Of a DNA stretch of 64,000 nt, positions 1-64,000 are shown piece after piece (the first letter of the stretch is position 1; each line of letters opens with the position of its first letter). The notes beneath the pieces were generated by a model, which was not told where the DNA came from, did not search any database, and worked only from the letters and a program-made list of their open reading frames with translations. The stretch comes from Aestuariivita sp. (lineage in GTDB: Bacteria; Pseudomonadota; Alphaproteobacteria; Rhodobacterales; Rhodobacteraceae). A program made the position numbers and the translations under genes. The DNA lies in the NCBI GenBank assembly GCA_965215385.1, contig OZ244059.1, positions 3,499,004 to 3,563,003 of the forward strand, read 5' to 3'.

Positions 1-313
1 GCTGAGATGCATTGAGCACCTATTGGCATTGAACCGAGGACGCCTTGAAATTGTTAGCGGCACCTACAATTTATTGCCACAAGAACTACTCTTGTCGACC
101 TGTTGTGGGACGCGTTGCCTCTATATGTCAGCGCATCTCAAGCGCTTTGCAGACAATGGACGCACGTCACCACCGCGCTAAATTATGGGCTAAGATACTC
201 GGTCAAGCCAATCTTCGATTTCCGATGTGCCGCATTTTCGAACTACTCTTAAGGAATCGGACCAGCTATCAGAAGGAGACGGGGCCTGCGCTCCAACGAG
301 TATCTCGAAATCC

Positions 314-1098
314 TTAAATTGCTGGGTATAGTGATTTTAGTTTGATTCGCACCTGCTCGGTTGTGAAACGCCAATCGACGGATTTTGTTGCTTCGTTCCG
401 CCAGTTCTGCCAAGTCGTCACCTCACGGGTCATTGTCTCTCGGCCTCGGATCCGACGGGTCAGGCATTGTTTCGACAGGATCTTGCTTTCGATCTCAGCG
501 ATGTTCAACCAAGAGCCAGGTTTCGACGTATCGTGCACCTCAATTTGTCGTGCAATGCGAGACACTGCCGCTAGTTCATAACGATCATACCAAACCGAGA
601 GTTTGTGTGTGTTGAGACGTTATCCATCACCAAGACAATCTTCTTGTTGGGAAAGTAATCATCCACCAGTGCTTGCAACAACGCGGCAAAATCCTGACGC
701 GTCCGCCGGTTCGTGACTTTCACCGGCCGCCAACCTTCGAACGGTGCGCACACCATGAACAGATTAGCGGTACCGTTGCGCTCGTATTCGAACTGATAGA
801 TTGCCGGTTGACCGGGACGCACGGCCAGCGGCGTTCGCGTTTCCTTCGTCTGTTGCTTTGTGGTCTCATCCATACCAACCAGAACCGTGTCGGCGGCAAA
901 ATCCCGTTGGTAGACCGATACTGCATCCGCCATCGCAGCGACGAAGTCCGCATTGGCCTTAGGCGGCAGGCGGCAAGTCGGCTTTAGCCACGGTTTGATG
1001 TAGTTTTTTGTCGTGCACCGCACGGTTTCCTTCGAAATCGTTTCGACCACTTTGAGTTCGACTAACCGGTCGCCAAGCAATTCCAGTGTCCAAGTGGC
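314..1098 (-). pseudogene. IS630-family DDE transposase remnant (frameshifted, N-terminus missing)
   Basis: Minus-strand ORFs 571..1080 and 314..565 read as consecutive parts of one IS630-type transposase (WTLELLGDRLVEL..., ...VLVMDNVSTH, then ...SWLNIAEIE...). The frame changes at about 565-571. An in-frame stop at 1099..1101 removes the HTH part. The remnant abuts the IS110 leader at about 1153. Confidence 0.8.
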
Positions 1099-1152
1099 CT
1101 AACCCGCCGGCGGTTGTGAACCCGCCAACCTCATATGATCCTCCAACCAAAA

Positions 1153-1445
1153 ACAGAATCTAGGGGGATGTGGATAACTTTTTAGGGCGTTTTCTGTGGA
1201 TAACTTGCCCTTGAAGTCCGCTCCTTTTTGATTGATTTTTGGGGTTGGGATCGTACCGGATGCGGTTATCGGAAGCTGGCACGAAGCCGATGGCCATCGT
1301 CACGCTCGGGTGGCACTGAAGAACAACCTCGGATGTCATTAATCCGTTGGCTAGCAAAGCGAACCCGGCGTCCCAGCCGTCTTTCGGGGCCTGAATGGAT
1401 GCTCGGAACAAACCCGAATAATCCGTGAGGAAAGGAGCGGAAGAC
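1153..1445 (+). ncRNA. IS110-family 5-prime non-coding leader, candidate bridge (seek) RNA
   Basis: A roughly 290-bp ORF-free stretch lies directly upstream of the IS110 transposase ATG (1446). It aligns with the stretch upstream of the second IS110 copy (59140..59448, minus strand). Shared elements are ACAGAATC, two TGTGGATAA 9-mers 25-26 bp apart (1169..1177, 1195..1203) and CCTGAATGGA. The IS110 group is known to encode a bridge RNA at this position. No fold or covariance model was run. Confidence 0.3.
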
Positions 1446-1962
<517 letters not shown>

Positions 1963-2057
1963 ATCCGTGATCTGGGGACTTGCGACACGGGTGGCTCACG
2001 CGAAGAGCAATGCAAATTTGACCGAATCAATCAAGATCAAATCGGCGCGGTGCATCC

Positions 2058-2648
2058 CTAGAGGAGTAGGACTTGCGTTTCAATGGCTGTCAGTTCGAAT
2101 AGCGCGGCAATATGAGTATTATAGAGGCCAATACAGCCCGACGAACTCTGGCGACCAATTTTGCGTGTGTCGTGCGTACCGTGGATGAGATAAGCCGGCC
2201 AGCTGAGGTACATCGCGTGCGACCCAAGCGGATTATCAGGACCTGGCGGCATATAAGTGGGGAGCGAGGGGTCGCGTTTGCGCATATTTTCGGTGGGCGT
2301 CCAGGAAGGGCCAACGACTTTACGCACGACGCGGGTACGGCCCCGTCGAGTGAGTTCGTCGGTCATCGGAACCGAGGAGGGATAGAGGTGATAGGTGCCG
2401 TCAGGCCCCCAATAATGCAAGGCTCGACTCTCAATGTCACATAAAATGCATCCCCTCCCGATCTGGTCGAAGTGATCGCGCCAATTGCGTTTGCGAAAAT
2501 AGGACGTATTGCGCGTTCGACGCGGGCGAGAGACGGCAGGTACCTCCGAACTCGCGTTTTCGGTTTCAGCGCGAAGCGCTACCGGCACCGCCAGTACCGC
2601 TGCGGTCCCAAACAATATGGATCGCCGTCGCAATACTTTCTTGACCAT
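2058..2648 (-). CDS. L,D-transpeptidase (YkuD family), exported
   Basis: The catalytic tail ...LIHGTHDTRKIGRQSSSGCIGL carries the His/Cys motif. The N-terminal signal MVKKVLRRRSILFGTAAVLAVPVALRA is twin-arginine-like. Confidence 0.8.
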   Translation of the reverse strand: MVKKVLRRRSILFGTAAVLAVPVALRAETENASSEVPAVSRPRRTRNTSYFRKRNWRDHFDQIGRGCILCDIESRALHYWGPDGTYHLYPSSVPMTDELTRRGRTRVVRKVVGPSWTPTENMRKRDPSLPTYMPPGPDNPLGSHAMYLSWPAYLIHGTHDTRKIGRQSSSGCIGLYNTHIAALFELTAIETQVLLL

Positions 2649-2769
2649 GATTGTGTCCGCTTATTAATGTCTTTCGATGCTTTGCCAAACGCATTGAAGT
2701 GACCAACTTTGGCGACTCAAAGACGAATGGGAACAACCGCAGCAGGGGCTTTACCCAAATCTTTGGCAC

Positions 2770-4269
2770 TTAGTCCATAACGGGTATGGTAAACTCGCCG
2801 CCTTCCTTAATACCAGATGGCCAGCGCGACGTTACGGTTTTGGTGCGGGTATAGAACCGGAATGCATCAGGTCCGTGTTGATTTAGATCACCGAATACCG
2901 ATTTCTTCCAGCCGCCGAAGGTGTGATACGCTAGGGGTACTGGGATTGGGACATTAACGCCAACCATTCCAACATTGACCCGATCGACGAAATCCCTAGC
3001 GGTGTCACCATCACGGGTAAAGATCGCAACGCCGTTGCCGAACTCATGATCAATGGCGAGAGATAACGCTTGTTCATAGGAACTCGTGCGCACCGTTGAA
3101 AGCACGGGGCCGAAGATTTCGGTTCGGTAAATTTCCATCTCCGCGGTGACATGATCAAACAAGTGTGGACCAACGAAAAATCCGTTTTCGTAACCTTGCA
3201 GCTTAAAGTTTCGACCATCAACAACCAGTTCGGCACCCTGGTCAAGCCCGGTTTGTACCAACCTTTCGATGTTTTCTTTTGCCGCCGCAGTGATGACGGG
3301 ACCGTAGTCAACATCGTCGCCAGCGGTATAAGGTCCGACTTTGAGTTTATCGATACGAGGGATGAGTTTCGCAACCAGTTTGTCAGCAGTTTCCTGACCA
3401 ACGGGTACGGCCACCGATATCGCCATACATCGCTCACCGGCAGCACCATAGCCAGCACCAACCAGTGCGTCTGCGGCTTGGTCTAAATCCGCGTCCGGCA
3501 TCACGATCATGTGATTCTTGGCACCACCAAAACACTGGACGCGTTTTCCAGCCTTAGCCGATTCGGCATAGATATATTGCGCAATCGGCGTTGAGCCGAC
3601 AAATCCGATAGATTGGATGTCTGGGTGCTGGAGGATTGCATCGACACACTCCTTATCACCGTTGAGAACTTGCAGCACCCCGTTGGGAGCCCCCGCTTGT
3701 TCCATGAGTTCCGCGAGTATCAGTGGCACTGAGGGGTCACGCTCTGATGGTTTAAGAATAAAGGCGTTGCCGCAGGCGAGGGCTGGTGCAAACATCCACA
3801 TCGGAATCATTGCGGGGAAATTAAACGGCGTAATTCCGGCCGTGACACCTAAGGGCTGTCGCATTGAGAAAATATCTATGCTCGGTCCCGCTGAATTGGT
3901 AAAATCGCCCTTAAGCATTTCGGGTGCACCGATACAGTACTCGACCACTTCTAAACCGCGTTGCACGTCACCGGCCGCGTCGGGAAGTGTTTTGCCATGT
4001 TCTCGTGATAAGTTTGTGGCCAGCGAGTTCATGTTGTCTTGTAGCAGTGTGACAAACTTCATCAAGACTCGGGCACGACGCTGTGGATTTACTGCCGCCC
4101 AACCGACTTGTGCCTCGCGTGCAATTTCGACGGCGCGATTGACTTCCGTAGAATTTGCGAGTGGCACCCGTGCCTGAACCTCCCCGGTCGCAGGGTTCAT
4201 AACGTCGGCAAATCTGCCGGAGGTCCCGTCGACACGGGAGCCGTTAAGAAAGTGAGAAAGTTCGTACAT
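2770..4269 (-). CDS. mmsA: Methylmalonate-semialdehyde dehydrogenase (CoA-acylating)
   Basis: A 499-aa aldehyde-dehydrogenase ORF. The N-terminus MYELSHFLNG...VMNPATGEV, the catalytic Cys context GAAGERCMAISV and the length are typical of MmsA. Confidence 0.85.
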   Translation of the reverse strand: MYELSHFLNGSRVDGTSGRFADVMNPATGEVQARVPLANSTEVNRAVEIAREAQVGWAAVNPQRRARVLMKFVTLLQDNMNSLATNLSREHGKTLPDAAGDVQRGLEVVEYCIGAPEMLKGDFTNSAGPSIDIFSMRQPLGVTAGITPFNFPAMIPMWMFAPALACGNAFILKPSERDPSVPLILAELMEQAGAPNGVLQVLNGDKECVDAILQHPDIQSIGFVGSTPIAQYIYAESAKAGKRVQCFGGAKNHMIVMPDADLDQAADALVGAGYGAAGERCMAISVAVPVGQETADKLVAKLIPRIDKLKVGPYTAGDDVDYGPVITAAAKENIERLVQTGLDQGAELVVDGRNFKLQGYENGFFVGPHLFDHVTAEMEIYRTEIFGPVLSTVRTSSYEQALSLAIDHEFGNGVAIFTRDGDTARDFVDRVNVGMVGVNVPIPVPLAYHTFGGWKKSVFGDLNQHGPDAFRFYTRTKTVTSRWPSGIKEGGEFTIPVMD

Positions 4270-4690
4270 CGTCAGCCTCCTAACGGTTGTTGATTGCGGC
4301 CCCGAATCGAGGGCTAGAAATTGCCTCCGGAAATCTCATAAGCAACGCCATATGCCGAGGGAATATCTGCGGCATTATAGGGGAATTCGTAACTAACACG
4401 ACGGTAAATTAAACCAACTTGTTTCGAAAATAAATAGGGCTTGGAGGGGTTTGGTTCTCATATGGTGTCGGCCGAATTTTTGAAGTCGTTGATATGACTA
4501 GATAATTTTAGATCGGATTTTACGGCTCGCGCCGATTTCGCCGGCTTTCGCGAAACGTTACCCGGTCGCGCCAAATTTTTCCCGATTCGGCGGTTTTAGC
4601 CAAGACTATTTGCTGTTGTGGCGGGTGTGGTAGCGTGCGCCAAAATTCACCCTAAACGTCTTTGATCAAAGACCAGAAAGGAGCCCTCTG

Positions 4691-5092
4691 ATGTCGGTCA
4701 TGCCACACGCAACCGATCTTGCCAAGTCAAAAACGCCACTGGACGGCGACCCGTCACCCGAGCAACGCCTGGTGGCAGCGGGTCACAAGTTTGTCGAGCT
4801 GGCCGAAGACGTTGGTCTATCCGCCGATATCGCGGTTCGCGATCTGATGTTTGGCGTCGCTCGGGCGGTGCTACCGCCGGCGTTTGCGGCTGTTGACGAC
4901 CACGGGCCGTCGCTGACGGTCGCCGGGAAGTCGTATCACCGAGTAGCGGTCACGCGTGGCGAGGCGATGACGATGTTGGGACCGGTCGAGTTTGAGCGGT
5001 CACGTTATCGCCCGTCGGGCAAAGGTGCGGCGATCATTCCGGCCGACAGTACCCGCGGACTGACGACCGGTGGCATGACGCCGCTGGTATGA
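4691..5092 (+). CDS. ISKra4-like transposase, orfA part
   Basis: A 133-aa ORF whose stop overlaps the orfB start (ATGA at 5089..5092). orfB is in the -1 frame. The same arrangement is kept in copy 2. Confidence 0.6.
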   Translation: MSVMPHATDLAKSKTPLDGDPSPEQRLVAAGHKFVELAEDVGLSADIAVRDLMFGVARAVLPPAFAAVDDHGPSLTVAGKSYHRVAVTRGEAMTMLGPVEFERSRYRPSGKGAAIIPADSTRGLTTGGMTPLV

Positions 5093-6117
5093 TACTGGCG
5101 ACGGCCGGACTCTCTCTGTCTCTGATGAGTGGTCTCACGGCGCGTGAAAGCGCCGAAGCGTGGCGCCAGTTCGGCGGTCAGGGCCCTGCTACCGCTTCGC
5201 TGATCCGGCTTTCAGCTGCGGTCGGGAGTGAACTGGCGGCGGGTTCCAATGCGTTGCTCGCAACGGTTGGGGAACGCGCGGCCTTACCGGCGGGAACCGC
5301 GTCGCTGCTGGTCTCACTTGACGGCGTCATGATGCGGATGCCGGCTGCAACGGTCGGTGACATCGACCTTGATGCCGGGTGGCGTGCGGCCGCTGACGGG
5401 GTTGTGGGCTTTGTCGATGCCGCTGGCAACCGGCTGGATGCCGGTTGTTTTGGGCAACGGCCGGCGGCGGGTAAAGAGACTTTGCCGGCGCCGTTAAGCG
5501 CCGAATTATGCCACCGGCTCACGGTTGACCCGAACCTTAAGGTCGTGGCGGTCGCTGATGGGGCACCGGATAATTGGACGTTTCTGGAAGCTTTGTGCCC
5601 CGATCGGGTGCTATTGGATTATTGGCATGCGGCGCCACATCTGAAAGCGGCGGCGGATGCGGCCTTTGGCCAAGCGACGGCGGCAGGAACGGCGTGGTTT
5701 GCGAAATGGCGGCATCCGTTACGCCACGACGCCAACGGCGCGGCCAAGGTCATTGCTGCGTTGCGGTATCTCCTAAGCAACGGAACGGCGGGCACCCAGC
5801 TCCGTCGCGAACTCGGGTGCTTTCGTCACAACCGCCATCGGATGGATGATGCGGCGGCGGCCGCCGGGTATGCCATCGGCTCGGGTGCGGTTGCAGCCGC
5901 CAACAAAGTTTTAGTCACGACGCGGATGAAGCGTTCCGGTCAGAGTTGGCGGCGGGACGGCGGTCAAGGGGTTCTGAGCATCCGCGCCCTAGCCAAGTCT
6001 GGTCGCTTTGATCGGGCTTGGGAAGACTTGGTGCCACGCCGCAATTGCCAAGGTAACTGGGTTCCCAAAGTGCCGGCCAATGATAATCGTGCGATTCGCT
6101 TGGCATTGATCGCATAA
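5089..6117 (+). CDS. ISKra4-like DDE transposase, orfB part
   Basis: The motif block VADGAPDNWTFLE...LLDYWHAAPHL resembles the DGA..W / LD.YH...HL signature of ISKra4-type transposases. Family assignment is by eye only. Confidence 0.55.
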   Translation: MILATAGLSLSLMSGLTARESAEAWRQFGGQGPATASLIRLSAAVGSELAAGSNALLATVGERAALPAGTASLLVSLDGVMMRMPAATVGDIDLDAGWRAAADGVVGFVDAAGNRLDAGCFGQRPAAGKETLPAPLSAELCHRLTVDPNLKVVAVADGAPDNWTFLEALCPDRVLLDYWHAAPHLKAAADAAFGQATAAGTAWFAKWRHPLRHDANGAAKVIAALRYLLSNGTAGTQLRRELGCFRHNRHRMDDAAAAAGYAIGSGAVAAANKVLVTTRMKRSGQSWRRDGGQGVLSIRALAKSGRFDRAWEDLVPRRNCQGNWVPKVPANDNRAIRLALIA

Positions 6118-6193
6118 AGGCGCAAGATATAGTACACCATACAAGACCCGCACCCTTTACACAAAGGTCCATGACCTGATCCCGTTAGTCGCC

Positions 6194-7014
6194 GTGGAGG
6201 AGTCAGGGTGCAATCCAGAACTTTTCAGAGACTGGCTGTCGTCGACAGCGATTAGTTGCACTGGTTTGATCGCAAATTCACGACATACGTCGGAAGTTCT
6301 AGGAAAGTACCTAGAAACCAATAGCATCAACACACAACTAAAGTTAGTACCTTTGGCGCAATCAGGTTTTTGTGACCCTAGTCCGAGGCAATCTGCTAAG
6401 GTTGTAGGTGAACCAAGGCTTGCCCCGAACTCAGATATCAGCAAACTCGTAAATGAATTCAACCAAAAAGATATAGTGCGTACGGCTGCCAAGCTGCCAT
6501 TCGTTTTGTGTGTCGGAACCATTGAAGGGCGAAAGAACTGCTGGAGAATCGCTCAGGCCTGGGCTCAGTTGGCGTTGATACCAAATGTGGAACTGCCACG
6601 GCTGGTATCTGCAGGAAAGTATGGGGGGTTAACTAAAGATTTCCTTAAAGCGTACACCGCGATGGGTGGTTGGGGCGGCTGGGTGCTTATTATTGAGCGA
6701 CCCAGTGATGACGAACTCGATTTCTTGTGCCGCCGTTGCGCCTTTATAATTACGGCCAGTCTCTACGAGGGTGGGGGCTAACAATCGGAGAGAGCCTGAG
6801 CTACGGCAAGACAGCAGTGGTTTCGGATTTGACAGCAATGCTCGATGTCGGAGGAGATCTAGTAGAATATTGCGATCCGTATTCGATCGCTTCAATTGCA
6901 GCTTCGGTTAAGCGGCTCGTGAGAAACCAGAGCGTAAGAAAGAACTCGAAGAACGGATTTCCCGCGCCAAATTATGACAGTGGTCAGATGTGGGGCGCGA
7001 TCTTGCAAGGGTAA
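6194..7014 (+). pseudogene. GT1/GT4-family glycosyltransferase, C-terminal part, frameshifted and 5-prime-truncated by the IS
   Basis: ORF 6194..6781 (...FVLCVGTIEGRKN..., ...ASLYEGGG) and ORF 6727..7014 (EGWGLTIGESLSYGKTAVVSD...) together form a glycos_transf_1 domain split by a frameshift near 6770. The gene body starts directly at the IS right end. Confidence 0.7.
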
Positions 7015-7117
7015 TCAGACACAATACTTGAGGGTCTATGTTTATCCCCAGCACAGCGCAAAAAAGCACCAAATTATGACGAAGATGGTCTGACAAGAAA
7101 GTGATTTCTAATGTAGA

Positions 7118-7573
7118 TCACACACTCTGCAAAAAATCCTCAAGAGGAATTGGTGGCGTTGATATTTTCACCAAAGCAACACGAAGTTGATTGATATATC
7201 CGTTGCTGGTTTTTCCGCTGATATTCTGGATGCCGCAATGGGCAGGATTTTCCTTTGTCATTTTTGACAAAACCTCAAACATTATACAGCCTGCGTCATC
7301 CCGCTGGCTGCTGACCTCACTACAGTTCAACTGCGTAGAATGAGCTAATTCTCTCTTAATAGAAGTACCGTTAGCTCGCCGTGCTTGTTTAGCTGCTATC
7401 TTTCGTTCAACGGCAGTATCAATCATATCAAGGCGCGAGACGCTTATGTACGACCTACCTCCCTTTAAATCTTCTTTGCGAAATGCTGATGTATTCAATT
7501 GATTCCCGCAAAAATCATCTGGATGCCAAACCAAACGATGCAGATTGATGTTTTTTCTCAAAGGTTTTGACAC
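7118..7573 (-). CDS. Hypothetical protein (151 aa), downstream partner of the coupled pair
   Basis: The GTG start lies 1 nt after the TAG stop of the upstream ORF. The region is AT-rich. No recognisable motif. Confidence 0.55.
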   Translation of the reverse strand: MSKPLRKNINLHRLVWHPDDFCGNQLNTSAFRKEDLKGGRSYISVSRLDMIDTAVERKIAAKQARRANGTSIKRELAHSTQLNCSEVSSQRDDAGCIMFEVLSKMTKENPAHCGIQNISGKTSNGYINQLRVALVKISTPPIPLEDFLQSV

Positions 7574-7574
7574 G

Positions 7575-8069
7575 CTAACTTCTGAGTAACTTCAATAAGC
7601 GTGGGTTGAAAGGCTGATCAACAAAATTTTCGTCGGCACTCGCTGAATCTCCATTTTCGATTGATATAAAGAACGAATAGGTTCCGTCATTGTAGACGGT
7701 TAGGTCAGCACTCACCGAATTATCGAACCAAGAAAAGGAAAAAGTGCCCTCGAAATCCAAACCAACCATTGGTTTTCGTGCAATTTTTGCTGCTGCTATC
7801 TTTGTAAGCATTGCCTGAGCGTAGCGTACTGCATCGGCGTCCGGCGCAAGGCTTCCCGGTCCCTTCCATCCGTCTTGTCGGTTGCCGAGTTCCTCAATTT
7901 TGTTTTTTAAATCTATGTACCAACCGGAGGGTTTTTCGTCATCGCCTCGAATTAACTCATCAAGTTCATCAAAACCAATTAAGGTTGATAATTTCCCTTT
8001 TTTTATTTCGGGGTCAAAAGAAAGTGTCATTGTGCAGGTTGGGATCGTATTATTTGAGGTTGCTTCCAT
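7575..8069 (-). CDS. Hypothetical acidic protein (164 aa)
   Basis: Complete ORF in the AT-rich cassette. It is acidic and has no signal peptide. Family not recognised. Confidence 0.55.
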   Translation of the reverse strand: MEATSNNTIPTCTMTLSFDPEIKKGKLSTLIGFDELDELIRGDDEKPSGWYIDLKNKIEELGNRQDGWKGPGSLAPDADAVRYAQAMLTKIAAAKIARKPMVGLDFEGTFSFSWFDNSVSADLTVYNDGTYSFFISIENGDSASADENFVDQPFNPRLLKLLRS

Positions 8070-8295
8070 AACTTTCTCCTGAGTAAATTATTCAAGGGGG
8101 TGAGTCACTTTTTGATAGCTTAGCAAGTTCCACGCATTGCGGAACCCGAGAATATTAAGCTTTTTGTTGTTTTTGCTGATTTATCAGTCCGATGAGAGAA
8201 TAGCCCTCAACCAGAGATCCGAAAAACCAATCCATTGGGTGTTTCACAAGCTTTTGGAGCAGCACTAACTAAACAAATTGTCATACACCCAGCAT

Positions 8296-9135
8296 TCAAG
8301 AGAAATATCGAATCCCAAGGTTGTCAAGATACCGACAGATAGTGGACGCATCAATCGCCTCGCCAACATGAAAATCAGTAGATGATCTTGTATTGAAGCC
8401 CAATGGGTAACGCTGCGTTCGAGACTGCATTCCACATATTTTTCCATCAACATCAAATAAGGGCCCACCGCTTTGACCTCGTAAACCAGGTGAATCTAGT
8501 TCGATAAATCTTGCGCAAGATCCATCGTTCATAATTTCTTTTCGGATGCGACCTACAAGCCCACTATTCACAAATAAAGTTGGATGCATATTTAGAACAA
8601 ACTCATTATCTCTTATTTCTGTCGCGAGCAAAGCCTCCAGAAGAGGATAACCAGTACGACATAACATTTCGCCAGCTTTCACCTCAGTCTCACGGAATAT
8701 AGGAGGAGTATAGTCATCAGGAATTATTAAATTCGTAATTTTGTATGATGCAATATCCACATATTTGGAAAGATTAAACGACTCAACGTTGGCTTTTGGT
8801 TGTCCCCATGCGACAGCAGCTCCTTTTATGGTGCCTCTATTTCTTAGCATATGAACTGGACGATTTCCCTTTTTTCTTTTGATGTTACGTTTTGTTCTCG
8901 ATTTTTCTAATTCGTAGGATGTAGCATTCTTCAAAATATCAAACATTCCTTCAACGACGTGTTTGCACGTCAAAACCCAGCCGTCCCGATTAATAAGTAT
9001 CCCCGCACTAATTACATTCTTGATTTCGGATACTTTCTTCCCTTTTTGAGGGTAAGTTTCAAAAGCCCCAGCAATACAAATTACTTGGCTAGAAGTTTTT
9101 TCAGTTGCCTCAGAAAACATGAAAATTCTTTCCAT
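8296..9135 (-). CDS. Trypsin-like (S1/chymotrypsin fold) serine protease without signal peptide
   Basis: The triad contexts are present: VLTCKHVV (His), YVDIASYK (Asp) and LRGQSGGPLFD (Ser). The N-terminus MERIFMFSEATEK... has no hydrophobic leader. Confidence 0.75.
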   Translation of the reverse strand: MERIFMFSEATEKTSSQVICIAGAFETYPQKGKKVSEIKNVISAGILINRDGWVLTCKHVVEGMFDILKNATSYELEKSRTKRNIKRKKGNRPVHMLRNRGTIKGAAVAWGQPKANVESFNLSKYVDIASYKITNLIIPDDYTPPIFRETEVKAGEMLCRTGYPLLEALLATEIRDNEFVLNMHPTLFVNSGLVGRIRKEIMNDGSCARFIELDSPGLRGQSGGPLFDVDGKICGMQSRTQRYPLGFNTRSSTDFHVGEAIDASTICRYLDNLGIRYFS

Positions 9136-9450
9136 ATTTTTGGTTTGTTTAATGAAAACTGTCGGAGTGATGCGGACATAAATTCGCTTTATTATTGAGC
9201 GATTTTTCGGAATTCGATGTGACAGGTGAACTCGCTAATAGTCACAATTTAGGAGTTCCATTACTTTCCATAGAACTTTCGTTGCTCCAGATGTGATTCA
9301 GAGGAAACATCCATTTTGCTGAGTTGTATATTTCGGTCACTATCAAATCGCAGAAGTTAGCGAAGCAAATATATTTACCTCGCCTAAATAGCACGGTTGA
9401 CAGACTAATGGAGCACAAGGCAAGAGCATTCAGATACGCGTTTATTGAAG

Positions 9451-10056
9451 CCCGCTTTCAACACTGAGGTGCAACAATAGGCATTTTTGCACCCGCCTTT
9501 AGTGTTCTTCTGAACTGGTGAGCAGCCGCCGGGGTTATCAAGAATGGTTCGCTGTGTTGTCAGTGGTCAACAGCGGTCGCAATCTCTAACTGGGACTTTA
9601 GATCAGTCTAAGGTCAAGCGCAAGTAAAGTGCAATCCGATCTTTGCACCGGCACCTTGGCTGATCATGTCGACGGCTCGTCGTTACGCGATTGAACACTT
9701 TCGATAATGCGAGGGTTGAAGGCGGCGGCAGCCGCCTTTCCGTCTTGATCTGTCGGGCACCGATCGGCGCACTGCTGCTATTACGATACGAAGCAGCGGC
9801 AGATACCCCGATGCCGACTGGAACCGGGAATAGGCCAGGCTTGTTCGCGGCGGCCGGCGGACCCATACCCTTTCGACACTCCGCAGGTGCCCGCGTCCCT
9901 TCTTTCCGGCCATCAGGAACCGGGATTACCCAATTGTGCCCCGTGTTCTGACGCCAACCCGTGACGGATTGGCAGACAGAGAAACGATGTTTTTCCCAGT
10001 AGCCGATGATCAAGTCGATCATTATGCGGTCGCCATTTTGCGACGAGTATGAGCGT
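9451..10056 (-). repeat. IS30-linked conserved non-coding module, copy A
   Basis: It begins right after the IS30 transposase stop and ends at ...GTTGAAAGCGGG. It is homologous to 49769..50374 and 53549..54168. The ORFs predicted in it fall in different frames in each copy. Confidence 0.75.
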
Positions 10057-10574
10057 TCAGGCCCTGGCCGCGGCCATCACCTCCTGCGGGGTGCGATACC
10101 CCAAGACCTGGCGTGGGCGCGTATTGAAAGCATCCGGCACGCGCTGTACCGCCGTCACCGCCCGGAAATCGGTGCCCTTCGGAAAATACCCGCGGATCAA
10201 GCCATTCGTATGCTCGTTCAAACCGCGTTCCCAAGACGCATAGGGACGGGCAAAAAAGAACGACGCGGATAAGGTTCGAGCCCTTGTTTCATGACGGGCA
10301 AATTCCTTGCCGTTGTCGGCGGTAACGGTGTGCACCGGATACGGTGCCAGTCGGGTGCTAATGGCCTCACCAACCGCCACCGCCGTTTTGCGACTAACCT
10401 TCTGGATTAACACGAGTTTCGACATCCGATCCACCAGCGTGATCAGCGCCCCGCGGTGCCCCTTGCCAATCACGGTATCCACCTCCCAGTCTTCAATCCG
10501 CGACTTGGCCGCAACGCACTCGGGGCGCTCGGAGATGTCCACCCGGTTCGGAATGCAGCCGCGCCCGCGGTTGT
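10057..10574 (-). pseudogene. IS30-family transposase, C-terminal fragment
   Basis: GRGCIPNRVDISERPECVAAKSRIEDWEVDTVIGKGH...NTRPRQVLGYRTPQEV is about 90 percent identical to the C-terminus of the intact copy at 48812..49768. Homology stops at about 10574. Confidence 0.85.
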
Positions 10575-11097
10575 GTGGCGGACCAACCCAGCCACCAGTC
10601 ACGCACCCCCACCTTGAAAGCTCCCGCCTGCCAGCCCAGCAACGCCACCCAACCGTCGTTCACCACCGCAACCTGGCGTCACGCCCGACCAAAGGTCCGG
10701 TCAAAGCCAAGATCGTGATGCGTTGCGACCAACCGATCCCACAAATGTTGCTCCGTCATCCCCCAAACCGGGCGGACGGTCATATCGCGGAGCGAAAATG
10801 GTGGCAGTTTCGAACCATCGTTTCTCATCATGCGAGACGCACAACACAACGACAATTTCGCTCCCAGTGAAAAATCATCAAACGACGATTATTGTTTCGA
10901 GCGGTAAATTGATCGCCGAACAGCGGCCAAGCGGGACGAAAATGACCGAAAACCCGCCATTATAACCCGAATCCAGCCGATGACGACGAAAATCATCCCG
11001 AAATCGCGACGACGACGTGACAAAACTTACGGCGGGATGACAACATATAGGGCGTCAGAAGGTCGCAATAAACAATATGCTCGACCTTGGCTTAGCC
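10575..11097 (-). mobile_element. Fragment of the DUF4338/ISAs1-type element (5-prime part)
   Basis: The nucleotide sequence is the reverse complement of about 59525..60052. Homology ends on both sides at sharp junctions, with the IS30 fragment on one side and unrelated DNA on the other. Confidence 0.7.
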
Positions 11098-11226
11098 CTC
11101 GGTGGCGGCGGTTCCGCGGATCCATTGGTCGGAACCTGGGGTGGTGGCGACGACGGTTGCTTGGGCTGAGGATTCATCGCGTTATACGGTCGCCCTTGTG
11201 ACGCGGGTCATTGACTGCTGCCGGAA

Positions 11227-12114
11227 GTGAGCGTGGCCGCGGTCACCCGTCAGTTCGGTTTAGGTTGGAAAGCGATTGATGGCGTCAAGCCGCGTGCTGT
11301 CCGGCGCGGGTTGGCCCGCCGTACCGAGACCTGTGCGACCGCTCGGTGTGTCGATGAGACCGCGTTCAAGAAGCACCACGATTATGTGACGCTGGTGTCC
11401 GATCCGGCCACAGGTGCGGTCATGCCTGTGGCCGCGGACCGAAAAGCGGCGAGTCTTGCCGCCTGGTACGAGAGTCTTGATGCCGCCGACCTCGCCGGGA
11501 TCAGGAGCGTGTCGATGGATATGTGGCCGGCGTTTATCACGGCGACGCGTCAGTTCGTTCCCGACGCCGACCAAAAGATCGCCTTTGATCGCTTTCACAT
11601 TGCCAAACACCTCGGCGCGGCGGTGGATAAGGTCCGCCGTAGTGAAAACAAGGCCTTGTGGCGGGAAGGCGATACCACTCTTAAAGGCAGCAAATACAAA
11701 TGGCTGCAGAATCCCGCCAACATGTCAAATCGTCAGCAGCAGGACTTCAAGTCACGGCGCGACAGTGCGCTCATGACCGCCCGCGCTTATGCCCTCAAGG
11801 AACTGGCACCGTCACGATGGAACTATGTCAGCCGCACGTTGGCGGAGCAAGGCTGGCAGCGATGGCTTAGCTAGGCCGTGCGATGCCGGCTGGCGCCAAT
11901 GGTCACCGCCGCGAAGATGATCAAACGCCCCCTAGGGGGCATCATCAACGCCATCGTCCTCAGGATCAGCAACGGCCCGGCCGAGAGCCTCAACAGCCGC
12001 TTCAAGTCGGTCAAGATTAAGGCATGTGGCTTTCGCAACAAGACCTGTTTCATCACCGACATCTACTTCCATCTCGGCGGCCTCGACCTCTATTCAAGCA
12101 CTTCGAGAATTTAA
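11227..12114 (+). pseudogene. ISL3-family transposase, N-terminally truncated, in-frame TAG
   Basis: ...DETAFKKHHDYVTLVSD..., SMDMWPAFI..., DRFHIAKHL... and then ...SNGPAESLNSRFKSVKIKACGFRN are ISL3 signatures. ORFs 11227..11874 and 11878..12114 are in the same frame, separated by TAG 11872..11874. Confidence 0.8.
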
Positions 12115-13052
12115 ACGATCCCACTACAACTAGGGAAGAACCGTTTTTCTGTACTTAAGTAAATTTATTGTGGCGCACGATGTCAAGACGTTTGAACACG
12201 GGGCACAAACCGCAAAAAAGGTATGATATGAGATCATCGGAGAACGGACGCAGGTCGGCAATCTGCAATACTAAAAATCGCACTCACAGTGGGGGAACTG
12301 TGACGCTTTGGCAATAGTAGGCTTGTAAGTGCGGCGATCAACGTGAGCAGTGTCGGTCCATTGTTCTTTGGTGTTGTGCCTGCCATTGCGCGTGAAAGGG
12401 AAGACAGTTCTTTCATCAATGATCCGGCTGGTCGAAACCGCACGCTTAGGTTGGCAGCGATCGTAGAGTGATGGTTGCGGAGCCGGCCGCCAGTCTAGTG
12501 CTGCCATTTTCGGATGGAATGCAAGGTGCTGAGGAGATTGCACTCGAAAAGGGGATAGTCGCATCTTATGGTTCCGCCGCGAGCGGCAGAATTGCTGCTT
12601 GATCTTGCATTCCACATCGTCGATAAGACTGAGGCAACAGCATCTGCGCTTGCAACGGTGCCATATTCGAACCCCTTTGCATAATGGGGTGAGACCAAAG
12701 GACCCGAAGGCATTAATCGATGCAAGAAAGCTTTGTTTGGAGCTGTACTAGCGGAGGGTATTACCGGTGTACAGGGGTGGTCAGCGGCAGCAGGCTGACG
12801 ATATGCCACCATCAGCGAGCAGAGCCGGGTATCCACAATATAGCCATATTGGTGGTAAACGGCCCTGTGAAACGTAATTAACTCGGATGAATGTGTTGAT
12901 TAGAATCTGAGCTCAAAAAATGGCAACGCGAGGCGACTGTCCGCCTGTGGTTTTAACATTCATTGCGTTATCGCTATAGTTATATTTGAGCAAATCTGAC
13001 GCTTATTTTCGCAGACGCGGAGCTACAAATTTGTTTGACAAGAGGTGAGTCA

Positions 13053-13487
13053 ATGCAAGTTCAGCAAATTCTTAGTTCAAAGGCCGATTCGACTGTCGTG
13101 ACTGTCAGGCCGGGGAGTTTGGTTTTAGATGCAGCGAAGTTGTTAGCAGAAAAAGGTATTGGAACCGTTGTTGTGTCAGAAGATGGAGTTTCCGCGATAG
13201 GAATTCTATCTGAGCGGGATGTCGTGCGCGAGTTGGCACGCACTGGTTCTGCCTGTCTCAATGTCAAAGTCGATGACGTGATGACCAAGCAACTCGTGAC
13301 GTGCGACTTGCATACCCCGGCTGAGAAGGTAATGCAGGATATGACGGGGGGACGCTTTCGCCATATGCCGGTTGTTGAGAACGGCCAAATGGTTGGATTG
13401 ATTACCTTGGGAGATGTCGTAAAGGCGCGACTGAGCGAACTTGAAATGGAGAAAGACTCGCTAGAAGGAATGATTATGGGCTTTTAG
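13053..13487 (+). CDS. CBS domain pair protein
   Basis: About 144 aa, with two CBS-like repeats (...GIGTVVVSEDG..., ...RHMPVVENGQMVGLITLGDVV). The ATG at 13053 is preceded by GAGGTG. Confidence 0.75.
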   Translation: MQVQQILSSKADSTVVTVRPGSLVLDAAKLLAEKGIGTVVVSEDGVSAIGILSERDVVRELARTGSACLNVKVDDVMTKQLVTCDLHTPAEKVMQDMTGGRFRHMPVVENGQMVGLITLGDVVKARLSELEMEKDSLEGMIMGF

Positions 13488-13544
13488 GAATCCATCTTCC
13501 ATCACGGCAATCTCATGCAACTCTCCTAGTGCAGGAATAAGACA

Positions 13545-14054
13545 GTGCTGATCGGTCTTTATCCGGGTACGTTTGATCCGATTACCCTTGGTCACTTCGA
13601 TATCATTCGACGGGCGACAGCCTTAGTCGATCGGTTAGTTATTGGCGTTGCAAACAACAAGGAAAAGAACCCGCTATTTTCGCAATCCGAACGGGTTGCC
13701 ATGATTACGGCGGAATGCAGTGAACTTGAGCACACGAACCGCACCAAAATCATGGTTCACCCGTTTGATAATCTCTTGATATCGTGCGCTCGGGAAGTCG
13801 AAGCAACACTAATAATCCGTGGATTACGGGCCGTGGCAGACTTTGAGTACGAATTTCAGATGGTTGGTATGAATCGAAGTCTGGACGCTTCGATCGAGAC
13901 TGTCTTCCTGATGGCGGAGGCACGACATCAAGCGATTGCGTCGCGATTGGTAAAGGAAATTGCGCGACTCAATGGCGATGTTTCGAATTTTGTAACCCCG
14001 TCTGTCCATGAGCAGTTGATGAAGCGGCTGCGGGCATCTACGGCGGCAAATTGA
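13545..14054 (+). CDS. coaD: Phosphopantetheine adenylyltransferase
   Basis: The GLYPGTFDPITLGHFDII nucleotidyltransferase motif is present and the 169-aa length fits. Confidence 0.9.
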   Translation: MLIGLYPGTFDPITLGHFDIIRRATALVDRLVIGVANNKEKNPLFSQSERVAMITAECSELEHTNRTKIMVHPFDNLLISCAREVEATLIIRGLRAVADFEYEFQMVGMNRSLDASIETVFLMAEARHQAIASRLVKEIARLNGDVSNFVTPSVHEQLMKRLRASTAAN

Positions 14055-14148
14055 CGCATTTTTCCGATTGGTCGGCCGTGTGCGGGACTTTCTCCGCGCC
14101 GTTGCTTTACCAATGTTGATTAAGACCAATGAGTTCGGCAATGTGCCC

Positions 14149-16167
14149 TCACGAGAGCAGCTTTTTTACCGCCGCAACAACGTTGTCCGCCGTGATTCCG
14201 AACTCCGTGAATAAAGTATCCGCGGGTGCGGAGGCACCAAATGCCGACATACCGATGAAGGCCGAGCACCCATCAGAGTTGGTGGGGTCGTTTAGCCACT
14301 GATCCCAACCCAATCGAACCCCCGCTTCTATTCCCACTCGGACCGGACCGCTCGGCAAGACAGTGTTGCGATAGGCTGCGTCTTGTTCAACAAATAATTC
14401 CCAACACGGCATAGAGACCACCCGCGTGGGAATATCTTGAGCACCCAAGATTTCTTGGGCCGAGAGCGCAACTGCGACCTCAGAACCAGTTGCGAGCAAT
14501 ATTGCCTTCAGTTCAGCGGTAGCATCGCGAAGAACATAGGCCCCCCTTTGAGATTGATTGTCGGGGTTGTAAGACGTACGGACTGGCAGGGTGGCTTGTC
14601 GAGTCAACGCCAGAATCGACGGGCGCGATGCGGACGATAAGGCAAGTTCCCAAGCTTCAAGTGTCTCTAAGGCGTCGGCAGGACGAAAAACCATTAGGTT
14701 TGGCGTGGCGCGAAGCATTGCCAAATGCTCAACGGGCTGATGCGTTGGGCCATCTTCACCGAGCCCGATAGAATCGTGGGTCAGAACGAAGATTGTTGGT
14801 GTCTGCATCAAGGCCGCCAAACGAATGGCGGGTCGTGCATAATCAGAAAAACACAAAAAGGTCCCGCCATAAGGCTTGAGGCCGCCGTGAAGTATCATGC
14901 CGTTCATGATTGCGGCCATGGCATGTTCTCGAATACCATAATACAAATAGCGGCCGCTTCGGTTGCCAGGTGAAAAGACGCTAAGGTCCGATGTCTTGGT
15001 ATTATTCGAGGCGGTTAAATCGGCAGAACCACCAAAAGTCTCTGGCATAATTGGATTAATTGCCGACAGAACCCGCTCGGAGCTACTGCGGGTGGCGGCC
15101 GCCGCGGGATTTGATGCCATCGTAGACTTGAGGTTTTGGAGTGTTACGGCAAATTTACTCGGGAGGGTGCCGACGAGGATCCGTTCGAATTCATCTTGTT
15201 GCTCTGGCGTGTGAGACGCGAGGCGATTGCACCAAGCTTGGTATTCATTCGCGCTGCGGTGGCCAATTTTCTCCCACTGCGCTTTTATTTCCGTGGGAAT
15301 CTCGAACGGTGCGGCCGTCCAGCCATAGGCAGCCTTTGCATCGTTCAGTTGCTGTTGGTCGGTGAGCGCTCCGTGACCAGTCGCGGTATCTTGGGCGGCA
15401 TGCCCGATCGCAATATGGGTGCGACAGGCGATCAAGGAAGGCTGTTTGGTGTCTCTCGCCGCGGCAATCGCTTGCGAGATTTCCTCTGGATTATGACCAT
15501 CAATCGTTTGGACATGCCATTGCGATGCCTTAAAGCGCTCAAGCTGATCGGTTTTGTCCGATAGCGAGACGGTGCCGTCAATCGTAATTTTATTATCGTC
15601 CCACAGCACGATCAATCTGGCCAATTCTTGATGTCCGGCCAGCGCAATAGCTTCTTGACTGACCCCCTCCATCAGGCATCCGTCGCCCGCAATCACATAG
15701 GTCCAGTGATCAACAAGCTCGCTGCCCCAATCTGAACGAAGTTTTTCTTCGGCAATCGCAAATCCAACCCCATTCGCTAACCCCTGACCCAGTGGGCCGG
15801 TCGTTGTCTCAATTCCAGGTGACAAAGTGCATTCGGGATGCCCTGCCGTTCGGGCACCTAATTGGCGAAAGTTCTTAATTTCCTGCAGTGTAATGTGCGG
15901 CGATCCTGTTAGATACAAAAGAGCATAAAGTAGCATTGAGCCGTGACCCGATGAGAGAATGAATCGGTCACGGTCCGGCCAGAGAGGCTCAGTGGCATAA
16001 AACTTGAGGTACTTTTCGAATAAAACAGTCGCGACGTCAGCCATACCCATGGGCATCCCCGAGTGGCCTGACTTGGCGGTCGCGATGGCGTCAAGTGTGA
16101 GCGCACGAATAGCCGACGCCCGATACCAGTGGTCGGGGTGGGTGCAACGAAGAATATCTAGATTCAA
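14149..16167 (-). CDS. tkt: Transketolase
   Basis: 672 aa, with ...SGHSGMPMGMADV... and the GDGCLMEGVSQEA thiamine-diphosphate motif. Confidence 0.92.
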   Translation of the reverse strand: MNLDILRCTHPDHWYRASAIRALTLDAIATAKSGHSGMPMGMADVATVLFEKYLKFYATEPLWPDRDRFILSSGHGSMLLYALLYLTGSPHITLQEIKNFRQLGARTAGHPECTLSPGIETTTGPLGQGLANGVGFAIAEEKLRSDWGSELVDHWTYVIAGDGCLMEGVSQEAIALAGHQELARLIVLWDDNKITIDGTVSLSDKTDQLERFKASQWHVQTIDGHNPEEISQAIAAARDTKQPSLIACRTHIAIGHAAQDTATGHGALTDQQQLNDAKAAYGWTAAPFEIPTEIKAQWEKIGHRSANEYQAWCNRLASHTPEQQDEFERILVGTLPSKFAVTLQNLKSTMASNPAAAATRSSSERVLSAINPIMPETFGGSADLTASNNTKTSDLSVFSPGNRSGRYLYYGIREHAMAAIMNGMILHGGLKPYGGTFLCFSDYARPAIRLAALMQTPTIFVLTHDSIGLGEDGPTHQPVEHLAMLRATPNLMVFRPADALETLEAWELALSSASRPSILALTRQATLPVRTSYNPDNQSQRGAYVLRDATAELKAILLATGSEVAVALSAQEILGAQDIPTRVVSMPCWELFVEQDAAYRNTVLPSGPVRVGIEAGVRLGWDQWLNDPTNSDGCSAFIGMSAFGASAPADTLFTEFGITADNVVAAVKKLLS

Positions 16168-17228
16168 AATTCTATTTCCAAGTTTTGTAATTCACAGCCA
16201 ATGACCGTCGATCAAGCGAGGGCCAACAAGTTCCAAAATCGAAGAACCAGTTGTGAGCAGATGATCGCAAGCAATGACTGCCTAGAAACAAAAATAGCGG
16301 TTATTCAACCAGTGCGATCACCATTCAGTACGGTCTTTAGAAACGAATGGCCGAATGCGGCAATGGCGATTATGGCTTGTGAGGCGGCCAAATTTGCTCA
16401 AATGTATGAAACCAATATTCATCGCATATCGGGTAAATCTCTCTATCTGACGTGCTAAAATCTCGACGCTGCTAGAAATCGGGATTTATGGTTCAGTGTA
16501 AGAACATGTCAAGAGATAGAAAGAGAGACGACCTGCCGATGTTCGTGCTTTGCAAGCACCCCATTCGAATTGATTACCATGATGACGGATTGAAGTCACG
16601 CAAGCATCCAAAGAGATTGCAGTTATCCGGCTGGAGGAATAAGAATTCTGCTGCTAGGGTAAATCGCGCCTAAGAATTTGGGCGTCAGGTGAGAAGAGCG
16701 CGTGATGGGATCAGTTGATGCGCTAGATGTCTATGAAAACCAAGAATTGAATGCCGTGAGCGGATATAGGAAAAAATAATCCGCCGAATCGCCGATCATC
16801 AGCTATAAGTAGGCCGTCTATTTGCTTCTGCGCAAAATTTCTTCAGGCGACAAGAGGCCGTTCTTGTGTCGAACAGCAAACGCCTCTAACTTGTCCAAAA
16901 CTTGTAGAACGGGTCATCTGTTGTGATCGACAATCGCAGTTTAGCACCAAGATTATTGATGGCGTTGCTATGGGGTTCTCAGGCTCGCGATATGGATTGA
17001 ATGCCTTCTGGTTAGCGTTTACGAAGCGGATGGCCTTGCAGTCGTCAAACAATCAATGCGGTGCATAATGATGTTGTTGTTGCTGAATTCCGGATCTTTG
17101 AGGTTGTGACAGTTGCGGTTTTGCTCAAGAAGAGTGGTGGCACTGCTCTCGTTGATCGCCGAACACGCTGTTTGCAAGGCAGTTGACATAAGCCAAATTC
17201 GATAGTGCTTGCAAGACAGGGTCAAAAA

Positions 17229-17717
17229 ATGGCGATGGAAAATACGGAAGAGCTCTTGAACCGAATTATTTCCGCGCTGGATCGGGTTCAGTCGCAAGTG
17301 GAGTCGGGAGTAGTATCCCAACGAACAAACGATCTTGACGTAATTTCACAACTGCAGGCTGAATTGGCGGCAGATAAAAAATTGAACGCCGAACTTAAAG
17401 CAACAGTGGCACAGTTACAAAAGTCTCCTGGCATAAAAGACACCCTTAGCGACACCAATGCTGAGCAGTTGAGTGTTGTTGAAGTCAATGCAGAGATCCA
17501 GAGATTGCGGCAATCGAATTTGCAGTTGCAGGAAATTGCGGCAAAGTTGCGCGAAGCTAATCAGGAGTTGGCTGGAAATTCGGAGTTGATAAACGCATCG
17601 TTGTCGGCAGAATTGGAAGCACTACGATCAGAGCGAGCAGCAGATGCTGCGCAACTAACGATAATCATTAATCAGCTTTGGCCACTATTGGCGGGCAATG
17701 AAGGTGACGCAGAATAG
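17229..17717 (+). CDS. Coiled-coil protein (DUF4164-like) upstream of zapA
   Basis: Heptad-rich and Q/E/L-rich. It sits immediately upstream of zapA, as commonly seen in alphaproteobacteria. Start chosen at the ATG inside ORF 17205..17717. Confidence 0.55.
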   Translation: MAMENTEELLNRIISALDRVQSQVESGVVSQRTNDLDVISQLQAELAADKKLNAELKATVAQLQKSPGIKDTLSDTNAEQLSVVEVNAEIQRLRQSNLQLQEIAAKLREANQELAGNSELINASLSAELEALRSERAADAAQLTIIINQLWPLLAGNEGDAE

Positions 17718-17725
17718 GAATTATT

Positions 17726-18136
17726 ATGCCGCAGGTGACGATTAACGTTGGTGGTCGCGATTTCAAAATCAATTGTGGCGAAGGCGAGGAGGAGGGCCTT
17801 CAGACAGCTGCAAAACGATTAGATAGCGAAATCAAACTGTTATCAGATGGCAATACCAACCCTTTGGGCAGCAGTGTGGTATTGATGGCGGGACTCGTTT
17901 TAGCAGATCGTCTGCAACAGGAAGAAAAAGCCCGTGAGGTTGAGCGGTCGACCCGCACCGAGCGCGAATTAGAAATTAAGCGCCTCAAAGCGGCAGCCGC
18001 GCACAAACCCGCCGCCAAAGAACGAGTGCTGCTTTTAGAAAACTTTAATGAGACATTGGCCGAGATTGCAGCGCGCACCGAATCGCTCGCGGCGTCTATA
18101 GAAAAGACAACATCTAGCACCGGTTCTGAGAATTGA
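17726..18136 (+). CDS. zapA: Cell division protein ZapA
   Basis: 136 aa. The N-terminus MPQVTINVGGRDFKINCGEGEEE...AAKRLD resembles ZapA, the tail is coiled-coil, and the genomic context fits. Confidence 0.7.
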   Translation: MPQVTINVGGRDFKINCGEGEEEGLQTAAKRLDSEIKLLSDGNTNPLGSSVVLMAGLVLADRLQQEEKAREVERSTRTERELEIKRLKAAAAHKPAAKERVLLLENFNETLAEIAARTESLAASIEKTTSSTGSEN

Positions 18137-18643
18137 AATGAGTTCTTGGTAAAGGTGCTGGGCAGACAAGAAAAAATGTCCTTGATGTTGGGCTGCAAAA
18201 TTTACCTTGCAAGACAAGGCGAAGTTCCGCGCCGCGCGAAATGTGCGGAAATTGATCAAGTTAACCAAAAGAAATGACGAGCCCGCAGCCATACCGATAC
18301 GACGCTCCACTTGGCAGAACTAAGTTGCGGATGCGAGGCCCGATCAAGAGCGTTGCCGAACCCCACTCTGGTCAATTATTGGTGCGGCTCTATACTTTTT
18401 CTCATTACGAGGATTGCAGATAGTGTGCGGGTGTGCGGGTTTGGACGGTTTACGTGGCACCGTCGTTTCGCGGTTCGACGATAATGACAGTAACCGTAGA
18501 CAGGGTCGGGGTCGTCGTATGACAATGCGGTTTTGCTCGCATAAGGTTGACTCGCGTTGGCAACTGTTGACGGCGGTGCCAATGCCGACGCTGATGTGAC
18601 GCTTGGAGCTGAGATTAACAAGATCGCGCGTAGATCAAAGAGT

Positions 18644-20056
18644 ATGGTTGCAATGAAGGCCCTTTCTGATTTGCCGAGCCCCAAAGAGTTGCCCCTGTTG
18701 GGACATATGCACAAAATCCGTTTTGTGCGTTTGCACCAAATTTTTGAAGAGTGGGCTGATGAGCTTGGCCCAATTTATCGGATAAAGGTCGGCCCGCGTG
18801 TAATGTGCGTGATTTCTGATCGCGAGTTGTTTCAACAAATTCTTCGTCAGCGCCCAACGAAGTTCCAAAGACTCACGCAGTTGTCATTGGTCGCCGCGGA
18901 GATGCATTTAGACGGCGTGTTTGCGGCTAATGGGGAAGATTGGAAGCGACAACGTCGAATTGTGGACGAGGCCCTCAATCGCGCCAAGCTCGAAGATTTT
19001 TTTCCAAAATTAGTGGTTTATGTCCGCCGTTTGCAATCGCGTTGGCAGCGAGCGGCGCAGCAGTCCGAGGTTGTGAATGTTACCGAAGATTTGATGCGAT
19101 TTACCGTCGATGTGACAATGCGACTTGCGTTTGACCTAGATGCCAATACCCTTGAGACCCCGGGTCCAACCATTCAGCGTCACCTCGACAAAGTTTTTCC
19201 CATACTCCTGCGGCGAATTAATGCGCCATTTCCGTGGTGGCGATATTTTCGGCTGCCAGCTGACCGTTCCTTAGATCGGGCTTTGGTGGCACTGGAGAGT
19301 GAAGTTGCTGAAATTGTCAACCACGCCCGAAAGCGGATGGCGGAAGATCCGAATAGATTTGTACAGCCAACGAATTTTTTGGAAGCGCTCCTCGCAGCCG
19401 TACACGATGAAGCATCGGGGTTTTCAGAAGCTGAGATTTTTGCGAATGTGAGCAATATATTGCTGGCTGGTGAAGATACGACAGCCAATAGTATCGCGTG
19501 GGCAATTTATTTTGGCTTAAAATATCCGGAAGCATTCTTGCGCCTGCGAGAAGAAGTGGGAGATCTTTTGGGTACCAACGATTCGTTGTCGCGTTTTGAT
19601 CAAGTGGCAAAGATGCCGCTCCTTGACGCCTTTTGCAATGAGTCGATGCGATTGAAGCCGGTTGCACCATTGCACACTGTGGAACCCGTAGAAGATATTG
19701 ATTTGTTGGGATATCGGATTCCGAAAGCGACTCCGATTTTCGTGCTGGCGCGACATATTGCGGTCAGTGAGGATAGTTTTGCTGACAGTAAAAAGTTTGA
19801 TTTGTCGCGTTGGCTGAAGGCGCCGAGCGAACGGACTGGTAGCCACAATCGGCGGGCATTTGTACCGTTCGGGGGCGGGCCGCGGGTATGTCCGGGACGT
19901 AGTTTAGCAATGTTACAGTTCCGTGCCGTCCTCGCCATGATCTGTCAAAACTTTCAACTAGAACTCGAAGGAGATATTGCCAATGTGCAGGAGCATCTGA
20001 CGTTCACACTGACTCCCCGCGATCTGCGAGTGCGCTTGAAAGCGCGACCGACATAA
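18644..20056 (+). CDS. Cytochrome P450
   Basis: The heme-thiolate loop FGGGPRVCPGRSLA and the I-helix LLAGEDTTANS are present. Start placed at the internal ATG of ORF 18557..20056. Confidence 0.85.
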   Translation: MVAMKALSDLPSPKELPLLGHMHKIRFVRLHQIFEEWADELGPIYRIKVGPRVMCVISDRELFQQILRQRPTKFQRLTQLSLVAAEMHLDGVFAANGEDWKRQRRIVDEALNRAKLEDFFPKLVVYVRRLQSRWQRAAQQSEVVNVTEDLMRFTVDVTMRLAFDLDANTLETPGPTIQRHLDKVFPILLRRINAPFPWWRYFRLPADRSLDRALVALESEVAEIVNHARKRMAEDPNRFVQPTNFLEALLAAVHDEASGFSEAEIFANVSNILLAGEDTTANSIAWAIYFGLKYPEAFLRLREEVGDLLGTNDSLSRFDQVAKMPLLDAFCNESMRLKPVAPLHTVEPVEDIDLLGYRIPKATPIFVLARHIAVSEDSFADSKKFDLSRWLKAPSERTGSHNRRAFVPFGGGPRVCPGRSLAMLQFRAVLAMICQNFQLELEGDIANVQEHLTFTLTPRDLRVRLKARPT

Positions 20057-20261
20057 CGTTCGCTGATGGTTTGTGTTTTGCCGCTAATCGGATTGGTTGC
20101 GTTCATCGATCAGCAATCCTCTCCGGGCGAGACATCGCTATTCTCGCAAAAGCTATTGCTTGCTATCAGCGACGAAATATGCTTGCGATTCGACCGGCAC
20201 CGCTATAAGAGCGCATCCAACTCCACTCGGTTTGACCTCCAACTCCTGCAGGTATGTAGAC

Positions 20262-20888
20262 ATGTTTGATCCCAGCGAAACGTTCAATAATCTTGTGCCT
20301 ATGGTCGTTGAGCAAACCAGTCGTGGCGAACGCGCCTACGACATTTTCTCGCGCCTCCTCAAAGAAAGAATCGTATTCGTCAATGGGCCGATACACGATG
20401 GTATGAGCCATCTTGTTGTCGCACAGTTGCTGCACCTTGAAGCGGAGAATCCAAAAAAAGAAATTTCGGTCTACGTCAACTCGCCAGGTGGAGTGGTGAC
20501 GAGTGGATTATCAATCTACGACACCATGCAGTACATTCGCCCTAAGGTCTCGACCCTGGTTGTTGGTCAAGCCGCATCAATGGGCTCGTTACTCCTCGTT
20601 GGGGGAGAGCCGGGTCTGCGATACTCTTTGCCAAATAGCCGAATTATGGTGCATCAACCCTCCGGTGGTTTTCAAGGACAGGCATCCGACATTATGATTC
20701 ATGCTGCGGAAACCCAAAAGCTAAAAGATCGTTTGCACGAAATATATGTCAAACATACGGGCCAAACAAAAAAGTCGGTAGAAAAAGCACTCGACCGTGA
20801 TAACTTCATGTCGCCAGCCGAAGCATTAGCTTGGGGACATATTGACAAAATTGTAACGAACCGGGCTGTGGAAGACGACAAGGCTTGA
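20262..20888 (+). CDS. clpP: ATP-dependent Clp protease proteolytic subunit
   Basis: [33 protein letters not shown]..., [11 protein letters not shown] (Ser) and MVHQPSGG (His). Start at the ATG at 20262 inside the longer ORF. Confidence 0.92.
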
Positions 20889-21024
20889 ATTATGCGAAAA
20901 AAGCTGGAAAGAAGCGATGCTCTGCTCTCACCAAAGCGTGGTGGTCCGTCAATGCCCACTCGGAGTTGCTCGTAACAGAAACATCAGAAGATTTAGCGGG
21001 CTACAACAGAGGCGATAGAGAGTC

Positions 21025-22284
21025 ATGGCAGGCAAACAAAGCAGTGACAATACGCTATTTTGTAGCTTTTGCGGCAAAAGCCAGCACGAGGTTAGGAAAC
21101 TCATTGCTGGACCGACCGTCTACATTTGTGATGAATGTATCGAACTTTGCACCGAGATCATTCAAGAAGAAAATCGCGCTAATAAAAAGAAGTCGAACAG
21201 CGGCGTTCCAAAGCCGATCGACATCTGTGAGGTCCTCGACGATTATGTTATTGGCCAAGACCGTGCAAAGCGCGTGCTTTCGGTCGCGGTTCACAACCAT
21301 TACAAGCGACTAAATGACGAAAAGCAGCGTAGCAATGGTATCGAACTGGCAAAGTCCAATATTTTACTCATCGGACCGACGGGTTGTGGCAAGACTTTGC
21401 TTGCCCAAACGCTCGCACGCATTCTTGATGTCCCTTTTACCATGGCTGATGCGACGACGCTCACCGAGGCGGGCTATGTCGGCGAGGACGTAGAAAACAT
21501 CATCCTCAAGCTCCTGCAGGCGAGCGAATACAACGTTGAAAAAGCGCAGCGTGGCATTGTTTATATTGATGAAGTCGACAAAATTACGCGCAAATCAGAA
21601 AACCCGTCGATCACTCGAGATGTTTCCGGCGAGGGCGTACAACAAGCGTTACTGAAGCTGATTGAAGGCACAGTGGCCTCGGTACCGCCGCAAGGCGGAC
21701 GAAAGCACCCGCAACAGGAGTTCATGCAGGTCGATACCACGAATATCTTGTTCATTTGCGGCGGTGCATTTGCTGGACTCGATCGTATAATTTCGCAGCG
21801 TGGACGCGGGTCATCCCTTGGCTTCGGTGCCAGTATTCTTGATCCAGATGAGCGCAACTCTGGAGAAATCTTCAAGGATATTGAACCCGAAGACTTACTT
21901 AAGTTTGGACTGATTCCCGAATTCGTCGGCCGGTTACCGGTTTTTGCCACCCTAGAAGACTTAGATGAAGCTGCCCTCATCAGCATCTTGATTGAGCCAA
22001 AAAATGCGTTGGTGAAGCAATTTCAGCGTCTTTTTGAACTGGAAGATACGGAATTGGTCTTCACTGACGAAGCCCTTGAAGCGATTGCAAAGCTGGCAAT
22101 CAGGCGAAAGACGGGGGCACGCGGGCTGCGATCCATTATTGAAGATATTTTGCTCGATACGATGTTTGAGTTACCAAGTCTTGAGAATGTCATAAAGGTT
22201 GTGATTAACAAGGAAACTGTAAATTCAGATGCGGGACCGCTGTTGATTTATTCCGACGCTCGGACCGAAGCGAGTGCCAGTTAA
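21025..22284 (+). CDS. clpX: ATP-dependent Clp protease ATP-binding subunit ClpX
   Basis: Zinc ribbon [11 protein letters not shown]...YICDECI, Walker A GPTGCGKT and Walker B VYIDEVDK. 419 aa. Confidence 0.95.
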
Positions 22285-22331
22285 TTCACTGTTGCTGATG
22301 ATCTCAACCCAGCGACGAGTAGCGTGAGAGT

Positions 22332-22709
22332 ATGACTATTCGACGAATTAAATCTGGTGGATTTTATGAAGATAAGGTCGGCTATTGCCGCGCCGTGGTC
22401 GCTGGTGGATTTATTCATGTCGCTGGCACCACCGCGCAGGGTGAGGATATTCCACCCGATATCGTCGGACAGTGCGAATCGGCCTTGGACGCAATTAGGG
22501 TCGCATTAGAAGCAGCTGGAAGTGGCATGGATCAAGTCGTTCGAGTGACCTATATGCTTGAAAATAGGAAAGAATTCGAACGTCTTTGGCCATTATTGTC
22601 CGAAACCTTCGGTGCCAACCCGCCAGCGTCAACGATGATTGAGTGTGGATTGGTCAATCGCAAATACCGTATTGAGATTGAAGTGACGGCTTTGGCACCA
22701 AAGGCCTGA
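22332..22709 (+). CDS. RidA/YjgF-family protein
   Basis: 125 aa. The overall pattern and the C-terminal ...YRIEIEVTA are typical of the YjgF/UK114 family. Confidence 0.65.
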   Translation: MTIRRIKSGGFYEDKVGYCRAVVAGGFIHVAGTTAQGEDIPPDIVGQCESALDAIRVALEAAGSGMDQVVRVTYMLENRKEFERLWPLLSETFGANPPASTMIECGLVNRKYRIEIEVTALAPKA

Positions 22710-22779
22710 GTGGGCGCATACGACGGTTTAGTCGTTCCAAACGCAATCTCGCAAGTTCAACTGCGCAAGAATAGGTGAC

Positions 22780-23169
22780 ATGACGGTTTTGAACTATATC
22801 AAACGGGCGTTGACGTGGTGGGACAGTCAAACGCTCAACACGCAATTTTACACTTGGCGAAAAGGTGTCAGAGTTGGGAGCGATGCGCAGGGGAATGTGT
22901 ATTATCGCAGCAAAGATGATCGTCATCGTTGGGTAATCTATTGCGGTGAAACCGAGGCTAGCCGCGTGAACCCAGAATGGCATGGCTGGTTGCATCGCAC
23001 TTGGGATACACCGCCAAGTGACCAGCCACTGCCGCGAAAGGATTGGCAAAAGCCGCATGTCGAGAATCGGACGGGGACAGCAAGAGCCTACGCCCCGGCA
23101 GGATCCATCAGAAACGATGCGCCCAAGGTACACAAGGACTACGAAGCGTGGTTGCCAAGTGATCAATAG
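22780..23169 (+). CDS. NADH:ubiquinone oxidoreductase subunit NDUFA12-like protein
   Basis: ...GNVYYRSKDD..RWVIY..., PEWHGWLHRTWDTPP is the B17.2/NDUFA12 signature. Confidence 0.75.
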   Translation: MTVLNYIKRALTWWDSQTLNTQFYTWRKGVRVGSDAQGNVYYRSKDDRHRWVIYCGETEASRVNPEWHGWLHRTWDTPPSDQPLPRKDWQKPHVENRTGTARAYAPAGSIRNDAPKVHKDYEAWLPSDQ

Positions 23170-23175
23170 GCAGAA

Positions 23176-23628
23176 ATGACAAACTATTCAAAGATCGAAG
23201 TTACCGTTGGAGCCGTGGTGATTGCGATTGCCGCTGCTTTCGTGATTTACGCTGGGCAAGTTACCGGTGTGACGAACAGTCGATCAGGTTATGAGTTGAC
23301 CGCAAGTTTTCGGTCCCTTGAGGGCGTATCAGTCGGGACCGATATCCGGCTATCGGGAATCAAAATTGGCTCAGTTAACGAGATCACCCTCAACCCCGAA
23401 AACTATCGCATTGACGCCAAGTTTCGGGTGCAAAGTGGCGTTGACATTCCTGAGGATAGTGCCGCCGTTGTAACTTCGGAAGGTCTCTTCGGCGGCAATT
23501 TCGTTGAAATCGTGCCTGGCGGGTCACTCATGTATCTAGCGGCTGGCGACGAGATACTTGATACGCAAAGCCCAGTCAATTTGCTCAATCTAATGATGCG
23601 TTTTGTCGATAATGACGACTCACCGTAG
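23176..23628 (+). CDS. mlaD: MlaD-like MCE-domain protein
   Basis: N-terminal TM helix (VGAVVIAIAAAFVIYA) followed by an MCE-type domain (...IRLSGIKIGSVNEITL...). Confidence 0.7.
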   Translation: MTNYSKIEVTVGAVVIAIAAAFVIYAGQVTGVTNSRSGYELTASFRSLEGVSVGTDIRLSGIKIGSVNEITLNPENYRIDAKFRVQSGVDIPEDSAAVVTSEGLFGGNFVEIVPGGSLMYLAAGDEILDTQSPVNLLNLMMRFVDNDDSP

Positions 23629-23633
23629 TCCGA

Positions 23634-24074
23634 ATGATTTGGTTCTTCATATTCGTCATTGTGTTCAGTGGGGCTATTGCAAGTTCGGCACAAGAAATTG
23701 TCGTAACCCCGCTACCGCCGACGGCAGTCCCAAATAGCATAAGCAACGACTCACCACCACCACAGATGCCCGAACGAGCACTCGGTTCCAATGGTTCGGG
23801 TGCCGTATTGCGGGCGCTTGATAAGGTGAGTGGTGAAACTGTCGATGTCGTAATTGATGCTAGTCAACAAGCTCAGATCTTTGAGCTACAGGTTGCCCTC
23901 AACCAGTGTCGTTATCCCGCTGACAACGAAGCCGGGGATGCGTTTGCCTATCTCGTTATCCATGATCGAAACGAAGAAAAATTTGCTGGCTGGATGATCG
24001 CGTCCTCGCCAGCACTTAATGCCCTTGACCATGCGCGTTACGATATCTGGGTCTTGCGTTGTACAACGTCGTGA
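23634..24074 (+). CDS. Exported protein, DUF2155-like
   Basis: It has a signal peptide (MIWFFIFVIVFSGAIASSAQ). Its position directly after the mlaD-like gene matches the usual alphaproteobacterial context of DUF2155. Confidence 0.5.
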   Translation: MIWFFIFVIVFSGAIASSAQEIVVTPLPPTAVPNSISNDSPPPQMPERALGSNGSGAVLRALDKVSGETVDVVIDASQQAQIFELQVALNQCRYPADNEAGDAFAYLVIHDRNEEKFAGWMIASSPALNALDHARYDIWVLRCTTS

Positions 24075-24739
24075 GGAGCAGCTATCGGCACTGAGACAAA
24101 ATCTGCTGACCGTCTAATTGCCACTTTCAAAGCCTTAAGGTACTGATCTCGGCTGATCTCAATGCCACCGAGCGAGACGAGATGCGGCGTTAGAAACTGC
24201 GTGTCGAGTAGGACAAAACCACCACCTTCAAGGCGATCAACCAAGTAGGCTAAGGCAATTTTTGAGGCATCTCGACGCTTAGAAAACATGCTTTCGGCAA
24301 AGAAAGCTGCGCCGAGAGCAACTCCATAAATGCCGCCGGAAATCTGTCCATCCTGCCATATTTCGAGCGAATGAGCATATCCGGCCGAATGCAGCTCCTG
24401 ATAGATCTGTTGGAGTTCAGTGCTGATCCAAGTTGTTTCTCGATCGGCACAACCAGCAAGGATTGATCGGAAGTCAGCGTTTACGGTGACGTGGAAGTCC
24501 GCCTTTCTTATGGTGCGCCGCAGTGATCGCGACATCCGAAAGCCGCTGATCGGTATAATCGCTCGTGGGTCGGGGTTATACCATCTTATTCGCGAATTCT
24601 CATCGTTAGCCATTGGGAATAACCCGATAGAGTAGGCGATCAGTAGATTTTCAGGGGAGAGAGTCACGTTTTTTGCTCTAACCAGAACTGATTCATTTAA
24701 AACTGAATCCGAGAGTATGAACTTTTCTCTGCCATTCAC
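24038..24739 (-). CDS. aat: Leucyl/phenylalanyl-tRNA-protein transferase
   Basis: ...GLFPMAN..., GGIYGVALGAAFFAESMFS and LLDTQFLTPHLVSLGG are L/F-transferase motifs. Confidence 0.85.
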   Translation of the reverse strand: MNGREKFILSDSVLNESVLVRAKNVTLSPENLLIAYSIGLFPMANDENSRIRWYNPDPRAIIPISGFRMSRSLRRTIRKADFHVTVNADFRSILAGCADRETTWISTELQQIYQELHSAGYAHSLEIWQDGQISGGIYGVALGAAFFAESMFSKRRDASKIALAYLVDRLEGGGFVLLDTQFLTPHLVSLGGIEISRDQYLKALKVAIRRSADFVSVPIAAPHDVVQRKTQIS

Positions 24740-24942
24740 TCACGTCGTGACAAAAGCATAAACAGTCAGTTGCGCAGCTATTGGATATGAACGACGGTAA
24801 ATCGGCAAGACCGATTCAGTCTTTGCGAAATAATCTGAATTGGTCGCTTTAATATAACGCGTCAAAAAAATTACAATGCGAACACTCGGAAGCTGGTATC
24901 GCGCTTAATTTGGTACGCGGAGCGGCAAATTGATCAGATTGA

Positions 24943-25515
24943 TTGGCGGTTATTGCTAAGCCAGAGTATTCCCAAGCCGAAAAGGTCTATTCGGTTTTTG
25001 CAGAGCATACCCGTTGGATCATGAAGGGCAAAGCTGGTGTCCCAGTTGAACTCGGGGTGCTGGCGAGCGTGATTGCAGACCATCGGAGGTTTGTTTTGAA
25101 CCCTATGATTATGTGGGACGGCAGTGATGTTGACCCTGCAGTTCCGCTCATCGAACCGACACTGGCACGGTTCCCGAACCGCGTCGCGGTGAGCTTTGAC
25201 CGGAGGTACCATAGTCCCGCCAATCGGCACCGGCTGGATGACCTTTTGACGGCCAATACGTTGCCGAAGAACGGGTATCTCTCGAAGATTGAACGCGCTG
25301 GGGAGCAAGAGCCGGCATTTGCCGATCGGCACAAACAGCATTCGGGCATTGAATCGTGCATCAATAGCCTTGAGCATTGGGGGCTCGGTCGGATTTATTC
25401 GTATGGGGATGATGGCTTTTCTCGCATGGTTGGTTTGTCGATTCTCGCGGCGAATATCCATTGCTTTGGCTTGATACTCCGAAGGGCTTCAAAGACCGTG
25501 CCGAGAGCGGCATAG
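24943..25515 (+). pseudogene. ISNCY-family transposase, C-terminal fragment
   Basis: ...KGKAGVPVELGV..., VSFDRRYHS..., LPKNGYLS..., HSGIESCINSLEHWGL... and LSILAANIH match the C-terminal half of ISNCY-type transposases. The N-terminal half is missing. Confidence 0.7.
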
Positions 25516-25869
25516 TCCCCAGCAATTTCCGCATATTCTTTACCCTACTGTCGGCCAACGTCACTGGGGCGTCTGGGCGCATCGGGGTGGTATAAATTCC
25601 GCTACAGTTGATAATATCTCGTGATATCTGGCTTCCAAAATTCTGACTCTGACCTTTATTTCAGCGAATATTTGTGGGACTTCTCGGTAAAGAATTTGCG
25701 GTCCCGCGGAAAATCAGGGGTTTTCGCGCGGACACGAGTTGACATATTGATGCCGACGCAAAAACTCCCTGAGGGCTCAAAAAATTAGGGTGAGGGTTCC
25801 CGCTTTGCCACACTGTCGCCAGGAAATAATGCTGCGGCCTGATCCAAATGCAATGGCAACCCCGCACCG

Positions 25870-28800
25870 TTACCAGCGCACGGTAGCTTTAACGCCGACT
25901 GTTTGCTCTGGCACTTGGGTAGCATCCGCCTCATGGGTCAACTTCAGGTCAAGGTAGAGGTCGGGCGCGGACGTTACTTCCCGGGCAAGTCGCCAACCGA
26001 GGGTTGTAACGCGTGTCTTTGTTCCAAGTCCGACGTCAGCGTATGGGCTGCCGATGAAGCGGCCGTCGGCGATTGGCCAGCCCCAGGCTGCTCCCACAGT
26101 CAAACGGGATTCGGCTTGGCTCCCCCCAGCACGTTCTTGCATCGGGTCAGGCGCAAACAGTGCATCAAGTCCGCCTTGGAACTGTGCGCCTGCGTCGTGG
26201 CGAAGGCTGAAGGACGGCCCGCGTTGAGTGGTCGGGTCGGGGTCAAAAGTGAAGGCGGCGGAGAGTCCGCGATCCTCAAAAGTTTCGTCCTCATGGGCGA
26301 TAAGCGTACGACCTGAGAGATCAAGGGAGAGGCCGAGGCGCGGATGGGACCAGGTAATTCCGCCACCGAATTCAAACCCGAGGCCAGTCTCCGCATCGCC
26401 CCCGTCGCGCCGTGCCCCGGCCGCAAGCGACGGGGTGAGATGACTGTCGCCGTCGAATGTAAGGTGCCAGCGGCTCTCCAAACCGAGACGGAGTCGCGTT
26501 ACCTTGACGTTAGTCGCCGCTAGGTCGAGGCCTCTGTTCGAAGTAGTTTTTGCTCTTAGCGCGTCGGCGATTATCGTCACTGCTGGGACGGAGCCATCAG
26601 CCGACGGTGTCAGGACACTGCCACGCACGCCAGTCGCCGCCATATACCAGTCAATATCGGCGCGATAGCTTCGGTGCGTACTTCTCAGGGTTACGTCACC
26701 TTTACCTTTGCCGAGCGCACCCCAGAACTCTAACTGCTCTGAGATTTGCCAGACTCCGTATGGAACAGCGGCTCTCAGCGAGGCTTCGATGCCACCGTCA
26801 CACCGCATCGGCACACGGTCTGCGACCTGCGGGCAGGTCGAACTGCCCACGCCGAAATAATCACCCTCGGACTTACTCTGCGTTAGTGCAACGCCGACGA
26901 GCCAATCCCCCTGTGCGTAATCCGCCCCGAGCAAGCTAGTGGTAACCTTGCCATCAAGGAGGACACTTTCTCCGCCACCGCGCTCGGTGCCGTCGAAGCG
27001 GTTTTGCGAAGCACGGCCCCAAAAGGCCATCGTACCGCCGGCGGCGTCAGGTTGTCCCGTTAGCGCAAAGCGAGATCCTAGCAGCGCCTCCTGCGCCGTG
27101 AGTATGAGCGAGGGGGACGCGGACGAATCGAACGGGTCGATCGCTCTGACGGGGACGGCAGAATTAAAAGTTAACGGTTGCCCAGCGAGGGCACCCCGAA
27201 AGCCGGGGGTGCGCTCAGCCGCGGTTCGAACGGCGATACCGTCAAGTGTTTGCTCTGCCAGCGTGCGCCCGAAGCGCACGAGGTACGCAGAGGCTAGGGC
27301 CGAGGCATTGTCATCAATCATCGACGGAAGGTCGTCGTCCACCACCTCTACTTCGGATGATATTGTTGCGCCTAGCCGATAGTTAGTGCCGGTGACCACC
27401 GTTACCGATACCAGCCCTGATGGCTCATCGGTGCTATCCGCCACGGTAGCCACCGTGAGGTTCTGTGTACTTTGCCCTGCGGGGATTACGATCATCTGCG
27501 CCCCTTCATTAGCTGGAGCAATGAAGTCGGCACCTTTAGCGTCCGCGACTATATAGTTCACTCTCAGGTTGGTTAACGGTACCGGGTTAACGGTGAGCCT
27601 GAATGTCAGCAATTCACCCTCGGCCAAAGGCCCGGCGGAAGCGGCCGTCACGATCACGCTTGGCGTCTCTCTCGGCTGGGGTTGGTCGTCATTATCGGTC
27701 ACGGTCACTGCCACATCACCTGTAACTGAACCATAGTCGCCACCGCTTGCGCTATGGTTGAGCGTGGTGCTGTCATCGCTGTTATCGTCGTCTTCGCCAG
27801 CGGTAACCGTGACCGTCTGTGCAGTACTCCAGTTGCTCGAATTGAACGTCAGCGTGTTCTGATCGCCGTCGGCGACGCCATCAGTGTCGATTGTCACCTC
27901 ATCGCTTACGCCCGTGACGGTCACAGTGACAATACCCGTCGGCTGGGTGGCCAATGCCACCGTGTAGGTTCCGCTACCACCCTCGTCGATGGTCAGTACA
28001 GTTGGATTAAGAACCAACCCTGGAGTATCATTGTCAGTGACTGTCACTGCCACATCACCTGTAACTGAACCATAGTCGCCACCGCTTGCGCTATGGTTGA
28101 GCGTGGTGCTGTCATCGCTGTTATCGTCGTCTTCGCCAGCGGTAACCGTGACCGTCTGTGCAGTACTCCAGTTGCTCGAATTGAACGTCAGCGTGTTCTG
28201 ATCGCCGTCGGTGAGACCATCAGTGTCGATTGTCACCTCATCGCTTACGCCCGTGACGGTCACAGTGACAATACCCGTCGGCTGGGTGGCCAATGCCACC
28301 GTGTAGGTTCCGCTACCACCCTCGTCGATGGTCAGTACAGTTGGATTAAGAACCAACCCTGGAGTATCATTGTCAGTGACTGTCACTGCCACATCACCTG
28401 TAACTGAACCATAGTCGCCACCGCTTGCGCTATGGTTGAGCGTGGTGCTGTCATCGCTGTTATCGTCGTCTTCGCCAGCGGTAACCGTGACCGTCTGTGC
28501 AGTACTCCAGTTGCTCGAATTGAACGTCAGCGTGTTCTGATCGCCGTCGGTGAGACCATCAGTGTCGATTGTCACCTCATCGCTTACGCCCGTGACCGTC
28601 ACAGTGACAATACCCGTCGGCTGGGTGGCCAATGCCACCGTGTAGGTTCCGCTATCACCTTCAACCACAGTCAGAGCATCGGGTTCGAAGATGAGAGCTG
28701 CCGAAGGAGGTGGAGGAGTTGTGGGCGTCTCAGGGATTGTGGGTGGAGGAGTTGTGGGCGTCTCAGGGGTTGTGGGTGGCGTCGACGGGGCGGTCGGTGT

Positions 28801-30135
28801 TGCCGATACCGCGCTTACGGCACCTAGGACCGTGCCGGCAACGGCGCGAACTTCAAATTCGTAAGTCTGACTGTTGGTTAGGCCAGTGACCGTATGGCTG
28901 GTGGTGGACGCACTAGAACTAATCTGCGTCCAACTCCCCCAACTGCCGCCGGAAATCCTTTGACGTAAATCATATCTCGTGATCGCAGAGTTGCTCGGAT
29001 CGTTCCACGTCAGCACCACCTGGGCGTCACCTGACGAAGCGGACAGATTACTAGGAGCAGCAGGGGCGGTGGGTGACGGGGCGGTCGGTGTTGCCGATAC
29101 CGCGCTTACGGCACCTAGGACCGTGCCGGCAACGGCGCGAACTTCAAATTCGTAAGTCTGACTGTTGGTTAGGCCAGTGACCGTATGGCTGGTGGTGGAC
29201 GCACTAGAACTAATCTGCGTCCAACTCCCCCAACTGCCGCCGGAAATCCTTTGACGTAAATCATATCTCGTGATCGCAGAGTTGCTCGGATCGTTCCACG
29301 TCAGCACCACCTGGGCGTCACCTGACGAAGCGGACAGATTACTAGGAGCAGCAGGGGCGGTGGGTGACGGGGCGGTCGGTGTTGCCGATACCGCGCTTAC
29401 GGCACCTAGGACCGTGCCGGCAACGGCGCGAACTTCAAATTCGTAAGTCTGACTGTTGGTTAGGCCAGTGACCGTATGGCTGGTGGTGGACGCACTAGAA
29501 CTAATCTGCGTCCAACTCCCCCAACTGCCGCCGGAAATCCTTTGACGTAAATCATATCCCGTGATCGCAGAGTTGCTCGGATCGTTCCACGTCAGCACCA
29601 CCTGGGCGTCACCTGACGAAGCGGACAGATTACTAGGAGCAGCAGGGGCGGTGGGATCATCATTATCATTGACAGTCACGGAAAAGGTACCGGGGCTGCC
29701 CCTCTTGTACAAATTTGGTTCGGTTGCTTTGGCGGGTAGTGAGATTGTAAAGAAACCGTTGTCCTCGTCCTCTCGATCGTCATCGGTACTAACCGTTATT
29801 ATGCCAGATTCTGTCTCCATTTCCGCAATTGTTACATAAAAGTTTGTAACATTCTCACCTACGCCCTGTCTTGCTCCTCTGACTGAGAGCCCAAAATCAT
29901 CACTGTCACTGAGCTGAAATCTCACTTCTAGGGAAGCAGGGGCAGTAACGCTTAGTCGAATTTTGAATGCTGCGCATTCACCCTCCGTGATCGGACCCGA
30001 CTTCGGGGGCGTACCGCAGGGAACCCGCTGAAGTGTGACAGAGGGGCGGTTATCATTTTGCGCTTCTACCGGGGACAGAGTAGCCGAGAGCAGCAGGCAT
30101 AAAACGATCAGCGTACAGCCGGTTCGGTACCTCAT
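25870..30135 (-). CDS. Large autotransporter adhesin-like protein (Calx-beta-like, FN3 x3, repeated Ig-like domain x3, C-terminal beta-barrel)
   Basis: The signal peptide MRYRTGCTLIVLCLLLSATLSPVEAQ suggests a start near 30135 inside ORF 25870..30246. It has three 97-aa FN3-type units (...VVLTWNDPSNSAIT.YDLRQR...YEFEVRAV...) and three 113-aa units ending ...VTVTDND. The C-terminal roughly 280 aa are rich in G/S/A/T alternating strands and end ...VKATVRW (autotransporter barrel). Confidence 0.8.
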   Translation of the reverse strand: MRYRTGCTLIVLCLLLSATLSPVEAQNDNRPSVTLQRVPCGTPPKSGPITEGECAAFKIRLSVTAPASLEVRFQLSDSDDFGLSVRGARQGVGENVTNFYVTIAEMETESGIITVSTDDDREDEDNGFFTISLPAKATEPNLYKRGSPGTFSVTVNDNDDPTAPAAPSNLSASSGDAQVVLTWNDPSNSAITGYDLRQRISGGSWGSWTQISSSASTTSHTVTGLTNSQTYEFEVRAVAGTVLGAVSAVSATPTAPSPTAPAAPSNLSASSGDAQVVLTWNDPSNSAITRYDLRQRISGGSWGSWTQISSSASTTSHTVTGLTNSQTYEFEVRAVAGTVLGAVSAVSATPTAPSPTAPAAPSNLSASSGDAQVVLTWNDPSNSAITRYDLRQRISGGSWGSWTQISSSASTTSHTVTGLTNSQTYEFEVRAVAGTVLGAVSAVSATPTAPSTPPTTPETPTTPPPTIPETPTTPPPPSAALIFEPDALTVVEGDSGTYTVALATQPTGIVTVTVTGVSDEVTIDTDGLTDGDQNTLTFNSSNWSTAQTVTVTAGEDDDNSDDSTTLNHSASGGDYGSVTGDVAVTVTDNDTPGLVLNPTVLTIDEGGSGTYTVALATQPTGIVTVTVTGVSDEVTIDTDGLTDGDQNTLTFNSSNWSTAQTVTVTAGEDDDNSDDSTTLNHSASGGDYGSVTGDVAVTVTDNDTPGLVLNPTVLTIDEGGSGTYTVALATQPTGIVTVTVTGVSDEVTIDTDGVADGDQNTLTFNSSNWSTAQTVTVTAGEDDDNSDDSTTLNHSASGGDYGSVTGDVAVTVTDNDDQPQPRETPSVIVTAASAGPLAEGELLTFRLTVNPVPLTNLRVNYIVADAKGADFIAPANEGAQMIVIPAGQSTQNLTVATVADSTDEPSGLVSVTVVTGTNYRLGATISSEVEVVDDDLPSMIDDNASALASAYLVRFGRTLAEQTLDGIAVRTAAERTPGFRGALAGQPLTFNSAVPVRAIDPFDSSASPSLILTAQEALLGSRFALTGQPDAAGGTMAFWGRASQNRFDGTERGGGESVLLDGKVTTSLLGADYAQGDWLVGVALTQSKSEGDYFGVGSSTCPQVADRVPMRCDGGIEASLRAAVPYGVWQISEQLEFWGALGKGKGDVTLRSTHRSYRADIDWYMAATGVRGSVLTPSADGSVPAVTIIADALRAKTTSNRGLDLAATNVKVTRLRLGLESRWHLTFDGDSHLTPSLAAGARRDGGDAETGLGFEFGGGITWSHPRLGLSLDLSGRTLIAHEDETFEDRGLSAAFTFDPDPTTQRGPSFSLRHDAGAQFQGGLDALFAPDPMQERAGGSQAESRLTVGAAWGWPIADGRFIGSPYADVGLGTKTRVTTLGWRLAREVTSAPDLYLDLKLTHEADATQVPEQTVGVKATVRW
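27690..28680 (-). repeat. 339-bp tandem repeat, about 2.9 units, inside the autotransporter
   Basis: Shadow ORFs restart at 27754, 28093 and 28432, exactly 339 bp apart, with almost identical sequence. Only a few substitutions are visible between units. Confidence 0.9.
28780..29660 (-). repeat. 291-bp tandem repeat x3 (FN3 units) inside the autotransporter
   Basis: GGTGTTGCCGATACC recurs at 28796, 29087 and 29378, a 291-bp period (97 codons). The units are nearly identical. Confidence 0.9.
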
Positions 30136-30581
30136 AGTGAAGTTCCAAATTCCAGAAAGAGTCTTAGAAATAGTCATGAAAAACCGGGGCGCACAAAAAA
30201 GTTCCCTAGTAGTATTCGTTGAGTTAAAAATATTCTTCAATGTCATTTTTCCTTTCTAGGCCTGTCGGACGTTCAAAAAAAAGTTTTGCTAGTCGTTAAA
30301 ATTATGTGAGGCCTATGTCAAGTGATTAGGGAGCCACGGGTGTGGTTCTCATATGGTGTCGGCCGAATTTTTGAAGCCGTTGATATGACTAGATAATTTT
30401 AGATCGGATTTCACGGCTCGCGCCGATTTCGCCGGCTTTCGCGAAACGTTACCCGGTCGCGCCAAATTTTTCCCGATTCGGCGGTTTTAGCCAAGACTAT
30501 TTGCTGTTGTGGCGGGTGTGGTAGCGTGCGCCAAAATTCACCCCAAACGTCTTTGATCAAAGACGAGAAAGGAGCACTCTG

Positions 30582-31022
30582 ATGTCGATCATGCCACACG
30601 CAACCGATCTTGCCAAGTCAAAAACGCCACTGGACGGCGACCCGTCACCCGAGCAACGCCTGGTGGCAGCGGGTCACAAGTTTGTCGAGCTGGCCGAAGA
30701 CGTTGGTCTATCCGCCGATATCGCGGCACTGTTTCGACAGGACCCCCTCGCCGCCGAACCCGCGGTTCGCGATCTGATGTTTGGCGTCGCTCGTGCGGTG
30801 CTGCAGCCGGCGTTTGCGGCTGTTGACGACCACGGGCCGTCGCTGACGGTCGACGGGAAATCGTCTCACCGAGTAGCGGTCACGCGTGGCGAGGCGATGA
30901 CGATGTTGGGACCGGTCGAGTTTGAGCGGTCACGTTATCGCCGGTCGGGCAACGGTGCGGCGATCATTCCGGCCGACAGTACCCGCGGACTGACGACCGG
31001 TGGCATGACGCCGGTGGTATGA
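30582..31022 (+). CDS. ISKra4-like transposase, orfA part (copy 2)
   Basis: 146 aa, homologous to 4691..5092 with an extra ALFRQDPLAAEP segment. It has the same ATGA overlap with orfB. Confidence 0.6.
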   Translation: MSIMPHATDLAKSKTPLDGDPSPEQRLVAAGHKFVELAEDVGLSADIAALFRQDPLAAEPAVRDLMFGVARAVLQPAFAAVDDHGPSLTVDGKSSHRVAVTRGEAMTMLGPVEFERSRYRRSGNGAAIIPADSTRGLTTGGMTPVV

Positions 31023-32035
31023 TACTGGCGACGGCCGGACTCTCTCTGTCTCTGATGAGTGGTCTCACGGCTCGTGAAAGTGCCGAAGCGTGGCGCCAGT
31101 TCGGCGGTCAGGGCCCTGCTACCGCTTCGCTGATCCGGCTTTCAGCTGCGGTCGGGAGTGAACTGGCGGCGGGTTCCAATGCGTTGCTCGCAACGGTTCG
31201 GGAACGCGCGGCCTTACCATCGGGAACCGCGTCGCTGCTGCTCTCACTTGACGGCGTCATGATGCGGATGCAAGCTGCAACGGTCGGTGACATCGACCTT
31301 GATGCCGGGTGGCGTGCGGCCGCTGGCGGGGTTGTGGGCTTTGTCGATGCCGCTGGCAACCGGCTGGATGCCGGTTGTTTTGGGCAACGGCCGGCGGCGG
31401 GTAAAGAGACTTTGCCGGCGCCGTTAAGTGCCGAATTATGCCACGGGCTCACGCTTGACCCGAACCTTAAGGTCGTGGCGGTCGCTGATGGGGCACCGGA
31501 TAATTGGACGTTTCTGGAAGCTTTGTGCCCCGATTTAGTGCTATTGGATTATTGGCATGCGGCGCAACATCTGAAAGCTTTGGCGGCGGCGGGAACGGCG
31601 TGGTTTGCGAAATGGCGGCATCAGTTGCGCCACGACGCCAACGGCGCGGCCAAGGTCATTGCTGCGTTGCGGTATCGCCTAAGCAACGGAACGGCGGGCA
31701 CCCAGCTCTGTCGCGAACTCGGGTCCTTTCGTCACAACCGCCATCGGATGGATGATGCGGCGGCGGCCGGGTATGCCATCGGCTCGGGTGCGGTTGCAGC
31801 CGCCAACAAAGTTTTAGTCACGACGCGGATGAAGCGTTCTGGTCAGAGTTGGGGGCGGGACGGCGGTCAAGGGGTTCTGAGCATCCGCGCCCTGGCCAAG
31901 TCTGGTCGCTTTGATCGGGCTTGGGAAGACTTGGTGCCACGCCGCAATCGCCAAGGTAACTGGGTTCCCAAGCTGCCGGCCAATGATAATCGTGCGATTC
32001 GCTTGGCATTGGTCGCATCAAGAGGTAAGATATAG
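31019..32035 (+). CDS. ISKra4-like DDE transposase, orfB part (copy 2)
   Basis: 338 aa, homologous to 5089..6117 (VADGAPDNWTFLE...LLDYWHAAQHL). Confidence 0.55.
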   Translation: MILATAGLSLSLMSGLTARESAEAWRQFGGQGPATASLIRLSAAVGSELAAGSNALLATVRERAALPSGTASLLLSLDGVMMRMQAATVGDIDLDAGWRAAAGGVVGFVDAAGNRLDAGCFGQRPAAGKETLPAPLSAELCHGLTLDPNLKVVAVADGAPDNWTFLEALCPDLVLLDYWHAAQHLKALAAAGTAWFAKWRHQLRHDANGAAKVIAALRYRLSNGTAGTQLCRELGSFRHNRHRMDDAAAAGYAIGSGAVAAANKVLVTTRMKRSGQSWGRDGGQGVLSIRALAKSGRFDRAWEDLVPRRNRQGNWVPKLPANDNRAIRLALVASRGKI

Positions 32036-32100
32036 TGCACCATACAGGACTCGCAGCCCGCGATAGCGACACCGTTGTCACTCTTTATGGAGTTACTTAG

Positions 32101-32655
32101 ATGGACGCAGACGATCACCCCGTAGAAAGGGTTTTGAAAGAAGCACGCCGCTTTATGGTGCCATTGTATCAGCGCAAATATCAGTGGAGTGACAGGCTCC
32201 TTGAGTCATTCTGGGAAGATGTATCAGCCAAGGCCGTTGAAATCCTCGACGGTGAAAGTAAATTCGAACACTATATGGGCGCACTCATCCTGTCCCCGGT
32301 CGAGGAAGGCTCTCAGATTGCACGTACCCCTCGTGTCTAAGTTGTCGACGGCCAACAGCGCTTGACCACTTTCCAAATTTTTCTAGCGGGCTTACGGGAA
32401 GTCGCGCGGGATCATCAACTTGATGACCTCATAAAGCATATCAACGGCTATCTGTTCAATGAGCAAAAGAGCAAAGATACAGACCCTCTGACACGTTTCA
32501 AACTAACACCAACACCGTCGGATCGGGATATTTTCCAGGACATTATCGAGATGTCCTACAAGGATGTAACCCGTAAGCGTCACGAGCTATTCTACGGTAA
32601 ACGCGTTCCCAAGAACACCCAGTTACGCACCTTCGGTGCTAACTACTTGAAATAA
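32101..32655 (+). pseudogene. DUF262 (GmrSD N-terminal, ParB-like) gene fragment with in-frame TAA
   Basis: ...VPLYQRKYQWS... then TAA at 32338..32340, followed in the same frame by VVDGQQRLTTFQIFLAGL... Only about 180 codons are present and there is no DUF1524/HNH part. It ends where the integrase module begins. Confidence 0.7.
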
Positions 32656-32740
32656 CTGCTTAGTTTTCTTCTCAAAAACTTGATTTCGGATGCGAACCGA
32701 TGTGGTTTCGTCCGAAATTGCAACCAGAAGAAGAAGAATT

Positions 32741-33847
32741 ATGTCAAAATTAACGGATACACGAGTGCACGCTTTGCGTGCCAAAAAGACAACACAGAAT
32801 ATTCGAGATACAGAACTAAAAGGCTTTGGTGTTCGCGTCCTGCCAAGCGGGAAGAAACGCTACTTTCTGCACAGCCAACATGATGGCCAGCGCATCTGGA
32901 GGATTATCGGCGACCCGGACAATATGACAGTTAGTGAAGCTCGACAACAAGCCATAAACTTGTTGATGACTTTGCAATCGGGAAAACCTGATACGGAGAC
33001 TGTATTCGATACAATAGCTGCCGAAACGTTTCGCCGCTATAGTCGACAGTGGAAGCCGAGTACGCTTGCGGTGAACCAAAAATATTTTCGTCGGAATATC
33101 CTGCCTTGTTTCGCAGGGCGGCGGGTTGCTGACATCACATCGCAAGATGTCCGGGATTGGTTCACATCACTGCATGCGACGCCAGTTTCGGCGGATCGCT
33201 CAATGCCTGTGCTGTCGATTATTATGAAGGAAGCGGAGGCAGATGGTTTACGCCCTGAAGGCTCCAATCCCTGCAGAGGTATCAAGTGCTATTGGAGACG
33301 GAATAGAGAGCGTTTTCTTTCGGCGACTGAATTGGCATATCTTGGCGTTGCATGACGCAGAGCAGGGCCTTCTTCAGCCGTTACGATTCTCTGGCTGTTG
33401 GCATTGACGGGATGTCGATCAAGCGAGATTCTGACTTTACGTTGGACAGACTATCGAGATGGGAATCTCTTTTTGCGTGACAGCAAGACCGGGCCACGTA
33501 TGGTATGGTTATCTAATTCAGCTCGAAAGCTCCTTGATGAACATCCAAGAATATCATTTTGGGTTTTTCCTGCTTTGAAAATCACTGATCCATTTACAAA
33601 GACAATGCTCTATTCTGTTTGGAAGCGCATTCGAGCTGATGCCGATCTAAAAGATGTTCGCATTCACGATCTGCGTCATTCCTACGCAAGTATGGCGATC
33701 TCAAGTGGTGAGACGATCCTTACCGTCGGGAAACTTCTGGGACACAATAATCCGGAGACAACTCTCAAATACGCCCATCATGCGGAAACCGATGTGGAAC
33801 AAGCGGCCACTGCGATGGATGCTGTTCTTGGGAAAACACAGACATGA
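32741..33847 (+). pseudogene. Tyrosine recombinase (P4-type integrase with DUF4102-like arm domain), in-frame TGA
   Basis: MSKLTDTRVHALRAKKTTQNIRDTELKGFGVRVLPSGKKRYF... is the arm-binding domain. TGA at 33353..33355 interrupts the gene. The same frame then continues ...LALTGCRSSEIL..., HDLRHSYAS... and LGHNNPETTLKYAH. Confidence 0.8.
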
Positions 33848-34965
33848 GCGGAGTGCGGTTGACGAAATCTCGTGTCGAACGCCTTAAACCAGTGACACGG
33901 GAATATTCAGTTTCAGATACAGTGGTATCTTCCTTAAGTGTGCGTGTCTATCCTTCAGGAACAAAGACATGGGTATGCACTATAAAAGGGCGCAAAATGT
34001 CACTTGGCAAGAGTCTTGTAATGTCGCTTGAAGACGCCCGGCGTGCTTGTCTTCAATGTCAAATAGAAGACATTGTGCCGCGTCAAGATATCCCCCTTTA
34101 CCGGGAATTCGTTTTGAATATATGGCGCTCAACTTGGTCAACTCGCTGTAAATCAAGTACTGTTGAGAGACGAGATTCTGTTTTAACTCGGCAACTATTA
34201 CCGACTTTCGGATCATTATCATTAGATCGAATCACACGGAAGGCGATTGAAGATTGGTTTGACGGGTACAGTGTTTCTGCACCTGGTGGCGCCAATAAAG
34301 CGCTAGAAATCCTACGCCAAAGTTTGAACTATGCTGTAGAGCGTGATCTAATTTTGATCAATCCAGCAAGCTCTGTGCGTCCGAATCGTCGACCCAAGTT
34401 GAATAGGTTTTTATCTCAAGATGAGATCGGGCAATTGAACGCAGCGTTGGATCGATATGTCGACGGGAACAAAGGTATGCAAGCAGACGTTATTCGTCTT
34501 TTATTGCTCACGGGATGCCGCAAGATGGAAATTGTGGGATTGAAGCGCCGCGAAGTCGATGACCACCGACTTCGCCTTAAAGACAGTAAGACCGGTCCGA
34601 GAACAGTCTATCTTAGTCCCAAAGCACGAGCTATTATTGAAAGACATTTGACTGCACCGGGAGTGTATAGTGAGTATATGTTTCCATCACCGAAAAATCC
34701 TGAGCGACATCTTTATGAAAAACTGACCCTTTGGGATCGAATCCGACGAGAGATCGGGATTGAGGATGTGCGGTTACATGATTTGCGCCATTGTTATGCA
34801 AGCCAATGCGTGATGGCCGGTGTTCCACTCCCGGTCGTATCGCGATTGCTTGGGCACAGCCAATGTTCGATGACGCTGCGCTATGCTCATGTCTCTGACA
34901 AGGATGTCGCTAACGCAGCCGAGAGAATCGGTACACGAATGGAAGCGTTACTTAAAGGTGAGTGA
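33844..34965 (+). CDS. Tyrosine recombinase/integrase (intact)
   Basis: 373 aa, with ...LLLLTGCRKMEI..., HDLRHCYASQ... and LGHSQCSMTLRYAHV. Its start overlaps the stop of the upstream integrase (ATGA). Confidence 0.85.
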   Translation: MSGVRLTKSRVERLKPVTREYSVSDTVVSSLSVRVYPSGTKTWVCTIKGRKMSLGKSLVMSLEDARRACLQCQIEDIVPRQDIPLYREFVLNIWRSTWSTRCKSSTVERRDSVLTRQLLPTFGSLSLDRITRKAIEDWFDGYSVSAPGGANKALEILRQSLNYAVERDLILINPASSVRPNRRPKLNRFLSQDEIGQLNAALDRYVDGNKGMQADVIRLLLLTGCRKMEIVGLKRREVDDHRLRLKDSKTGPRTVYLSPKARAIIERHLTAPGVYSEYMFPSPKNPERHLYEKLTLWDRIRREIGIEDVRLHDLRHCYASQCVMAGVPLPVVSRLLGHSQCSMTLRYAHVSDKDVANAAERIGTRMEALLKGE

Positions 34966-35241
34966 AATTTGTCGGTGGTGGTTCAACTTCAAATACCGTT
35001 AGTGGAAAGCGACTTTTACTATTAACATGGATGCTAGTCAGAAGGTATTAACTGCGTGAAACATCGTTCGATTCCTTTCGACCATTTGAGAGAGCGACAT
35101 TATCGCGAAAGACACGTTCCATGACTGTTGAGATTAACGAAAAAATATTCATGCAGAATTGTGACGGTATATCTCGCATTGAATTGTTGGCGTTAACCTG
35201 CTATATATCCTGATTTTGAAAACTATATTCTGGGTTATTTC

Positions 35242-35405
35242 TAGGGGCTTATATACATTACTTGACGCAGGCCATTCCTCCCTACAATCGGGATTGATAT
35301 GGTCGATCAGCCCTTTAGTGGACCCAAGTTCTGCGTCTTTCGTCCTGATTGATGCTGTCTAGCGACACGATTTTATCCTTGTCAAGTAAGGTATATAAGC
35401 CCCTA
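35242..35405. promoter_or_regulatory. 25-bp inverted repeats flanking a 114-bp spacer, about 95 bp upstream of hsdM (candidate inverton or MITE)
   Basis: TAGGGGCTTATATACATTACTTGAC (35242..35266) matches the reverse complement of 35381..35405 at 24 of 25 positions. TTTC is present immediately outside both ends. Confidence 0.5.
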
Positions 35406-35500
35406 TTTCTAATACGTTTCACGAGATTCAAGGCATTTATTGGCACTGAAACTGTTGGGTCATACGCCGGTTTCCGAGAAGTTACAATAGAGTAGGAATA

Positions 35501-37828
35501 ATGGATCACGCTTCCCATAACACAATTGTCAGTTTCATCTGGTCGATCGCCGATGATTGTCTGCGGGATGTGTTTGTTCGCGGCAAATACCGCGATGTCA
35601 TTCTTCCAATGTTTGTTCTGCGGCGATTGGATTGCTTACTGGAACCGACAAAGCAGGCAGTCCGGGACGAAGTGCAATTCCAAACGGATGAGTTTGGTTT
35701 GACCGAACTGGATTCAGCAGGTCTGCAGCAAGCGTCGGGCTATGTATTTTACAACACATCCGAATGGACGCTGAAATCGCTGCTGGGCAATCCGTCGCAA
35801 TTAGAAGCCAATATGAATGCTTACCTGAACGGTTTCAGTGATAATGTGAAAGAGATCATCGACAATTTTGATCTCCGCACACAAATACGGAAAATGCTTG
35901 CAGCAGATGTTTTGTTTGACGTGATTGAAAAATATGTGTCCGAAGACATCAACCTCACGCCAGACGATAAACGCGCTTCCGATGGTAAAATCCAACCTGG
36001 GTTGAGTAATCTGGGCATGGGGTATGTCTTTGAGGAACTCATCCGTAAGTTTAATGAAGAGAACAACGAAGAGGCAGGTGAACACTTTACGCCGCGGGAT
36101 GTGATCAAGCTGATGACTCATCTTCTATTTGATCCCGTCAAGGATGATCTACCACCAGTGTTGACTGTTTATGACCCGGCTTGCGGATCCGGTGGTATGC
36201 TGACGGAGGCTCAGAATTTCATCACCGACCCCACCGGTGGAATTCAGTCTAAGGCTGATGTGTACATCTATGGCAAGGAAGTGAACCCAGAAACCTTCGC
36301 TATTTGTAAATCCGACATGATGATCAAGGACAACGATCCTGAGAACATCAAACTCGGCTCAACGCTTGCCACGAATGACTTCTCGAGCATGACGTTCGAT
36401 TTCATGCTGTCGAACCCACCCTACGGCAAATCATGGAAAACAGATCAGAAATACATCAAAGATGGCAAGGACGTACTTGATCCGCGCTTTCAGGTTAATC
36501 TCAAGAATTATGATGGCGAGATCGTGACCTGTGACGCGACACCGCGCTCATCGGATGGTCAACTTCTCTTCTTGATGGAGATGGCCGACAAGATGCGGAA
36601 ACTGGCCGACAACCCAAAGGGATCTCGGATTGCATCAGTTCACAATGGTTCGTCGCTCTTCACTGGCGATGCTGGCGGGGGTGAAAGTAACATCCGCCGA
36701 CATTTGATCGAAAAGGATATGGTTGAGGCGATCATCCAGCTTCCCAACAACTTGTTCTACAATACTGGCATCACTACCTACATTTGGGTTGTGACCAACA
36801 ACAAACCCGCGCACCGTAAGGGTAAGGTTCAATTGATTAATGCATCAGAAATGTATACCAAACGACGCAAGAACTTAGGCAATAAGAACTGCGACTTGAG
36901 TGATCAGTATATCGATACGATCACCAGCTTGTACATGTCATTTGTGAATGAAGATGTATCCAAGGTCTTCGAAAACACCGATTTTGGATACTACAAAGTC
37001 ACCGTATACCGCCCACTGCGGAAGAAAGCGCAATTTACGCCGGAGCGTGTTGCAACCCTACGCTTTACGACCAGTATGCAAGAGGCGATGAGCTGGGTTT
37101 ACAACAAGTATGGGGATGACGTTTATACGAACATCAATGATCATAAACAGGCCATTCAGGAGTATTTGGAGCGACAAGAAATCACCCTTTCGCCGAAGAA
37201 CCGCAAAGCATTGCTTGATCCCGAGACATGGCAGGCACAAAAGGACTTGATGGACGAAGCCGAACAACTGATGGCCTCTATCGGTCAGGACGTGTTCGAT
37301 GACTTCAACGCATTTAAGGCAAAGGTTGATGCTGACCTCACAGCTCGCAAGGTCAAACTTACTGCTTCCCAAAAAAACCAAATCCTGAATGCTGTGTCCT
37401 GGCGAGATGAAGGAGCTGCCAAAGTTGTCAAGAAGGTGCATAAGCTGACCGACTCCAAACTGAGTGAATTGATGACTAAGCTTGACGCCACCAAAGATGA
37501 ACTGCACGATCATGGATACTGGCTGACGGAAACTGCGGGTGAATATATCGAATACGAGGTGGATAAAGATCTGCGCGATAGTGAGAACGTGCCGCTTAAG
37601 GACAACATCCATGCTTATTTTCTACGAGAGGTGCGTCCGCATGTGAATGATGCCTGGCTCGATATCTCATCGGTCAAGATCGGTTATGAGGTCAGCTTTA
37701 ATCGCTATTTCTACCAGCACAAACCGCTGCATAGTCTGAACGAGGTTGCTCAGGAAATTCTGGATCTTGAGAAAGAAACCGAAGGTCTCTTGAAGCGGTT
37801 AGTCAGATTCACCGGTGAGCAGGCTTGA
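35501..37828 (+). CDS. hsdM: Type I restriction-modification system methyltransferase subunit (long form)
   Basis: HsdM N-terminal region (IWSIADDCLRDVF...), AdoMet motif DPACGSGGML and catalytic LSNPPYGKSW. 775 aa. Confidence 0.9.
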   Translation: MDHASHNTIVSFIWSIADDCLRDVFVRGKYRDVILPMFVLRRLDCLLEPTKQAVRDEVQFQTDEFGLTELDSAGLQQASGYVFYNTSEWTLKSLLGNPSQLEANMNAYLNGFSDNVKEIIDNFDLRTQIRKMLAADVLFDVIEKYVSEDINLTPDDKRASDGKIQPGLSNLGMGYVFEELIRKFNEENNEEAGEHFTPRDVIKLMTHLLFDPVKDDLPPVLTVYDPACGSGGMLTEAQNFITDPTGGIQSKADVYIYGKEVNPETFAICKSDMMIKDNDPENIKLGSTLATNDFSSMTFDFMLSNPPYGKSWKTDQKYIKDGKDVLDPRFQVNLKNYDGEIVTCDATPRSSDGQLLFLMEMADKMRKLADNPKGSRIASVHNGSSLFTGDAGGGESNIRRHLIEKDMVEAIIQLPNNLFYNTGITTYIWVVTNNKPAHRKGKVQLINASEMYTKRRKNLGNKNCDLSDQYIDTITSLYMSFVNEDVSKVFENTDFGYYKVTVYRPLRKKAQFTPERVATLRFTTSMQEAMSWVYNKYGDDVYTNINDHKQAIQEYLERQEITLSPKNRKALLDPETWQAQKDLMDEAEQLMASIGQDVFDDFNAFKAKVDADLTARKVKLTASQKNQILNAVSWRDEGAAKVVKKVHKLTDSKLSELMTKLDATKDELHDHGYWLTETAGEYIEYEVDKDLRDSENVPLKDNIHAYFLREVRPHVNDAWLDISSVKIGYEVSFNRYFYQHKPLHSLNEVAQEILDLEKETEGLLKRLVRFTGEQA

Positions 37829-37831
37829 TTG

Positions 37832-39664
37832 ATGCAAGATATCAAAGGTTATGACCGCTCGATCCAAGAATTGTTGTCCGGCGGCAGTTACGGCATCGAT
37901 TACTACCAGCGTGAATACAAATGGGGTCGTAAACAGCTTCAGGAACTCTTGGAAGATCTGACGGGGCGTTTTCTCGAGAGCTATCAGCCAGGCGATGCCG
38001 CAAGGGAGGTGGCTCACTACGGGCATTACTTCCTTGGATCGGTGGTTGTGAGTCAGAATGACGAAATGCGTCACATTGTAGATGGACAGCAAAGAATGAC
38101 TTCTTTGTCAATTCTGCTCATTTACTTGAACAATCTTCAGAAGGGACGTGATCAGCAAGTCTCAATCCAGTCGATGATTTATGCGGACGATTTTGGCGAG
38201 AAAAAGTTCAAAATGGATGTGCCTGAACGCAATGACTGCATGGAAGCATTGTTCAACGAAATGCCGGTAAACACCGATGATGTTTCAGAGTCTGTTCGTA
38301 ACTTGGTAGCCCGATATCAAGATCTTGGTGAATTGTTTCCCGAAGAACTCCAAGGCGATGCATTGCCGTTGTTCATTTATTGGATAATGCGCAAAGTGAA
38401 GTTGATTGAGATCATCGCCTACGCTGATGAGGATGCATACACCATTTTCGAAACGATGAATGATCGGGGGTTGTCGCTAACTCCAACCGACATGCTCAAA
38501 GGGTATCTGCTTGCCAATATTGATAACGCCGAGAAAAGGCTTGAAGCTGATAGGCTGATAAAGAAGTGGTTGGCGAGATTTGCGGAATTTGGCAAAGAAA
38601 CAGACGCAGATTTTTTCAAGGCATGGCTCAGGTCCCAATACGCACAAAAAATCAGAGAACGCAAAAAGGATGCCAAGCCGGAAGATTTTGATCTGATCGG
38701 AACCGAGTTCCACTGTTGGGTTCGCAATCACGCGAACTCATTGGGTTTACACGACAGCAGCGATTTTTATCGCTTTGTATTGCGTGATTTGCAGTTCTAT
38801 GCCGGGTACTATATTCGCCTGCTAAACGCGGCCACCAAAAGGACTGAAGAACTGGAGAGTGTCCGATATAACGCAGATGCAGGATTTACACTCCAGCATC
38901 ACGTTATGTTAGCTGCTGTCACTCCCGATGGCGACGAACAGACAGCCATTGCCAAGATGCGTGTTGTGTCTGATTTTCTTGATAACTGGCTTAATCTTCG
39001 GTTCTGGAACTCCAAATCCAACAGTTATTCAACGATGTCGTACGCTGTATTCCTCGTGATCCGTAGCATCAGAGGAAAGTCTCTGACCGAGATACGAACC
39101 ATCCTTCACGACCAGTTGATAAAAGAGATGGAAGAAATCGATTTTTCCGCTCCGGTCGGCCTGAACCAGTTTTTCGCCAAAGCTATCCACCGGCAGTTAG
39201 CTCGATTCACTGATTGGTTAGAGCAGCAATCTGGCGGGCCTGGACACTACGAGGAGTACATCGTTCGTTCCGGTAAGAACGCCTTTGAGATTGAGCATAT
39301 ATGGGCGGATCACTACGACCGGTTCAAGCACGAATTCGATCAGCAGAATAATTTTGATCAGTACCGCAATTTTATTGGAGGACTGCTGTTATTACCGAAG
39401 AAAATCAATGCCAGTCTCAACGATAGGACTTATGAGGAGAAACTTCCGCATTACCTGAAACAGAACGCTCTGGCCCAGTCGCTGCACAAAGATTTCTATA
39501 GCAACCATCCTGGTTTTCAGCAGACAATCACCAAGCACTCCCTGCTATTTCGTTCACACGACAGCTTCACCAAAGCCGATCTTGAGGAACGCTCACAATT
39601 GTATTGCCAATTGGCCGCTCTGATCTGGTCACCGGATCGTCTTCTGGATGGGGAAGAAGTGTAA
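37832..39664 (+). CDS. DUF262/DUF1524 (GmrSD-like) nuclease embedded in the Type I R-M operon
   Basis: N-terminal IDYYQREYKWG... and IVDGQQRMTSL mark DUF262. C-terminal FEIEHIWADHYD...GGLLLLPKKINASLND marks a DUF1524/His-Me type domain. The ATG lies 3 nt after the hsdM stop and its TAA overlaps the hsdS ATG. Confidence 0.8.
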   Translation: MQDIKGYDRSIQELLSGGSYGIDYYQREYKWGRKQLQELLEDLTGRFLESYQPGDAAREVAHYGHYFLGSVVVSQNDEMRHIVDGQQRMTSLSILLIYLNNLQKGRDQQVSIQSMIYADDFGEKKFKMDVPERNDCMEALFNEMPVNTDDVSESVRNLVARYQDLGELFPEELQGDALPLFIYWIMRKVKLIEIIAYADEDAYTIFETMNDRGLSLTPTDMLKGYLLANIDNAEKRLEADRLIKKWLARFAEFGKETDADFFKAWLRSQYAQKIRERKKDAKPEDFDLIGTEFHCWVRNHANSLGLHDSSDFYRFVLRDLQFYAGYYIRLLNAATKRTEELESVRYNADAGFTLQHHVMLAAVTPDGDEQTAIAKMRVVSDFLDNWLNLRFWNSKSNSYSTMSYAVFLVIRSIRGKSLTEIRTILHDQLIKEMEEIDFSAPVGLNQFFAKAIHRQLARFTDWLEQQSGGPGHYEEYIVRSGKNAFEIEHIWADHYDRFKHEFDQQNNFDQYRNFIGGLLLLPKKINASLNDRTYEEKLPHYLKQNALAQSLHKDFYSNHPGFQQTITKHSLLFRSHDSFTKADLEERSQLYCQLAALIWSPDRLLDGEEV

Positions 39665-40950
39665 TGTTGGGTAATCATGCAAAATACGATAGCTATAAGG
39701 ACTGCGGCATTGATTGGTTGGGGCTAATACCTTCTGAATGGCAACTCAAGAAATCAAAGTACATATAGCGAGAAATCGAAGATCGATCCGACGATGGTGA
39801 AGAACAGCTACTGTCTGTTTCACAATATGATGGCGTGGTACCAAATACCTCCGAGAGCCGCAGCGAAAGCCTTGAAGGATATAAGAAGGTATTTCCAAGT
39901 CACTTGGTGACCAACATTATGTTAGCTTGGATGGGTGGATTGGGTATATCAGAACATCATGGCATCGTGAGCCCGGCTTATGCGGTTTATGGGCTGATCG
40001 AAGACCACAATGCCAATTATCTTGGATATCTCTATCGAACAAAAGTCTATCTGGGGGAATTTGCCAGAAAGTCGACGGGTGTTGTGCCCTCCCGGTGGCG
40101 AATGTATTCGGATGACTTTGGTCAGGTTTCGACACTTCTTCCACCAAAAGAAACCCAGAACCGCATTGTGAAATTTCTTGACGCGAAAACTGCTGCGATT
40201 GATGAAGCGATTGCCAAGAAGCGGCGGTTGATCGAGCTGCTGAACGAGCAAAAGGCGATTCTGATCAACCGGGCCGTGACCAAAGGCCTCAACCCCGATG
40301 CCCCCATGAAAAGCAATGGAATAGGAGATCGATCCGACGACGGTGAAGCAAAAGCCAAACGGAGGGCTTGGTTTGGTGACTTGCCCGACGGTTGGAAGAG
40401 TCGAAAACTCAAGTATGTTGCGGAGTTGAGAAGTGAGAGAGAAATCGCTTTATACTCCAGCCTGAGGTATATCGGTTTGGAGAACATTCACTCTTGGAGC
40501 GGATCCCTAAGTCCATCCGAATCTGAACCTGAGGGGCTAGCATCTAAATTCTTTGTTGGAGATGTTCTCTTTGGGAAACTCCGGCCGAATTTGGCTAAAG
40601 TTTATGCTACGGAATTCGATGGACTGTGTTCAACCGATGTTTTGGTGCTTGAACCAAAGGCAATGAGTGCAAGGTATCTCTTGTATACTTTGATTTCGCG
40701 CCTGTTCATCGAGTTAGTATCCAGTTCTGTTTTCGGTGCTAAAATGCCACGTGCTAGTTGGGACTTCATTGGTAAGCAACTTGTGCCTCTTCCCGACCTC
40801 GCCACCCAGAACCGCATCGTACGCTTTCTCGACGCGAAATCCGCTGAGATTGATGAAGCGTTTGCCAAGGAGCACCGTTTGATTGACCTGTTGAGCGAAT
40901 TCAAGCAAACCCTGATCGCCAATGCGGTCACGGGGAAGATCAAGATTTAA
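39664..40950 (+). pseudogene. hsdS: Type I R-M specificity subunit interrupted by in-frame TAG (largest intact ORF 39835..40950)
   Basis: MLGNHAKYDSYKDCGIDWLGLIPSEWQLKKSKYI, then TAG at 39766..39768, then the same frame continues. Conserved HsdS helices appear twice (QNRIVKFLDAKTAAIDEAIAKKRRLIELLNEQKAILI and QNRIVRFLDAKSAEIDEAFAKEHRLIDLLSEFKQTLI). Confidence 0.8.
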
Positions 40951-40965
40951 CCTGAGGGTTTGGGC

Positions 40966-43923
40966 ATGGTCAGCGAGACAAGTGAGAAAGCCCTTGAGGA
41001 CTTAATCGAAGCGGCCTTTCTGGCGACGGGCTATGTCCAGGGCCGCAACACGGATTTTGACGCGGAATTGGCTCTGGACACCACACAGTTCTGGACCTTC
41101 CTGGAGGCCACACAGGCGGACGAACTCGACAAGCTGCGGCCCTATGGTGATTGGAAAGCTCGTATCCTGAACCGTCTCAACAACAAGATCAAGAAGGATG
41201 GTCTCCTCACCGTTCTGAAGAAAGGTCTGAGCATTGAGAATGTCCATCTCAAACTGCTTTACCGTTTGCACTACAACACTCTGAACCCCGAGGTAGAGCG
41301 GCTGTTTGAAGCCAATATCTTCTCGGTCACCCGGCAGGTGCATTTCTCCAACGTCACGCCGATGGACTCGGTCGATCTGGTGCTGTTCATCAACGGCCTA
41401 CCCGTTGTGACCATGGAACTCAAGCAGCCATGGAAAGGTCAGACCGTCCATCATGCTCGCATGCAGTACCAAAACCGCGATTACCGTGAACCGTTGTTCC
41501 AATTCGGTCGCTGTTTAGTGCATTTTGCGGTGGATACGCAAGAAGTATCCATGTCCACCAGGCTGGCTGGGACGAACACGTTCTTCCTACCGTTCAATAA
41601 AGGTGATGGTCATGGCAAGGGCAACCCGATCAATCCGGTGGGTCACAAGACCGCGTACCTGTGGGAAGACGTTCTGCAAAAACGGTCACTGACTAATATC
41701 ATTGAGCACTTCGCCAAGATCGTCACGGAAGAGGATAAGGAGACTGGTAAGAACGTCAAGACACTGTTCTTTCCCCGATATCATCAGTTGGATGTCGTGA
41801 GACAAGTGCTCAATGATGTTAAATCCAATGGTGTAGGATGTCGATATCTGATCCAGCACTCAGCAGGGTCGGGTAAATCGAATTCCATCACTTGGCTCGG
41901 GTATCAGTTGATCGAGACGTATAATGCGGAGGGCACCGCTAACATCTTTGATAGCGTGATTGTGGTCACGGATCGGCGGATTTTGGACAAGCAGTTGAAG
42001 GACAACATCCAAGCGTTCTCGGAGGTTAAGAATGTCGTCGCCCATGCCTACGATTCTGCCGAATTGAAGCGTACGCTGGAGAACGGTAAGAAGCTGATCA
42101 TTACCACGATCCAGAAATTCCCATGGATGCTGGAGGGCATCGCCGATCTCTCTGACCGGAAGTTCGCAGTGATCATCGACGAGGCCCATTCCTCCCAGTC
42201 CGGCAAGGCTGCCGACACGATGAACGAAACGATCAGCGGTGGTCGTGACGAGGAGGAGCCGGAAGACCTGCAAGACAAGATTTTGGCGGCGATGGATCGC
42301 CGGAAAATGGGACGCAACGCCTCGTTCTTTGCGTTTACTGCAACACCCAAGAATACCACGCTCGAACGCTTTGGACGGCAGACAACAGACGGTCGCTTCG
42401 TACCCTTTCATCTATATTCAATGAAGCAGGCGATTGAGGAAGGCTTCATTCTGGATGTGTTAAAGAATTATACCACAATCAGAAGCTACTACGAACTTCA
42501 GAAATCCATCGACGATAATCCGGAGTTCAATACCAAGAGGGCACAGAGCAAGCTACGGAGCCATGTCGAAGCCCATCCCGACACCATCAAGACTAAAGTT
42601 GGGATCATGCTCGACCACTTTCATGAACGTGTGGTGCGGCCCCAAAAACTGAAGGGCAAGGCGCGGGCCATGGTTGTCACACGAAACATCGAGTCGGCCA
42701 TTCAGTATTTTCTGGCCATCAGAGAGTCTCTGAAGGCCACAGGAAACCGGTACAAAGCGGTGGTCGCCTTTACTGGCACAAAGTCGGTTGATGGAGTAGA
42801 GTACACTGAGGACAGATTGAACGGGTTTTCAGGTAATGAGATCGCAAAAAAGTTCAAAGACGACGCGTACCGCATTCTGGTGGTGGCGAACAAGTTCCTG
42901 ATGGGCTTCGATGAGCCGATGCTCACCACAATGTATGTGGATAAAAAACTGCAAGGTGTGTTGGCGGTGCAGGCTCTGTCGCGACTGAACCGATCCAACC
43001 GGAAACTGGGTAAGGAAGAGACCTTCATCCTCGATTTCCACAATACGGTTGAGGATATCAAAGAGGCCTTCGATCCGTTTTACACATCAACTGCTCTGAG
43101 TCAGCCAACCGACGTCAATGTGTTGCATGATCTCAAGGATGATCTGGATGATACGGGCATTTATGAATGGGACGAAGTGGTTCAATTTAATCAACTCTTC
43201 TTAGATGGTGCTGAAGCGGATCAACTCTCACCGATCCTGGATATGGCTGCGAGTCGCTTCAACGAACAAGAAGATAGCGAGAAGATCGATACCAAGATCA
43301 AAGCCAAACAGTTTGTCAAAATCTACGCTCAGGTGGCCTGTATCATCCCGTTCGATAATGCGAATTGGGAAATGCTACATTGGTTCCTGAAGTTCCTGAT
43401 CCCTGAAATGAAGGTCAAGGACAACGACCAATCAAAAATTGATGGATTGCTGGAAAGTATCGACCTGACTACCTACGGCCTGGAGCGAGTAAAGATCAGT
43501 CATACAATTAGTCTGGACGACTCGGACAGCGCGATTGACCCAGCAAATCCAAATCTCCGGGGTGGTTATGATGATCCGGGAATAGACCCTTTGGACAAGA
43601 TCATTGCTGACTTCAACGAACGCTATTTCAAGGGGTGGGATGCAACTTTGGAAGAGAAGAAGATTAAGCTGATCAACATCCTGAATCATGCTAAGGAAAA
43701 CCAAGCGTTCCAAGAGAAAGTTATGTCAAACCCCGATGAACAAAACCGTCGTATCGCAAGCGGAAATCTGTTTGAAAAAGCCATGTACAAAGAGCGGAAA
43801 AGAGAATTAGATCTTTACAAAAAGTACATCTCAGATGACGACTTCAAGTTAGGTCTACATGAAGCCCTGTTTCGCGTGATGGAGCAGGATTTGAAATCGA
43901 ATTCCAGACCTGAAGCGAGATAG
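40966..43923 (+). CDS. hsdR: Type I restriction enzyme endonuclease/translocase subunit
   Basis: Nuclease-domain N-terminus, Walker A HSAGSGKSNS, DEAH box IIDEAHSSQSG and helicase C motifs (...VVANKFLMGFDEP...). About 985 aa. Confidence 0.9.
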   Translation: MVSETSEKALEDLIEAAFLATGYVQGRNTDFDAELALDTTQFWTFLEATQADELDKLRPYGDWKARILNRLNNKIKKDGLLTVLKKGLSIENVHLKLLYRLHYNTLNPEVERLFEANIFSVTRQVHFSNVTPMDSVDLVLFINGLPVVTMELKQPWKGQTVHHARMQYQNRDYREPLFQFGRCLVHFAVDTQEVSMSTRLAGTNTFFLPFNKGDGHGKGNPINPVGHKTAYLWEDVLQKRSLTNIIEHFAKIVTEEDKETGKNVKTLFFPRYHQLDVVRQVLNDVKSNGVGCRYLIQHSAGSGKSNSITWLGYQLIETYNAEGTANIFDSVIVVTDRRILDKQLKDNIQAFSEVKNVVAHAYDSAELKRTLENGKKLIITTIQKFPWMLEGIADLSDRKFAVIIDEAHSSQSGKAADTMNETISGGRDEEEPEDLQDKILAAMDRRKMGRNASFFAFTATPKNTTLERFGRQTTDGRFVPFHLYSMKQAIEEGFILDVLKNYTTIRSYYELQKSIDDNPEFNTKRAQSKLRSHVEAHPDTIKTKVGIMLDHFHERVVRPQKLKGKARAMVVTRNIESAIQYFLAIRESLKATGNRYKAVVAFTGTKSVDGVEYTEDRLNGFSGNEIAKKFKDDAYRILVVANKFLMGFDEPMLTTMYVDKKLQGVLAVQALSRLNRSNRKLGKEETFILDFHNTVEDIKEAFDPFYTSTALSQPTDVNVLHDLKDDLDDTGIYEWDEVVQFNQLFLDGAEADQLSPILDMAASRFNEQEDSEKIDTKIKAKQFVKIYAQVACIIPFDNANWEMLHWFLKFLIPEMKVKDNDQSKIDGLLESIDLTTYGLERVKISHTISLDDSDSAIDPANPNLRGGYDDPGIDPLDKIIADFNERYFKGWDATLEEKKIKLINILNHAKENQAFQEKVMSNPDEQNRRIASGNLFEKAMYKERKRELDLYKKYISDDDFKLGLHEALFRVMEQDLKSNSRPEAR

Positions 43924-44126
43924 CTTTTGGTTGCTTTAATTTGTGTCCGTTGTTGACTTTAACCAGCATAGTTCCCAGCAGTTTGATGTTTTGTCTTTCT
44001 AACATAAGCCCCAGCAACAAACTCATTGATATGTGCAATCCATCGGCTGCTTGTAAAGATAACAACCATGCTTGGAAAAAAAGAACTGTTACGTTCCGTC
44101 CCATCCTCCACCATAGGACTTAACTG

Positions 44127-47100
44127 ATGCTATCAGGTCCCCGTGCGTTGGTCAGCGCCGAACAGACATTCGGTTATTTTTTACATGAATATCTTGCGCG
44201 AAACGACAAAGCGCATCGTTCTGCTAACCGGTGGCATGGAAAAGGTGCAGAGACGTTGGGGCTCGGTCAACGCGTTGGCAAACGGAAGTTCATCGCTATT
44301 CTGTCAGGTCAAGTACCAGGAACTGACATCACATTAGGCCGAATTATTGATGGCGAGCGCCAACATCGTCCGGGTTGGGATTTGACGTTTTCCGCGCCAA
44401 AATCTGTTTCATTCGAAGCTCTTTATCAAGGACGGCGGGCGGTCATGCATGCTCATGATGCGGCCGTGCGAGCAACGCTTGATTGGATTGAGAACGAGTA
44501 TCTTCAAACGCGTGGGTATGATCCTGAAACAGGTCGTCGGCCGCGGGAAGCTGCACATGGAATGATTGCCGCGACCTTCCGCCATATGGCAAGCCGGAAC
44601 AATGATCCACAACTGCATACGCATGCGGTGATCGCAAACATGACTCGCAACAAAGACGGCGCTTGGCGGAGCGTTGAACCCACACTGTTGAAGCACCATC
44701 GACGCTTGTTCGGGGCGTGGTATCGGAACGATCTTGCACGACGACTGCGCGACTTAGGTTACGACCTGACGCCAACTGTTGTGGGTGGTTTACCGAGTTT
44801 TGAAATTGCGGGTTGGTCGCAGGACTTGTTACAAGCTTTCTCAACACGACAGCAGGATATTCTGGATCACATTGCTGACTGAGGTCGTGCCTATACAACC
44901 GCGAATGCTCAAGCCGCTGCACTTGCCACGCGGGGTGCAAAACAGGAACCGGTCAAGGGCGAGCTGCTCAAACTCTGGCACCAGCGGGCTGAGAGTCGTG
45001 GTCTTGTGCGAGAAGAACGCTGTGACTGGCAAAAAGAGTCCCAGACCAATGTTATCGTGATGACCTCTGCCACGGAAAAGCGATTGTCCCCCTTGAGGCG
45101 GTTTGGCAGGCGATGCAACATCTTGAAGAACGCCAAAGCCTCTTTCGACGGAGCGATCTGCTGGCTGCTGCATTGGGACGCGATCCAGGTCGCCATACCC
45201 ATGAGGAATTGGACGCCGCGATTGACCGTGTGCAGCAGGATGGCCATCTGGTCACGACCACAAAAGGCGATCTGACCACGCGCACCACCTTACGGGCGGA
45301 ACGCGATGTAATCACGGCCATGCAAACGGACCGCGCGGAACAACTGGCCACTGTCCATGATGTCATGATCGACCTAAACACCGCATCGCTCACAGCGGGT
45401 CAAAAGGATGCCGTGCGCACGATTCTGTGCTCCCACAACCGGATCGTTGGCGTGCAAGGGTTTGCGGGGACCGGCAAAACCCGCATGGTGAAGGAGGTTG
45501 TTCGCCTCGCCGGCGATCACCTCGTCATTGGATTGGCACCCTCGTCCGCCGCCGCCCGTGTTTTGAGCCTGGAAACAGGGATGGGCACCACCACGCTGCA
45601 ATGGTTACTGGCGCGTTATGGTTCCCTTGAAGACGGCCCCGAACTTGACGCGGCCCGTGAACAGTTCCAAGACGCCGTGATCATTGTTGATGAAGCCTCG
45701 ATGATGGGCACTGTTCAGATGCGCGATCTGCAACGCATTGCAAAGCGGCTGGGTGCCGCACGGCTGGCCCTTGTGGGGATCGATTGCAATTACGCTCTGT
45801 TGAGGCTGGACAACCTTTTCGGCTCTTACAAAAGGCCGGGATGGAGACGGCGTCTATGGATGATGTGCTCCGTCAACGCTCAATCAATCTCAAGACTGCC
45901 GTGACCCATATGATCGCGGGCGATGCTGACCTGACCGTTCACAGTCTTGGGGCTGACGTCAGGGAAGTGCCGCCAGACCGGTTAGCGGACACCGCCGCGC
46001 ACCTTTGGCTCGCTCTCCCACCGCAAGAACGTGCCCGAACGATGATCCTGGCACCTACCCATGCGCAACGGGAGGCGATCACCGCTGTGCTGCGCCTTCG
46101 ACTGGCGGAGGACGGCGTCATCACAGGTCGGGCTTTGCACATTGAGCGTCTTATTGATCGTCGTCTCACACGTATTCTCGCAGCAGATCCGTTAAGTTAT
46201 CAGCAAGGGGACATCGTGGTCGCCAACCGCGATGTCTATGGCTGTCAGAAAGGCGAGGCGTGGCGGGTGACTGCTCGTACATTAGAGTGGATCACATTGG
46301 AACGTCGAGGGGTCACAGGAGGGTTTAAGCCATCAGGGAATGCCGCGCACGCAATGTATCGGTATTCGAAACACAAGCAATCTCACTGCGCGCTGGCGAT
46401 GCGATTGTCTTCACCCGAAATCTCACGACACCCGTGGTGGTCAATGGCGAGAAAGGAACAATTGAGACGATTGACCCAAAACGCCTGTGCATTCGCCTGC
46501 AGGATGGTCGTCGATTGACTCCGCGCGTGGACGCGGATTGGCTCCGGCACATCAACCATGCCTGGACCTCCACCGTCCATCGTGCACAAGGTCGCACAAC
46601 AGATACAGTGATCGCTGTCCTGGATGTCGATAGCATGATGACTGACCGCGCATTACTGTATGTCGAGATGAGTCGCGCCCGTGATAGCTTTATTCTGTTG
46701 ACCGATGACCGAGAGCAGCTTGCCCACCGGTTGGAACAGGACACAGGCGTTTCTCATTCCGCTTTAGAGGCGACAGGACAATCGCTGGATGTCCGTCCTT
46801 TCCATCAACTGGGGGACAAGGAACCGTTGCGTCCTGTGCTCCAAGAGTGGCGAACTCTTGAAGGGATCGCTGAACATCAAGGAGTGACTCCTTTTCAACT
46901 GCCTGAAGCAAAACCGCTGCTTGCGCGCGTATACCGGCGCGTCACCTGCGAAGGCATCCATGCTCCTCCAGCGATCACGCATATTGTGACAGCGCATCAA
47001 ACATATCAAGCCACACGTCATCGCAAAGAAGTCCAAGCATTGGAACAAGCGTGGGCGTCTCTTCAGACGCAAGCCTCGACCAATGGACAGAGTATCGCGC

Positions 47101-47498
47101 AGGAACCAGGTGTCGGAGCGCTCTTAACCCGCAATGGGGAGATAGCGTCGGCCTCTTGTCCTTCTCTCGTGATCACCGGCGTGCAGGCGTGTCGCGATCG
47201 GTTGCAGACGCTGAGCGATCGACTTGAGCAATGTGGCAAGGTCATTCACCACGACAATCAGCAACGGATCAAGGCAAAAGACCGGATCACTTTCGATTGG
47301 ATTGAGCAAAGGATCAAGGCCACGACACGCCAGCGCGACATTGCTTTTCTGCCGGCAACACCCGAACTGGTGGCGCGTACACAGGCTTTTATCGCACGCT
47401 ACCCCGATACCTGGACACAGTGTGTCTCAAACGGACCGCGGACTGCGCCACTCTTCAACATCAGTGGACACGACTTGAGCAGGTGGCACAAACCTTGA
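44127..47498 (+). pseudogene. MobF/TrwC-TraA-type conjugative relaxase-helicase, multiply disrupted
   Basis: Relaxase motifs HRPGWDLTFSAPKSVS and ...FRHMASRNNDPQLHTHAVIANMT. In-frame TGA at 44880..44882. Frameshifts near 45075, 45790-45900 and 46430-46520. Helicase P-loop GFAGTGKT, then ...STVHRAQGRT... Confidence 0.8.
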
Positions 47499-47626
47499 AT
47501 GACGTCACACATGTAAATCCGCTCTCAAGCACGGCCATCAACCCTCTCACAGAACAAACCATGCAGGAGGCTGATGACCTGCTGGCGAACGCACGTCTCA
47601 GCAGGCAAGCCTAACGGGAGGGTCTT

Positions 47627-48706
47627 TTGGAGTCGCTCACAGCGAACCTTGCGACACTCACCCAACAGCACGATATGCAAGTGCGCATATGCGATCTGCA
47701 AACGCGATGGACAGCACTCGAAACGGACGCGGCGCAGCAGGGATGTCATCCTTGGCATGTGACCGGATACCAATGCATTGTGGCGCACCTCCTGACGTTC
47801 AAGCACGAGCAACCCGCCGACATGCCCCCAAACCTCATCGCAGCGATTGACAAGCACCATGTCTGGGATGAACAGGCAACGCAACTTCATCAGGATGTTC
47901 AGAAAATAATGGCGTTTGATGCCCGCCGTCGGGCGGTCGTCAAAGCCGCCGACAAATGGACTCCAGAAACACCCCTCACGCACAGTCGTCTCACTCGCTA
48001 TGGTCGGTGGGCGCGTGCTGCACCAAAGATGATCGCCGAAAGACAACAACTCACCCACAATCCACTCCTGTCACCAGAGGATCGCAAGATACTTGAGAAC
48101 GCATTGGAGCGCATCACAGCGTCACTGGATGGTTGTGGTTTGGAAGCCAAGCATCTTGGTCGCTTTGAGACCACCATTGAGACAGCCGACGCGCAAGGAT
48201 GCCATCGGTTCTTTGTGAAGGGTTATGACCGCTTTATCATCGGTTTACGGAAGCGAACGACATCACCAGAGCGAAATACACTGGCGTTGCGTGAATTCGA
48301 CGTGCAGAAGACGATGAGAATGAACCAGCGTATTGTTCACAAGCTTGATCGCGATCTGAACCAAGCTTTGCGAGAACGAGAGACCGGTGGCGAGGCCTTC
48401 GTCGCCGAAATGTTTTCTTACGACCATTGGGAACGTAATACAACAGAATGGCTCCATCTCGCCCGGAATGTCCTTCATGATCAAGCCCGCTATGATATCC
48501 ATTTAGATCGCGTGCGCGGATTAAAGAGACGCATACACATGACCGCCACAAAAATCGAAACATATATTAAGCAGGACGCGCCGATTCGAAAAGACGTCAA
48601 GGCTGCCTTTGATCAAGAATCCGAACGAAAGACTGCGAAACTGATGCAGCAAATCAAGAGCCGATCTCGGTCGCGCGGTCTGGGATTATCGTCCGTTCAA
48701 TTTTGA
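47627..48706 (+). CDS. Hypothetical protein (359 aa) downstream of the relaxase remnant
   Basis: Complete ORF with GC similar to the relaxase. No motif recognised. It could be a relaxase C-terminal extension or an accessory protein. Confidence 0.4.
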   Translation: MESLTANLATLTQQHDMQVRICDLQTRWTALETDAAQQGCHPWHVTGYQCIVAHLLTFKHEQPADMPPNLIAAIDKHHVWDEQATQLHQDVQKIMAFDARRRAVVKAADKWTPETPLTHSRLTRYGRWARAAPKMIAERQQLTHNPLLSPEDRKILENALERITASLDGCGLEAKHLGRFETTIETADAQGCHRFFVKGYDRFIIGLRKRTTSPERNTLALREFDVQKTMRMNQRIVHKLDRDLNQALRERETGGEAFVAEMFSYDHWERNTTEWLHLARNVLHDQARYDIHLDRVRGLKRRIHMTATKIETYIKQDAPIRKDVKAAFDQESERKTAKLMQQIKSRSRSRGLGLSSVQF

Positions 48707-48811
48707 ATTGCAACACGTCGATGTGGTGGTTTAGGATTTTTGGTTTACAGATATTGTATTGAGGTCAGGAGTTGGTATGAATCTCTGAATAGGTATATTA
48801 AGGAGATTCCG

Positions 48812-49768
48812 ATGCCAAACGGCTACCACCACCTGACCTACACGGATCGATGCCAAATATACGCCTTAAAGGCAAGCGGGTATTCGCAGCGTGCCATCGC
48901 CCGCGAAATGAACCGCAGTCCGGCGACGATTTCACGGGAACTTCGTCGTAATAGCGGTGAACGGGGGTACCGTCACAAGCAAGCTGAACATCAGGCGCGA
49001 GAGCGTCGTCGTGCGGCGTCGTCGCGGCCGTGGAAGCTGACGGCGGAGCTTTGGTCCTTGATTGAAGGACTCTTGGGTTTGGCCTGGAGTCCGGAACAGA
49101 TTGCTGGTCGTCTGCGTCGCGACGGGGTGGTTTCGGTGAGCGCCGAATGGATCTATCAGTATATTCGGGCGGATCGGCAGCGCGGCGGGGTGTTATGGCG
49201 ATCGTTACGCCGTCGGGGTAAGAAGCCAAATGTGACGGCGGGCCGGGACCGCGGGCGCGGCTGCATTCCGAACCGAGTGGACATCTCCGAGCGTCCGGCG
49301 TGCGTTGCGGCCAAGTCGCGTGTTGGCGACTGGGAGGTGGATACCGTGATTGGCAAAGGGCACCAAGGAGCACTGGTAACGCTCGTGGATCGGATGTCGA
49401 AACTCGTGTTAATCCAGAAGGTTAGTCGCAAAACGGCGGTGGCGGTGGGTGACGCCATTAGTGCCCGACTGGCACCCTATCCGGTGCACACCATTACCGC
49501 CGACAACGGCAAGGAATTTGCGCGTCATGAAACGATGGCTCGAACCTTATCGGCGTCGTTCTTCTTTGCTCGTCCCTATGCGTCTTGGGAACGCGGTTTG
49601 AACGAACATACGAACGGCTTGATCCGCGGGTATTTTCCGAAGGGCACCGATTTCCACGCGGTGACGGCGGCGGAGGTGCAGCGCGTGCAGGATGCTTTAA
49701 ATACGCGGCCACGCAAGGTCTTGGGGTATCGCACCCCGCAGGAGGTGATGGCCGCGGCCAGGGCCTAA
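48812..49768 (+). CDS. IS30-family transposase
   Basis: MPNGYHHLTYTDRCQIYALKASGYSQRAIAREMNRSPATISRELRRN (HTH), ...WEVDTVIGKGH..., ...ITADNGKEFA... and ...NEHTNGLIRGYFPKGTDF... (DDE). Start at the ATG inside ORF 48740..49768. Confidence 0.9.
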   Translation: MPNGYHHLTYTDRCQIYALKASGYSQRAIAREMNRSPATISRELRRNSGERGYRHKQAEHQARERRRAASSRPWKLTAELWSLIEGLLGLAWSPEQIAGRLRRDGVVSVSAEWIYQYIRADRQRGGVLWRSLRRRGKKPNVTAGRDRGRGCIPNRVDISERPACVAAKSRVGDWEVDTVIGKGHQGALVTLVDRMSKLVLIQKVSRKTAVAVGDAISARLAPYPVHTITADNGKEFARHETMARTLSASFFFARPYASWERGLNEHTNGLIRGYFPKGTDFHAVTAAEVQRVQDALNTRPRKVLGYRTPQEVMAAARA

Positions 49769-50374
49769 ACGCTCATACTCGTCGCCAAATGGCGACCGCA
49801 TAATGATCGACACGATCATTGACGACTTGGAAAAAAAAATCGTCTCTCTCGATTCTAATCCGTCATGGGTTTGCCGTCAGAACACGGGGCAAAATTGGGT
49901 AATCCCGGTTCCTGATGGCCGGAAAGAATGGACGCGGGCACCGGAGGAGTGTCGAAAGGGTATGGGTCCGCCGGCCGCCGTGAACAAGCCTGCCCCTATT
50001 CCCGGTTCCAGTCGGCATCGGGGTATCTTCCGCGGCTTCGTATCGTAATCGCCGAAGCGCACCGGTCGGCACCCGACAGATCCAGAAGGAAAGGGGGCTG
50101 CCGCCCCCTTAAACCCCCGCAGATCGAATGTGTTCAATCGCGTAACGACGAGCTTCGACATGATCAGCCGAGGTGCCGGTGCAAAGATCGGATTTCACTG
50201 TACTTGCGCTTGACCGGAGACTGATCTAAAGTCCCGGCTAGAGATTACGACCGCTGTTGATCACTGACAACACAGCGAACCATTCCTGATAACCCCGGCG
50301 TCAATCCCCCGGCTGAGATAAATACTGAAGTTTAGTAAAAAAAGCCGGGTATTGCACTTCATTGTTGAAAGCGG
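49769..50374 (+). repeat. IS30-linked conserved non-coding module, copy B
   Basis: Homologous to 9451..10056 (reverse complement) and 53549..54168. It contains the hairpin AAGGGGGC-TGCC-GCCCCCTT at 50091..50110. Confidence 0.75.
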
Positions 50375-50667
50375 GTATGATAAACGAGATGGCGTTTTCA
50401 ACATGACAGTGTTCACGTTCCTTACGAAGTAAAAAACCCCGAATATTTAACGCCGTCTTGAAAGACCGAGGGTTTCTTCTATGCAAGCAGTTGCTCTTGA
50501 CCACTCTATTTTTCGTATATTTACAGTGTTTTATTAATAAAGATCGCTTGAGAATACGACTGAGACAAAATCGACTTTCACTGGACATTACACGCCGAAA
50601 AGCTATCTGTAGAATCAACATGGTACCTGCTGGGGTGCACCAATAAATAACCCTGAGAGATCAGCAC

Positions 50668-51633
50668 ATGCTTCAAGTGACTAAACGATTAACGAAAGGA
50701 AAACGCACACCCATGACGACATCCAATCAACCCAAAATCTACGCTGCTAACTTCGGTGAAAGGAATTGGTTATGGGAGCGATGTCGTGACGAGCACATCA
50801 TCGTAGTTCTAAATGATCGTCATCTTCATGAACTCTGGGAGCAAGACGATCAGGACACTTACGTCAAAAAAGCTATGCAACTGTCCTATCGACCGGCAAA
50901 AAGCGAAGGTGTAGCATCTCGCTGGTTCAACTTAATGGGCGTTCTCACGCAGACGAGCAATGATATCTGGGTTCACAGAGACAAGGATCGGCTCTACTGG
51001 ACATGTTCCTCAGAAAAAACCATTCAGTTTCATGACGCTATTGACCCTTCATACAATGTTCCGATCATCATCGGATCAAAGTCGTGTGCGCCATGGTCAT
51101 GCCATTCAAAAAACGGACATCCACTTATCTGGTCAAATATACCTCGGGAAATGCGTAAATTCGTGCAGACATCCTCAACCCTTTCTGAGAGAAAAAATCC
51201 CGAAGCGATACATTATATTCTCCAGTTGATCGAATATGGCCATACGGACACATATAACAACGCCTTTCAAGACAGTGTGAAGCGAATGATTGAGACAGCA
51301 TGGAAAACATGCGAAGCCGCAACGGGCGATGATCGAACATCAGCAACAAAGATCAAGAACTTCGGATTTTCGTCAACAGAGGACGGAGAGAAATATATCC
51401 TTGATCTCCTTGTACAACAAGACGGACGGTGTGCGTTAACCGGCATTACGCTGAAAACAGATCGTGAAACCGATGATCCCGAATTCTTATGCTCGCTCGA
51501 CCGGATCGACAGCAACGGCCATTATGAACCGGGCAACCTGCAAGTCGTCTGTCGCTTTATCAACCGCTGGAAAGGTGATGACGACAATAATGAATTCAAG
51601 CGGTTGCTTGATCATTTGATGACGGATCAATGA
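50668..51633 (+). CDS. Unknown N-terminal domain fused to an HNH-type (beta-beta-alpha-Me) nuclease tail
   Basis: The C-terminus CALTGITL...SLDRIDSNGHYEPGNLQVVCRFINRWKG fits the HNH pattern. The N-terminal roughly 250 aa are not recognised. The region is AT-rich. Confidence 0.6.
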   Translation: MLQVTKRLTKGKRTPMTTSNQPKIYAANFGERNWLWERCRDEHIIVVLNDRHLHELWEQDDQDTYVKKAMQLSYRPAKSEGVASRWFNLMGVLTQTSNDIWVHRDKDRLYWTCSSEKTIQFHDAIDPSYNVPIIIGSKSCAPWSCHSKNGHPLIWSNIPREMRKFVQTSSTLSERKNPEAIHYILQLIEYGHTDTYNNAFQDSVKRMIETAWKTCEAATGDDRTSATKIKNFGFSSTEDGEKYILDLLVQQDGRCALTGITLKTDRETDDPEFLCSLDRIDSNGHYEPGNLQVVCRFINRWKGDDDNNEFKRLLDHLMTDQ

Positions 51634-51795
51634 ACATCCTGAGGTTGAACGGCACACATCGCTTGGTGTCATCGCACATTCATTGAGAATGCACTCATAT
51701 CGATTGTGACCATAACGGCAGCCTCGTCTTGCGCAACCCGCCCTCAAGTCAGCGTGTAGAGAAAGACGGTGAGAGCGATGACGCAAATCGTCTGA

Positions 51796-52260
51796 TTACA
51801 TCCGCTGAGCCGGGCCGCGCACAGTCACCTTCACATCAACTATCTTCGCTTTGTGCCATTCCTTCACGGCCTTCGCTAACAGAATTTCCGCCTGTTCTGA
51901 GCCAAAAAGTTTCTCATATGCCAGAAACAATTCGTCATACCGGCCTTCAGAGATCAATTCCGTGACCTTCGTGTTGCGCAAGAATTCCACGCGATTAGCG
52001 AGTGTCTCCAGCCACCTCGACGACTCGAGGGGGAGAATCTTCATTAACCACTCAATCTGACCACTCATGCGGTACTGGTCTTCTGCACTCAGCACTAACG
52101 GTTCCGCTGTTAAGCCAAAACCTGACAAGTCCGCAGTGAGCACACGTTCCACAAGATAGGGCGAGGTCTTCATCCCAGCATCCGCTGCCCGTTGCTTCGC
52201 TCGCTCCCACTCTGCATCCGTGCAGGAAATATAAAAAGTGCGCTTTTCTATCTGTGTTAT
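51796..52260 (-). pseudogene. RHH-like paralogue C, no canonical start codon ahead of the conserved N-terminal motif
   Basis: The open frame upstream of Met-51796..52173 reads ...KRTFYISCTDAEWERAKQRAADAGMKTSPYLVERVL, which aligns with paralogues A and B. No ATG, GTG or TTG lies between the upstream stop and this motif. Confidence 0.45.
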
Positions 52261-52581
52261 TCGGGGGACATGTCATTCAGCGGAAGATCATCGCCATGAA
52301 GACGATAAAGAAGCTGGATGGCGTCAAACATGCTGTGGCCGCCATCCTCTTGACCAAAAAACATGGACACAAGATGTTTATGCAACTCGCGAACATGCCG
52401 CAGGAGATCACGCTGTTCTTGAGGGGTGAGTGCAAGTGGACTATACGGTGCCGGAATTAGGGTCTTCTAACGCACAGGTCATGACGAAGTCAGAGACACT
52501 CGTCCCCATCGACTCTGCACGCGCCTTGATCCGTTCCCAGTCAGCCGTGTTCTTGCAATAAAACGGTCGTCCTCGTTTCAT
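52257..52581 (-). pseudogene. RHH-like paralogue B, split by a frameshift (46-aa N-terminal ORF 52441..52581)
   Basis: MKRGRPFYCKNTADWERIKARAESMGTSVSDFVMTCALED... stops at 52441. Another frame continues ...PLALTPQEQRDLLRHVRELHKHL... to 52257. Its ATG overlaps the stop of paralogue A (ATGA). Confidence 0.45.
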
Positions 52582-52934
52582 CTTGCCCCCTCCGATCTTC
52601 CTGTCATCGCGGGCTCTGTCTGCATCCGTAACGCCACACGGCGTAAGGCCGCTGCCCAGTCGGTTTCCTTTCCGCGTTCGGCCAACCGGATGCGTTCAAC
52701 TTCACATAACGTCAACACGGCCGTTTCAATTCGATCCAGCCGGGCGACCAGCGTGCCGAGTGACGGACCCGCAGACGTGTCAGAAGCCAAGGCGCGTCGG
52801 ACAATATAGTCACTCGCCGACCGTCCGGCCGCCTGTGCTTTTGCTCGAACGATGTTCCATTCGCCATCAGTTGCCTCGACAGCGCGTTGTTTGCGGATGG
52901 GATGGTTTGTCATCATGAACTCCCTTCTATGCAA
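52578..52934 (-). CDS. Ribbon-helix-helix-like small protein (MobC/CopG-like), paralogue A
   Basis: ...AVEATDGEWNIVRAKAQAAGRSASDYIVRRALAS... has a beta-strand plus two helices pattern typical of RHH relaxosome or repressor proteins. 118 aa. Confidence 0.55.
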   Translation of the reverse strand: MHRREFMMTNHPIRKQRAVEATDGEWNIVRAKAQAAGRSASDYIVRRALASDTSAGPSLGTLVARLDRIETAVLTLCEVERIRLAERGKETDWAAALRRVALRMQTEPAMTGRSEGAR

Positions 52935-53270
52935 ATAGAGAGTTCAATCAAATGGTCTTCGATTGAATATATCAATTGCAATTACGATCTCAAAAAATGC
53001 GGAAATCAGAAATACGTCGTATATATGATTTATTTTTATTGATACTCAATGCGATATACAGAATAGAGCAACAGCGAATTTAATGAAGCGCAGTTTTTGT
53101 CCGAAAATGCAACTTTTTGTCTTATGGGATATGATCACGACGTCTACGCAAAGCACAAAAAAAGTACTTACATTCGCTTTTAACCTCTTGTATTTACGAA
53201 ATAAATAGAGAGAAGAATATAAGCTGTGTAAGGGGTTTTGATTCAAGAATCAGAAATAAATTTGATTACA

Positions 53271-53548
53271 CCCTTACCGCCGACAACGGCAAGGAATTTG
53301 CGCGTCATGAAACAAGGACTCGAACCTTATCCGCGTCGTTCTTTTTTGCCCGTCCCTGTGCGTCTTGGGAATGCGGTTTGAACGAACATACGAATGGCTG
53401 GATCCGCGGCTATTTTCCGAAGGGCACCGATTTCCAGGCGGTGACGGCGGCGGCGGTGCAGCGCGTGCCGGATGCTTTCAATACGCGCCCACGCCAGGTC
53501 TTGGGGTATCGCACCCCGCAGGAGGTGATGGCCGCGGCCAGGGCCTGA
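53271..53548 (+). pseudogene. IS30-family transposase, extreme C-terminal remnant
   Basis: ...TADNGKEFARHETR..., ...NEHTNGWIRGYFPKGTDF... and ...GYRTPQEVMAAARA are homologous to the last roughly 90 codons of 48812..49768, with indels. Confidence 0.8.
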
Positions 53549-54168
53549 ACGCCCATACTCGTTGCAAAATGGCGACCGCATAATGATCGACTTGATCATC
53601 GGCTACTGGGAAAAACATCGTCTCTCGGTCTGCCAATCCGTCACGGGTTTGCGGTCAGAACACCGGGCACAATTGGGTAATCCCAGTTCCTGATGGCCGG
53701 AAAGAACGGACGCGGGCACCTGCGGAGTGTCGATTAGATGGTATCGGTTTGCCGGCCGCCGCGAACAAGCCTGCCCCTATTCCCGGTTCCAGTCGGCATC
53801 GGGGTATCTGCCGCTGCTTCGTATCGTGTCGCCGAAGCGCACCGATCAATGCCCGACAGATCAAGACGGAAAGGCGGCTGCCGCCCCCTTCAACCCCCGC
53901 ATTATCGAAGGTGTTCAATCGCGTGTCAACGAGCCGTCGACATGATCAGCCGCGGTGCCGGTGCAAAGATCGGATTGCACTTTACTTGCGCTTGACCCGA
54001 GACTGATCTAAAGTCCCAGTTAGAGAGTGCGACCGCTGTTGACCACTGACAACACAGCGAACCATTCTTGATAACCCCGGCGTCAATCCCCCGGCTGAGA
54101 TAAACACTGAAGTCTAGTCAAAAAACGCCGGGGGTTGCACTGCATTGTTGAAAGCGGGTTTCAAAAAA
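53549..54168 (+). repeat. IS30-linked conserved non-coding module, copy C
   Basis: Homologous to copies A and B. The hairpin at 53871..53890 has one C-C mismatch. It ends at ...GTTGAAAGCGGG (54168), 57 bp before the group II intron 5-prime end. Confidence 0.75.
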
Positions 54169-54225
54169 ACCGGCGGAACTGTAAAAACAAACCGAATTTG
54201 TTAGGCTATCAACGAATGTGACATC

Positions 54226-56155
54226 GTGCGCCGAGGAAAGGCGTAATCTCCTAGCGGGTGCGAATCCCGCCCAACAACTGTCGCTCCGGTTGGTAGCAAG
54301 CGCGGCGGATCATAGCGGTAACGATATGGTTTGAAGCACTGCGCATAGAAGGGCAACAATAGGCTGCTCAGCGACCATACAGGCCGAAACGCGAGTGAAC
54401 ACTGAGCCGGCCTCGAAACGCGTAAGACGCGTGACGACCTTTCTGTGTCTAAGGGAAGTCTGGCATCCGTCAAGAAGCGAGCGATAAGAGCATTGACTGG
54501 ACGCTTCGGGGTAGTGGTGTCGGCATGTATGGAAGATGGGGAGTATCGAAACTGGGGAAGCCCTATTTGTGGTTTTGCACAAACTAAACCAGCAACCCAT
54601 GAGGGTGAGGCTGGGCAAGCAGGGTGGCGGACAGGCTTGTAGTACTGAGGACACTGGGTAATGCCAGTCGCGGGAAGAAGCCTGACTATTGGGGTAGTAT
54701 GGGAAGGACGAAACGGACCTGGCTACTGAAACGCATCGACTAAGGTCAAAGAAAGTTGGGCGACGCCAGAGCATACTTCATGAGAAAGCGAAGCAGGATT
54801 CGAGTTATCGATTTTATTCGCTGAGCGATAAAGTGTCGAGTTTTGAGTTTCTCGTGGAAGCTTACTCACGTGTTGAATACAAAGGTGGTGCAGAGGGCAT
54901 TGATGGGGAGACTCTTGACGACCTTGAGGCGTATGGCGTTATGCGATGGCTTGAGGAACTTTCGCAAGAACTTCGGGAGCGGACCTACAGGCCGAAACCT
55001 GTGTGTCAGGTTCTGATACCTAAGAAGCAACCGGGGCAACATCGCACCTTGGTATTCCATGCATCCGCGACAGGGTGGCGTAGACATCGGTTTTACTTGT
55101 ATTGGAACCGATATTCAAAGCCGACTTGGTAGCGGAACATTACGCGTATCGTCCGCGCCGGGGAGCGCATGGGGCGGTTAACCGCATTCATAAGCTTCTC
55201 AACACGGGTCATAACGAGGTTGTTGACGGGGATTTATCGAATTACTTTGGAGAGATCCCCAGGCCGAACTCTTGACGAGTATTTCCCGCTGTATTAGCGA
55301 CCGGAATGTGCTGCGATGGATTAAGGCAGGGCTGGAGATACCAACGGAACAGGATGATGGTCGGGACGGAAAGTCCGTTCATCGACGGCACGCAAGGAAC
55401 GGAAGGGCACTCCGCAAGGAGCACCTATTTCACCCCTTGCAAGCAACATCTACATGCGAAGGTTTATTCTTGGTTGGAAAGCGTTAGACTATGCTCGGCG
55501 TTTTCAGGCGGTAATTGTCAATTACGCGGATGATTTTGTCGTTCTCGGCAAAGCGAAGTCAACAGCAATGTTGGCAGCGGTCGAAGAGATAATGCCGAAA
55601 TTAAAGCTGCCGATCAATGACCGCAAAACTCAATGCTTACGATATCCGGAGGAATCATTTGAGTTTCTTGGGTATCGTATTGGACGCAACTATCGCAAGC
55701 AAGGTACGGGGTCGTATATCGGCACCCGACCAAGTCAGGCGAGTGTTCAGAGCATATGCCGTAAGGTTAGTGAGCAAACGGCCGCGAAGCATGGTGTGAT
55801 GGACACTCAAGAGATGGTTGCTCGGCTCAATCGTATGATTATCGGCTGGCCAACTCCTATCGTCTTGGGCACGTCAGTCCCGCCTATGTTGCGATTGATG
55901 CTCACACGACGAAACGGCTGCGACAGCGGCTCGGTCGGAAGCAAGGTGAAGTTTGGGAAATATGTGCGCTTCTTAGATGACAAACTGTCGAATACCTACG
56001 GTTTGAAACGCCTTGCGCCAATGACTGAGGGCTTTGCGTGGACGAAGTCATGATACCCAATGGGAAAGCCGAATGCGGGAAATACGCACGTTCGGTTTGG
56101 CGAGCGGGGGAGAGGAAACCCACCTTAAGGAAAGGGCACCTCCCCTCGACTCAAC
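54226..56155 (+). mobile_element. Group II intron (bacterial, no En domain visible) with decayed IEP
   Basis: 5-prime GTGCG at 54226..54230. Domain V-like AAGCCGAATGCGGGAAATACGCACGTTCGGTTT at about 56066..56098, followed by a GC-rich domain VI-like hairpin (GCGGGGGAG...CCTCCCCTCG). The 3-prime end is estimated, not mapped. Confidence 0.75.
54833..56053 (+). pseudogene. Group II intron reverse transcriptase/maturase, several frameshifts
   Basis: RT blocks are spread over three frames: ...GIDGETLDDLEAYG..., ...YRPKPV..VLIPKK..., ...AYRPRRGAHGAV..., ...VVDGDLSNYFGEIP..., ...GTPQGAPISPLASNIYM..., NYADDFVVLG, then a maturase X-like tail. Confidence 0.8.
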
Positions 56156-56545
56156 CACCGATGAACCCCAAAATGAAGTATCTGCAAAAAGCAAGCTTTA
56201 TGTGGTATGTTGGTCACAAACTGACTGATTAATCGACCAGGCGGCAGGCACCGACCCGGCCATGTTATGGTGATAAAACAATTACTTAAGCGATAACTCG
56301 GCAATTGAACTTCAGGTTAATGCAGTGGGATTTGAACGGACGGACAAATAAGTAGTTGAAGTCGCCGTTGCTCAGGGGTAAGCACGAGTATCAAAATTAT
56401 CGATCTCTCTCATCAACCCTTCGTGAATTTGGAGAAAAGTGCGTCGCAATAGTCGGCTTGGGAGTGGTCAGCAATTGAGAATGAGTCGCGTCGAGAAAAA
56501 CGACGGCTTTTGGGCATAGTCACAGCAAAATCAAGTGAGGAAAGA

Positions 56546-57058
56546 ATGACGAAAATATCTCTCTCGCACCCAAAGTTTATTGTCCTGTTAGCGATGAAGC
56601 TAGCGATGCTAGTGATGCCAGTTATGGCGCAAACAACTACGACCAATTTTGTCGATCAAGTCTTTTTTACTAAGGGCGACGGCACACTTCAGAACGGTCG
56701 TGATGAATTATGGCGAAATCCTGTAAGGCTTTGTTTTACCGTGACCACAGCTGCCTACACAGGGTGGGATTCAGTAGAGCGGAAATATATCAAAATTAAA
56801 GGATCAGTGCAGTATCAATGGTTACAAGGCGGGAGCGATGATTGGCGCACGACGGTAAACTGGTCAGAGGACGTGTATACTTTCGACGAAACTAGTGTTT
56901 CATGGAGGTTTGATCATGATGGCTTCTCGGGTCGAGTTTACGCGACTACTGATGGGGGAATAGATTCATCATGGGATAGATTGACCGTCGCGGTGAACAA
57001 ACCGGGGAGGTTCGTCGTTGGTAGCAGAGCGATGGTTGCGCAGACTAATCCATGTTGA
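56546..57058 (+). CDS. Exported hypothetical protein
   Basis: Signal peptide MTKISLSHPKFIVLLAMKLAMLVMPVMAQ. About 170 aa, no recognised domain. Confidence 0.5.
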   Translation: MTKISLSHPKFIVLLAMKLAMLVMPVMAQTTTTNFVDQVFFTKGDGTLQNGRDELWRNPVRLCFTVTTAAYTGWDSVERKYIKIKGSVQYQWLQGGSDDWRTTVNWSEDVYTFDETSVSWRFDHDGFSGRVYATTDGGIDSSWDRLTVAVNKPGRFVVGSRAMVAQTNPC

Positions 57059-57299
57059 CGGAAAATTTCTTCGAGAGTGGAGTTAATTCCACTCTGACAG
57101 CTTTCGTTTCTTGATACAATTGGTGTCTGCTAAAAAACCCCATTTTCTGGTCGAAGCCAAGACCAAGGAGACACCAGACGTGCGAATTTTTGCTCCAGCA
57201 CGACCGCCTTTGCGGCCGCCGCATCGCTGATCGCCGCGCTGGCGGGGTAAATGATAACGAAGCCGTGATTGGAACCGGCCAACGCGGTCGCGAAGACCA

Positions 57300-57800
57300 A
57301 GTCCGCCGGTCAGTTGGAAACCGATTTTTCAACAAGCGAAGCGGCGCGTTGCTGACATTTGCGGCGGTCGCGCTCGGCCTCGCGGGTATGGCGTCCCACG
57401 CGGACCAGATTGGCGGCAATGACGGAAATGCCGACCATGACGCTCTAACATAGTGATCGCTGATTCAATCGCGGGATGCGGTTTGCGAGCCACCACAAAG
57501 TCATCCGTTCGCTCCGCAACGGTCCGGCGTCCGGTCTTGGGCAGCGTGACCTGATCCAACGTAGCCGACAGGTCGGCATCGATCTTCGGGCGCCAAAATC
57601 CCTTATCAAGGCTTAAGCGTCTCAAGGTTGGATAGTCCCGTTGCAATGAGCGAATACCCGGCACGATAACATCGCGATCAACCCCTTTTCAGATGATCTG
57701 ATGCCCAAGAATGACTTGATGTTAATCCGCAATCACGCCAACCGGAACGCCCAGTTCCGGCTTTGCCTGTCGATATCCAACGGGTATACGGCTCCAAGAC
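57300..57800 (-). pseudogene. ISNCY-family transposase remnant
   Basis: The minus strand reads ...AKPELGVPVGVIAD (stop) ...LSLDKGFW..., LPKTGRRT... and HPAIESAITMLERHG..., parallel to the fragment at 24943..25515. It is broken by stops and frameshifts. Confidence 0.6.
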
Positions 57801-57904
57801 CGAACAGCATCCATATCTCTGGTCAAGTGAGAAATTGGCCTAATTAGCACTTTTTTGATCCGGAATTTTAGTTTTCCCTGAGTTGTTCGCAAGCTTATCC
57901 ACAA

Positions 57905-59448
<1,544 letters not shown>

Positions 59449-59524
59449 GTGGTACATACGCGATTTTTGCCGCACTCGGGATCGTCTCGCCCGGGCGGAG
59501 CCGACGCTCGACTTGGTCCCGAAC

Positions 59525-61870
59525 CAGGGCTAAGCCAAGCTTGAGCATCTTGTCTATTGCGACCTTCTGACGCCATATATGTTGTTGTCCCGCCGTAAGT
59601 TTTGTCACGTGGTGGTCGCGATTTCGGGATGATTTTCGTCGTCATCGGCTGGATTCGAGTGCTGCGGCGGGTTTTTCGGTCATTTTCGCCCTGTCGGGCC
59701 GTGGTTCGTCGATCAATTGACCGCTCGAAACAAAAATCGTCGTTTGGTGATTGTTCACTGGCAGCGAAGTTGTCGGTGTGTTGTGCGTCTCGCCGGATGC
59801 GAAACGATGGTTCGCAACTGCCACCATTTTCGCTCCGCGATGTCACCGTCCGCCCGGTTTGGGGGATGACGGAGCAACGTTGGTGGGATCGGTTGGTCGC
59901 AACGCATCACGATCTTGGCTTTGACGGGACCTTTGGTCGGGCGTGACGCCAAGTTGCGGTGGTGAACGACGGTTGGGTGGCGTTGCGGGGCTGGCCGGCG
60001 GGGGCTTTCAAGGTGGGGGTACGTGACCGGTGGCTGGGTTGCTCCGCCACCCAACGGCAGGCACGGCTGCATCTCATTGCGAACAACACGCGCTTCGTGG
60101 TGCTAGATGCTGGTCGGGTTCCGAACCTGGCTTCACGGGTGTTGGGGTTAAGTTTGTGGCGATTATCATCGGATATGTCGGCCTTACATGGCGACCCGAT
60201 CTTACTGGCGGCGACCGTTATTGATCGGTCGCGTTTTGCCGGTAGTTGTTATCGGGCGGCGAATTGGCAAGCGTTGGGTTATACGAAGGGATTTGCGTGG
60301 TTGCCTCGTGGCCGCCGCGGTGGCGACAACACGGCCAGCCGAAGGCGTTTTAGGGGTTTGATTTTAGTGGTCAGTTAGCCAAACGGCTCCGGGGTTCTGA
60401 CGCGCCGGGAGCGGCGGTGCCGCCACCCGCAGCGACCGCTTTGCCGACCGAGAAGCTCCAGCGTTGATATGATTTTGTCGCGGCGATGACCGATTTTCGG
60501 TTCGCGAAAGGACAACGGTATTCGATGGCCGGTTACTTGACGATGGCGGTGGCGGCGCGGTTGTCGCGGCGGCGGGGGGTCTATGGCCACGCAATAGTTT
60601 GAATCAAAATATAAGTAGTTTTTTCTGCTGCGTTTCGTATCGCAATTTGAGCAAACTGCATTGCCCTGCAGATCATTTTGCTGACTTAGGCAGATTAGGT
60701 TCCTATTATTCAGTGACATTGTCTTTTCAACTTGATCGCCGACGCCGGTAAACGGCACTAGTTCCTCATAAGTAATAGCAAATAGGAATTACTTCCCTAT
60801 TTTGTTGTCCGAAGTACAAAATCGTACCTTTGCGGAGGCCTGGCGAGGGGTCTCGGCGTTTGCCGAATATGCGCAACACTTACCGCTGGCAACAAAGCTG
60901 AAGATCGGGGCGGTTCAGAGCCCGACGAAGGGTTGCTTCACACGGCCGAGCGAAGCGAGTTTTCGCTCCTTGTTCTCCCAGCTACCGCCCGATACGCTTG
61001 ATAACGCACGACGGCAGTGGGTGGCGGCGATGGGGACCGCAGCCGACGCCATTGCCATTGACGGCAAGCATCGCAAAGGAGCTCGCAAGCCGATGAACTG
61101 ATGACGGTGGCGGCGTTTGAGCCTGACAGTGGTCGGGTCGTGGGTCAGACCCAAGTTCCGAAACCGGCCAACGCAATCACCGCGGCGCGGGCGTTGGTTC
61201 TATCTTTCGACCTTCGCAGCCGGACGGTGACCCTTGATGTCGGACCCAGCGATCCGACAACGGCGATGATTGTCGCAGACCGTGGTGCGGATGAGATGAT
61301 GACGGCGATCAAAGACAACCAACCGACGATGCTCGCGCAACGGCCAGCGATGCCAAGGGATGGCCGGGTGAGCGTTCATGCGACCGTTGATCAAGGCCAC
61401 CGGCGGCAGGAGTGGCGGCGATGCTGGATGTGAGCACCCCGGAGCCCGCGCCGCGCATCGCGATGGATGGCCGCGCACAAGTCGCACCGATTGCGCGGCG
61501 GCGACAAAACAGCAAGTCGGGCAAGGAGTCCCATGCCGTCACCGATGGGGTGCCGGCGCTGACGACAGCACCAGCGGATGCCACGAAAATTCTGGAACGG
61601 GTGCGCTCGCACTAGAAAATTGCCAATCGCTGACCCTATGTCCGGGATGTCACCGATGCTGCGGATCGGTGTCGGGTGCCTGCCGGTCATCCGGCGCGGA
61701 ACTTAACCGGCGGGTCAAACATCGCGACTGCGCTGCTTCGGATACCAGGTCGGTTTGCGGATCTCCCCGAAGCCAATCGATATGATTCGGGACAACGCGA
61801 CGCGGCCATTGACCGCATTCGAACACCCAGTGCTTTGTTCAGTCGGTAAGAACCCACCGCACGACATTCC
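59525..61870 (+). mobile_element. Degenerate DUF4338 gene plus ISAs1-type transposase module
   Basis: DUF4338-like ...WDRLVATHHDLGF..., ...LHLIANNTRFVVL..., VPNLASRVLGL... and CYRAANWQALGYTKGF. Then ISAs1-like ...AIDGKHRKGA..., ...VTLDV... and ...VRSHW.IAN... spread over several frames. An AT-rich stretch interrupts at about 60590..60800. Confidence 0.6.
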
Positions 61871-62279
61871 ATGACGACCCCCAGCCCGGTGATCGCACGA
61901 TGCTATCGGCCGGCCGGTACTCTTGGTCGGTCGTGCGAAAATAGGCCCGAAAGCATGATCCTCAGCGCGTTTGCCGCACCGGAGGCGCGAAACCGGCAGA
62001 ATTTGCCGGCAACTTACTCACGATCACAAAGAAGTACACAGGACCAAGAAACTTCCGTTTTTGTACCTTTGCGGCGGCCTGGCCATCGTATCTGAGCAGA
62101 TGCAAGTCAGAGAACCACGCGAACGTAAGCCCCGATATCGGTTCTGAATTAGCCGTGGCGACGAAGTCCGTAAGCGATACCGTTGGGGCAGAACTATCAG
62201 CGAGCTCTAGTTGGCACTATTTGATCGTTGTCAGCACCTGCCGCAGGAGCGTTTTCTATAGCCTAACCCGTCACCCCGT

Positions 62280-63629
62280 TTAATCCACTAGCTTGGCTTG
62301 CAGCCAGTGCTCCAACCAATTGATTGTGTAGTTGCCAGACTGAATGTCTGGCTCTTCAAGCAACGCATGAAACATCGGAATCGTTGTATCAATGCCGTCA
62401 ATAATTAACTCGCTCAACGATCGGGCTAGTCGTGCTAAAGCTTCTGTACGATCACGGCCGTGAACGATCAGTTTGGCGATTAGGGAATCATAATGTCCCG
62501 GAACGCTGTAGCCGTCATAAAGGGCACTATCCATTCTTACGCCGAGTCCGCCGGGGGCGTGAAACTGGGTAATACGGCCAGGACAGGGCGAAAACTCAGG
62601 AAATTTCTCGGCATTAATACGAACTTCAATCGCGTGACCATTGACCTGAAGGCTCTCTTGCTGAAACGAAAGTGGCAGCCCGGCCGCAACGCGAATTTGC
62701 TCACGCACTAAATCTAATCCGAAAATTGCCTCCGTAACCGGATGCTCGACCTGTAGGCGGGTGTTCATTTCGATAAAGTAGAAATTCCCTTGATCGTATA
62801 AAAACTCAATCGTGCCAGCACCGGCGTAATTTATTGTGGCTACAGCGGCGGCGCAGAGGCGTCCAATTTGATCGCGCGTTTCGGATGACATCGCGGAACT
62901 CGGTGCTTCTTCTAGAACCTTTTGATGACGCCGCTGGAGTGAGCAGTCGCGTTCACCAATATGTACGGCATTGCCGTGTCCGTCGCCAAAAATTTGTATT
63001 TCGATATGACGCGGATTCTCAAAGTATTTTTCAATGTACACTTGGTCGTTACCAAACGCAGCTCGGCATTCGCTGCGAGCTGTGTTGAAGGCGTCAGCGA
63101 TTTCCGATTGGTGCCTAACGACTTTAATACCACGACCACCACCGCCAGCGGTCGCCTTAATGATCACTGGAAAACCAATCTCAGTACAAAACTGAGTCGC
63201 TTCGTCTACTGAAGCGATACTCCCGTCAGAGCCCGGCACGCAGGGGACACCGAGTGCCTGCATGGAGCGTTTTGCAGTAATCTTGTCGCCCATAATCTTG
63301 ATATGTTCGGCACTCGGCCCGACGAAGGTGATGCCGTGGTCAGCTGCCACCTCTGCGAACAGCGGGTTCTCGCTCAAGAACCCGTAACCCGGATGGATGG
63401 CTTCGGCACCACTAATTTCGCAAGCCGACATAATCGCGGCGGCGGACAAGTAACTGTCGGCACTCGGCGGGGGGCCGATACACACGCTTTCATCGGCCAT
63501 TCGGACATGCATTGCGTCGGCGTCGATGGTAGAATGCACCGCGACCGTCGCAATGCCCATTTCGCGAGCGGCTCTGACGACGCGGAGAGCAATTTCACCC
63601 CGGTTGGCAATTAAGATTTTGCTGAACAT
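62280..63629 (-). CDS. accC: Acetyl-CoA carboxylase biotin carboxylase subunit
   Basis: MFSKILIANRGEIALRV..., ATP-grasp motifs and 449 aa. It lies directly downstream of accB. Confidence 0.95.
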   Translation of the reverse strand: MFSKILIANRGEIALRVVRAAREMGIATVAVHSTIDADAMHVRMADESVCIGPPPSADSYLSAAAIMSACEISGAEAIHPGYGFLSENPLFAEVAADHGITFVGPSAEHIKIMGDKITAKRSMQALGVPCVPGSDGSIASVDEATQFCTEIGFPVIIKATAGGGGRGIKVVRHQSEIADAFNTARSECRAAFGNDQVYIEKYFENPRHIEIQIFGDGHGNAVHIGERDCSLQRRHQKVLEEAPSSAMSSETRDQIGRLCAAAVATINYAGAGTIEFLYDQGNFYFIEMNTRLQVEHPVTEAIFGLDLVREQIRVAAGLPLSFQQESLQVNGHAIEVRINAEKFPEFSPCPGRITQFHAPGGLGVRMDSALYDGYSVPGHYDSLIAKLIVHGRDRTEALARLARSLSELIIDGIDTTIPMFHALLEEPDIQSGNYTINWLEHWLQAKLVD

Positions 63630-63641
63630 TCTATCGGCACG

Positions 63642-64000
63642 CTATTGGATGATGACCAAGGGCGTCCCATACTCAACCGCGGTGCCATCCGCTACGAGGA
63701 CCCGCTTGACCTCGCCACTCGCCGGTGCGGGTATCTGATTCATCGTCTTCATTGCCTCGACGATCACTAGCGTGTCACCCTTCTTGACTTGATCCCCGAC
63801 CTCAACAAATGCCGGTGCGTCAGGCTCAGGTTGAAGATAAACAGTCCCAACCATCGGTGAGGTTACAGTGCCGGGGTGACTAGGGCTTGGTTCTAGAGCG
63901 TCCTCTGGTTGGCCAAGTGACTCACCAACAGCGTTACCGTGAGGTGCTATTTGCGAAACAAGATCGACGGCATGATCAGCGGTAAACTTAAGGTCTCGAC
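63642..64000 (-). CDS. accB: Acetyl-CoA carboxylase biotin carboxyl carrier protein (5-prime end outside window)
   Basis: Biotinyl domain with the EAMKTMNQI biotinylation motif and C-terminus ...GTPLVIIQ. The reading frame stays open to the window edge. Confidence 0.85.

What the first reader, a model, noticed from the sequence alone, without database searches (positions are those of the whole stretch)
7118..9135. AT-rich three-gene cassette: a signal-less trypsin-like protease followed by a translationally coupled pair of unknown proteins
Seen: the three minus-strand genes are visibly more AT-rich than their surroundings. They lie between a glycosyltransferase remnant and IS debris.
- The first gene (8296..9135) has His (VLTCKHVV), Asp (VDIASYK) and Ser (GQSGGPLFD) contexts but no secretion signal.
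- After a 226-bp gap come a 164-aa acidic protein and a 151-aa protein, whose GTG start lies 1 nt after the upstream TAG.

Established knowledge: cytoplasmic trypsin-like protease domains have been reported as components of several anti-phage systems, for example some retron effector modules and some STAND-NTPase (Avs) proteins. Small tightly coupled gene pairs are typical of toxin-antitoxin or abortive-infection modules.

Inference: this may be a horizontally acquired defence or addiction cassette. I recognise neither small protein, so it may be undescribed or simply unfamiliar to me.
Basis: partly seen in the sequence, partly recalled or inferred. Interest (0 to 1): 0.6.

Follow-up and report, generated by a model that had tools for sequence, protein, structure and literature searches.

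The report
Protease-led variant of three-gene conflict cassette
The three AT-rich genes are real and foreign: the last two belong to a rare, unstudied gene pair that always travels with a swappable first gene, here a serine protease, and is probably a toxin-antitoxin-like or anti-phage module, though nothing has been tested.

Summary
All three minus-strand genes exist as described. Their GC is 40-43% against 52% for the window.

- **Gene A** (8296-9135) is an intact Trypsin_2 serine protease without a signal peptide. His59, Asp127 and Ser222 are invariant in 16 homologues.
- **Genes B and C** (7575-8069, 7118-7573) have no Pfam or PDB relative. They are adjacent, in this order, in all 30 distinct loci I could examine.
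- **The gene upstream of B varies.** It is a TIGR04255 protein in 15 loci, an ~85-aa protein in 5, an FN3-tailed protein in 2 and an AAA_21 ATPase in 1. It is a protease only in this lineage.
- **Closest known system.** B's core resembles the C-terminal domain of PADLOC PDC-M32A. C shares colinear motifs (Arg, Ser, His, Arg) with PDC-M32B. PDC-M32 is an untested candidate defence pair that sits inside Type I restriction operons.
- **Link between A and B.** B's first ~48 residues resemble the small acidic ORFs that follow homologues of this protease. B therefore looks like a fusion that ties the protease to the pair.
- **Relatives.** In Aestuariivita-like contigs the protease stops 14 bp before B, and there A and C are broken while B is intact.

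My best reading is a mobile conflict cassette in which B neutralises the effector C and the protease acts on B. Function is untested.

The parts
8296..9135 (-). Gene A: cytoplasmic trypsin-like (Trypsin_2, S1-type) serine protease, 279 aa, with the probable true start at Met6. The catalytic residues are His59, Asp127 and Ser222. A basic helix insert lies between the His and the Asp.
   Evidence: Pfam PF13365 scores 8e-13, 49.7 bits against a cut-off of 27.6. The triad is invariant in 16 homologues. The HtrA/DegP NCBIfam models score far below their cut-offs. The gene is 86% identical in nucleotides to L012-14, where it is broken by a ~50-bp deletion.
8070..8295 (-). Spacer between A and B (226 bp). 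About 204 bp of it (approximately 8097..8290) is absent from the closest relatives, where the protease stop lies 14 bp before B's ATG. The Shine-Dalgarno sequence AGGAGA sits just upstream of B.
   Evidence: Alignment of the window with L012. The segment is single-copy in the genome. Promoter and terminator matches do not exceed chance. No Rfam family matches.
7926..8069 (-). B residues 1-48: an acidic N-terminal peptide predicted to be disordered. It resembles the ~50-60-aa ORFs that follow homologues of this protease, so it is the putative protease-docking or bait segment.
   Evidence: AlphaFold2 pLDDT is below 50 for residues 1-32. An HMM built from the small ORFs of L015, L016 and L068 hits this segment at 13.8 bits. 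That exceeds all 2000 shuffles (best 8.9). It ranks first of 10,597 six-frame segments, with the next at 6.3 bits.
7575..7925 (-). B residues 49-164 plus the stop codon: the conserved alpha/beta core (motifs DGWKG, GLDFEGTFSFSW, VYNDGTYSFF). It is the putative C-binding or neutralising domain and is distantly related to the C-terminal domain of PADLOC PDC-M32A.
   Evidence: B homologues match at 31-62% identity. AlphaFold2 pLDDT exceeds 90 for residues 50-164. Foldseek found no convincing PDB match. PDC-M32A matches at E 1.3e-4 over profile positions 256-351 of 375. hhalign gives E 3e-4 and probability 40%. Bridging sequences L053 and L054 hit both profiles.
7118..7573 (-). Gene C: 151 aa, GTG start one base after B's TAG. 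It is an enzyme-like small protein whose fold is unmatched in the PDB. Arg13, Ser44, Arg74, His112 and Arg131 are conserved. It is the putative effector or toxin and a distant relative of PDC-M32B.
   Evidence: The family has 249 clusters at 50% identity, all stand-alone proteins of 100-210 aa. There is no Pfam hit and no PDB sequence hit. The AlphaFold2 model has pLDDT 97 and pTM 0.90. Foldseek against the PDB gave nothing below E 0.9. BFVD gave one unnamed 149-aa viral protein at E 2e-3. Conservation figures are. hhalign against PDC-M32B gives probability 78% and E 1.9e-5.
6194..7014 (+). Flank, not part of the cassette: a frameshifted remnant of a group-1 glycosyltransferase gene, truncated by a GC-rich insertion. 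The gene is intact (488 aa) in the relatives.
   Evidence: Pfam Glycos_transf_1 fragments. L012 7527-8993 is an intact 488-aa gene.

Best explanation
The three genes are one horizontally acquired conflict-type cassette, of the toxin-antitoxin-like or anti-phage kind.

Shown:
- B and C form a strictly conserved, translationally coupled pair.
- This pair always sits behind a tightly coupled but exchangeable first gene. That gene is most often a TIGR04255 protein. Here it is a cytoplasmic serine protease with an intact catalytic triad.
- B consists of a variable N-terminal segment, which changes with the type of first gene, and a conserved non-enzymatic core.
- In this lineage B's N-terminal segment resembles the small acidic ORF that normally follows this kind of protease.

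Inferred:
- B's core binds and neutralises C.
- C is an enzyme-like effector with conserved Arg, Ser, His and Arg residues, which suggests a substrate bearing phosphate, such as RNA or a nucleotide.
- The first-gene product is the input that acts on B through B's N-terminal adaptor.
- In this variant the protease docks on or cleaves B's N-terminal peptide. That would set C free, or conversely keep the protease in check, after a trigger such as phage infection. The result would be growth arrest.
For: - **B-C pairing.** B lies directly upstream of C on the same strand in all 30 distinct loci. These include remote family members with E values of 1e-8 to 1e-34.
- **Exchangeable first gene.** The upstream gene overlaps or abuts B everywhere. 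By type it is TIGR04255 in 15 loci, an ~85-aa ORF in 5, an FN3-tailed protein in 2, an AAA_21 ATPase in 1, and a protease in the window lineage.
- **Co-variation.** B's N-terminal region changes with the type of upstream gene. In L017 the small first ORF is fused in frame to B.
- **Link between protease and B.**
  - The gap is 14 bp in L012-14.
  - All three genes share low GC.
  - Protease homologues L015, L016 and L068 each carry a ~50-60-aa acidic ORF 27-40 bp downstream.
  - An HMM of those small ORFs finds B's N-terminus as the top hit of 10,597 segments and above all 2000 shuffles.
- **Conflict context.**
  - Homologous cassettes sit in prophage cargo positions (L002, L003), on an IMG/VR viral contig (L025), and next to DarT-NADAR, Gp49-HTH and IS elements.
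  - The related PDC-M32 pair lies between hsdM and hsdS.
  - PDC systems were nominated by 'guilt-by-embedding' inside known defence systems (bioRxiv 10.1101/2024.01.29.577857).
- **Decay pattern.** In L012/G001 and in L024, C is broken while B stays open. In L012 the protease is broken too. This is what is expected if B is the neutraliser.
- **Residue conservation.** C is enzyme-like: Ser44 and His112 are 99% conserved, and Arg74 and Arg131 more than 90%. B's invariant residues are structural ones (Gly, Trp, Pro, Tyr, Phe).
Against: - No function of any of the three families has been tested anywhere. I found no paper on TIGR04255, and PDC-M32 is listed only as an untested candidate.
- The protease-B-C combination is seen in one lineage only, and in the sister species it is decaying.
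- The window has a 226-bp gap between A and B.
- Protease homologues at 47-51% identity have no B or C nearby.
- The similarity between B's N-terminus and the protease-partner ORFs is weak (13.8 bits, three seed sequences). BLASTP does not see it.
- The links to PDC-M32 are remote. HMMER with the PDC-M32B models finds nothing in C. hhalign gives 78% probability for C and 40% for B.
- The acidic-B, basic-C pattern does not hold for the whole C family, whose median pI is 5.7.
- The locus sits in a polysaccharide-type gene neighbourhood (ManC, glycosyltransferases), not in a classic defence island.
- Which partner is toxic is inferred only.
Confidence: 0.5

Rival explanations
1. Two separate modules that merely lie next to each other. 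B-C is an autonomous two-gene toxin-antitoxin-like module. The protease, with its own small partner, is an unrelated neighbouring module of the same island. The apparent fusion of the partner peptide to B is a by-product of a deletion and has no functional meaning.
For: - Protease homologues elsewhere lack B and C.
- The trio occurs in one lineage only.
- The window has a 226-bp gap.
- The N-terminal similarity is weak.
Against: - B-C never occurs without a tightly coupled upstream gene wherever the contig allows a look. The protease fills that slot here.
- The spacing is 14 bp in relatives.
- B's N-terminus is the single best match to the protease-partner HMM among 10,597 segments, and it sits exactly where that partner is expected.
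Confidence: 0.25
2. The cassette serves a mobile element or phage rather than defending the host. It could act in superinfection exclusion, as an anti-defence function, or as a pure addiction module that stabilises the island.
For: - Homologous cassettes lie in prophage cargo positions and on a viral contig.
- Foldseek finds one look-alike of C among viral proteins.
- Distant homologues of the protease are on IMG/VR contigs.
Against: - Most loci are chromosomal islets without phage genes.
- C and the protease have no match in 50,697 phage records or 72,556 plasmid records.
- The related PDC-M32 pair is embedded in host restriction operons.
Confidence: 0.1
3. A decaying relic. The cassette is intact by chance in this genome but no longer works, as in the sister species.
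For: - A and C are pseudogenes in L012-14 and G001.
- The neighbourhood is full of IS debris and broken genes.
- A 204-bp extra segment separates A from B.
Against: - All three frames are open, with the catalytic triad and all conserved residues intact.
- dN/dS against L012 is 0.21-0.47, which indicates purifying selection over most of the divergence.
Confidence: 0.1
4. A housekeeping or envelope role linked to the surrounding polysaccharide genes, for example processing of an exported protein.
For: - The locus lies between ManC and glycosyltransferase genes in relatives.
- B proteins of the TIGR04255 and small-ORF types carry a moderately hydrophobic N-terminal segment.
Against: - The distribution is sporadic.
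- Homologous cassettes sit in unrelated neighbourhoods, including prophages.
- The window's A and B have no signal peptide or hydrophobic segment.
- GC is lower than in the neighbouring genes.
Confidence: 0.05

Closest known systems
PADLOC 'phage defence candidate' PDC-M32 (genes A and B). It is one of 145 untested candidates from guilt-by-embedding (Payne et al., bioRxiv 10.1101/2024.01.29.577857).
   Same: - It is a two-gene, overlapping pair in the same order.
- The upstream protein ends in a domain like B's core (motif DGW.DG..AP...P.P..YP..EGG.Q.EW).
- The downstream protein is a ~125-aa protein with motifs colinear with C: LLRQIHPxF, SQAFRPTPKD..LSVY, PEHxxIDFS and RLR.
- The N-terminal part of the upstream protein is variable (M32A-N domain, TPR repeats, or none).
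   Different: - The PDC-M32A and PDC-M32B models do not recognise the window proteins at family level. B matches only at E 1e-4 over 95 residues, and C has no HMMER hit.
- PDC-M32 has no separate first gene and no protease.
- It sits between hsdM and hsdS, which this locus does not.
- C is longer, with an extra strand region that carries Arg74.
TIGR04255-led three-gene cassettes (TIGR04255 protein + B + C). I found no paper describing them. This scan has met them repeatedly in other genomes.
   Same: - B and C are clear homologues (31-64% identity).
- The order and the translational coupling are the same.
- The distribution is sporadic and mobile in the same way.
   Different: - The first gene is a trypsin-like protease, not a TIGR04255 protein. 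The genome has no TIGR04255 gene, though the control search was also silent.
- B's N-terminal segment is an acidic protease-partner-like peptide instead of a hydrophobic stretch.
Type II and three-part toxin-antitoxin systems, for example toxin-antitoxin-chaperone (TAC) systems and Lon- or Clp-controlled type II pairs (established knowledge).
   Same: - The genes are small, overlapping and mobile, with the acidic putative neutraliser encoded before the putative toxin.
- The neutraliser has a disordered, protease-accessible segment.
- In decaying copies the putative toxin is lost first.
   Different: - No component belongs to a known toxin, antitoxin or SecB family.
- A dedicated protease encoded in the operon would replace the housekeeping proteases.
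- Toxicity has not been shown.
Protease-bearing immune modules: the retron type XI RT-protease, protease-type Avs proteins, and trypsin with Trypco/Pepco small partners (Kaur et al., eLife 2020, recalled from memory; earlier notes).
   Same: A cytoplasmic trypsin-fold protease is paired with a small partner protein in a mobile context. The PADLOC RT-Protease_XI model hits the protease domain at E 8e-6.
   Different: - There is no reverse transcriptase, no ncRNA and no STAND NTPase.
- The small partners have no Trypco or other Pfam domain.

Membership tests
Pfam Trypsin_2 (PF13365) / S1-type serine peptidase | Domain score above the gathering threshold | tested here: met
   49.7 bits against a cut-off of 27.6, E 8e-13.
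Pfam Trypsin_2 (PF13365) / S1-type serine peptidase | Catalytic His-Asp-Ser triad present | tested here: met
   His59, Asp127 and Ser222 are invariant in 16 aligned homologues.
HtrA/DegP/DegS family | Score above the NCBIfam cut-offs, PDZ domain(s), export signal | tested here: not met
   The best score is 35.9 bits against a cut-off of 416. No PDZ domain is present. The N-terminus is not hydrophobic (by inspection).
PADLOC PDC-M32 | Gene A protein matches the PDC-M32A model over its full length (~375 aa) | tested here: not met
   B matches only profile positions 256-351, at E 1.3e-4. hhalign of B against the M32A alignment gives E 3e-4 and probability 40%.
PADLOC PDC-M32 | Gene B protein matches a PDC-M32B model | tested here: inconclusive
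   HMMER gives no hit at E <= 1. hhalign gives probability 78% and E 1.9e-5 over the N-terminal 63 columns. Motifs are colinear over the full length. Bridging pairs are L055, L057 and L058.
PADLOC PDC-M32 | Embedded in a Type I R-M, BREX or DISARM operon | tested here: not met
   The flanks are a glycosyltransferase remnant and IS debris. The window's Type I R-M operon lies about 26 kb away.
TIGR04255-led B-C three-gene cassette (undescribed family) | B homologue directly followed by a C homologue, translationally coupled | tested here: met
   Found in 30 of 30 distinct loci including the window. The window has a 1-nt spacing.
TIGR04255-led B-C three-gene cassette (undescribed family) | First gene is a TIGR04255-family protein | tested here: not met
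   The first gene is a Trypsin_2 protease with no similarity to TIGR04255 proteins. The genome search for TIGR04255 was negative, but the control genomes were silent too.
Type II toxin-antitoxin system | One product is toxic and is neutralised by direct binding of the other | not testable with these tools
   This needs expression and rescue assays. The indirect hints are the decay pattern and the nature of the conserved residues.
Type II toxin-antitoxin system | Membership of a known toxin or antitoxin family | tested here: not met
   No Pfam, NCBIfam, PHROG or PDB match for B or C.
Retron type XI (RT-protease) | Reverse transcriptase domain and retron ncRNA | tested here: not met
   Only the protease part of the model matches. 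No Rfam family matches in 6500-10000. No RT ORF is nearby.
Trypsin with Trypco/Pepco partner modules | Small partner carries a Trypco domain | tested here: not met
   The small partner ORFs and B's N-terminus have no Pfam hit at E <= 1.

The most novel reading that the evidence does not exclude
A protease-gated three-component immune or toxin-antitoxin system. A dedicated cytoplasmic serine protease recognises a bait peptide fused to the neutraliser B and cleaves it. That releases C, an effector whose fold has no match in the PDB and which carries an Arg-Ser-His-Arg site. More generally, the first-gene slot of the B-C cassette superfamily (TIGR04255 protein, ~85-aa protein, FN3-tailed protein, AAA_21 ATPase, protease) would be an exchangeable input module. 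Each input would be wired to the same neutraliser-effector core through B's variable N-terminus.
Probability: 0.2. Interest if true: 0.75.

Novelty: new variant of a known kind. Interest (0 to 1): 0.5.

Why it matters
None of the three protein families has a studied member.

- C gives a very confident structure model that matches no solved structure, and it has an enzyme-like set of invariant residues.
- The B-C pair, with its exchangeable first gene, looks like a modular conflict system spread thinly over many bacteria and some prophages.
- This locus adds an informative variant. A recognisable enzyme, a protease, replaces the enigmatic TIGR04255 protein, and the protease's usual small partner appears fused to B.
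- That gives a concrete, testable wiring (protease acts on B, B controls C). It could reveal how the whole cassette family works, including the untested PADLOC candidate PDC-M32.

If the cassette proves inert, the finding reduces to a rare foreign gene islet.

Tried and rejected
- **Family libraries.** Pfam, NCBIfam, PHROGs and PADLOC scans of B and C gave nothing except B's weak hit to PDC-M32A. A Pfam scan of 120 C-family members gave nothing.
- **Solved structures by sequence.** Profile searches of the PDB for B, C and TIGR04255 proteins gave nothing.
- **Solved and predicted structures by fold.**
  - For B against the PDB there were only low-TM hits: sucrose phosphorylase, the T4 MotA DNA-binding domain and the TriTu immunity protein. 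I rejected these as uninformative.
  - For C against the PDB the best E was 0.9. The RES toxin MbcT ranked 19th with TM 0.25, which is too weak to use.
  - For C against BFVD there was one unnamed viral protein.
- **Retron idea.** Rejected: no Rfam hit and no reverse transcriptase.
- **Repeat element in the spacer.** Rejected: the 204-bp extra segment is single-copy in the genome.
- **Remnant of the ~85-aa first gene in the A-B gap.** tblastn found none.
- **Promoters and terminators.** The scan did not exceed chance.
- **Annotated phages and plasmids.** tblastn of C and of the protease found no match.
- **Literature.** 'TIGR04255' returned 0 papers. 'PDC-M32' returned one descriptive mention.
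- **Pairwise BLASTP of B against the small protease-partner ORFs.** No alignment. The similarity shows only with an HMM.
Full report
**1.

The ORF list and the sequence show three minus-strand ORFs:
- A at 8296..9135 (279 aa);
- B at 7575..8069 (164 aa), with the Shine-Dalgarno sequence AGGAGA before its ATG;
- C at 7118..7573 (151 aa), whose GTG start lies one base after B's TAG.

The gap between A and B is 226 bp. GC is 0.38-0.43 across the cassette, against 0.49-0.65 in the flanks and 0.52 for the window. The flanks are two fragments of a group-1 glycosyltransferase gene (6194..7014) on one side and IS remains (rve and ISL3 fragments) on the other.

**2. Gene A**

A is a Trypsin_2 protease (49.7 bits against a cut-off of 27.6). 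His59, Asp127 and Ser222 are invariant in 16 homologues, and the family starts at Met6. It is not an HtrA/DegP protein. The PADLOC hit to the retron type XI RT-protease is plain domain similarity, and no Rfam family matches nearby. The family is large, with 1,702 hits. This subfamily is rare: it occurs in 1 of 401 genomes of the phylum and has no match among plasmid records.

**3. Genes B and C are a conserved pair**

Neither has a Pfam, NCBIfam or PHROG match.
- **Family size.** Homologues are few in the word-indexed search: 15 clusters for C and 11 for B. A profile search of 1.84 billion representatives finds 249 C-family clusters, all stand-alone proteins of 100-210 aa.
- **Adjacency.** I examined loci fetched by exact look-up, by pattern scans of genomes, metagenomes and viral contigs, and by whole-genome searches. 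B lies directly upstream of C in all 30 distinct loci, including remote members.
- **Distribution.** The C family is sporadic. It occurs in 2 of 61 relatives, one of them as a pseudogene, and in 6 of 401 genomes of the phylum. Named hosts include Paracoccaceae MAGs, Algirhabdus, Dinoroseobacter, Cypionkella and a gammaproteobacterial MAG.

**4. The first gene is exchangeable**

| Gene upstream of B | Distinct loci | Evidence |
|---|---|---|
| TIGR04255-family protein | 15 |; local HMM, |
| ~85-aa beta-rich protein | 5 | |
| ~340-aa protein with an FN3-like tail | 2 | |
| AAA_21 ATPase | 1 | |
| Trypsin-like protease | window lineage only | |

In every case the upstream gene overlaps or abuts B. 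B's N-terminal 35-120 residues change with the type of first gene. They hold a moderately hydrophobic stretch in the TIGR04255 and small-ORF types, and none in the FN3, AAA_21 and protease types. In L017 the small first ORF is fused in frame to B. B therefore looks like an adaptor: a variable N-terminus facing the first component and a conserved core facing C.

**5. Is the protease part of the cassette?**

*For:*
- The closest relatives are metagenome contigs L012-14, 86-90% identical in nucleotides. One carries a B protein that a source names as from an Aestuariivita sp. MAG. They have the same order, and there the protease stop lies only 14 bp before B's ATG. The window has about 204 extra bp in that spacer, and that segment is single-copy in the genome.
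- Protease homologues at 47-51% identity (L015, L016, L068) have no B or C. Each is followed 27-40 bp downstream by an acidic ORF of ~50-60 aa.
- An HMM of those three small ORFs hits the first ~48 residues of the window's B at 13.8 bits. That is above all 2000 shuffles of the segment (best 8.9). It ranks first among 10,597 six-frame segments of the window and about 55 other loci, with the next at 6.3 bits.
- AlphaFold2 predicts that segment to be disordered.
- Together these suggest that B here is a fusion of the protease's usual partner peptide with the B core.

*Against:*
- The similarity is weak and rests on three seed sequences. BLASTP misses it.
- The trio exists in one lineage only.

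I put the functional link at about 60%.

**6. Relation to known systems**

- **B and PDC-M32A.** B's core weakly matches the C-terminal domain of PADLOC PDC-M32A (E 1.3e-4; hhalign E 3e-4 and probability 40%).
- **What PDC-M32 looks like.** Searching genomes with the PDC-M32A model gave full-length genes. Each is followed by an overlapping ~125-aa gene that is PDC-M32B (E down to 1e-56). In two loci the pair sits between hsdM and hsdS. There are also shorter proteins that carry only the B-like domain.
- **C and PDC-M32B.** The two share colinear motifs and the same conserved Arg, Ser, His and Arg. hhalign gives probability 78% and E 1.9e-5 for the N-terminal half. Bridging pairs L053-L058 hit profiles of both sides.
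- **Status of PDC-M32.** It is one of 145 untested candidates proposed by 'guilt-by-embedding' (bioRxiv 10.1101/2024.01.29.577857). Its only other mention is descriptive (PMC12429752). No paper in the library mentions TIGR04255.
- **Earlier notes of this scan.** About 30 earlier notes report TIGR04255-led three-gene cassettes and reach the same nearest relative. I treated them as leads and re-derived the association independently.

**7. Structures**

- **C** gives a very confident model (pLDDT 97, pTM 0.90, 120-sequence alignment). Foldseek finds no PDB match better than E 0.9 and only one unnamed viral look-alike in BFVD.
- **B's core** is confident (pLDDT above 90 for residues 50-164) and consists of helices followed by a five-stranded sheet. 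It has no convincing PDB match.
- **Conserved residues.** In C, Ser44 and His112 are 99% conserved, and Arg74 and Arg131 more than 90%. Arg13, Asp35, Gln63 and Arg47 are at 80-87%. This is an enzyme-like pattern that suggests a phosphate-bearing substrate (inference). B's invariant residues are structural.

**8. How it most likely works**

*Shown:* the architecture, the coupling, the exchangeable first gene, the co-varying N-terminus of B, and the mobile or conflict contexts. Those contexts are prophage cargo sites in L002 and L003, the viral contig L025, neighbours such as DarT-NADAR and Gp49-HTH, and PDC-M32 inside Type I R-M operons.

*Inferred:*
- B neutralises C.
- The first-gene product is the input that acts on B.
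- Here the protease docks on or cleaves B's N-terminal peptide to control C.
- The decay pattern fits B as the neutraliser. In L012/G001 the protease and C are broken while B is intact, and in L024 C is fragmented while B is open.
- dN/dS against L012 is 0.21-0.47, so the genes were under purifying selection for most of their divergence.

*Confidence by level:*

| Claim | Confidence |
|---|---|
| The window pair is a member of the B-C family | ~0.9 |
| The cassette has a conflict-type function | ~0.55 |
| The protease is functionally linked to B-C | ~0.6 |
| The specific cleavage-release mechanism | ~0.2 |

**9. Limits**

No experiment exists for any component. 

**10. Verdict**

This is a real, foreign three-gene cassette. 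It is a new, protease-led variant of an undescribed B-C cassette family that is distantly related to the untested candidate PDC-M32. Interest is moderate. The family has already turned up repeatedly in this scan, but this variant offers the most testable wiring so far.

Noticed in passing
L015 6001-6994; L016 6001-7062; L068 5001-5925; also L069-L072: Stand-alone trypsin-like proteases without a signal peptide, from a family of about 1,700 members, are followed 27-60 bp downstream by a small ORF of ~50-90 aa. In the three close homologues that ORF is acidic. None of these small ORFs has a Pfam match. This may be an undescribed two-gene protease-partner module, and distant members lie on IMG/VR viral contigs.
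   Followed up: partly
L017 401-1078: In a gammaproteobacterial MAG the ~85-aa first ORF is joined in frame to B, giving a 225-aa ORF. This is either a natural fusion or an assembly error. If real, it is a second fusion that links the first-gene product to B.
   Followed up: no
window 8097-8290: About 204 bp in the spacer between A and B are absent from the closest relatives (L012-14). The segment is single-copy in this genome. Its origin (an insertion here or a deletion there) and any promoter role are unknown.
   Followed up: partly
L012 5673-7438 (the same in L013, L014 and G001 contig C91): In the sister species the protease has a ~50-bp deletion, and C has an in-frame TGA plus a 1-bp deletion. 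B stays intact at 91% identity. The putative neutraliser outlives its partners.
   Followed up: yes
window 4691-6117: Two overlapping plus-strand ORFs (133 and 342 aa) lie in a block of 63-66% GC. They have no Pfam match and sit between the aldehyde dehydrogenase gene and the truncated glycosyltransferase gene. This is probably an inserted element of unknown kind that cut the glycosyltransferase gene.
   Followed up: no
L043/L065 and L044/L066: Full-length PDC-M32A and PDC-M32B pairs sit between the hsdM and hsdS genes of Type I restriction operons. In L050 the M32A N-terminal domain is replaced by TPR-like repeats. In L048, L049 and L064 it is absent.
   Followed up: partly
L019 4330-5358; L020 3681-5357: In two Paracoccaceae MAGs the first gene of the cassette is a ~340-aa protein ending in an FN3-like domain. 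L024 is a second, degraded copy of the cassette in the same genome as L020.
   Followed up: partly
L011 10024-10732: A DarT-like gene and a NADAR gene (a DarTG-type toxin-antitoxin pair) lie 1.5 kb from a small-ORF-type B-C cassette. A serine recombinase gene is next to them.
   Followed up: no

Follow-up and report, generated by a model that had tools for sequence, protein, structure and literature searches.

The stretch of roughly 606 bp that is repeated in the window (the whole 64,000-nt stretch of DNA analysed here) forms the non-coding 3′ part of an IS30-family insertion sequence (IS) of 1,686 bp. It lies within the IS and reaches from the transposase stop codon to the right terminal inverted repeat. 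The comparison with related elements identifies its proximal ~427 nt as later, lineage-specific non-coding DNA and its distal ~180 nt as inherited from the ancestor of a clade of IS30-like elements present in sponge-associated bacteria. For this distal module we infer the function of a regulatory end.

Boundaries, copies and family membership of the element

One copy in the window, copy B (48690–50375, plus strand), is a complete element, recognised by its recurrence in unrelated flanks and by a target duplication. The same unit was found in four other contigs at 98.9–99.4% identity, with flanks unrelated, and these five full copies define 48690–50375 as the extent of the element. Copy B is bounded by the 3-bp duplication TAT (48687–48689 and 50376–50378). 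Duplications of 3 bp were found at nine insertions across the clade (TAT, GAG, TTG, TCC, ATT, TAA, ACA, GCA, and ACG), and the target preference is AT-rich. The left terminal inverted repeat (IRL, CGTCCGTTCAATTTTGAATTGCAACAC) occupies 48690–48716 and pairs with the right one (IRR, GTATTGCACTTCATTGTTGAAAGCGGG) at 50349–50375, where the similarity between copies stops; read in register from either tip, 18 of the 27 IRL positions match the reverse complement of 50349–50375. Relatives have homologous ends, and their terminal repeats match at 19–26 of 28 positions. The IRR, 27 nt long, ends the tail and thus sits at its distal tip, not directly after the transposase stop codon.

The other two copies are truncated at the 5′ end. 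Aligned to copy B, copy A spans 9451–10574 on the minus strand (88.8% identity over 1,131 nt, 10571 to 9451) and copy C spans 53271–54158 on the plus strand (89.5% identity over 903 nt, 53268–54167). The alignments agree with an earlier note on this DNA, which had described the module on the transposase 3′ end in all three copies and truncations of the gene near 10574 (copy A) and 53271 (copy C). The boundaries given there for the tail were right for copy A (9451–10056, minus strand) and needed correction elsewhere: the ~606-bp tail of copy B (49769–50375) ends at 50375 instead of 50374, and that of copy C (53549–54158) at 54158 instead of 54168. Dozens of copies or fragments of the IS are present in this genome.

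The transposase gene (48812–49768, plus strand) has 957 bp, or 57% of the element; the remainder includes the 607-nt 3′ non-coding tail. Its 318-aa product combines an N-terminal HTH_38 domain (Pfam, E = 5e-18) with an integrase core (rve, E = 1e-6, with 29.4 bits below the curated cut-off of 32.6), and database sources call its homologues 'IS30 family transposase'. The DDE transposase with HTH, the imperfect terminal repeats and the 3-bp duplications place the element in the IS30 family. It resembles IS30 of E. coli, ISApl1 and ISAba125 in its HTH_38 domain and DDE integrase core, its imperfect terminal repeats of ~27 bp, its 3-bp duplications and its preference for AT-rich targets. Elements of this family are regarded as minimal, with two repeats and one gene. 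The compact one-ORF layout of ~1.0–1.25 kb, which is usual and not strictly defining, does not extend to our 1,686-bp element. Relatives above ~56% identity have tails of 260–360 nt in elements of ~1,350 bp, whereas the ordinary, more distant relatives sampled measure 1,055–1,230 bp with tails of 40–65 nt, in keeping with the earlier remark that an ordinary IS30 is almost tail-less. L018 and L055 seemed to have 'long tails' as well, as if by parallel expansion, but each is a normal ~1,350-bp element behind which lies an additional, solo right repeat. A supposed link of the IS end with a group II intron was dismissed as coincidental adjacency, as the flanks in L152 and the window are without similarity.

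The earlier note had left open the alternative of a repeated chromosomal target that the IS enters at one fixed position. It is refuted by the tail moving with the IS into unrelated sites with 3-bp duplications: the right inverted repeat lies at the tip of the module, the duplications lie outside it, and the flanks of the five copies are unrelated. No occurrence of the module apart from the IS came to light, be it in pattern scans or with a profile, and we give this alternative practically no credence. An exact pattern (AGACTGATCTAAAGTCCC) had no matches in genome contigs, and an exact 25-mer of the tail had none in metagenome contigs. A degenerate core pattern yielded 54 metagenome matches, all of which failed the nhmmer profile and were therefore discarded as chance matches. 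Neither the exact, the degenerate-pattern nor the profile searches revealed a module occurring widely apart from IS30, and plasmid and phage records held no DNA similar to the tail. The sole tail-only fragment (L001, 6161–6446) has right-end sequence of the L008 type and, like the L008 copy, lies just upstream of a ManC-type gene; given this common right-end sequence and downstream gene, it is probably the remnant of the very insertion that the L008 copy represents.

Coding potential, structure and composition of the tail

The predicted ORFs in the tail differ in frame and strand between copies, as had been pointed out before, and the tail was rejected as a protein-coding or passenger gene on the grounds of absent codon periodicity, frames that are not conserved and the lack of a protein family. 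The best case for a protein, encoded now or until recently by a passenger or decayed gene, is a minus-strand ORF of copy B (49877–50161, 94 aa), whose C-terminal ~60 codons are open in most copies. Against it, the frames differ upstream, a stop is present in L001b, and variable sites in the proximal part are spread evenly over the codon phases (11:9:8), that is, with no periodicity. Searched exhaustively with phmmer against 1.84 billion representatives, the minus-strand ORF gave one marginal match (E = 1.2e-5). Four tail ORFs had no match in Pfam, and the 139-aa ORF of copy A matched, in a search of 5.8 billion proteins, only ORFs of the same 3.58-Mb genome; likewise, no homologues of the proximal-part ORFs were found outside the element's own genome. 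A coding tail is thus very improbable. As the true element measures 1,686 bp, the tail ORFs reported by gene callers are spurious. A mini-ORF of 10 codons in the conserved core was also dropped: its start and stop are not kept in L005 or L011.

The hairpins that had been named earlier are indeed in the tail sequence. They include GTCGCC-AAAT-GGCGAC, AATGATCG-ACA-CGATCATT, AAGGGGGC-TGCC-GCCCCCTT at 50091–50110, and the stem GCTTCG...CGAAGC; the stem CCCCGGCG...CGCCGGGG is present in copy C, where the stem CCCCGGCGT/ACGCCGGGG has 9 bp. Their covariation, which had been put forward as structural evidence, was not confirmed. Covariation in the five earlier-noted hairpins was counted across six lineages, represented by eight tails. 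Both sides had changed in a single pair only, which is G-C in the B lineage and C-G in copy A, and this compensatory pair is a C.C mismatch in the four other lineages. The compensatory count was not above chance, with 307 of 500 shuffles reaching the same value, and the RNAalifold covariation term was about zero (−0.32 kcal/mol). The second stem, said to keep pairing with changed sequence, is a register-shifted stem in the dead copy A and was not above chance either. The notion of a structured element borne by the IS therefore holds as regards its being IS-borne and non-coding, while the structural evidence offered for it, the compensatory pair and the shifted stem, fails. The proposed Rfam/Infernal check returned no match to the tail, at the gathering score in the window or in an E-value scan: the best hit of the tail against Rfam 15 had an E-value of 0.12 (22 bits against a cut-off of 57), and a scan of the tails of 11 relatives gave nothing.

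The earlier-noted hairpins, including the one at 50091–50110, are held by the proximal ~427 nt of the tail (49769–50195), a lineage-specific non-coding 'filler' that is absent from relatives at 74–86% protein identity. Its divergence was 12.8, 12.3, and 6.4%, compared with 17.8, 14.6, and 7.6% for transposase third positions, so this part evolves at nearly the neutral rate; its indels are of 1–2 nt. We consider it probably without a function of its own. The origin of the long tail by skipping of an inner end was tried as an explanation and rejected, since the best internal match to a fossil inner repeat (15 of 27) equalled the shuffled mean of 15. For the most part, then, the conservation over 600 bp reflects recent common descent, not structure. 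Conservation, together with some real covariation, is limited to the last ~180 nt and the equivalent part of relatives.

A candidate regulatory end in the distal module

The distal module (50196–50375, plus strand) is common to relatives of at least 77% protein identity. Among 153 loci, a nhmmer profile built from it matched all elements of the sub-clade and no other locus, and alignments A3 and A4 show blocks that it has in common with relatives. Its parts follow in a fixed order, namely a sigma-70-like promoter candidate, a conserved segment, a stem adjoining the right repeat, and the repeat itself, and this layout recurs in relatives of ~60% identity from sponge-associated bacteria. It is here that a functionless tail has to be weighed, in which the distal module, too, would be a hitch-hiker conserved through recent common descent. 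The proximal 427 nt behave in this way, and the earlier-noted hairpins are without covariation support. However, the distal blocks are recognisable at 77–81% protein identity, where the remaining tail is unalignable, the layout recurs at ~60% identity, and stems are kept through compensatory changes. A tail without any function is accordingly an improbable explanation.

The promoter candidate (50204–50232, plus strand) consists of TTGCGC, a 17-nt spacer, and TAAAGT, and points towards the right end. In A4, TTG and TAnnnT are invariant and the spacer measures 17–18 nt with varying sequence. In 10 of the elements examined, the distance from the pattern to the extracted tail's end (3 flanking nt counted) is 167–177 nt; these 10 include relatives of ~60% identity whose tails are otherwise unalignable. 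In copy A, the pattern search picked a different site (TTGCAC, 187 nt from the end), and the L026 and L034 groups have a degenerate motif, while L014 lacks it. The candidate matches the consensus at 7 of 12 positions, is below the scan threshold and was not listed by the promoter scan; its spacing, its distance to the end, TTG, and TAnnnT are conserved across the clade. No terminator-like sites were found from the promoter to the element end, nor in the leader. A mirrored, inward promoter (GTGCAA, 17 nt, TAAACT, minus strand), seen by eye only in one haplotype and L010, was dropped.

Downstream of the promoter candidate, the segment 50240–50301 (plus strand) holds the blocks that are most conserved in A3 and A4. 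It contains AGAGATT (50240–50246), the hairpin CGCTGTTG/CAACACAGCG (50252–50277), which is kept in eight of nine sequences with no compensatory change, and AACCATTC. The end-proximal stem pairs 50296–50301 with 50342–50347 and closes a variable segment of ~40 nt before the right repeat, which exists as two haplotypes of 65–72% identity, copies A and B having different ones. Within the sub-clade, three of the six pairs of this stem have changed on both sides, and none of 500 shuffles reached its covariation score. Relatives have a stem of 12–19 bp at the equivalent place, with 9 of 12 pairs compensatory. This end-proximal stem is the one place with real covariation, which is strong in the relatives alone.

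As a whole, these observations are best explained by a tail that belongs to the IS and whose distal module is a regulatory end with a promoter of the junction type, a reading we hold tentatively and with a confidence that stops short of even. The copy-out-paste-in cycle of IS30 elements, with circles, dimers, abutted right and left repeats, and a junction promoter, is established (PMC9333248). The weak, positionally conserved sigma-70-type promoter would fire towards the right repeat, with no terminator in between. From the integrated element it would yield a read-out transcript. In a circle or tandem dimer, the left end and the transposase leader would come to lie downstream of it, and it would serve as a ready-made junction promoter by which transposase expression increases only once the element is excised. 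The stem adjoining the right repeat appears to be a hairpin under selection, which could act either as structure at the 3′ or 5′ side of an RNA or as a DNA mark of the right end.

The transposase leader itself is predicted by RNAfold to form a hairpin (GAATCTCT...GGAGATTC, 48779–48809, plus strand) that buries the ribosome-binding site of the gene, with an unpaired probability of the Shine–Dalgarno (SD) sequence of 0.01 in the leader alone. The hairpin was also predicted in 15 related elements, with differing stem sequences. AGAGATT copies the SD arm of this hairpin and, on a junction transcript, could partly free the buried site. When junction transcripts were folded, the predicted SD accessibility rose from 0.01–0.02 to 0.20–0.33 in four of seven close elements, against 0.01–0.09 with a shuffled tail; no predicted opening was seen in L006, L008, L011, or any of the ~60% relatives. 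The similarity between AGAGATT and the SD arm is 7 nt only. Duplex prediction for the whole-length tail RNA and the leader mainly returned pairing of the inverted repeats and was uninformative.

Some further points tell against the promoter reading. The GC stem of 12–19 bp that relatives have between promoter and right repeat might halt transcription. A second promoter is not obviously needed, as IS30 repeats already form a junction promoter, and the TTGAAA of the IRR could be a −35 box. The TTGCNC hexamer resembles the repeat core TTGCAC and might be a protein-binding site instead of a −35 box.

Alternatively, the distal module could encode a trans-acting small RNA (sRNA) of ~110–135 nt, starting near 50239 and ending at the stem or right repeat, that would regulate the transposase of the element itself, for instance through base pairing with the leader's anti-SD arm, in the manner of Ssr9 on ISPpu9. 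The promoter-like element is followed by the most conserved blocks of the tail, a selected stem lies on the 3′ side, AGAGATT is complementary to AATCTCT in the leader, and there is the precedent of ISPpu9, for which PMC8450116 and PMC12288879 describe regulation of the transposase gene by an sRNA gene located downstream of it. On the other hand, no U-rich terminator follows the stem, the fold of 50240–50375 is of no unusual stability (z = −1.5), covariation adds nothing to the consensus fold (+0.23), and there is no Rfam match. The complementarity, moreover, covers 7 nt only and is not kept in L006 or the ~60% relatives. We regard such an sRNA as unlikely.

Alternatively again, the module could act as DNA: sub-terminal sites for the transposase or a host protein, or a hairpin, would mark the two ends as different or promote synapsis, and the promoter would be incidental or secondary. 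Sub-terminal sequences are reported to modulate transposition of IS30. Compatible with such a role, the '−35' TTGCGCTTGA resembles the repeat core TTGCACTTCA (8 of 9 positions match in L010, by reading the sequences), and relatives hold perfect palindromes of 36–46 bp together with a perfect stem that abuts the IRR and has the conserved loop TCGGGCTACGCCCTC. A repeat-like site, however, leaves unexplained why TAnnnT should stand at exactly 17–18 nt from TTG, and no repeat-like sequence above chance was found within the tail. We regard this role, too, as unlikely.

Known systems and significance

Outward-facing promoters in the right ends of an IS are known from ISEcp1 and ISAba1, members of other families whose promoters were found through the activation of resistance genes. 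Like these, the candidate promoter in the non-coding end of our element points outward and could switch on neighbouring genes; no activated neighbour gene of the IS30-like element was identified. The junction promoters (Pjunc) of the IS30, IS3, IS21, and IS256 families offer another parallel in the proposed logic, by which a right-end promoter drives the transposase only once the ends are joined in a circle or dimer (PMC9333248). Pjunc, however, is composed of a −35 box in one repeat and a −10 box in the other, whereas the putative promoter here would have both −35 and −10 complete ~145 nt inside the right end and would work in the integrated state as well.

ISPpu9 of the IS110 family, with its sRNA Ssr9, has a non-coding unit downstream of the transposase gene and a transposase leader that folds to limit translation, according to PMC8450116; in our element the leader fold is a prediction. 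The two systems differ in their enzymes (DEDD there, DDE here) and have no sequence similarity, and any transcript of the unit in our element is putative. A conserved non-coding stretch beside the recombinase gene, at one end, is also typical of the bridge or seek RNAs of IS110/IS1111 and the omega RNAs of IS200/IS605. Unlike in these guide-RNA elements, the enzyme here is an ordinary DDE transposase. We rejected a guide-RNA-directed element: the five 99%-identical copies have five unrelated flanks with no common motif beyond AT-richness, and since near-identical copies occupy five unrelated target sequences, a guide encoded by the element cannot choose the sites.

It is rather improbable that a promoter-driven non-coding RNA (ncRNA) at the right end takes part in transposition control throughout the clade. 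Such an RNA might tie translation of the transposase to the excised state by opening the leader hairpin, or be a trans-acting sRNA. If so, it would give the IS30 family its first described RNA partner, and the sharply bimodal segment of ~40 nt beside the right repeat would determine its specificity.

For annotation, 5′-truncated copies of the IS are easily missed. For the family, a whole clade that is abundant in sponge-associated bacteria keeps a non-coding right end of 260–360 nt (more than 600 nt in this lineage), and these right ends combine a promoter-like element, conserved across the clade, with a covarying stem beside the repeat. If the promoter works, every insertion of the IS would transcribe into neighbouring genes, and the element would have a built-in boost of its transposase following excision.

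Boundaries of the IS30-type element

A sequence of about 606 nt was found three times in the window, each time immediately 3' of the stop codon of an IS30-type transposase gene: at 9451–10056 on the minus strand (copy A) and at 49769–50375 (copy B) and 53549–54158 (copy C) on the plus strand. The earlier note had described these linked tails and the truncation of two of the genes, and both observations held, with the genes cut at about 10574 (A) and 53271 (C). Its end coordinates were right for copy A; copy B ends at 50375, and copy C at 54158 rather than 54168. Copy A was 88.8% identical to copy B over 1,131 nt, and copy C 89.5% over 903 nt.

Four more contigs, all from one ENA metagenome assembly, carry a gene for the exact copy B protein. 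On each of them, the match to the window begins at the base equivalent to 48690 and ends at that equivalent to 50375, with 98.9–99.4% identity over about 1,686 nt and unrelated flanks. Three-bp direct repeats bracket each full copy (TAT in the window; GAG, TTG, TCC, and ATT in the other four) and were also present at four more insertions of related elements. The first 27 nt of the element, CGTCCGTTCAATTTTGAATTGCAACAC, agree at 18 positions with the reverse complement of its last 27, and the two stay in register from either tip. Taken together, the shared ends, unrelated flanks, 3-bp repeats, and terminal match place the tail inside a 1,686-bp element, with the right inverted repeat (50349–50375) forming the final 27 nt of the tail rather than directly following the stop codon. 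This rules out the other reading offered earlier, that of a repeated target into which the element always inserts at the same point. A guide-RNA role was excluded in practice by the identical copies in unrelated targets. The element is an IS30-family member by its transposase domains, repeats, and duplications, and departs from the usual compact form; in the literature, which was covered in part, we found no IS30-family element described as carrying a long, conserved non-coding stretch on its 3' side or an RNA partner.

In the collections searched, the tail did not occur apart from the IS. It had no match in plasmid or phage records, and exact searches of genome and metagenome collections with an 18-mer and a 25-mer from it returned nothing. 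A degenerate core pattern gave 54 metagenome matches, which we attribute to chance since none of them matched the nhmmer profile of the distal part of the tail. A tail-only piece at L001 (a locus on another contig; 6161–6446) has the right-end sequence of the relative L008 and shares with the L008 copy a position just 5' of a ManC-type gene; from this we infer a remnant of an L008-type insertion, broken by other elements.

The truncation of copy A adjoins AT-rich sequence in which words resembling TTTTCGTC recur, within a nest of broken mobile elements (10575–11874) that includes an ISL3-family transposase fragment (11227–11874, DDE_Tnp_ISL3 E = 1.5e-40). A group II intron (54226–56155, plus strand) starts about 70 nt past the right end of copy C, with plus-strand Rfam matches at 54252–54394 (RF02003) and 56064–56155 (RF00029); its reverse transcriptase ORF (55454–56053) is short and has a weak RVT_1 score. 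In the relative L152, an RVT_1 gene lies about 60 nt from the right end of the IS, in flanks without similarity to those of the window. Also encoded in the window are a protein of 1,458 aa that contains several fibronectin type III domains (25870–30246, minus strand) and a type I restriction R subunit (40960–43923, plus strand). A cluster of about 49 transposase-derived proteins is found on a single 3.58-Mb contig. Sponge-associated MAGs contain the closest IS relatives; a sponge symbiont that has undergone IS expansion may therefore be the source of the window.

A tail in two parts

The same tail of about 610 nt was found in L008 and L009 (91% protein identity to B) and in L152 (89.5% nucleotide identity over the whole IS). 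Tails were shorter in L010 (86% protein identity, 335 nt), L011 (81%, 361 nt), L005 (80%, 293 nt), and L006 (77%, 294 nt), which could be aligned with B over the region between the left tip and the stop codon and, beyond that, only over the last ~80–180 nt. An nhmmer profile of B 50196–50375, the distal module, found every close relative and nothing else. The proximal ~427 nt (49769–50195, the filler) are thus specific to the long-tail lineage. Relatives at 57–64% identity, obtained from loci fetched directly and a protein-based scan of representative genomes, measured ~1,330–1,390 bp with tails of 240–300 nt and came from MAGs labelled Candidatus Poriferihabitaceae, Paracoccaceae, and Alphaproteobacteria. 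Those at ≤54% identity, from Rhizobiaceae, Gammaproteobacteria, Xenorhabdus, and Saccharospirillum, were ordinary (1,055–1,230 bp, tails of 40–65 nt). The apparently long tails of L018 and L055 proved to be normal elements of ~1,350 bp plus a second, solo right repeat. Here, the element is followed by 190–700 bp of other DNA and then by the solo repeat in the same orientation (L018 3454–4447; L055 3454–3926), a structure that could mobilise flanking DNA.

Divergence was compared among the three intact lineages B, L008, and L152. The filler differed by 12.8% (B versus L008), 12.3% (B versus L152), and 6.4% (L008 versus L152), against 17.8%, 14.6%, and 7.6% at transposase third codon positions, and so evolves close to neutrality. 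Its GC content is like that of the IS and unlike that of the flanks, and no repeat-like fossil was found inside it. Absence of any function is a likely reading for the filler and an unlikely one for the distal module. A 20-nt direct repeat in the filler (49900–49919, TAATCCCGGTTCCTGATGGC; 49997–50016, TATTCCCGGTTCCAGTCGGC) is 80% identical at a distance of 97 nt, and both its copies lie inside blocks invariant among copies.

The tail is neither coding nor a known RNA. As had been claimed, the frame and strand of its ORFs vary from copy to copy, and most indels span 1–2 nt. The ORF open in most copies (minus strand, B 49877–50161) has variable sites distributed 11:9:8 over codon phases and a stop in L001b. 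Pfam gave no match for the tail ORFs. A search of 5.8 billion proteins with the 139-aa tail ORF of copy A returned only copies from the same 3.58-Mb genome, implying at least four further copies there, and an exhaustive phmmer search with the minus-strand ORF over 1.84 billion representatives gave one marginal match. The Rfam comparison proposed earlier matched the tail to no family, whether the gathering score or a permissive E-value was applied, and the relatives' tails likewise had no Rfam match.

Five hairpins named in the earlier note were counted on eight aligned tails representing six lineages (alignment A5). Pairing was retained in 88% of cells, and 23 of 36 pairs never varied. Both sides changed in a single pair, G-C/C-G in AAGGGGGC-TGCC-GCCCCCTT, which in four of the six lineages is mismatched (C.C); shuffles equalled the compensatory count in 307 of 500 trials, and RNAalifold on the eight tails assigned -0.32 of -138.6 kcal/mol to covariation. 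The claim of a covarying hairpin is thus not supported, and the stem said to persist with different sequence in copy A is a register shift from a substitution cluster in one dead copy. The five hairpins exist, and the data give no evidence for their selection. To describe the whole 600 bp as a conserved module that contains a covarying hairpin goes too far: the bulk of it is of recent origin and close to neutral, and it is the last ~180 nt and the family context that carry the real signal.

Layout of the right end

A common layout runs through the long-tailed clade, including members whose sequences cannot be aligned: one or more GC-rich hairpins 3' of the gene; TTGnnn, 17–18 nt, and TAnnnT pointing to the end, 167–177 nt from the end of the extracted tail; a transcribed-looking stretch with a GAGAT-type motif at its start; a stem abutting the right repeat; and the right repeat as the element end. 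The hairpins of L005, L006, L010, and L011 are perfect 16–21-bp stems with a GGCC loop and three different stem sequences. These perfect 36–46-bp palindromes (L005 1308–1343; L006 3530–3575; L010 1232–1273; L011 1236–1273) lie just upstream of the promoter-like motif; the long-tail lineage has none, and its extra 427 nt occupy that region.

The motif was found in B (TTGCGC 50204–50209, TAAAGT 50227–50232, plus strand), C, L008, L010, L011, L005, L006, L012, L019, and L030. In copy A, the regular expression took another site (TTGCAC, 187 nt), and the homologous TTGCGC...TAAAGT was seen in alignment A4. The L026 and L034 groups have it in degenerate form, and L014 lacks it. In A4, TTG and TA.A..T are invariant and the spacer sequence varies; fixed hexamers with a varying spacer are the usual signature of a promoter. 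The B motif matches the consensus at 7 of 12 positions and is absent from the promoter-scan list.

Beside the right repeat, the ~60% relatives carry a stem of 12–19 perfect pairs whose sequence differs per lineage, with the conserved loop TCGGGCTACGCCCTC. An alignment of six sequences had every cell paired and two-sided changes in 9 of 12 pairs, a result that no shuffled or slid-register control approached; centring the alignment on the hairpins by hand favours pairing, though the fully compensated differences are plain in the sequences. In the sub-clade of the window, the stem (B 50296–50301 with 50342–50347) shows compensatory changes in three of six pairs, and its equivalent in copy C has 9 bp. 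The conserved core hairpin (50252–50277) showed no covariation. A rival reading is a function at the DNA level, with sub-terminal binding sites or a hairpin marking the right end. The loop TCGGGCTACGCCCTC is itself a GGGC-TAC-GCCC mini-hairpin, present in the tails of L012 (twice, 3520–3582 and 3694–3746), L019 (inverted), L026, L030, L034, and L058. The ~45–60 nt immediately internal to the right repeat (50302–50348 and 54085–54131, plus strand; 9478–9524, minus strand) occur as two haplotypes, 65–72% identical against 86–96% for the rest of the element. B, C, and L152 carry one, A, L008, and L001b the other, and L010 is a mosaic, a pattern that suggests recombination among IS lineages or diversifying change.

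The leader and a possible junction promoter

In the transposase leader, a predicted hairpin buries the ribosome-binding site (B GAATCTCT 48779–48786 with GGAGATTC 48802–48809), and equivalents with differing sequences were predicted in all 15 elements examined. Across the window and L005–L034, the stem varies in sequence (GAATCTCT/GGAGATTC, GACAGTCCC/GGGAGACTGTC, GTTCCT/GGGAAC) and keeps pairing. The promoter scan lists a single promoter-like site upstream of the gene (TTGGTA, 16 nt, TATATT; 48772–48799, plus strand), and a transcript initiated from it would begin no earlier than the ribosome-binding site. On visual inspection, a better candidate combines TTGCAA, within the left repeat, with TAGGAT after an 18-nt spacer (48709–48738).

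No terminator-like site was found between the tail motif and the element end or in the leader, so a transcript from the putative tail promoter would leave the element. A discrete trans-acting sRNA is a rival reading; the fold of the putative 136-nt transcript is not unusually stable (z = -1.5). AGAGATT, conserved at the putative transcript start, repeats the Shine–Dalgarno (SD) arm of the leader hairpin and is complementary to the anti-SD arm. The predicted unpaired probability of the SD was 0.01–0.02 in the leader alone and 0.20–0.33 in the junction transcript for B, L152, L010, and L005 (0.01–0.09 with a shuffled tail), with little or no predicted rise in L008, L011, L006, and most ~60% relatives.

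IS30 transposes via circles or tandem dimers with abutted repeats, in which a junction promoter drives the transposase (PMC9333248). Placed in a circle or dimer of this kind, the putative tail promoter would be ~265 nt upstream of the start codon of the transposase gene. We tentatively propose that the distal module may be a right-end regulatory module carrying a ready-made junction promoter, possibly aided by the SD-arm mimic.

Follow-up and report, generated by a model that had tools for sequence, protein, structure and literature searches.

Is a DUF262/DUF1524 nuclease whose gene is enclosed between hsdM and hsdS of a Type I restriction-modification (R-M) operon a component wired to the Type I methylase, or a self-sufficient defence protein that is carried and expressed with it? 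We address this question for a 64,000-nt stretch of DNA from Aestuariivita sp. (contig OZ244059.1; hereafter the window). The operon and the genes that flank it are as follows.

32690..34965, + strand: tyrosine integrases upstream of the cassette, one split (32690-33355, 33398-33847), followed by an intact one (33844-34965); Pfam Arm-DNA-bind_3, Phage_int_SAM_3, Phage_integrase
35501..37828, + strand: hsdM, Type I m6A DNA methyltransferase subunit, 775 aa, intact; TGA at 37826-37828
37826..37834, + strand: hsdM/nuclease junction, reading TGA, TTG, ATG (37832), with a 3-nt gap
37832..39664, + strand: DUF262/DUF1524 (GmrSD-superfamily) nuclease gene, 610 aa, intact ORF; TAA at 39662-39664
39662..39666, + strand: nuclease/hsdS junction, TAATG, in which stop and start share 1 nt (ATG 39664-39666)
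39664..39768, + strand: hsdS 5' fragment of 34 codons that encode the conserved HsdS N-terminus, then in-frame TAG 39766-39768
39769..40950, + strand: hsdS remainder, with the rest of TRD1, central conserved region, TRD2 and C-terminal conserved region; stop at 40948-40950
40966..43923, + strand: hsdR, Type I restriction/translocase subunit, 985 aa, intact; ATG at 40966
44127..47498, + strand: TrwC-type conjugative relaxase/helicase downstream of the cassette, in four ORFs; Pfam TrwC 1.8e-68, AAA_30 (two pieces), UvrD_C_2

Gene content and junctions of the cassette

The order hsdM, nuclease, hsdS, hsdR runs along one strand, with gaps of 3, -1 and 15 nt between successive genes. Our check of the open reading frames and their translations confirmed the junctions, coordinates, motifs and domain calls that an earlier note on this DNA had given for all four genes, and LSNPPYGKSW, DGQQR, EIEHIWADHYD and IIDEAHSSQSG were each found in the translations. 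The HMM searches that the note had proposed matched the DUF262/DUF1524, N6_Mtase, Methylase_S and HsdR families, and PADLOC called MTase_I, Specificity_I and REase_I and placed the nuclease closest to HEC-06. HsdM is an N6-adenine methyltransferase with NPPY and HsdM_N (Pfam N6_Mtase 5.8e-59, HsdM_N 2.2e-24; PADLOC MTase_I PDLC03029 1.1e-265) and contains motifs I (DPACGSGG) and IV (NPPYG). HsdR combines an N-terminal nuclease (D...ELK motif) with an SF2 motor carrying DEAH (IIDEAHSSQ), shows HSDR_N, SWI2_SNF2, ResIII and T1R_D3-like domains in Pfam, matches TIGR00348 (hsdR, 1.3e-69) and is also called REase_I by PADLOC. Both genes are under purifying selection (dN/dS of 0.12-0.15 against the closest relatives for hsdM and 0.05-0.10 for hsdR).

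No promoter- or terminator-like site was found at any junction in a consensus scan of positions 34900-44300, and the counts over this region were at or below shuffle expectation (promoter-like sites, 6 vs 12.1 in shuffles; terminator-like sites, 10 vs 9.8), although the promoter scan used a sigma-70-centred consensus and is weak evidence for an alphaproteobacterium. There is accordingly no sign of an internal promoter or terminator separating the nuclease gene from hsdM or hsdS, a possibility that the note had raised against its own reading. Its view that the nuclease gene sits between the two without space for a promoter of its own also stands, and this placement is conserved among related loci. 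With no promoter of its own, and joined to the genes on either side by adjacent or overlapping start and stop codons, the gene is presumably transcribed with the operon. It is probably translated through the coupling that normally links hsdM to hsdS, co-translation being the presumption that the codon overlap invites. Canonical hsdM-hsdS pairs are themselves translationally coupled (PMC3510504), and a gene inserted with both overlaps preserved merely takes its place in the existing coupling chain. The stoichiometric coupling to hsdM and hsdS that the note had read from the codon overlap is for this reason unsupported as a sign of partnership.

The same note had described an intact four-gene operon and had missed that hsdS is broken. 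The frame that opens at the coupled ATG (39664) runs for 34 codons before an in-frame TAG at 39766-39768 ('...KKSKYI*REIEDRS...'), a position at which HsdS homologues are intact and read through. The 34-codon 5' piece matches HsdS in phmmer searches, and the remainder is recognised by Pfam Methylase_S (2.4e-10) and by PADLOC Specificity_I (5.7e-72), the latter alignment beginning at model position 74 with the N-terminus absent. The longest intact hsdS ORF starts at GTG 39835 and encodes 371 aa without the N-terminus that is conserved in homologues; rescue of hsdS by reinitiation at this GTG is unlikely, as nothing resembling a Shine-Dalgarno sequence can be seen ahead of it and that N-terminus would be missing from the product. 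No second hsdS was found in the window, and an intact HsdS with two target-recognition domains is the one Type I component that is missing. The hsdS gene is a nonsense pseudogene, and the unit consists of three intact genes and one nonsense-disrupted gene. Type I methylase and restriction activities have therefore probably been lost, and the Type I part is probably inactive in this genome with the nuclease gene still intact. In the annotation of this genome hsdS should be marked as a pseudogene, and the island around the cassette as degraded. IS elements lie near the cassette, and stop-to-stop ORFs of at least 200 aa cover only about 60% of the window, in which no tRNA was found that could mark an island attachment site.

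The nuclease and its characterized relatives

The note's assignment of the nuclease to the GmrSD superfamily was upheld by Pfam, by its invariant residues and by its predicted fold. GmrSD_N (PF03235; 7.7e-31) covers residues 11-226 and GmrSD_C (PF07510; 2.3e-7, 31.2 bits vs a cutoff of 23) residues 481-591. In an 18-sequence alignment of nuclease homologues, Q26-R27, D84-G-Q-Q-R88 and F206...N210 of the DUF262/ParB-like N-domain are invariant, as are E486-x-E488-H489, N513, N526 and N545 of the DUF1524 His-Me finger. The AF2 model (pLDDT 82) places the beta-beta-alpha elements at 486-489, 518-521 and in a helix at 523-528, and predicts residues 233-466 to be entirely helical, forming a linker between the two domains. 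A Foldseek search of the PDB gave seven significant matches, all of them to SspE, DndI or BrxU. The best PADLOC family is HEC-06 (1e-36, near full length); the PADLOC 'Orf5' models also match, the Type IV model mREase_IV matches weakly (1.5e-10), and NCBIfam has no model for this protein. The nuclease is likewise under purifying selection (dN/dS about 0.10-0.12 vs relatives), a value that averages the whole divergence and cannot date any loss. Judged by sequence, it belongs to a tight family of its own, whose members are about 610 aa long and share 50-90% identity across phyla.

The earlier note had assumed that such proteins are usually stand-alone and that embedding goes beyond what is known. 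This premise is not supported, as published work already describes GmrSD-like genes inside Type I operons. Type I R-M domains are the most enriched neighbours of GmrSD homologues (Machnicka 2015; PMC4619093, Table 1), Type I R-M systems often enclose GmrSD-like genes (Payne et al. 2024; bioRxiv 10.1101/2024.01.29.577857), and both RloF and TgvAB are precedents. [quoted passage not shown] TgvAB differs, as far as its description allows comparison, in consisting of two proteins (TgvA with DUF262 only, TgvB with DUF262 and DUF1524) encoded between hsdS and hsdR, whereas the window nuclease is a single 610-aa protein encoded between hsdM and hsdS. The Type I loci of Campylobacter jejuni contain RloF and other 'R-linked ORFs' (Miller 2005, cited in PMC4619093 and PMC11411939). 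These secondary accounts depict RloF as a DUF262 protein embedded in an hsd locus that serves as a variable-cargo site; by position and domain description it differs in lying between hsdS and hsdR. HEC-06 is a single protein that defends when cloned alone, and mutation of QR or EH abolishes defence (bioRxiv 10.1101/2024.01.29.577857); its similarity to the window nuclease is only moderate, however, and its gene is embedded in Hma systems rather than in a Type I operon.

The domain architecture is also shared with Eco94GmrSD/GmrSD (Type IV) and with BrxU, which is encoded in BREX (PMC8565348) and follows the same logic of complementing a modification-based system. BrxU matches in fold (7p9k, E 2.2e-6), but is undetected by sequence profile at E <=0.01 and has a whole-chain TM-score of 0.28. 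The closest solved structure is DndI (9jfl; sequence E 3.3e-12, TM 0.58), and SspE matches in both sequence (6jiv, E 2.5e-5) and fold (7drr, E 3e-11). These two are phosphorothioate-sensing DUF262/DUF1524 nickases (PMC11662687, PMC9646914) that depend on a cognate modification module, whereas the window family often stands alone. Linkage to sspABCD or dndBCDE is not seen here: no dnd or ssp genes adjoin the nuclease or occur among the scanned ORFs of the window, and the solitary loci have no conserved neighbour. A BrxU-like gene is also reported in the same island as Mme2I of Marinomonas and, in the portion of that paper available to us, is not described as embedded in the operon.

Conservation of the arrangement and the hsdM/hsdS slot

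The note had made its case depend on the arrangement not being unique to this strain, and it is not. Among 80 loci retrieved via the nuclease, a sampling that is biased towards intact nuclease genes, 39 keep the order hsdM-nuclease-hsdS-(extra genes)-hsdR, with codons that mostly overlap on both sides of the nuclease gene. These embedded loci span Alpha-, Beta- and Gammaproteobacteria, Verrucomicrobiota, Cyanobacteria, Chloroflexota, Planctomycetota and other phyla; because order and overlapping junctions recur in so many independently retrieved loci across many phyla, the arrangement exceeds chance. The hsdM/nuclease gap is <=17 nt in 31 related loci, with overlapping codons (ATGA or 1 nt) in 23 of them, and the nuclease and hsdS overlap (TGATG, ATGA, GTGA) in about 32/37. 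Same-strand residence between host genes, together with the occurrence of embedded and non-embedded copies in different genomes, makes the gene embedded in the sense of Payne et al. (2024). The nearest relatives are MAGs of marine and sponge-associated Alphaproteobacteria. Identities to the window proteins co-vary for nuclease, HsdM and HsdR (Spearman 0.81, n=28), and HsdS of the relatives is only 23-39% identical to that of the window, vs 50-90% for the nuclease. Such co-variation and conserved overlaps would also be expected if the nuclease physically bound HsdM or HsdS. No plasmid matched the 8.4-kb region in a megablast search.

The flanks of 37 of the 80 loci contain no HsdM or HsdR; some of these lie on short contigs, and only 27 are unambiguously solitary. 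Solitary copies are close orthologues (up to 82% identity) that interleave with embedded ones in the nuclease tree, and clustering of their neighbours within 5 kb on either side revealed no conserved partner. Four solitary loci (L010, L025, L018 and L011) retain remnants of the 3' end of hsdM, of the 5' start of hsdS or of both, so the nuclease gene was kept there after the R-M genes had been lost. The nuclease ORF is also intact beside a broken hsdS or hsdM in the window and at three further loci (L002, L040 and L127). At L002 an IS separates hsdM from the nuclease gene and hsdS is fragmented; in another close relative (L003) it is the nuclease copy that is frameshifted. Elsewhere, relatives of the nuclease follow hsdS (Deinococcus), stand alone (Lacticaseibacillus, E. 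coli IncF plasmids) or adjoin an SNF2/DUF4391 cluster (Aeromonas). In principle, a solitary copy could still cooperate with hsd genes located elsewhere in the genome.

Sampling via HsdM, which yielded 64 loci at which the hsdM/hsdS junction could be evaluated, showed that hsdM leads straight into hsdS in 34 and across a small gap in 4 (38 together). The window-type nuclease occupies the junction in 5/64 and other cargo in 20/64, comprising YhcG/DUF1016 PDDEXK, other GmrSD_N proteins, Mrr_cat, an SF1 helicase and Schlafen AlbA_2; the remaining locus lacks hsdS. A Methylobacter plasmid carries hsdM-PDDEXK-hsdS-hsdR, and an E. coli plasmid carries hsdM-hsdS-DUF4268-hsdR. The hsdM/hsdS junction of this Type I lineage is a recurrent cargo slot that is rich in nucleases (YhcG/DUF1016 PDDEXK, GmrSD-like, Mrr-like). 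A phrase search of the literature for genes located between hsdM and hsdS yielded nothing beyond reference-list matches and unrelated statements.

Probable autonomy of the nuclease and competing explanations

Our data suggest that the protein is probably an autonomous GmrSD-superfamily nuclease that occupies a cargo slot, is expressed with the operon and provides a second defence layer on a horizontally acquired cassette. The cassette hsdM / GmrSD-like nuclease / hsdS / hsdR would have been acquired horizontally and would now reside on a decayed integrative or conjugative island, with the nuclease occupying the hsdM/hsdS cargo slot of one particular Type I lineage. The nuclease is predicted to be self-sufficient, with a ParB-like DUF262 NTPase/sensor domain (DGQQR), a helical linker and a DUF1524 His-Me-finger nuclease domain, and we infer that it would act independently of HsdM, HsdS and HsdR as that second layer. 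Its most likely target would be DNA that escapes Type I restriction, such as hypermodified phage DNA. This predicted target is an analogy only, and DndI and SspE, which are closer by sequence than BrxU, sense a self mark and do not attack modified DNA. The note had offered such a two-layer unit as one of its alternatives, and by analogy the idea fits both TgvAB in the Type I operon of Vibrio cholerae VPI-2 (PMC11411939) and the proposal of Payne et al. (bioRxiv 10.1101/2024.01.29.577857).

The reverse possibility, that the nuclease is wired to the Type I methylase either as an m6A-reading second arm or as a latent effector freed when HsdM/HsdS is inhibited, with the overlaps fixing the M:nuclease:S ratio of a complex, is very unlikely in our judgement. 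As a latent effector, in the manner of PrrC and RloC, the nuclease would be held in check by HsdM/HsdS, and perhaps HsdR, until a phage anti-restriction protein disabled the Type I enzyme. The tightly coupled position inside the operon with its conserved overlaps, the inheritance of the nuclease along with HsdM and HsdR, and the precedent of PrrC, an effector that also resides within a Type I locus (PMC12707154), speak for such control. PrrC, however, is found almost only in Type I loci (Payne 2024), whereas the window family is solitary in 37/80, nearly half of its loci, with solitary and embedded copies interleaved; and PrrC/EcoprrI and RloC have an unrelated fold (ABC-ATPase with anticodon nuclease), neither domain of which was found by Pfam in the nuclease, which has only GmrSD_N and GmrSD_C. 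A guarded toxin would moreover be unleashed or orphaned where the nuclease is intact and hsdS or hsdM is broken, unrelated cargo fills the same slot in sister operons, and TgvAB, HEC-06 and BrxU work without their host systems (PMC11411939; Payne 2024). The guard arrangement, the note's other alternative, is thus not supported in view of the close solitary orthologues, the intact nuclease beside broken hsdS or hsdM, and the exchangeable cargo, and we regard it as highly improbable. The m6A-reading version, in which DUF262 would read the HsdM/HsdS mark and release host DNA while the HNH domain nicked unmethylated incoming DNA, as in SspE and DndI, would make the nuclease a second restriction arm that uses the same methylase as the Type I enzyme. 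DndI and SspE are indeed its nearest solved relatives by sequence and fold and both have a cognate modification module (PMC11662687, PMC9646914), and the nuclease gene sits between two methylase genes and is inherited with them. Many orthologues nevertheless have no methylase nearby, and HsdS specificities vary freely (23-39%) beside a conserved nuclease (50-90%), which is a poor fit with a site-specific mark. Growth arrest has also been reported for SspE when its modification genes are absent (PMC12707154), and an intact nuclease beside a dead hsdS is a state that should then be counter-selected; we give this version very little credence.

A further explanation, which overlaps the autonomous second layer and is unlikely but deserves some weight, is that the whole cassette is a decaying relic in which the nuclease ORF merely persists, the unit having no current defence role. 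The nonsense codon in hsdS, the split integrase, the relaxase in four pieces, the nearby IS elements and the low coverage of the window by long ORFs all accord with decay, as does comparable damage in the closest relatives (the IS and fragmented hsdS of L002, the frameshifted nuclease of L003). On the other hand, hsdM, the nuclease gene and hsdR are full length with every invariant residue, and dN/dS is about 0.1 against relatives, albeit averaged over the whole divergence and without dating any loss.

The locus leaves current understanding unchanged, as the two-layer logic is published and partly demonstrated (TgvAB, BrxU), and it adds a well-conserved GmrSD-like family to the defence genes known from within Type I R-M operons. 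Cultured carriers in which the operon is intact include Ralstonia solanacearum (CP022787.1), Paraburkholderia denitrificans KACC 12733 (L027) and Acidovorax sp. Leaf78 (L032). The slot itself is useful for 'guilt-by-embedding' discovery and for the choice of experimental models.

The operon and the nonsense codon in hsdS

The presence of the nuclease gene in the Type I operon is a real and conserved feature; in this genome the operon is disrupted. Re-examination of the ORFs bore out the coordinates and junctions described in the earlier note:

35501-37828, + strand: hsdM, 775 aa, TGA at 37826-37828
37832 (ATG)-39664, + strand: nuclease ORF, 610 aa, TAA at 39662-39664
39664 (coupled ATG)-40950, + strand: hsdS frame
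40966 (ATG)-43923, + strand: hsdR

The nuclease TAA and the hsdS ATG have one A (39664) in common, and every motif quoted in that note was found in the translated proteins. The DUF262, DUF1524, N6_Mtase, Methylase_S and HsdR families were all matched in Pfam: HsdM to N6_Mtase (5.8e-59) and HsdM_N (2.2e-24), the nuclease to GmrSD_N/PF03235 (7.7e-31) and GmrSD_C/PF07510 (2.3e-7, which clears the Pfam cutoff), HsdS to Methylase_S, and HsdR to HSDR_N, SWI2_SNF2, ResIII and T1R_D3-like. PADLOC called MTase_I (1e-265), Specificity_I and REase_I on the operon, and for the nuclease ranked HEC-06 top (1e-36), ahead of 'Orf5', SspE and a weakly matching mREase_IV. A consensus scan, which was sigma-70-centred and may not suit an alphaproteobacterium, showed no surplus of sites resembling promoters or terminators, and the junctions had none. 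HsdM is unusually long, with a C-terminal extension of ~290 aa past the methyltransferase domain that is kept throughout the lineage.

The proposal of a four-gene operon holds for gene order and junctions but not for intactness. Read from the coupled ATG, hsdS runs for 34 residues to an in-frame TAG at 39766-39768, a position that is read through in HsdS homologues, which have a common N-terminus (M-L/Q-...-KY-D/E-SYKDSG-..-W-L/I-G-..-P-..-W). The longest intact hsdS ORF opens at GTG 39835 without the N-terminal part, its PADLOC alignment beginning only at model position 74, and no second hsdS was found within the window; hsdS is therefore a nonsense pseudogene. Methylation and restriction alike are generally known to require HsdS, a point repeated in PMC11411939, so the Type I part of the operon is most likely inactive in this genome. 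The damage is probably recent, since hsdM, the nuclease gene and hsdR are full length, with dN/dS of ~0.05-0.15 against their closest relatives.

Conservation of the cassette and cargo at the hsdM-hsdS junction

The nuclease family is large and tight (7761 matches, the top 120 all falling within ~605-620 aa and 58-100% identity), and the homologue alignment shows no variation at the DGQQR and His-Me-finger residues. Taking one genome per species gave 80 nuclease loci from many phyla, which were annotated by phmmer with the window proteins. The order hsdM-nuclease-hsdS-(X)-hsdR, in the same Type I lineage as the window, was found at 39 of these, so the arrangement is not unique to this strain and recurs across many phyla. 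At four loci the nuclease lies beside a different Type I system, directly upstream of hsdM (L050, L066, L069) or downstream of hsdR (L077), with an HsdM of another family only 26-31% identical to that of the window; the other 37 have no HsdM or HsdR inside the examined flanks. The hsdM/nuclease gap is at most 17 nt in 31 cassette loci, with overlapping codons in 23 of them, and the nuclease and hsdS overlap (ATGA, GTGA or TGATG) in ~32 of 37. Percentage identities to the window proteins rise and fall together for the nuclease, HsdM and HsdR (Spearman 0.81, n=28), while HsdS diverges freely, so the cassette moves as one unit. The nearest relative of the nuclease, 91% identical and from an Aestuariivita MAG (JAPORU010000135.1), has a frameshift after codon 26-27, between YYQRE and TNGV at about 3180-3190; the copy is a pseudogene unless the assembly is at fault.

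Sampling by HsdM only (80 metagenomic loci, HsdM 42-73% identical) left 64 evaluable junctions, in which hsdM leads directly to hsdS in 34, a small gap is present in 4, a window-type nuclease in 5 and other cargo in 20, with hsdS missing from one. The slot is not specific to the window-type nuclease: among the other cargo are YhcG/DUF1016 PDDEXK nucleases at 6 loci, further GmrSD_N families at 4 loci, one GmrSD_N+GmrSD_C+DUF5655 protein, Mrr_cat, an SF1 helicase, Schlafen AlbA_2 and a TPR protein. Annotated plasmids read hsdM-PDDEXK-hsdS-hsdR (Methylobacter), hsdM-hsdS-DUF4268-hsdR (E. coli) and hsdM-hsdS (Acetobacter). In one related Type I operon (L090, 3994-7515) the hsdM-hsdS slot is filled by a tandem array of three YhcG/DUF1016 PDDEXK nuclease paralogues. 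Extra embedded modules are frequent in nuclease-bearing cassettes, with AbiEi/AbiEii between hsdM and the nuclease at four loci (L051, L062, L070, L080), and DarT, a macro-domain protein, an AAA_21 ATPase, RhuM and a PLD-like protein in the hsdS-hsdR interval. AbiEi/AbiEii and DarT with a DarG-like macro-domain protein, the latter pair lying between hsdS and hsdR at L036 and L055, are known toxin-antitoxin or defence modules.

GmrSD-like genes inside Type I loci are already published. RloF is such a gene, embedded in a Type I locus of Campylobacter jejuni, and the most enriched neighbours of GmrSD homologues are Type I domains (PMC4619093). Payne et al. state that GmrSD-like proteins often lie within Hma and Type I R-M systems as embedded genes, and that 96.7% of embedded genes are oriented as the host system (bioRxiv 10.1101/2024.01.29.577857). 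TgvAB, located inside the VPI-2 Type I operon of Vibrio cholerae, protects against Tevenvirinae without need for HsdR nuclease activity (PMC11411939). RloF and TgvAB lie between hsdS and hsdR, whereas the present nuclease lies between hsdM and hsdS and, unlike TgvAB, forms a single-protein family. Specific to the present case are this family, its position, and the evidence that the junction acts as a general slot for cargo within one Type I lineage.

Probable autonomy of the nuclease

In the AF2 model of the nuclease (pLDDT 82), a long helical linker joins an N-terminal alpha/beta domain to a beta-beta-alpha nuclease region at the C-terminus, and the model's significant PDB fold matches are to SspE, DndI (9jfl, TM 0.58) and BrxU only. 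Sequence profiles detected DndI (3.3e-12) and SspE (2.5e-5) and gave no match to BrxU. The protein belongs securely in the GmrSD superfamily; it is not close to any enzyme of known substrate, so its putative action on hypermodified DNA is an analogy.

Four lines of evidence indicate that the nuclease is not tied to HsdM/HsdS. Solitary orthologues are common and share as much as 82% identity with the window nuclease (L011, a Poseidonocella isolate; L007, 79%), no conserved neighbour was found among the solitary loci, and solitary and embedded copies are mixed throughout a neighbour-joining tree. The last 28-41 codons of hsdM are left at solitary L010 and L025, and the first codons of hsdS at L010, L011, L018 and L025, scars from which it follows that the nuclease was retained after loss of the R-M genes. 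Its ORF is intact despite a broken hsdS or hsdM in the window, L002, L040 and L127 (the last from the HsdM-sampled set), and the slot is unspecific. More distant relatives follow hsdS in Deinococcus, stand alone in Lacticaseibacillus and on E. coli IncF plasmids, and neighbour an SNF2/DUF4391 cluster in Aeromonas. L002 (Candidatus Poriferihabitans MAG, OZ244855.1; 7545-8918, 10827-13551) encodes a nuclease 88% identical to that of the window, with a 451-aa opposite-strand ORF, by appearance a putative transposase, between hsdM and the nuclease, and hsdS in three fragments.

We consider it probable that the nuclease is autonomous, with an NTPase switch, and occupies a cargo slot as a second defence layer. 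It would be transcribed from the hsd promoter, translated through the stop/start coupling that is normal for hsdM-hsdS (PMC3510504), and add a layer independent of the first. The two-layer role in the earlier note is accordingly reasonable, but as an idea it has been described before (PMC11411939). The same solitary orthologues, scars, intact nucleases beside broken hsd genes and variable slot disfavour that note's other proposal, a PrrC-like guard in which HsdM/HsdS hold the nuclease latent, and make it improbable; they also make an SspE/DndI-like nuclease reading a self mark improbable. SspE, moreover, reportedly arrests growth without its modification module (PMC12707154), a behaviour that fits poorly with intact nucleases beside dead hsdS genes. 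That the cassette of this particular genome is simply a decaying relic is unlikely as the main explanation, but is compatible with an autonomous nuclease.

A probable decaying mobile island

The surroundings of the cassette contain the following:

25870-30246, - strand: very large 1458-aa ORF with repeated fibronectin type III domains
32101-32337: 79-aa ORF
32690-33355 and 33398-33847: tyrosine integrase 1, split, just upstream of the cassette
33844-34965: tyrosine integrase 2, intact, in tandem and overlapping the end of integrase 1
44127-47498: TrwC-type conjugative relaxase/helicase in four overlapping or adjacent pieces (TrwC, AAA_30, UvrD_C_2)
48740-49768: IS transposase, HTH_38 and rve integrase core
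58137-59123, - strand: IS transposase, IS110-type DEDD

The broken relaxase/helicase looks like a pseudogene from an integrative conjugative element. Stop-to-stop ORFs of at least 200 aa cover just ~60% of the window, and this low coding density, together with several split genes, suggests widespread pseudogenisation. With the split integrase, the four-piece relaxase, the IS transposases and a G+C content that drops from 0.55-0.60 in the flanks to 0.45-0.50 over 32-44 kb, these features fit a decaying mobile island. The 79-aa ORF has a marginal phmmer match to the nuclease (E ~1e-3, 12.6 bits); noise is the likelier reading, though the ORF may be a remnant. The product of the 1458-aa ORF is of a eukaryote-like repeat type frequent in host-associated bacteria.
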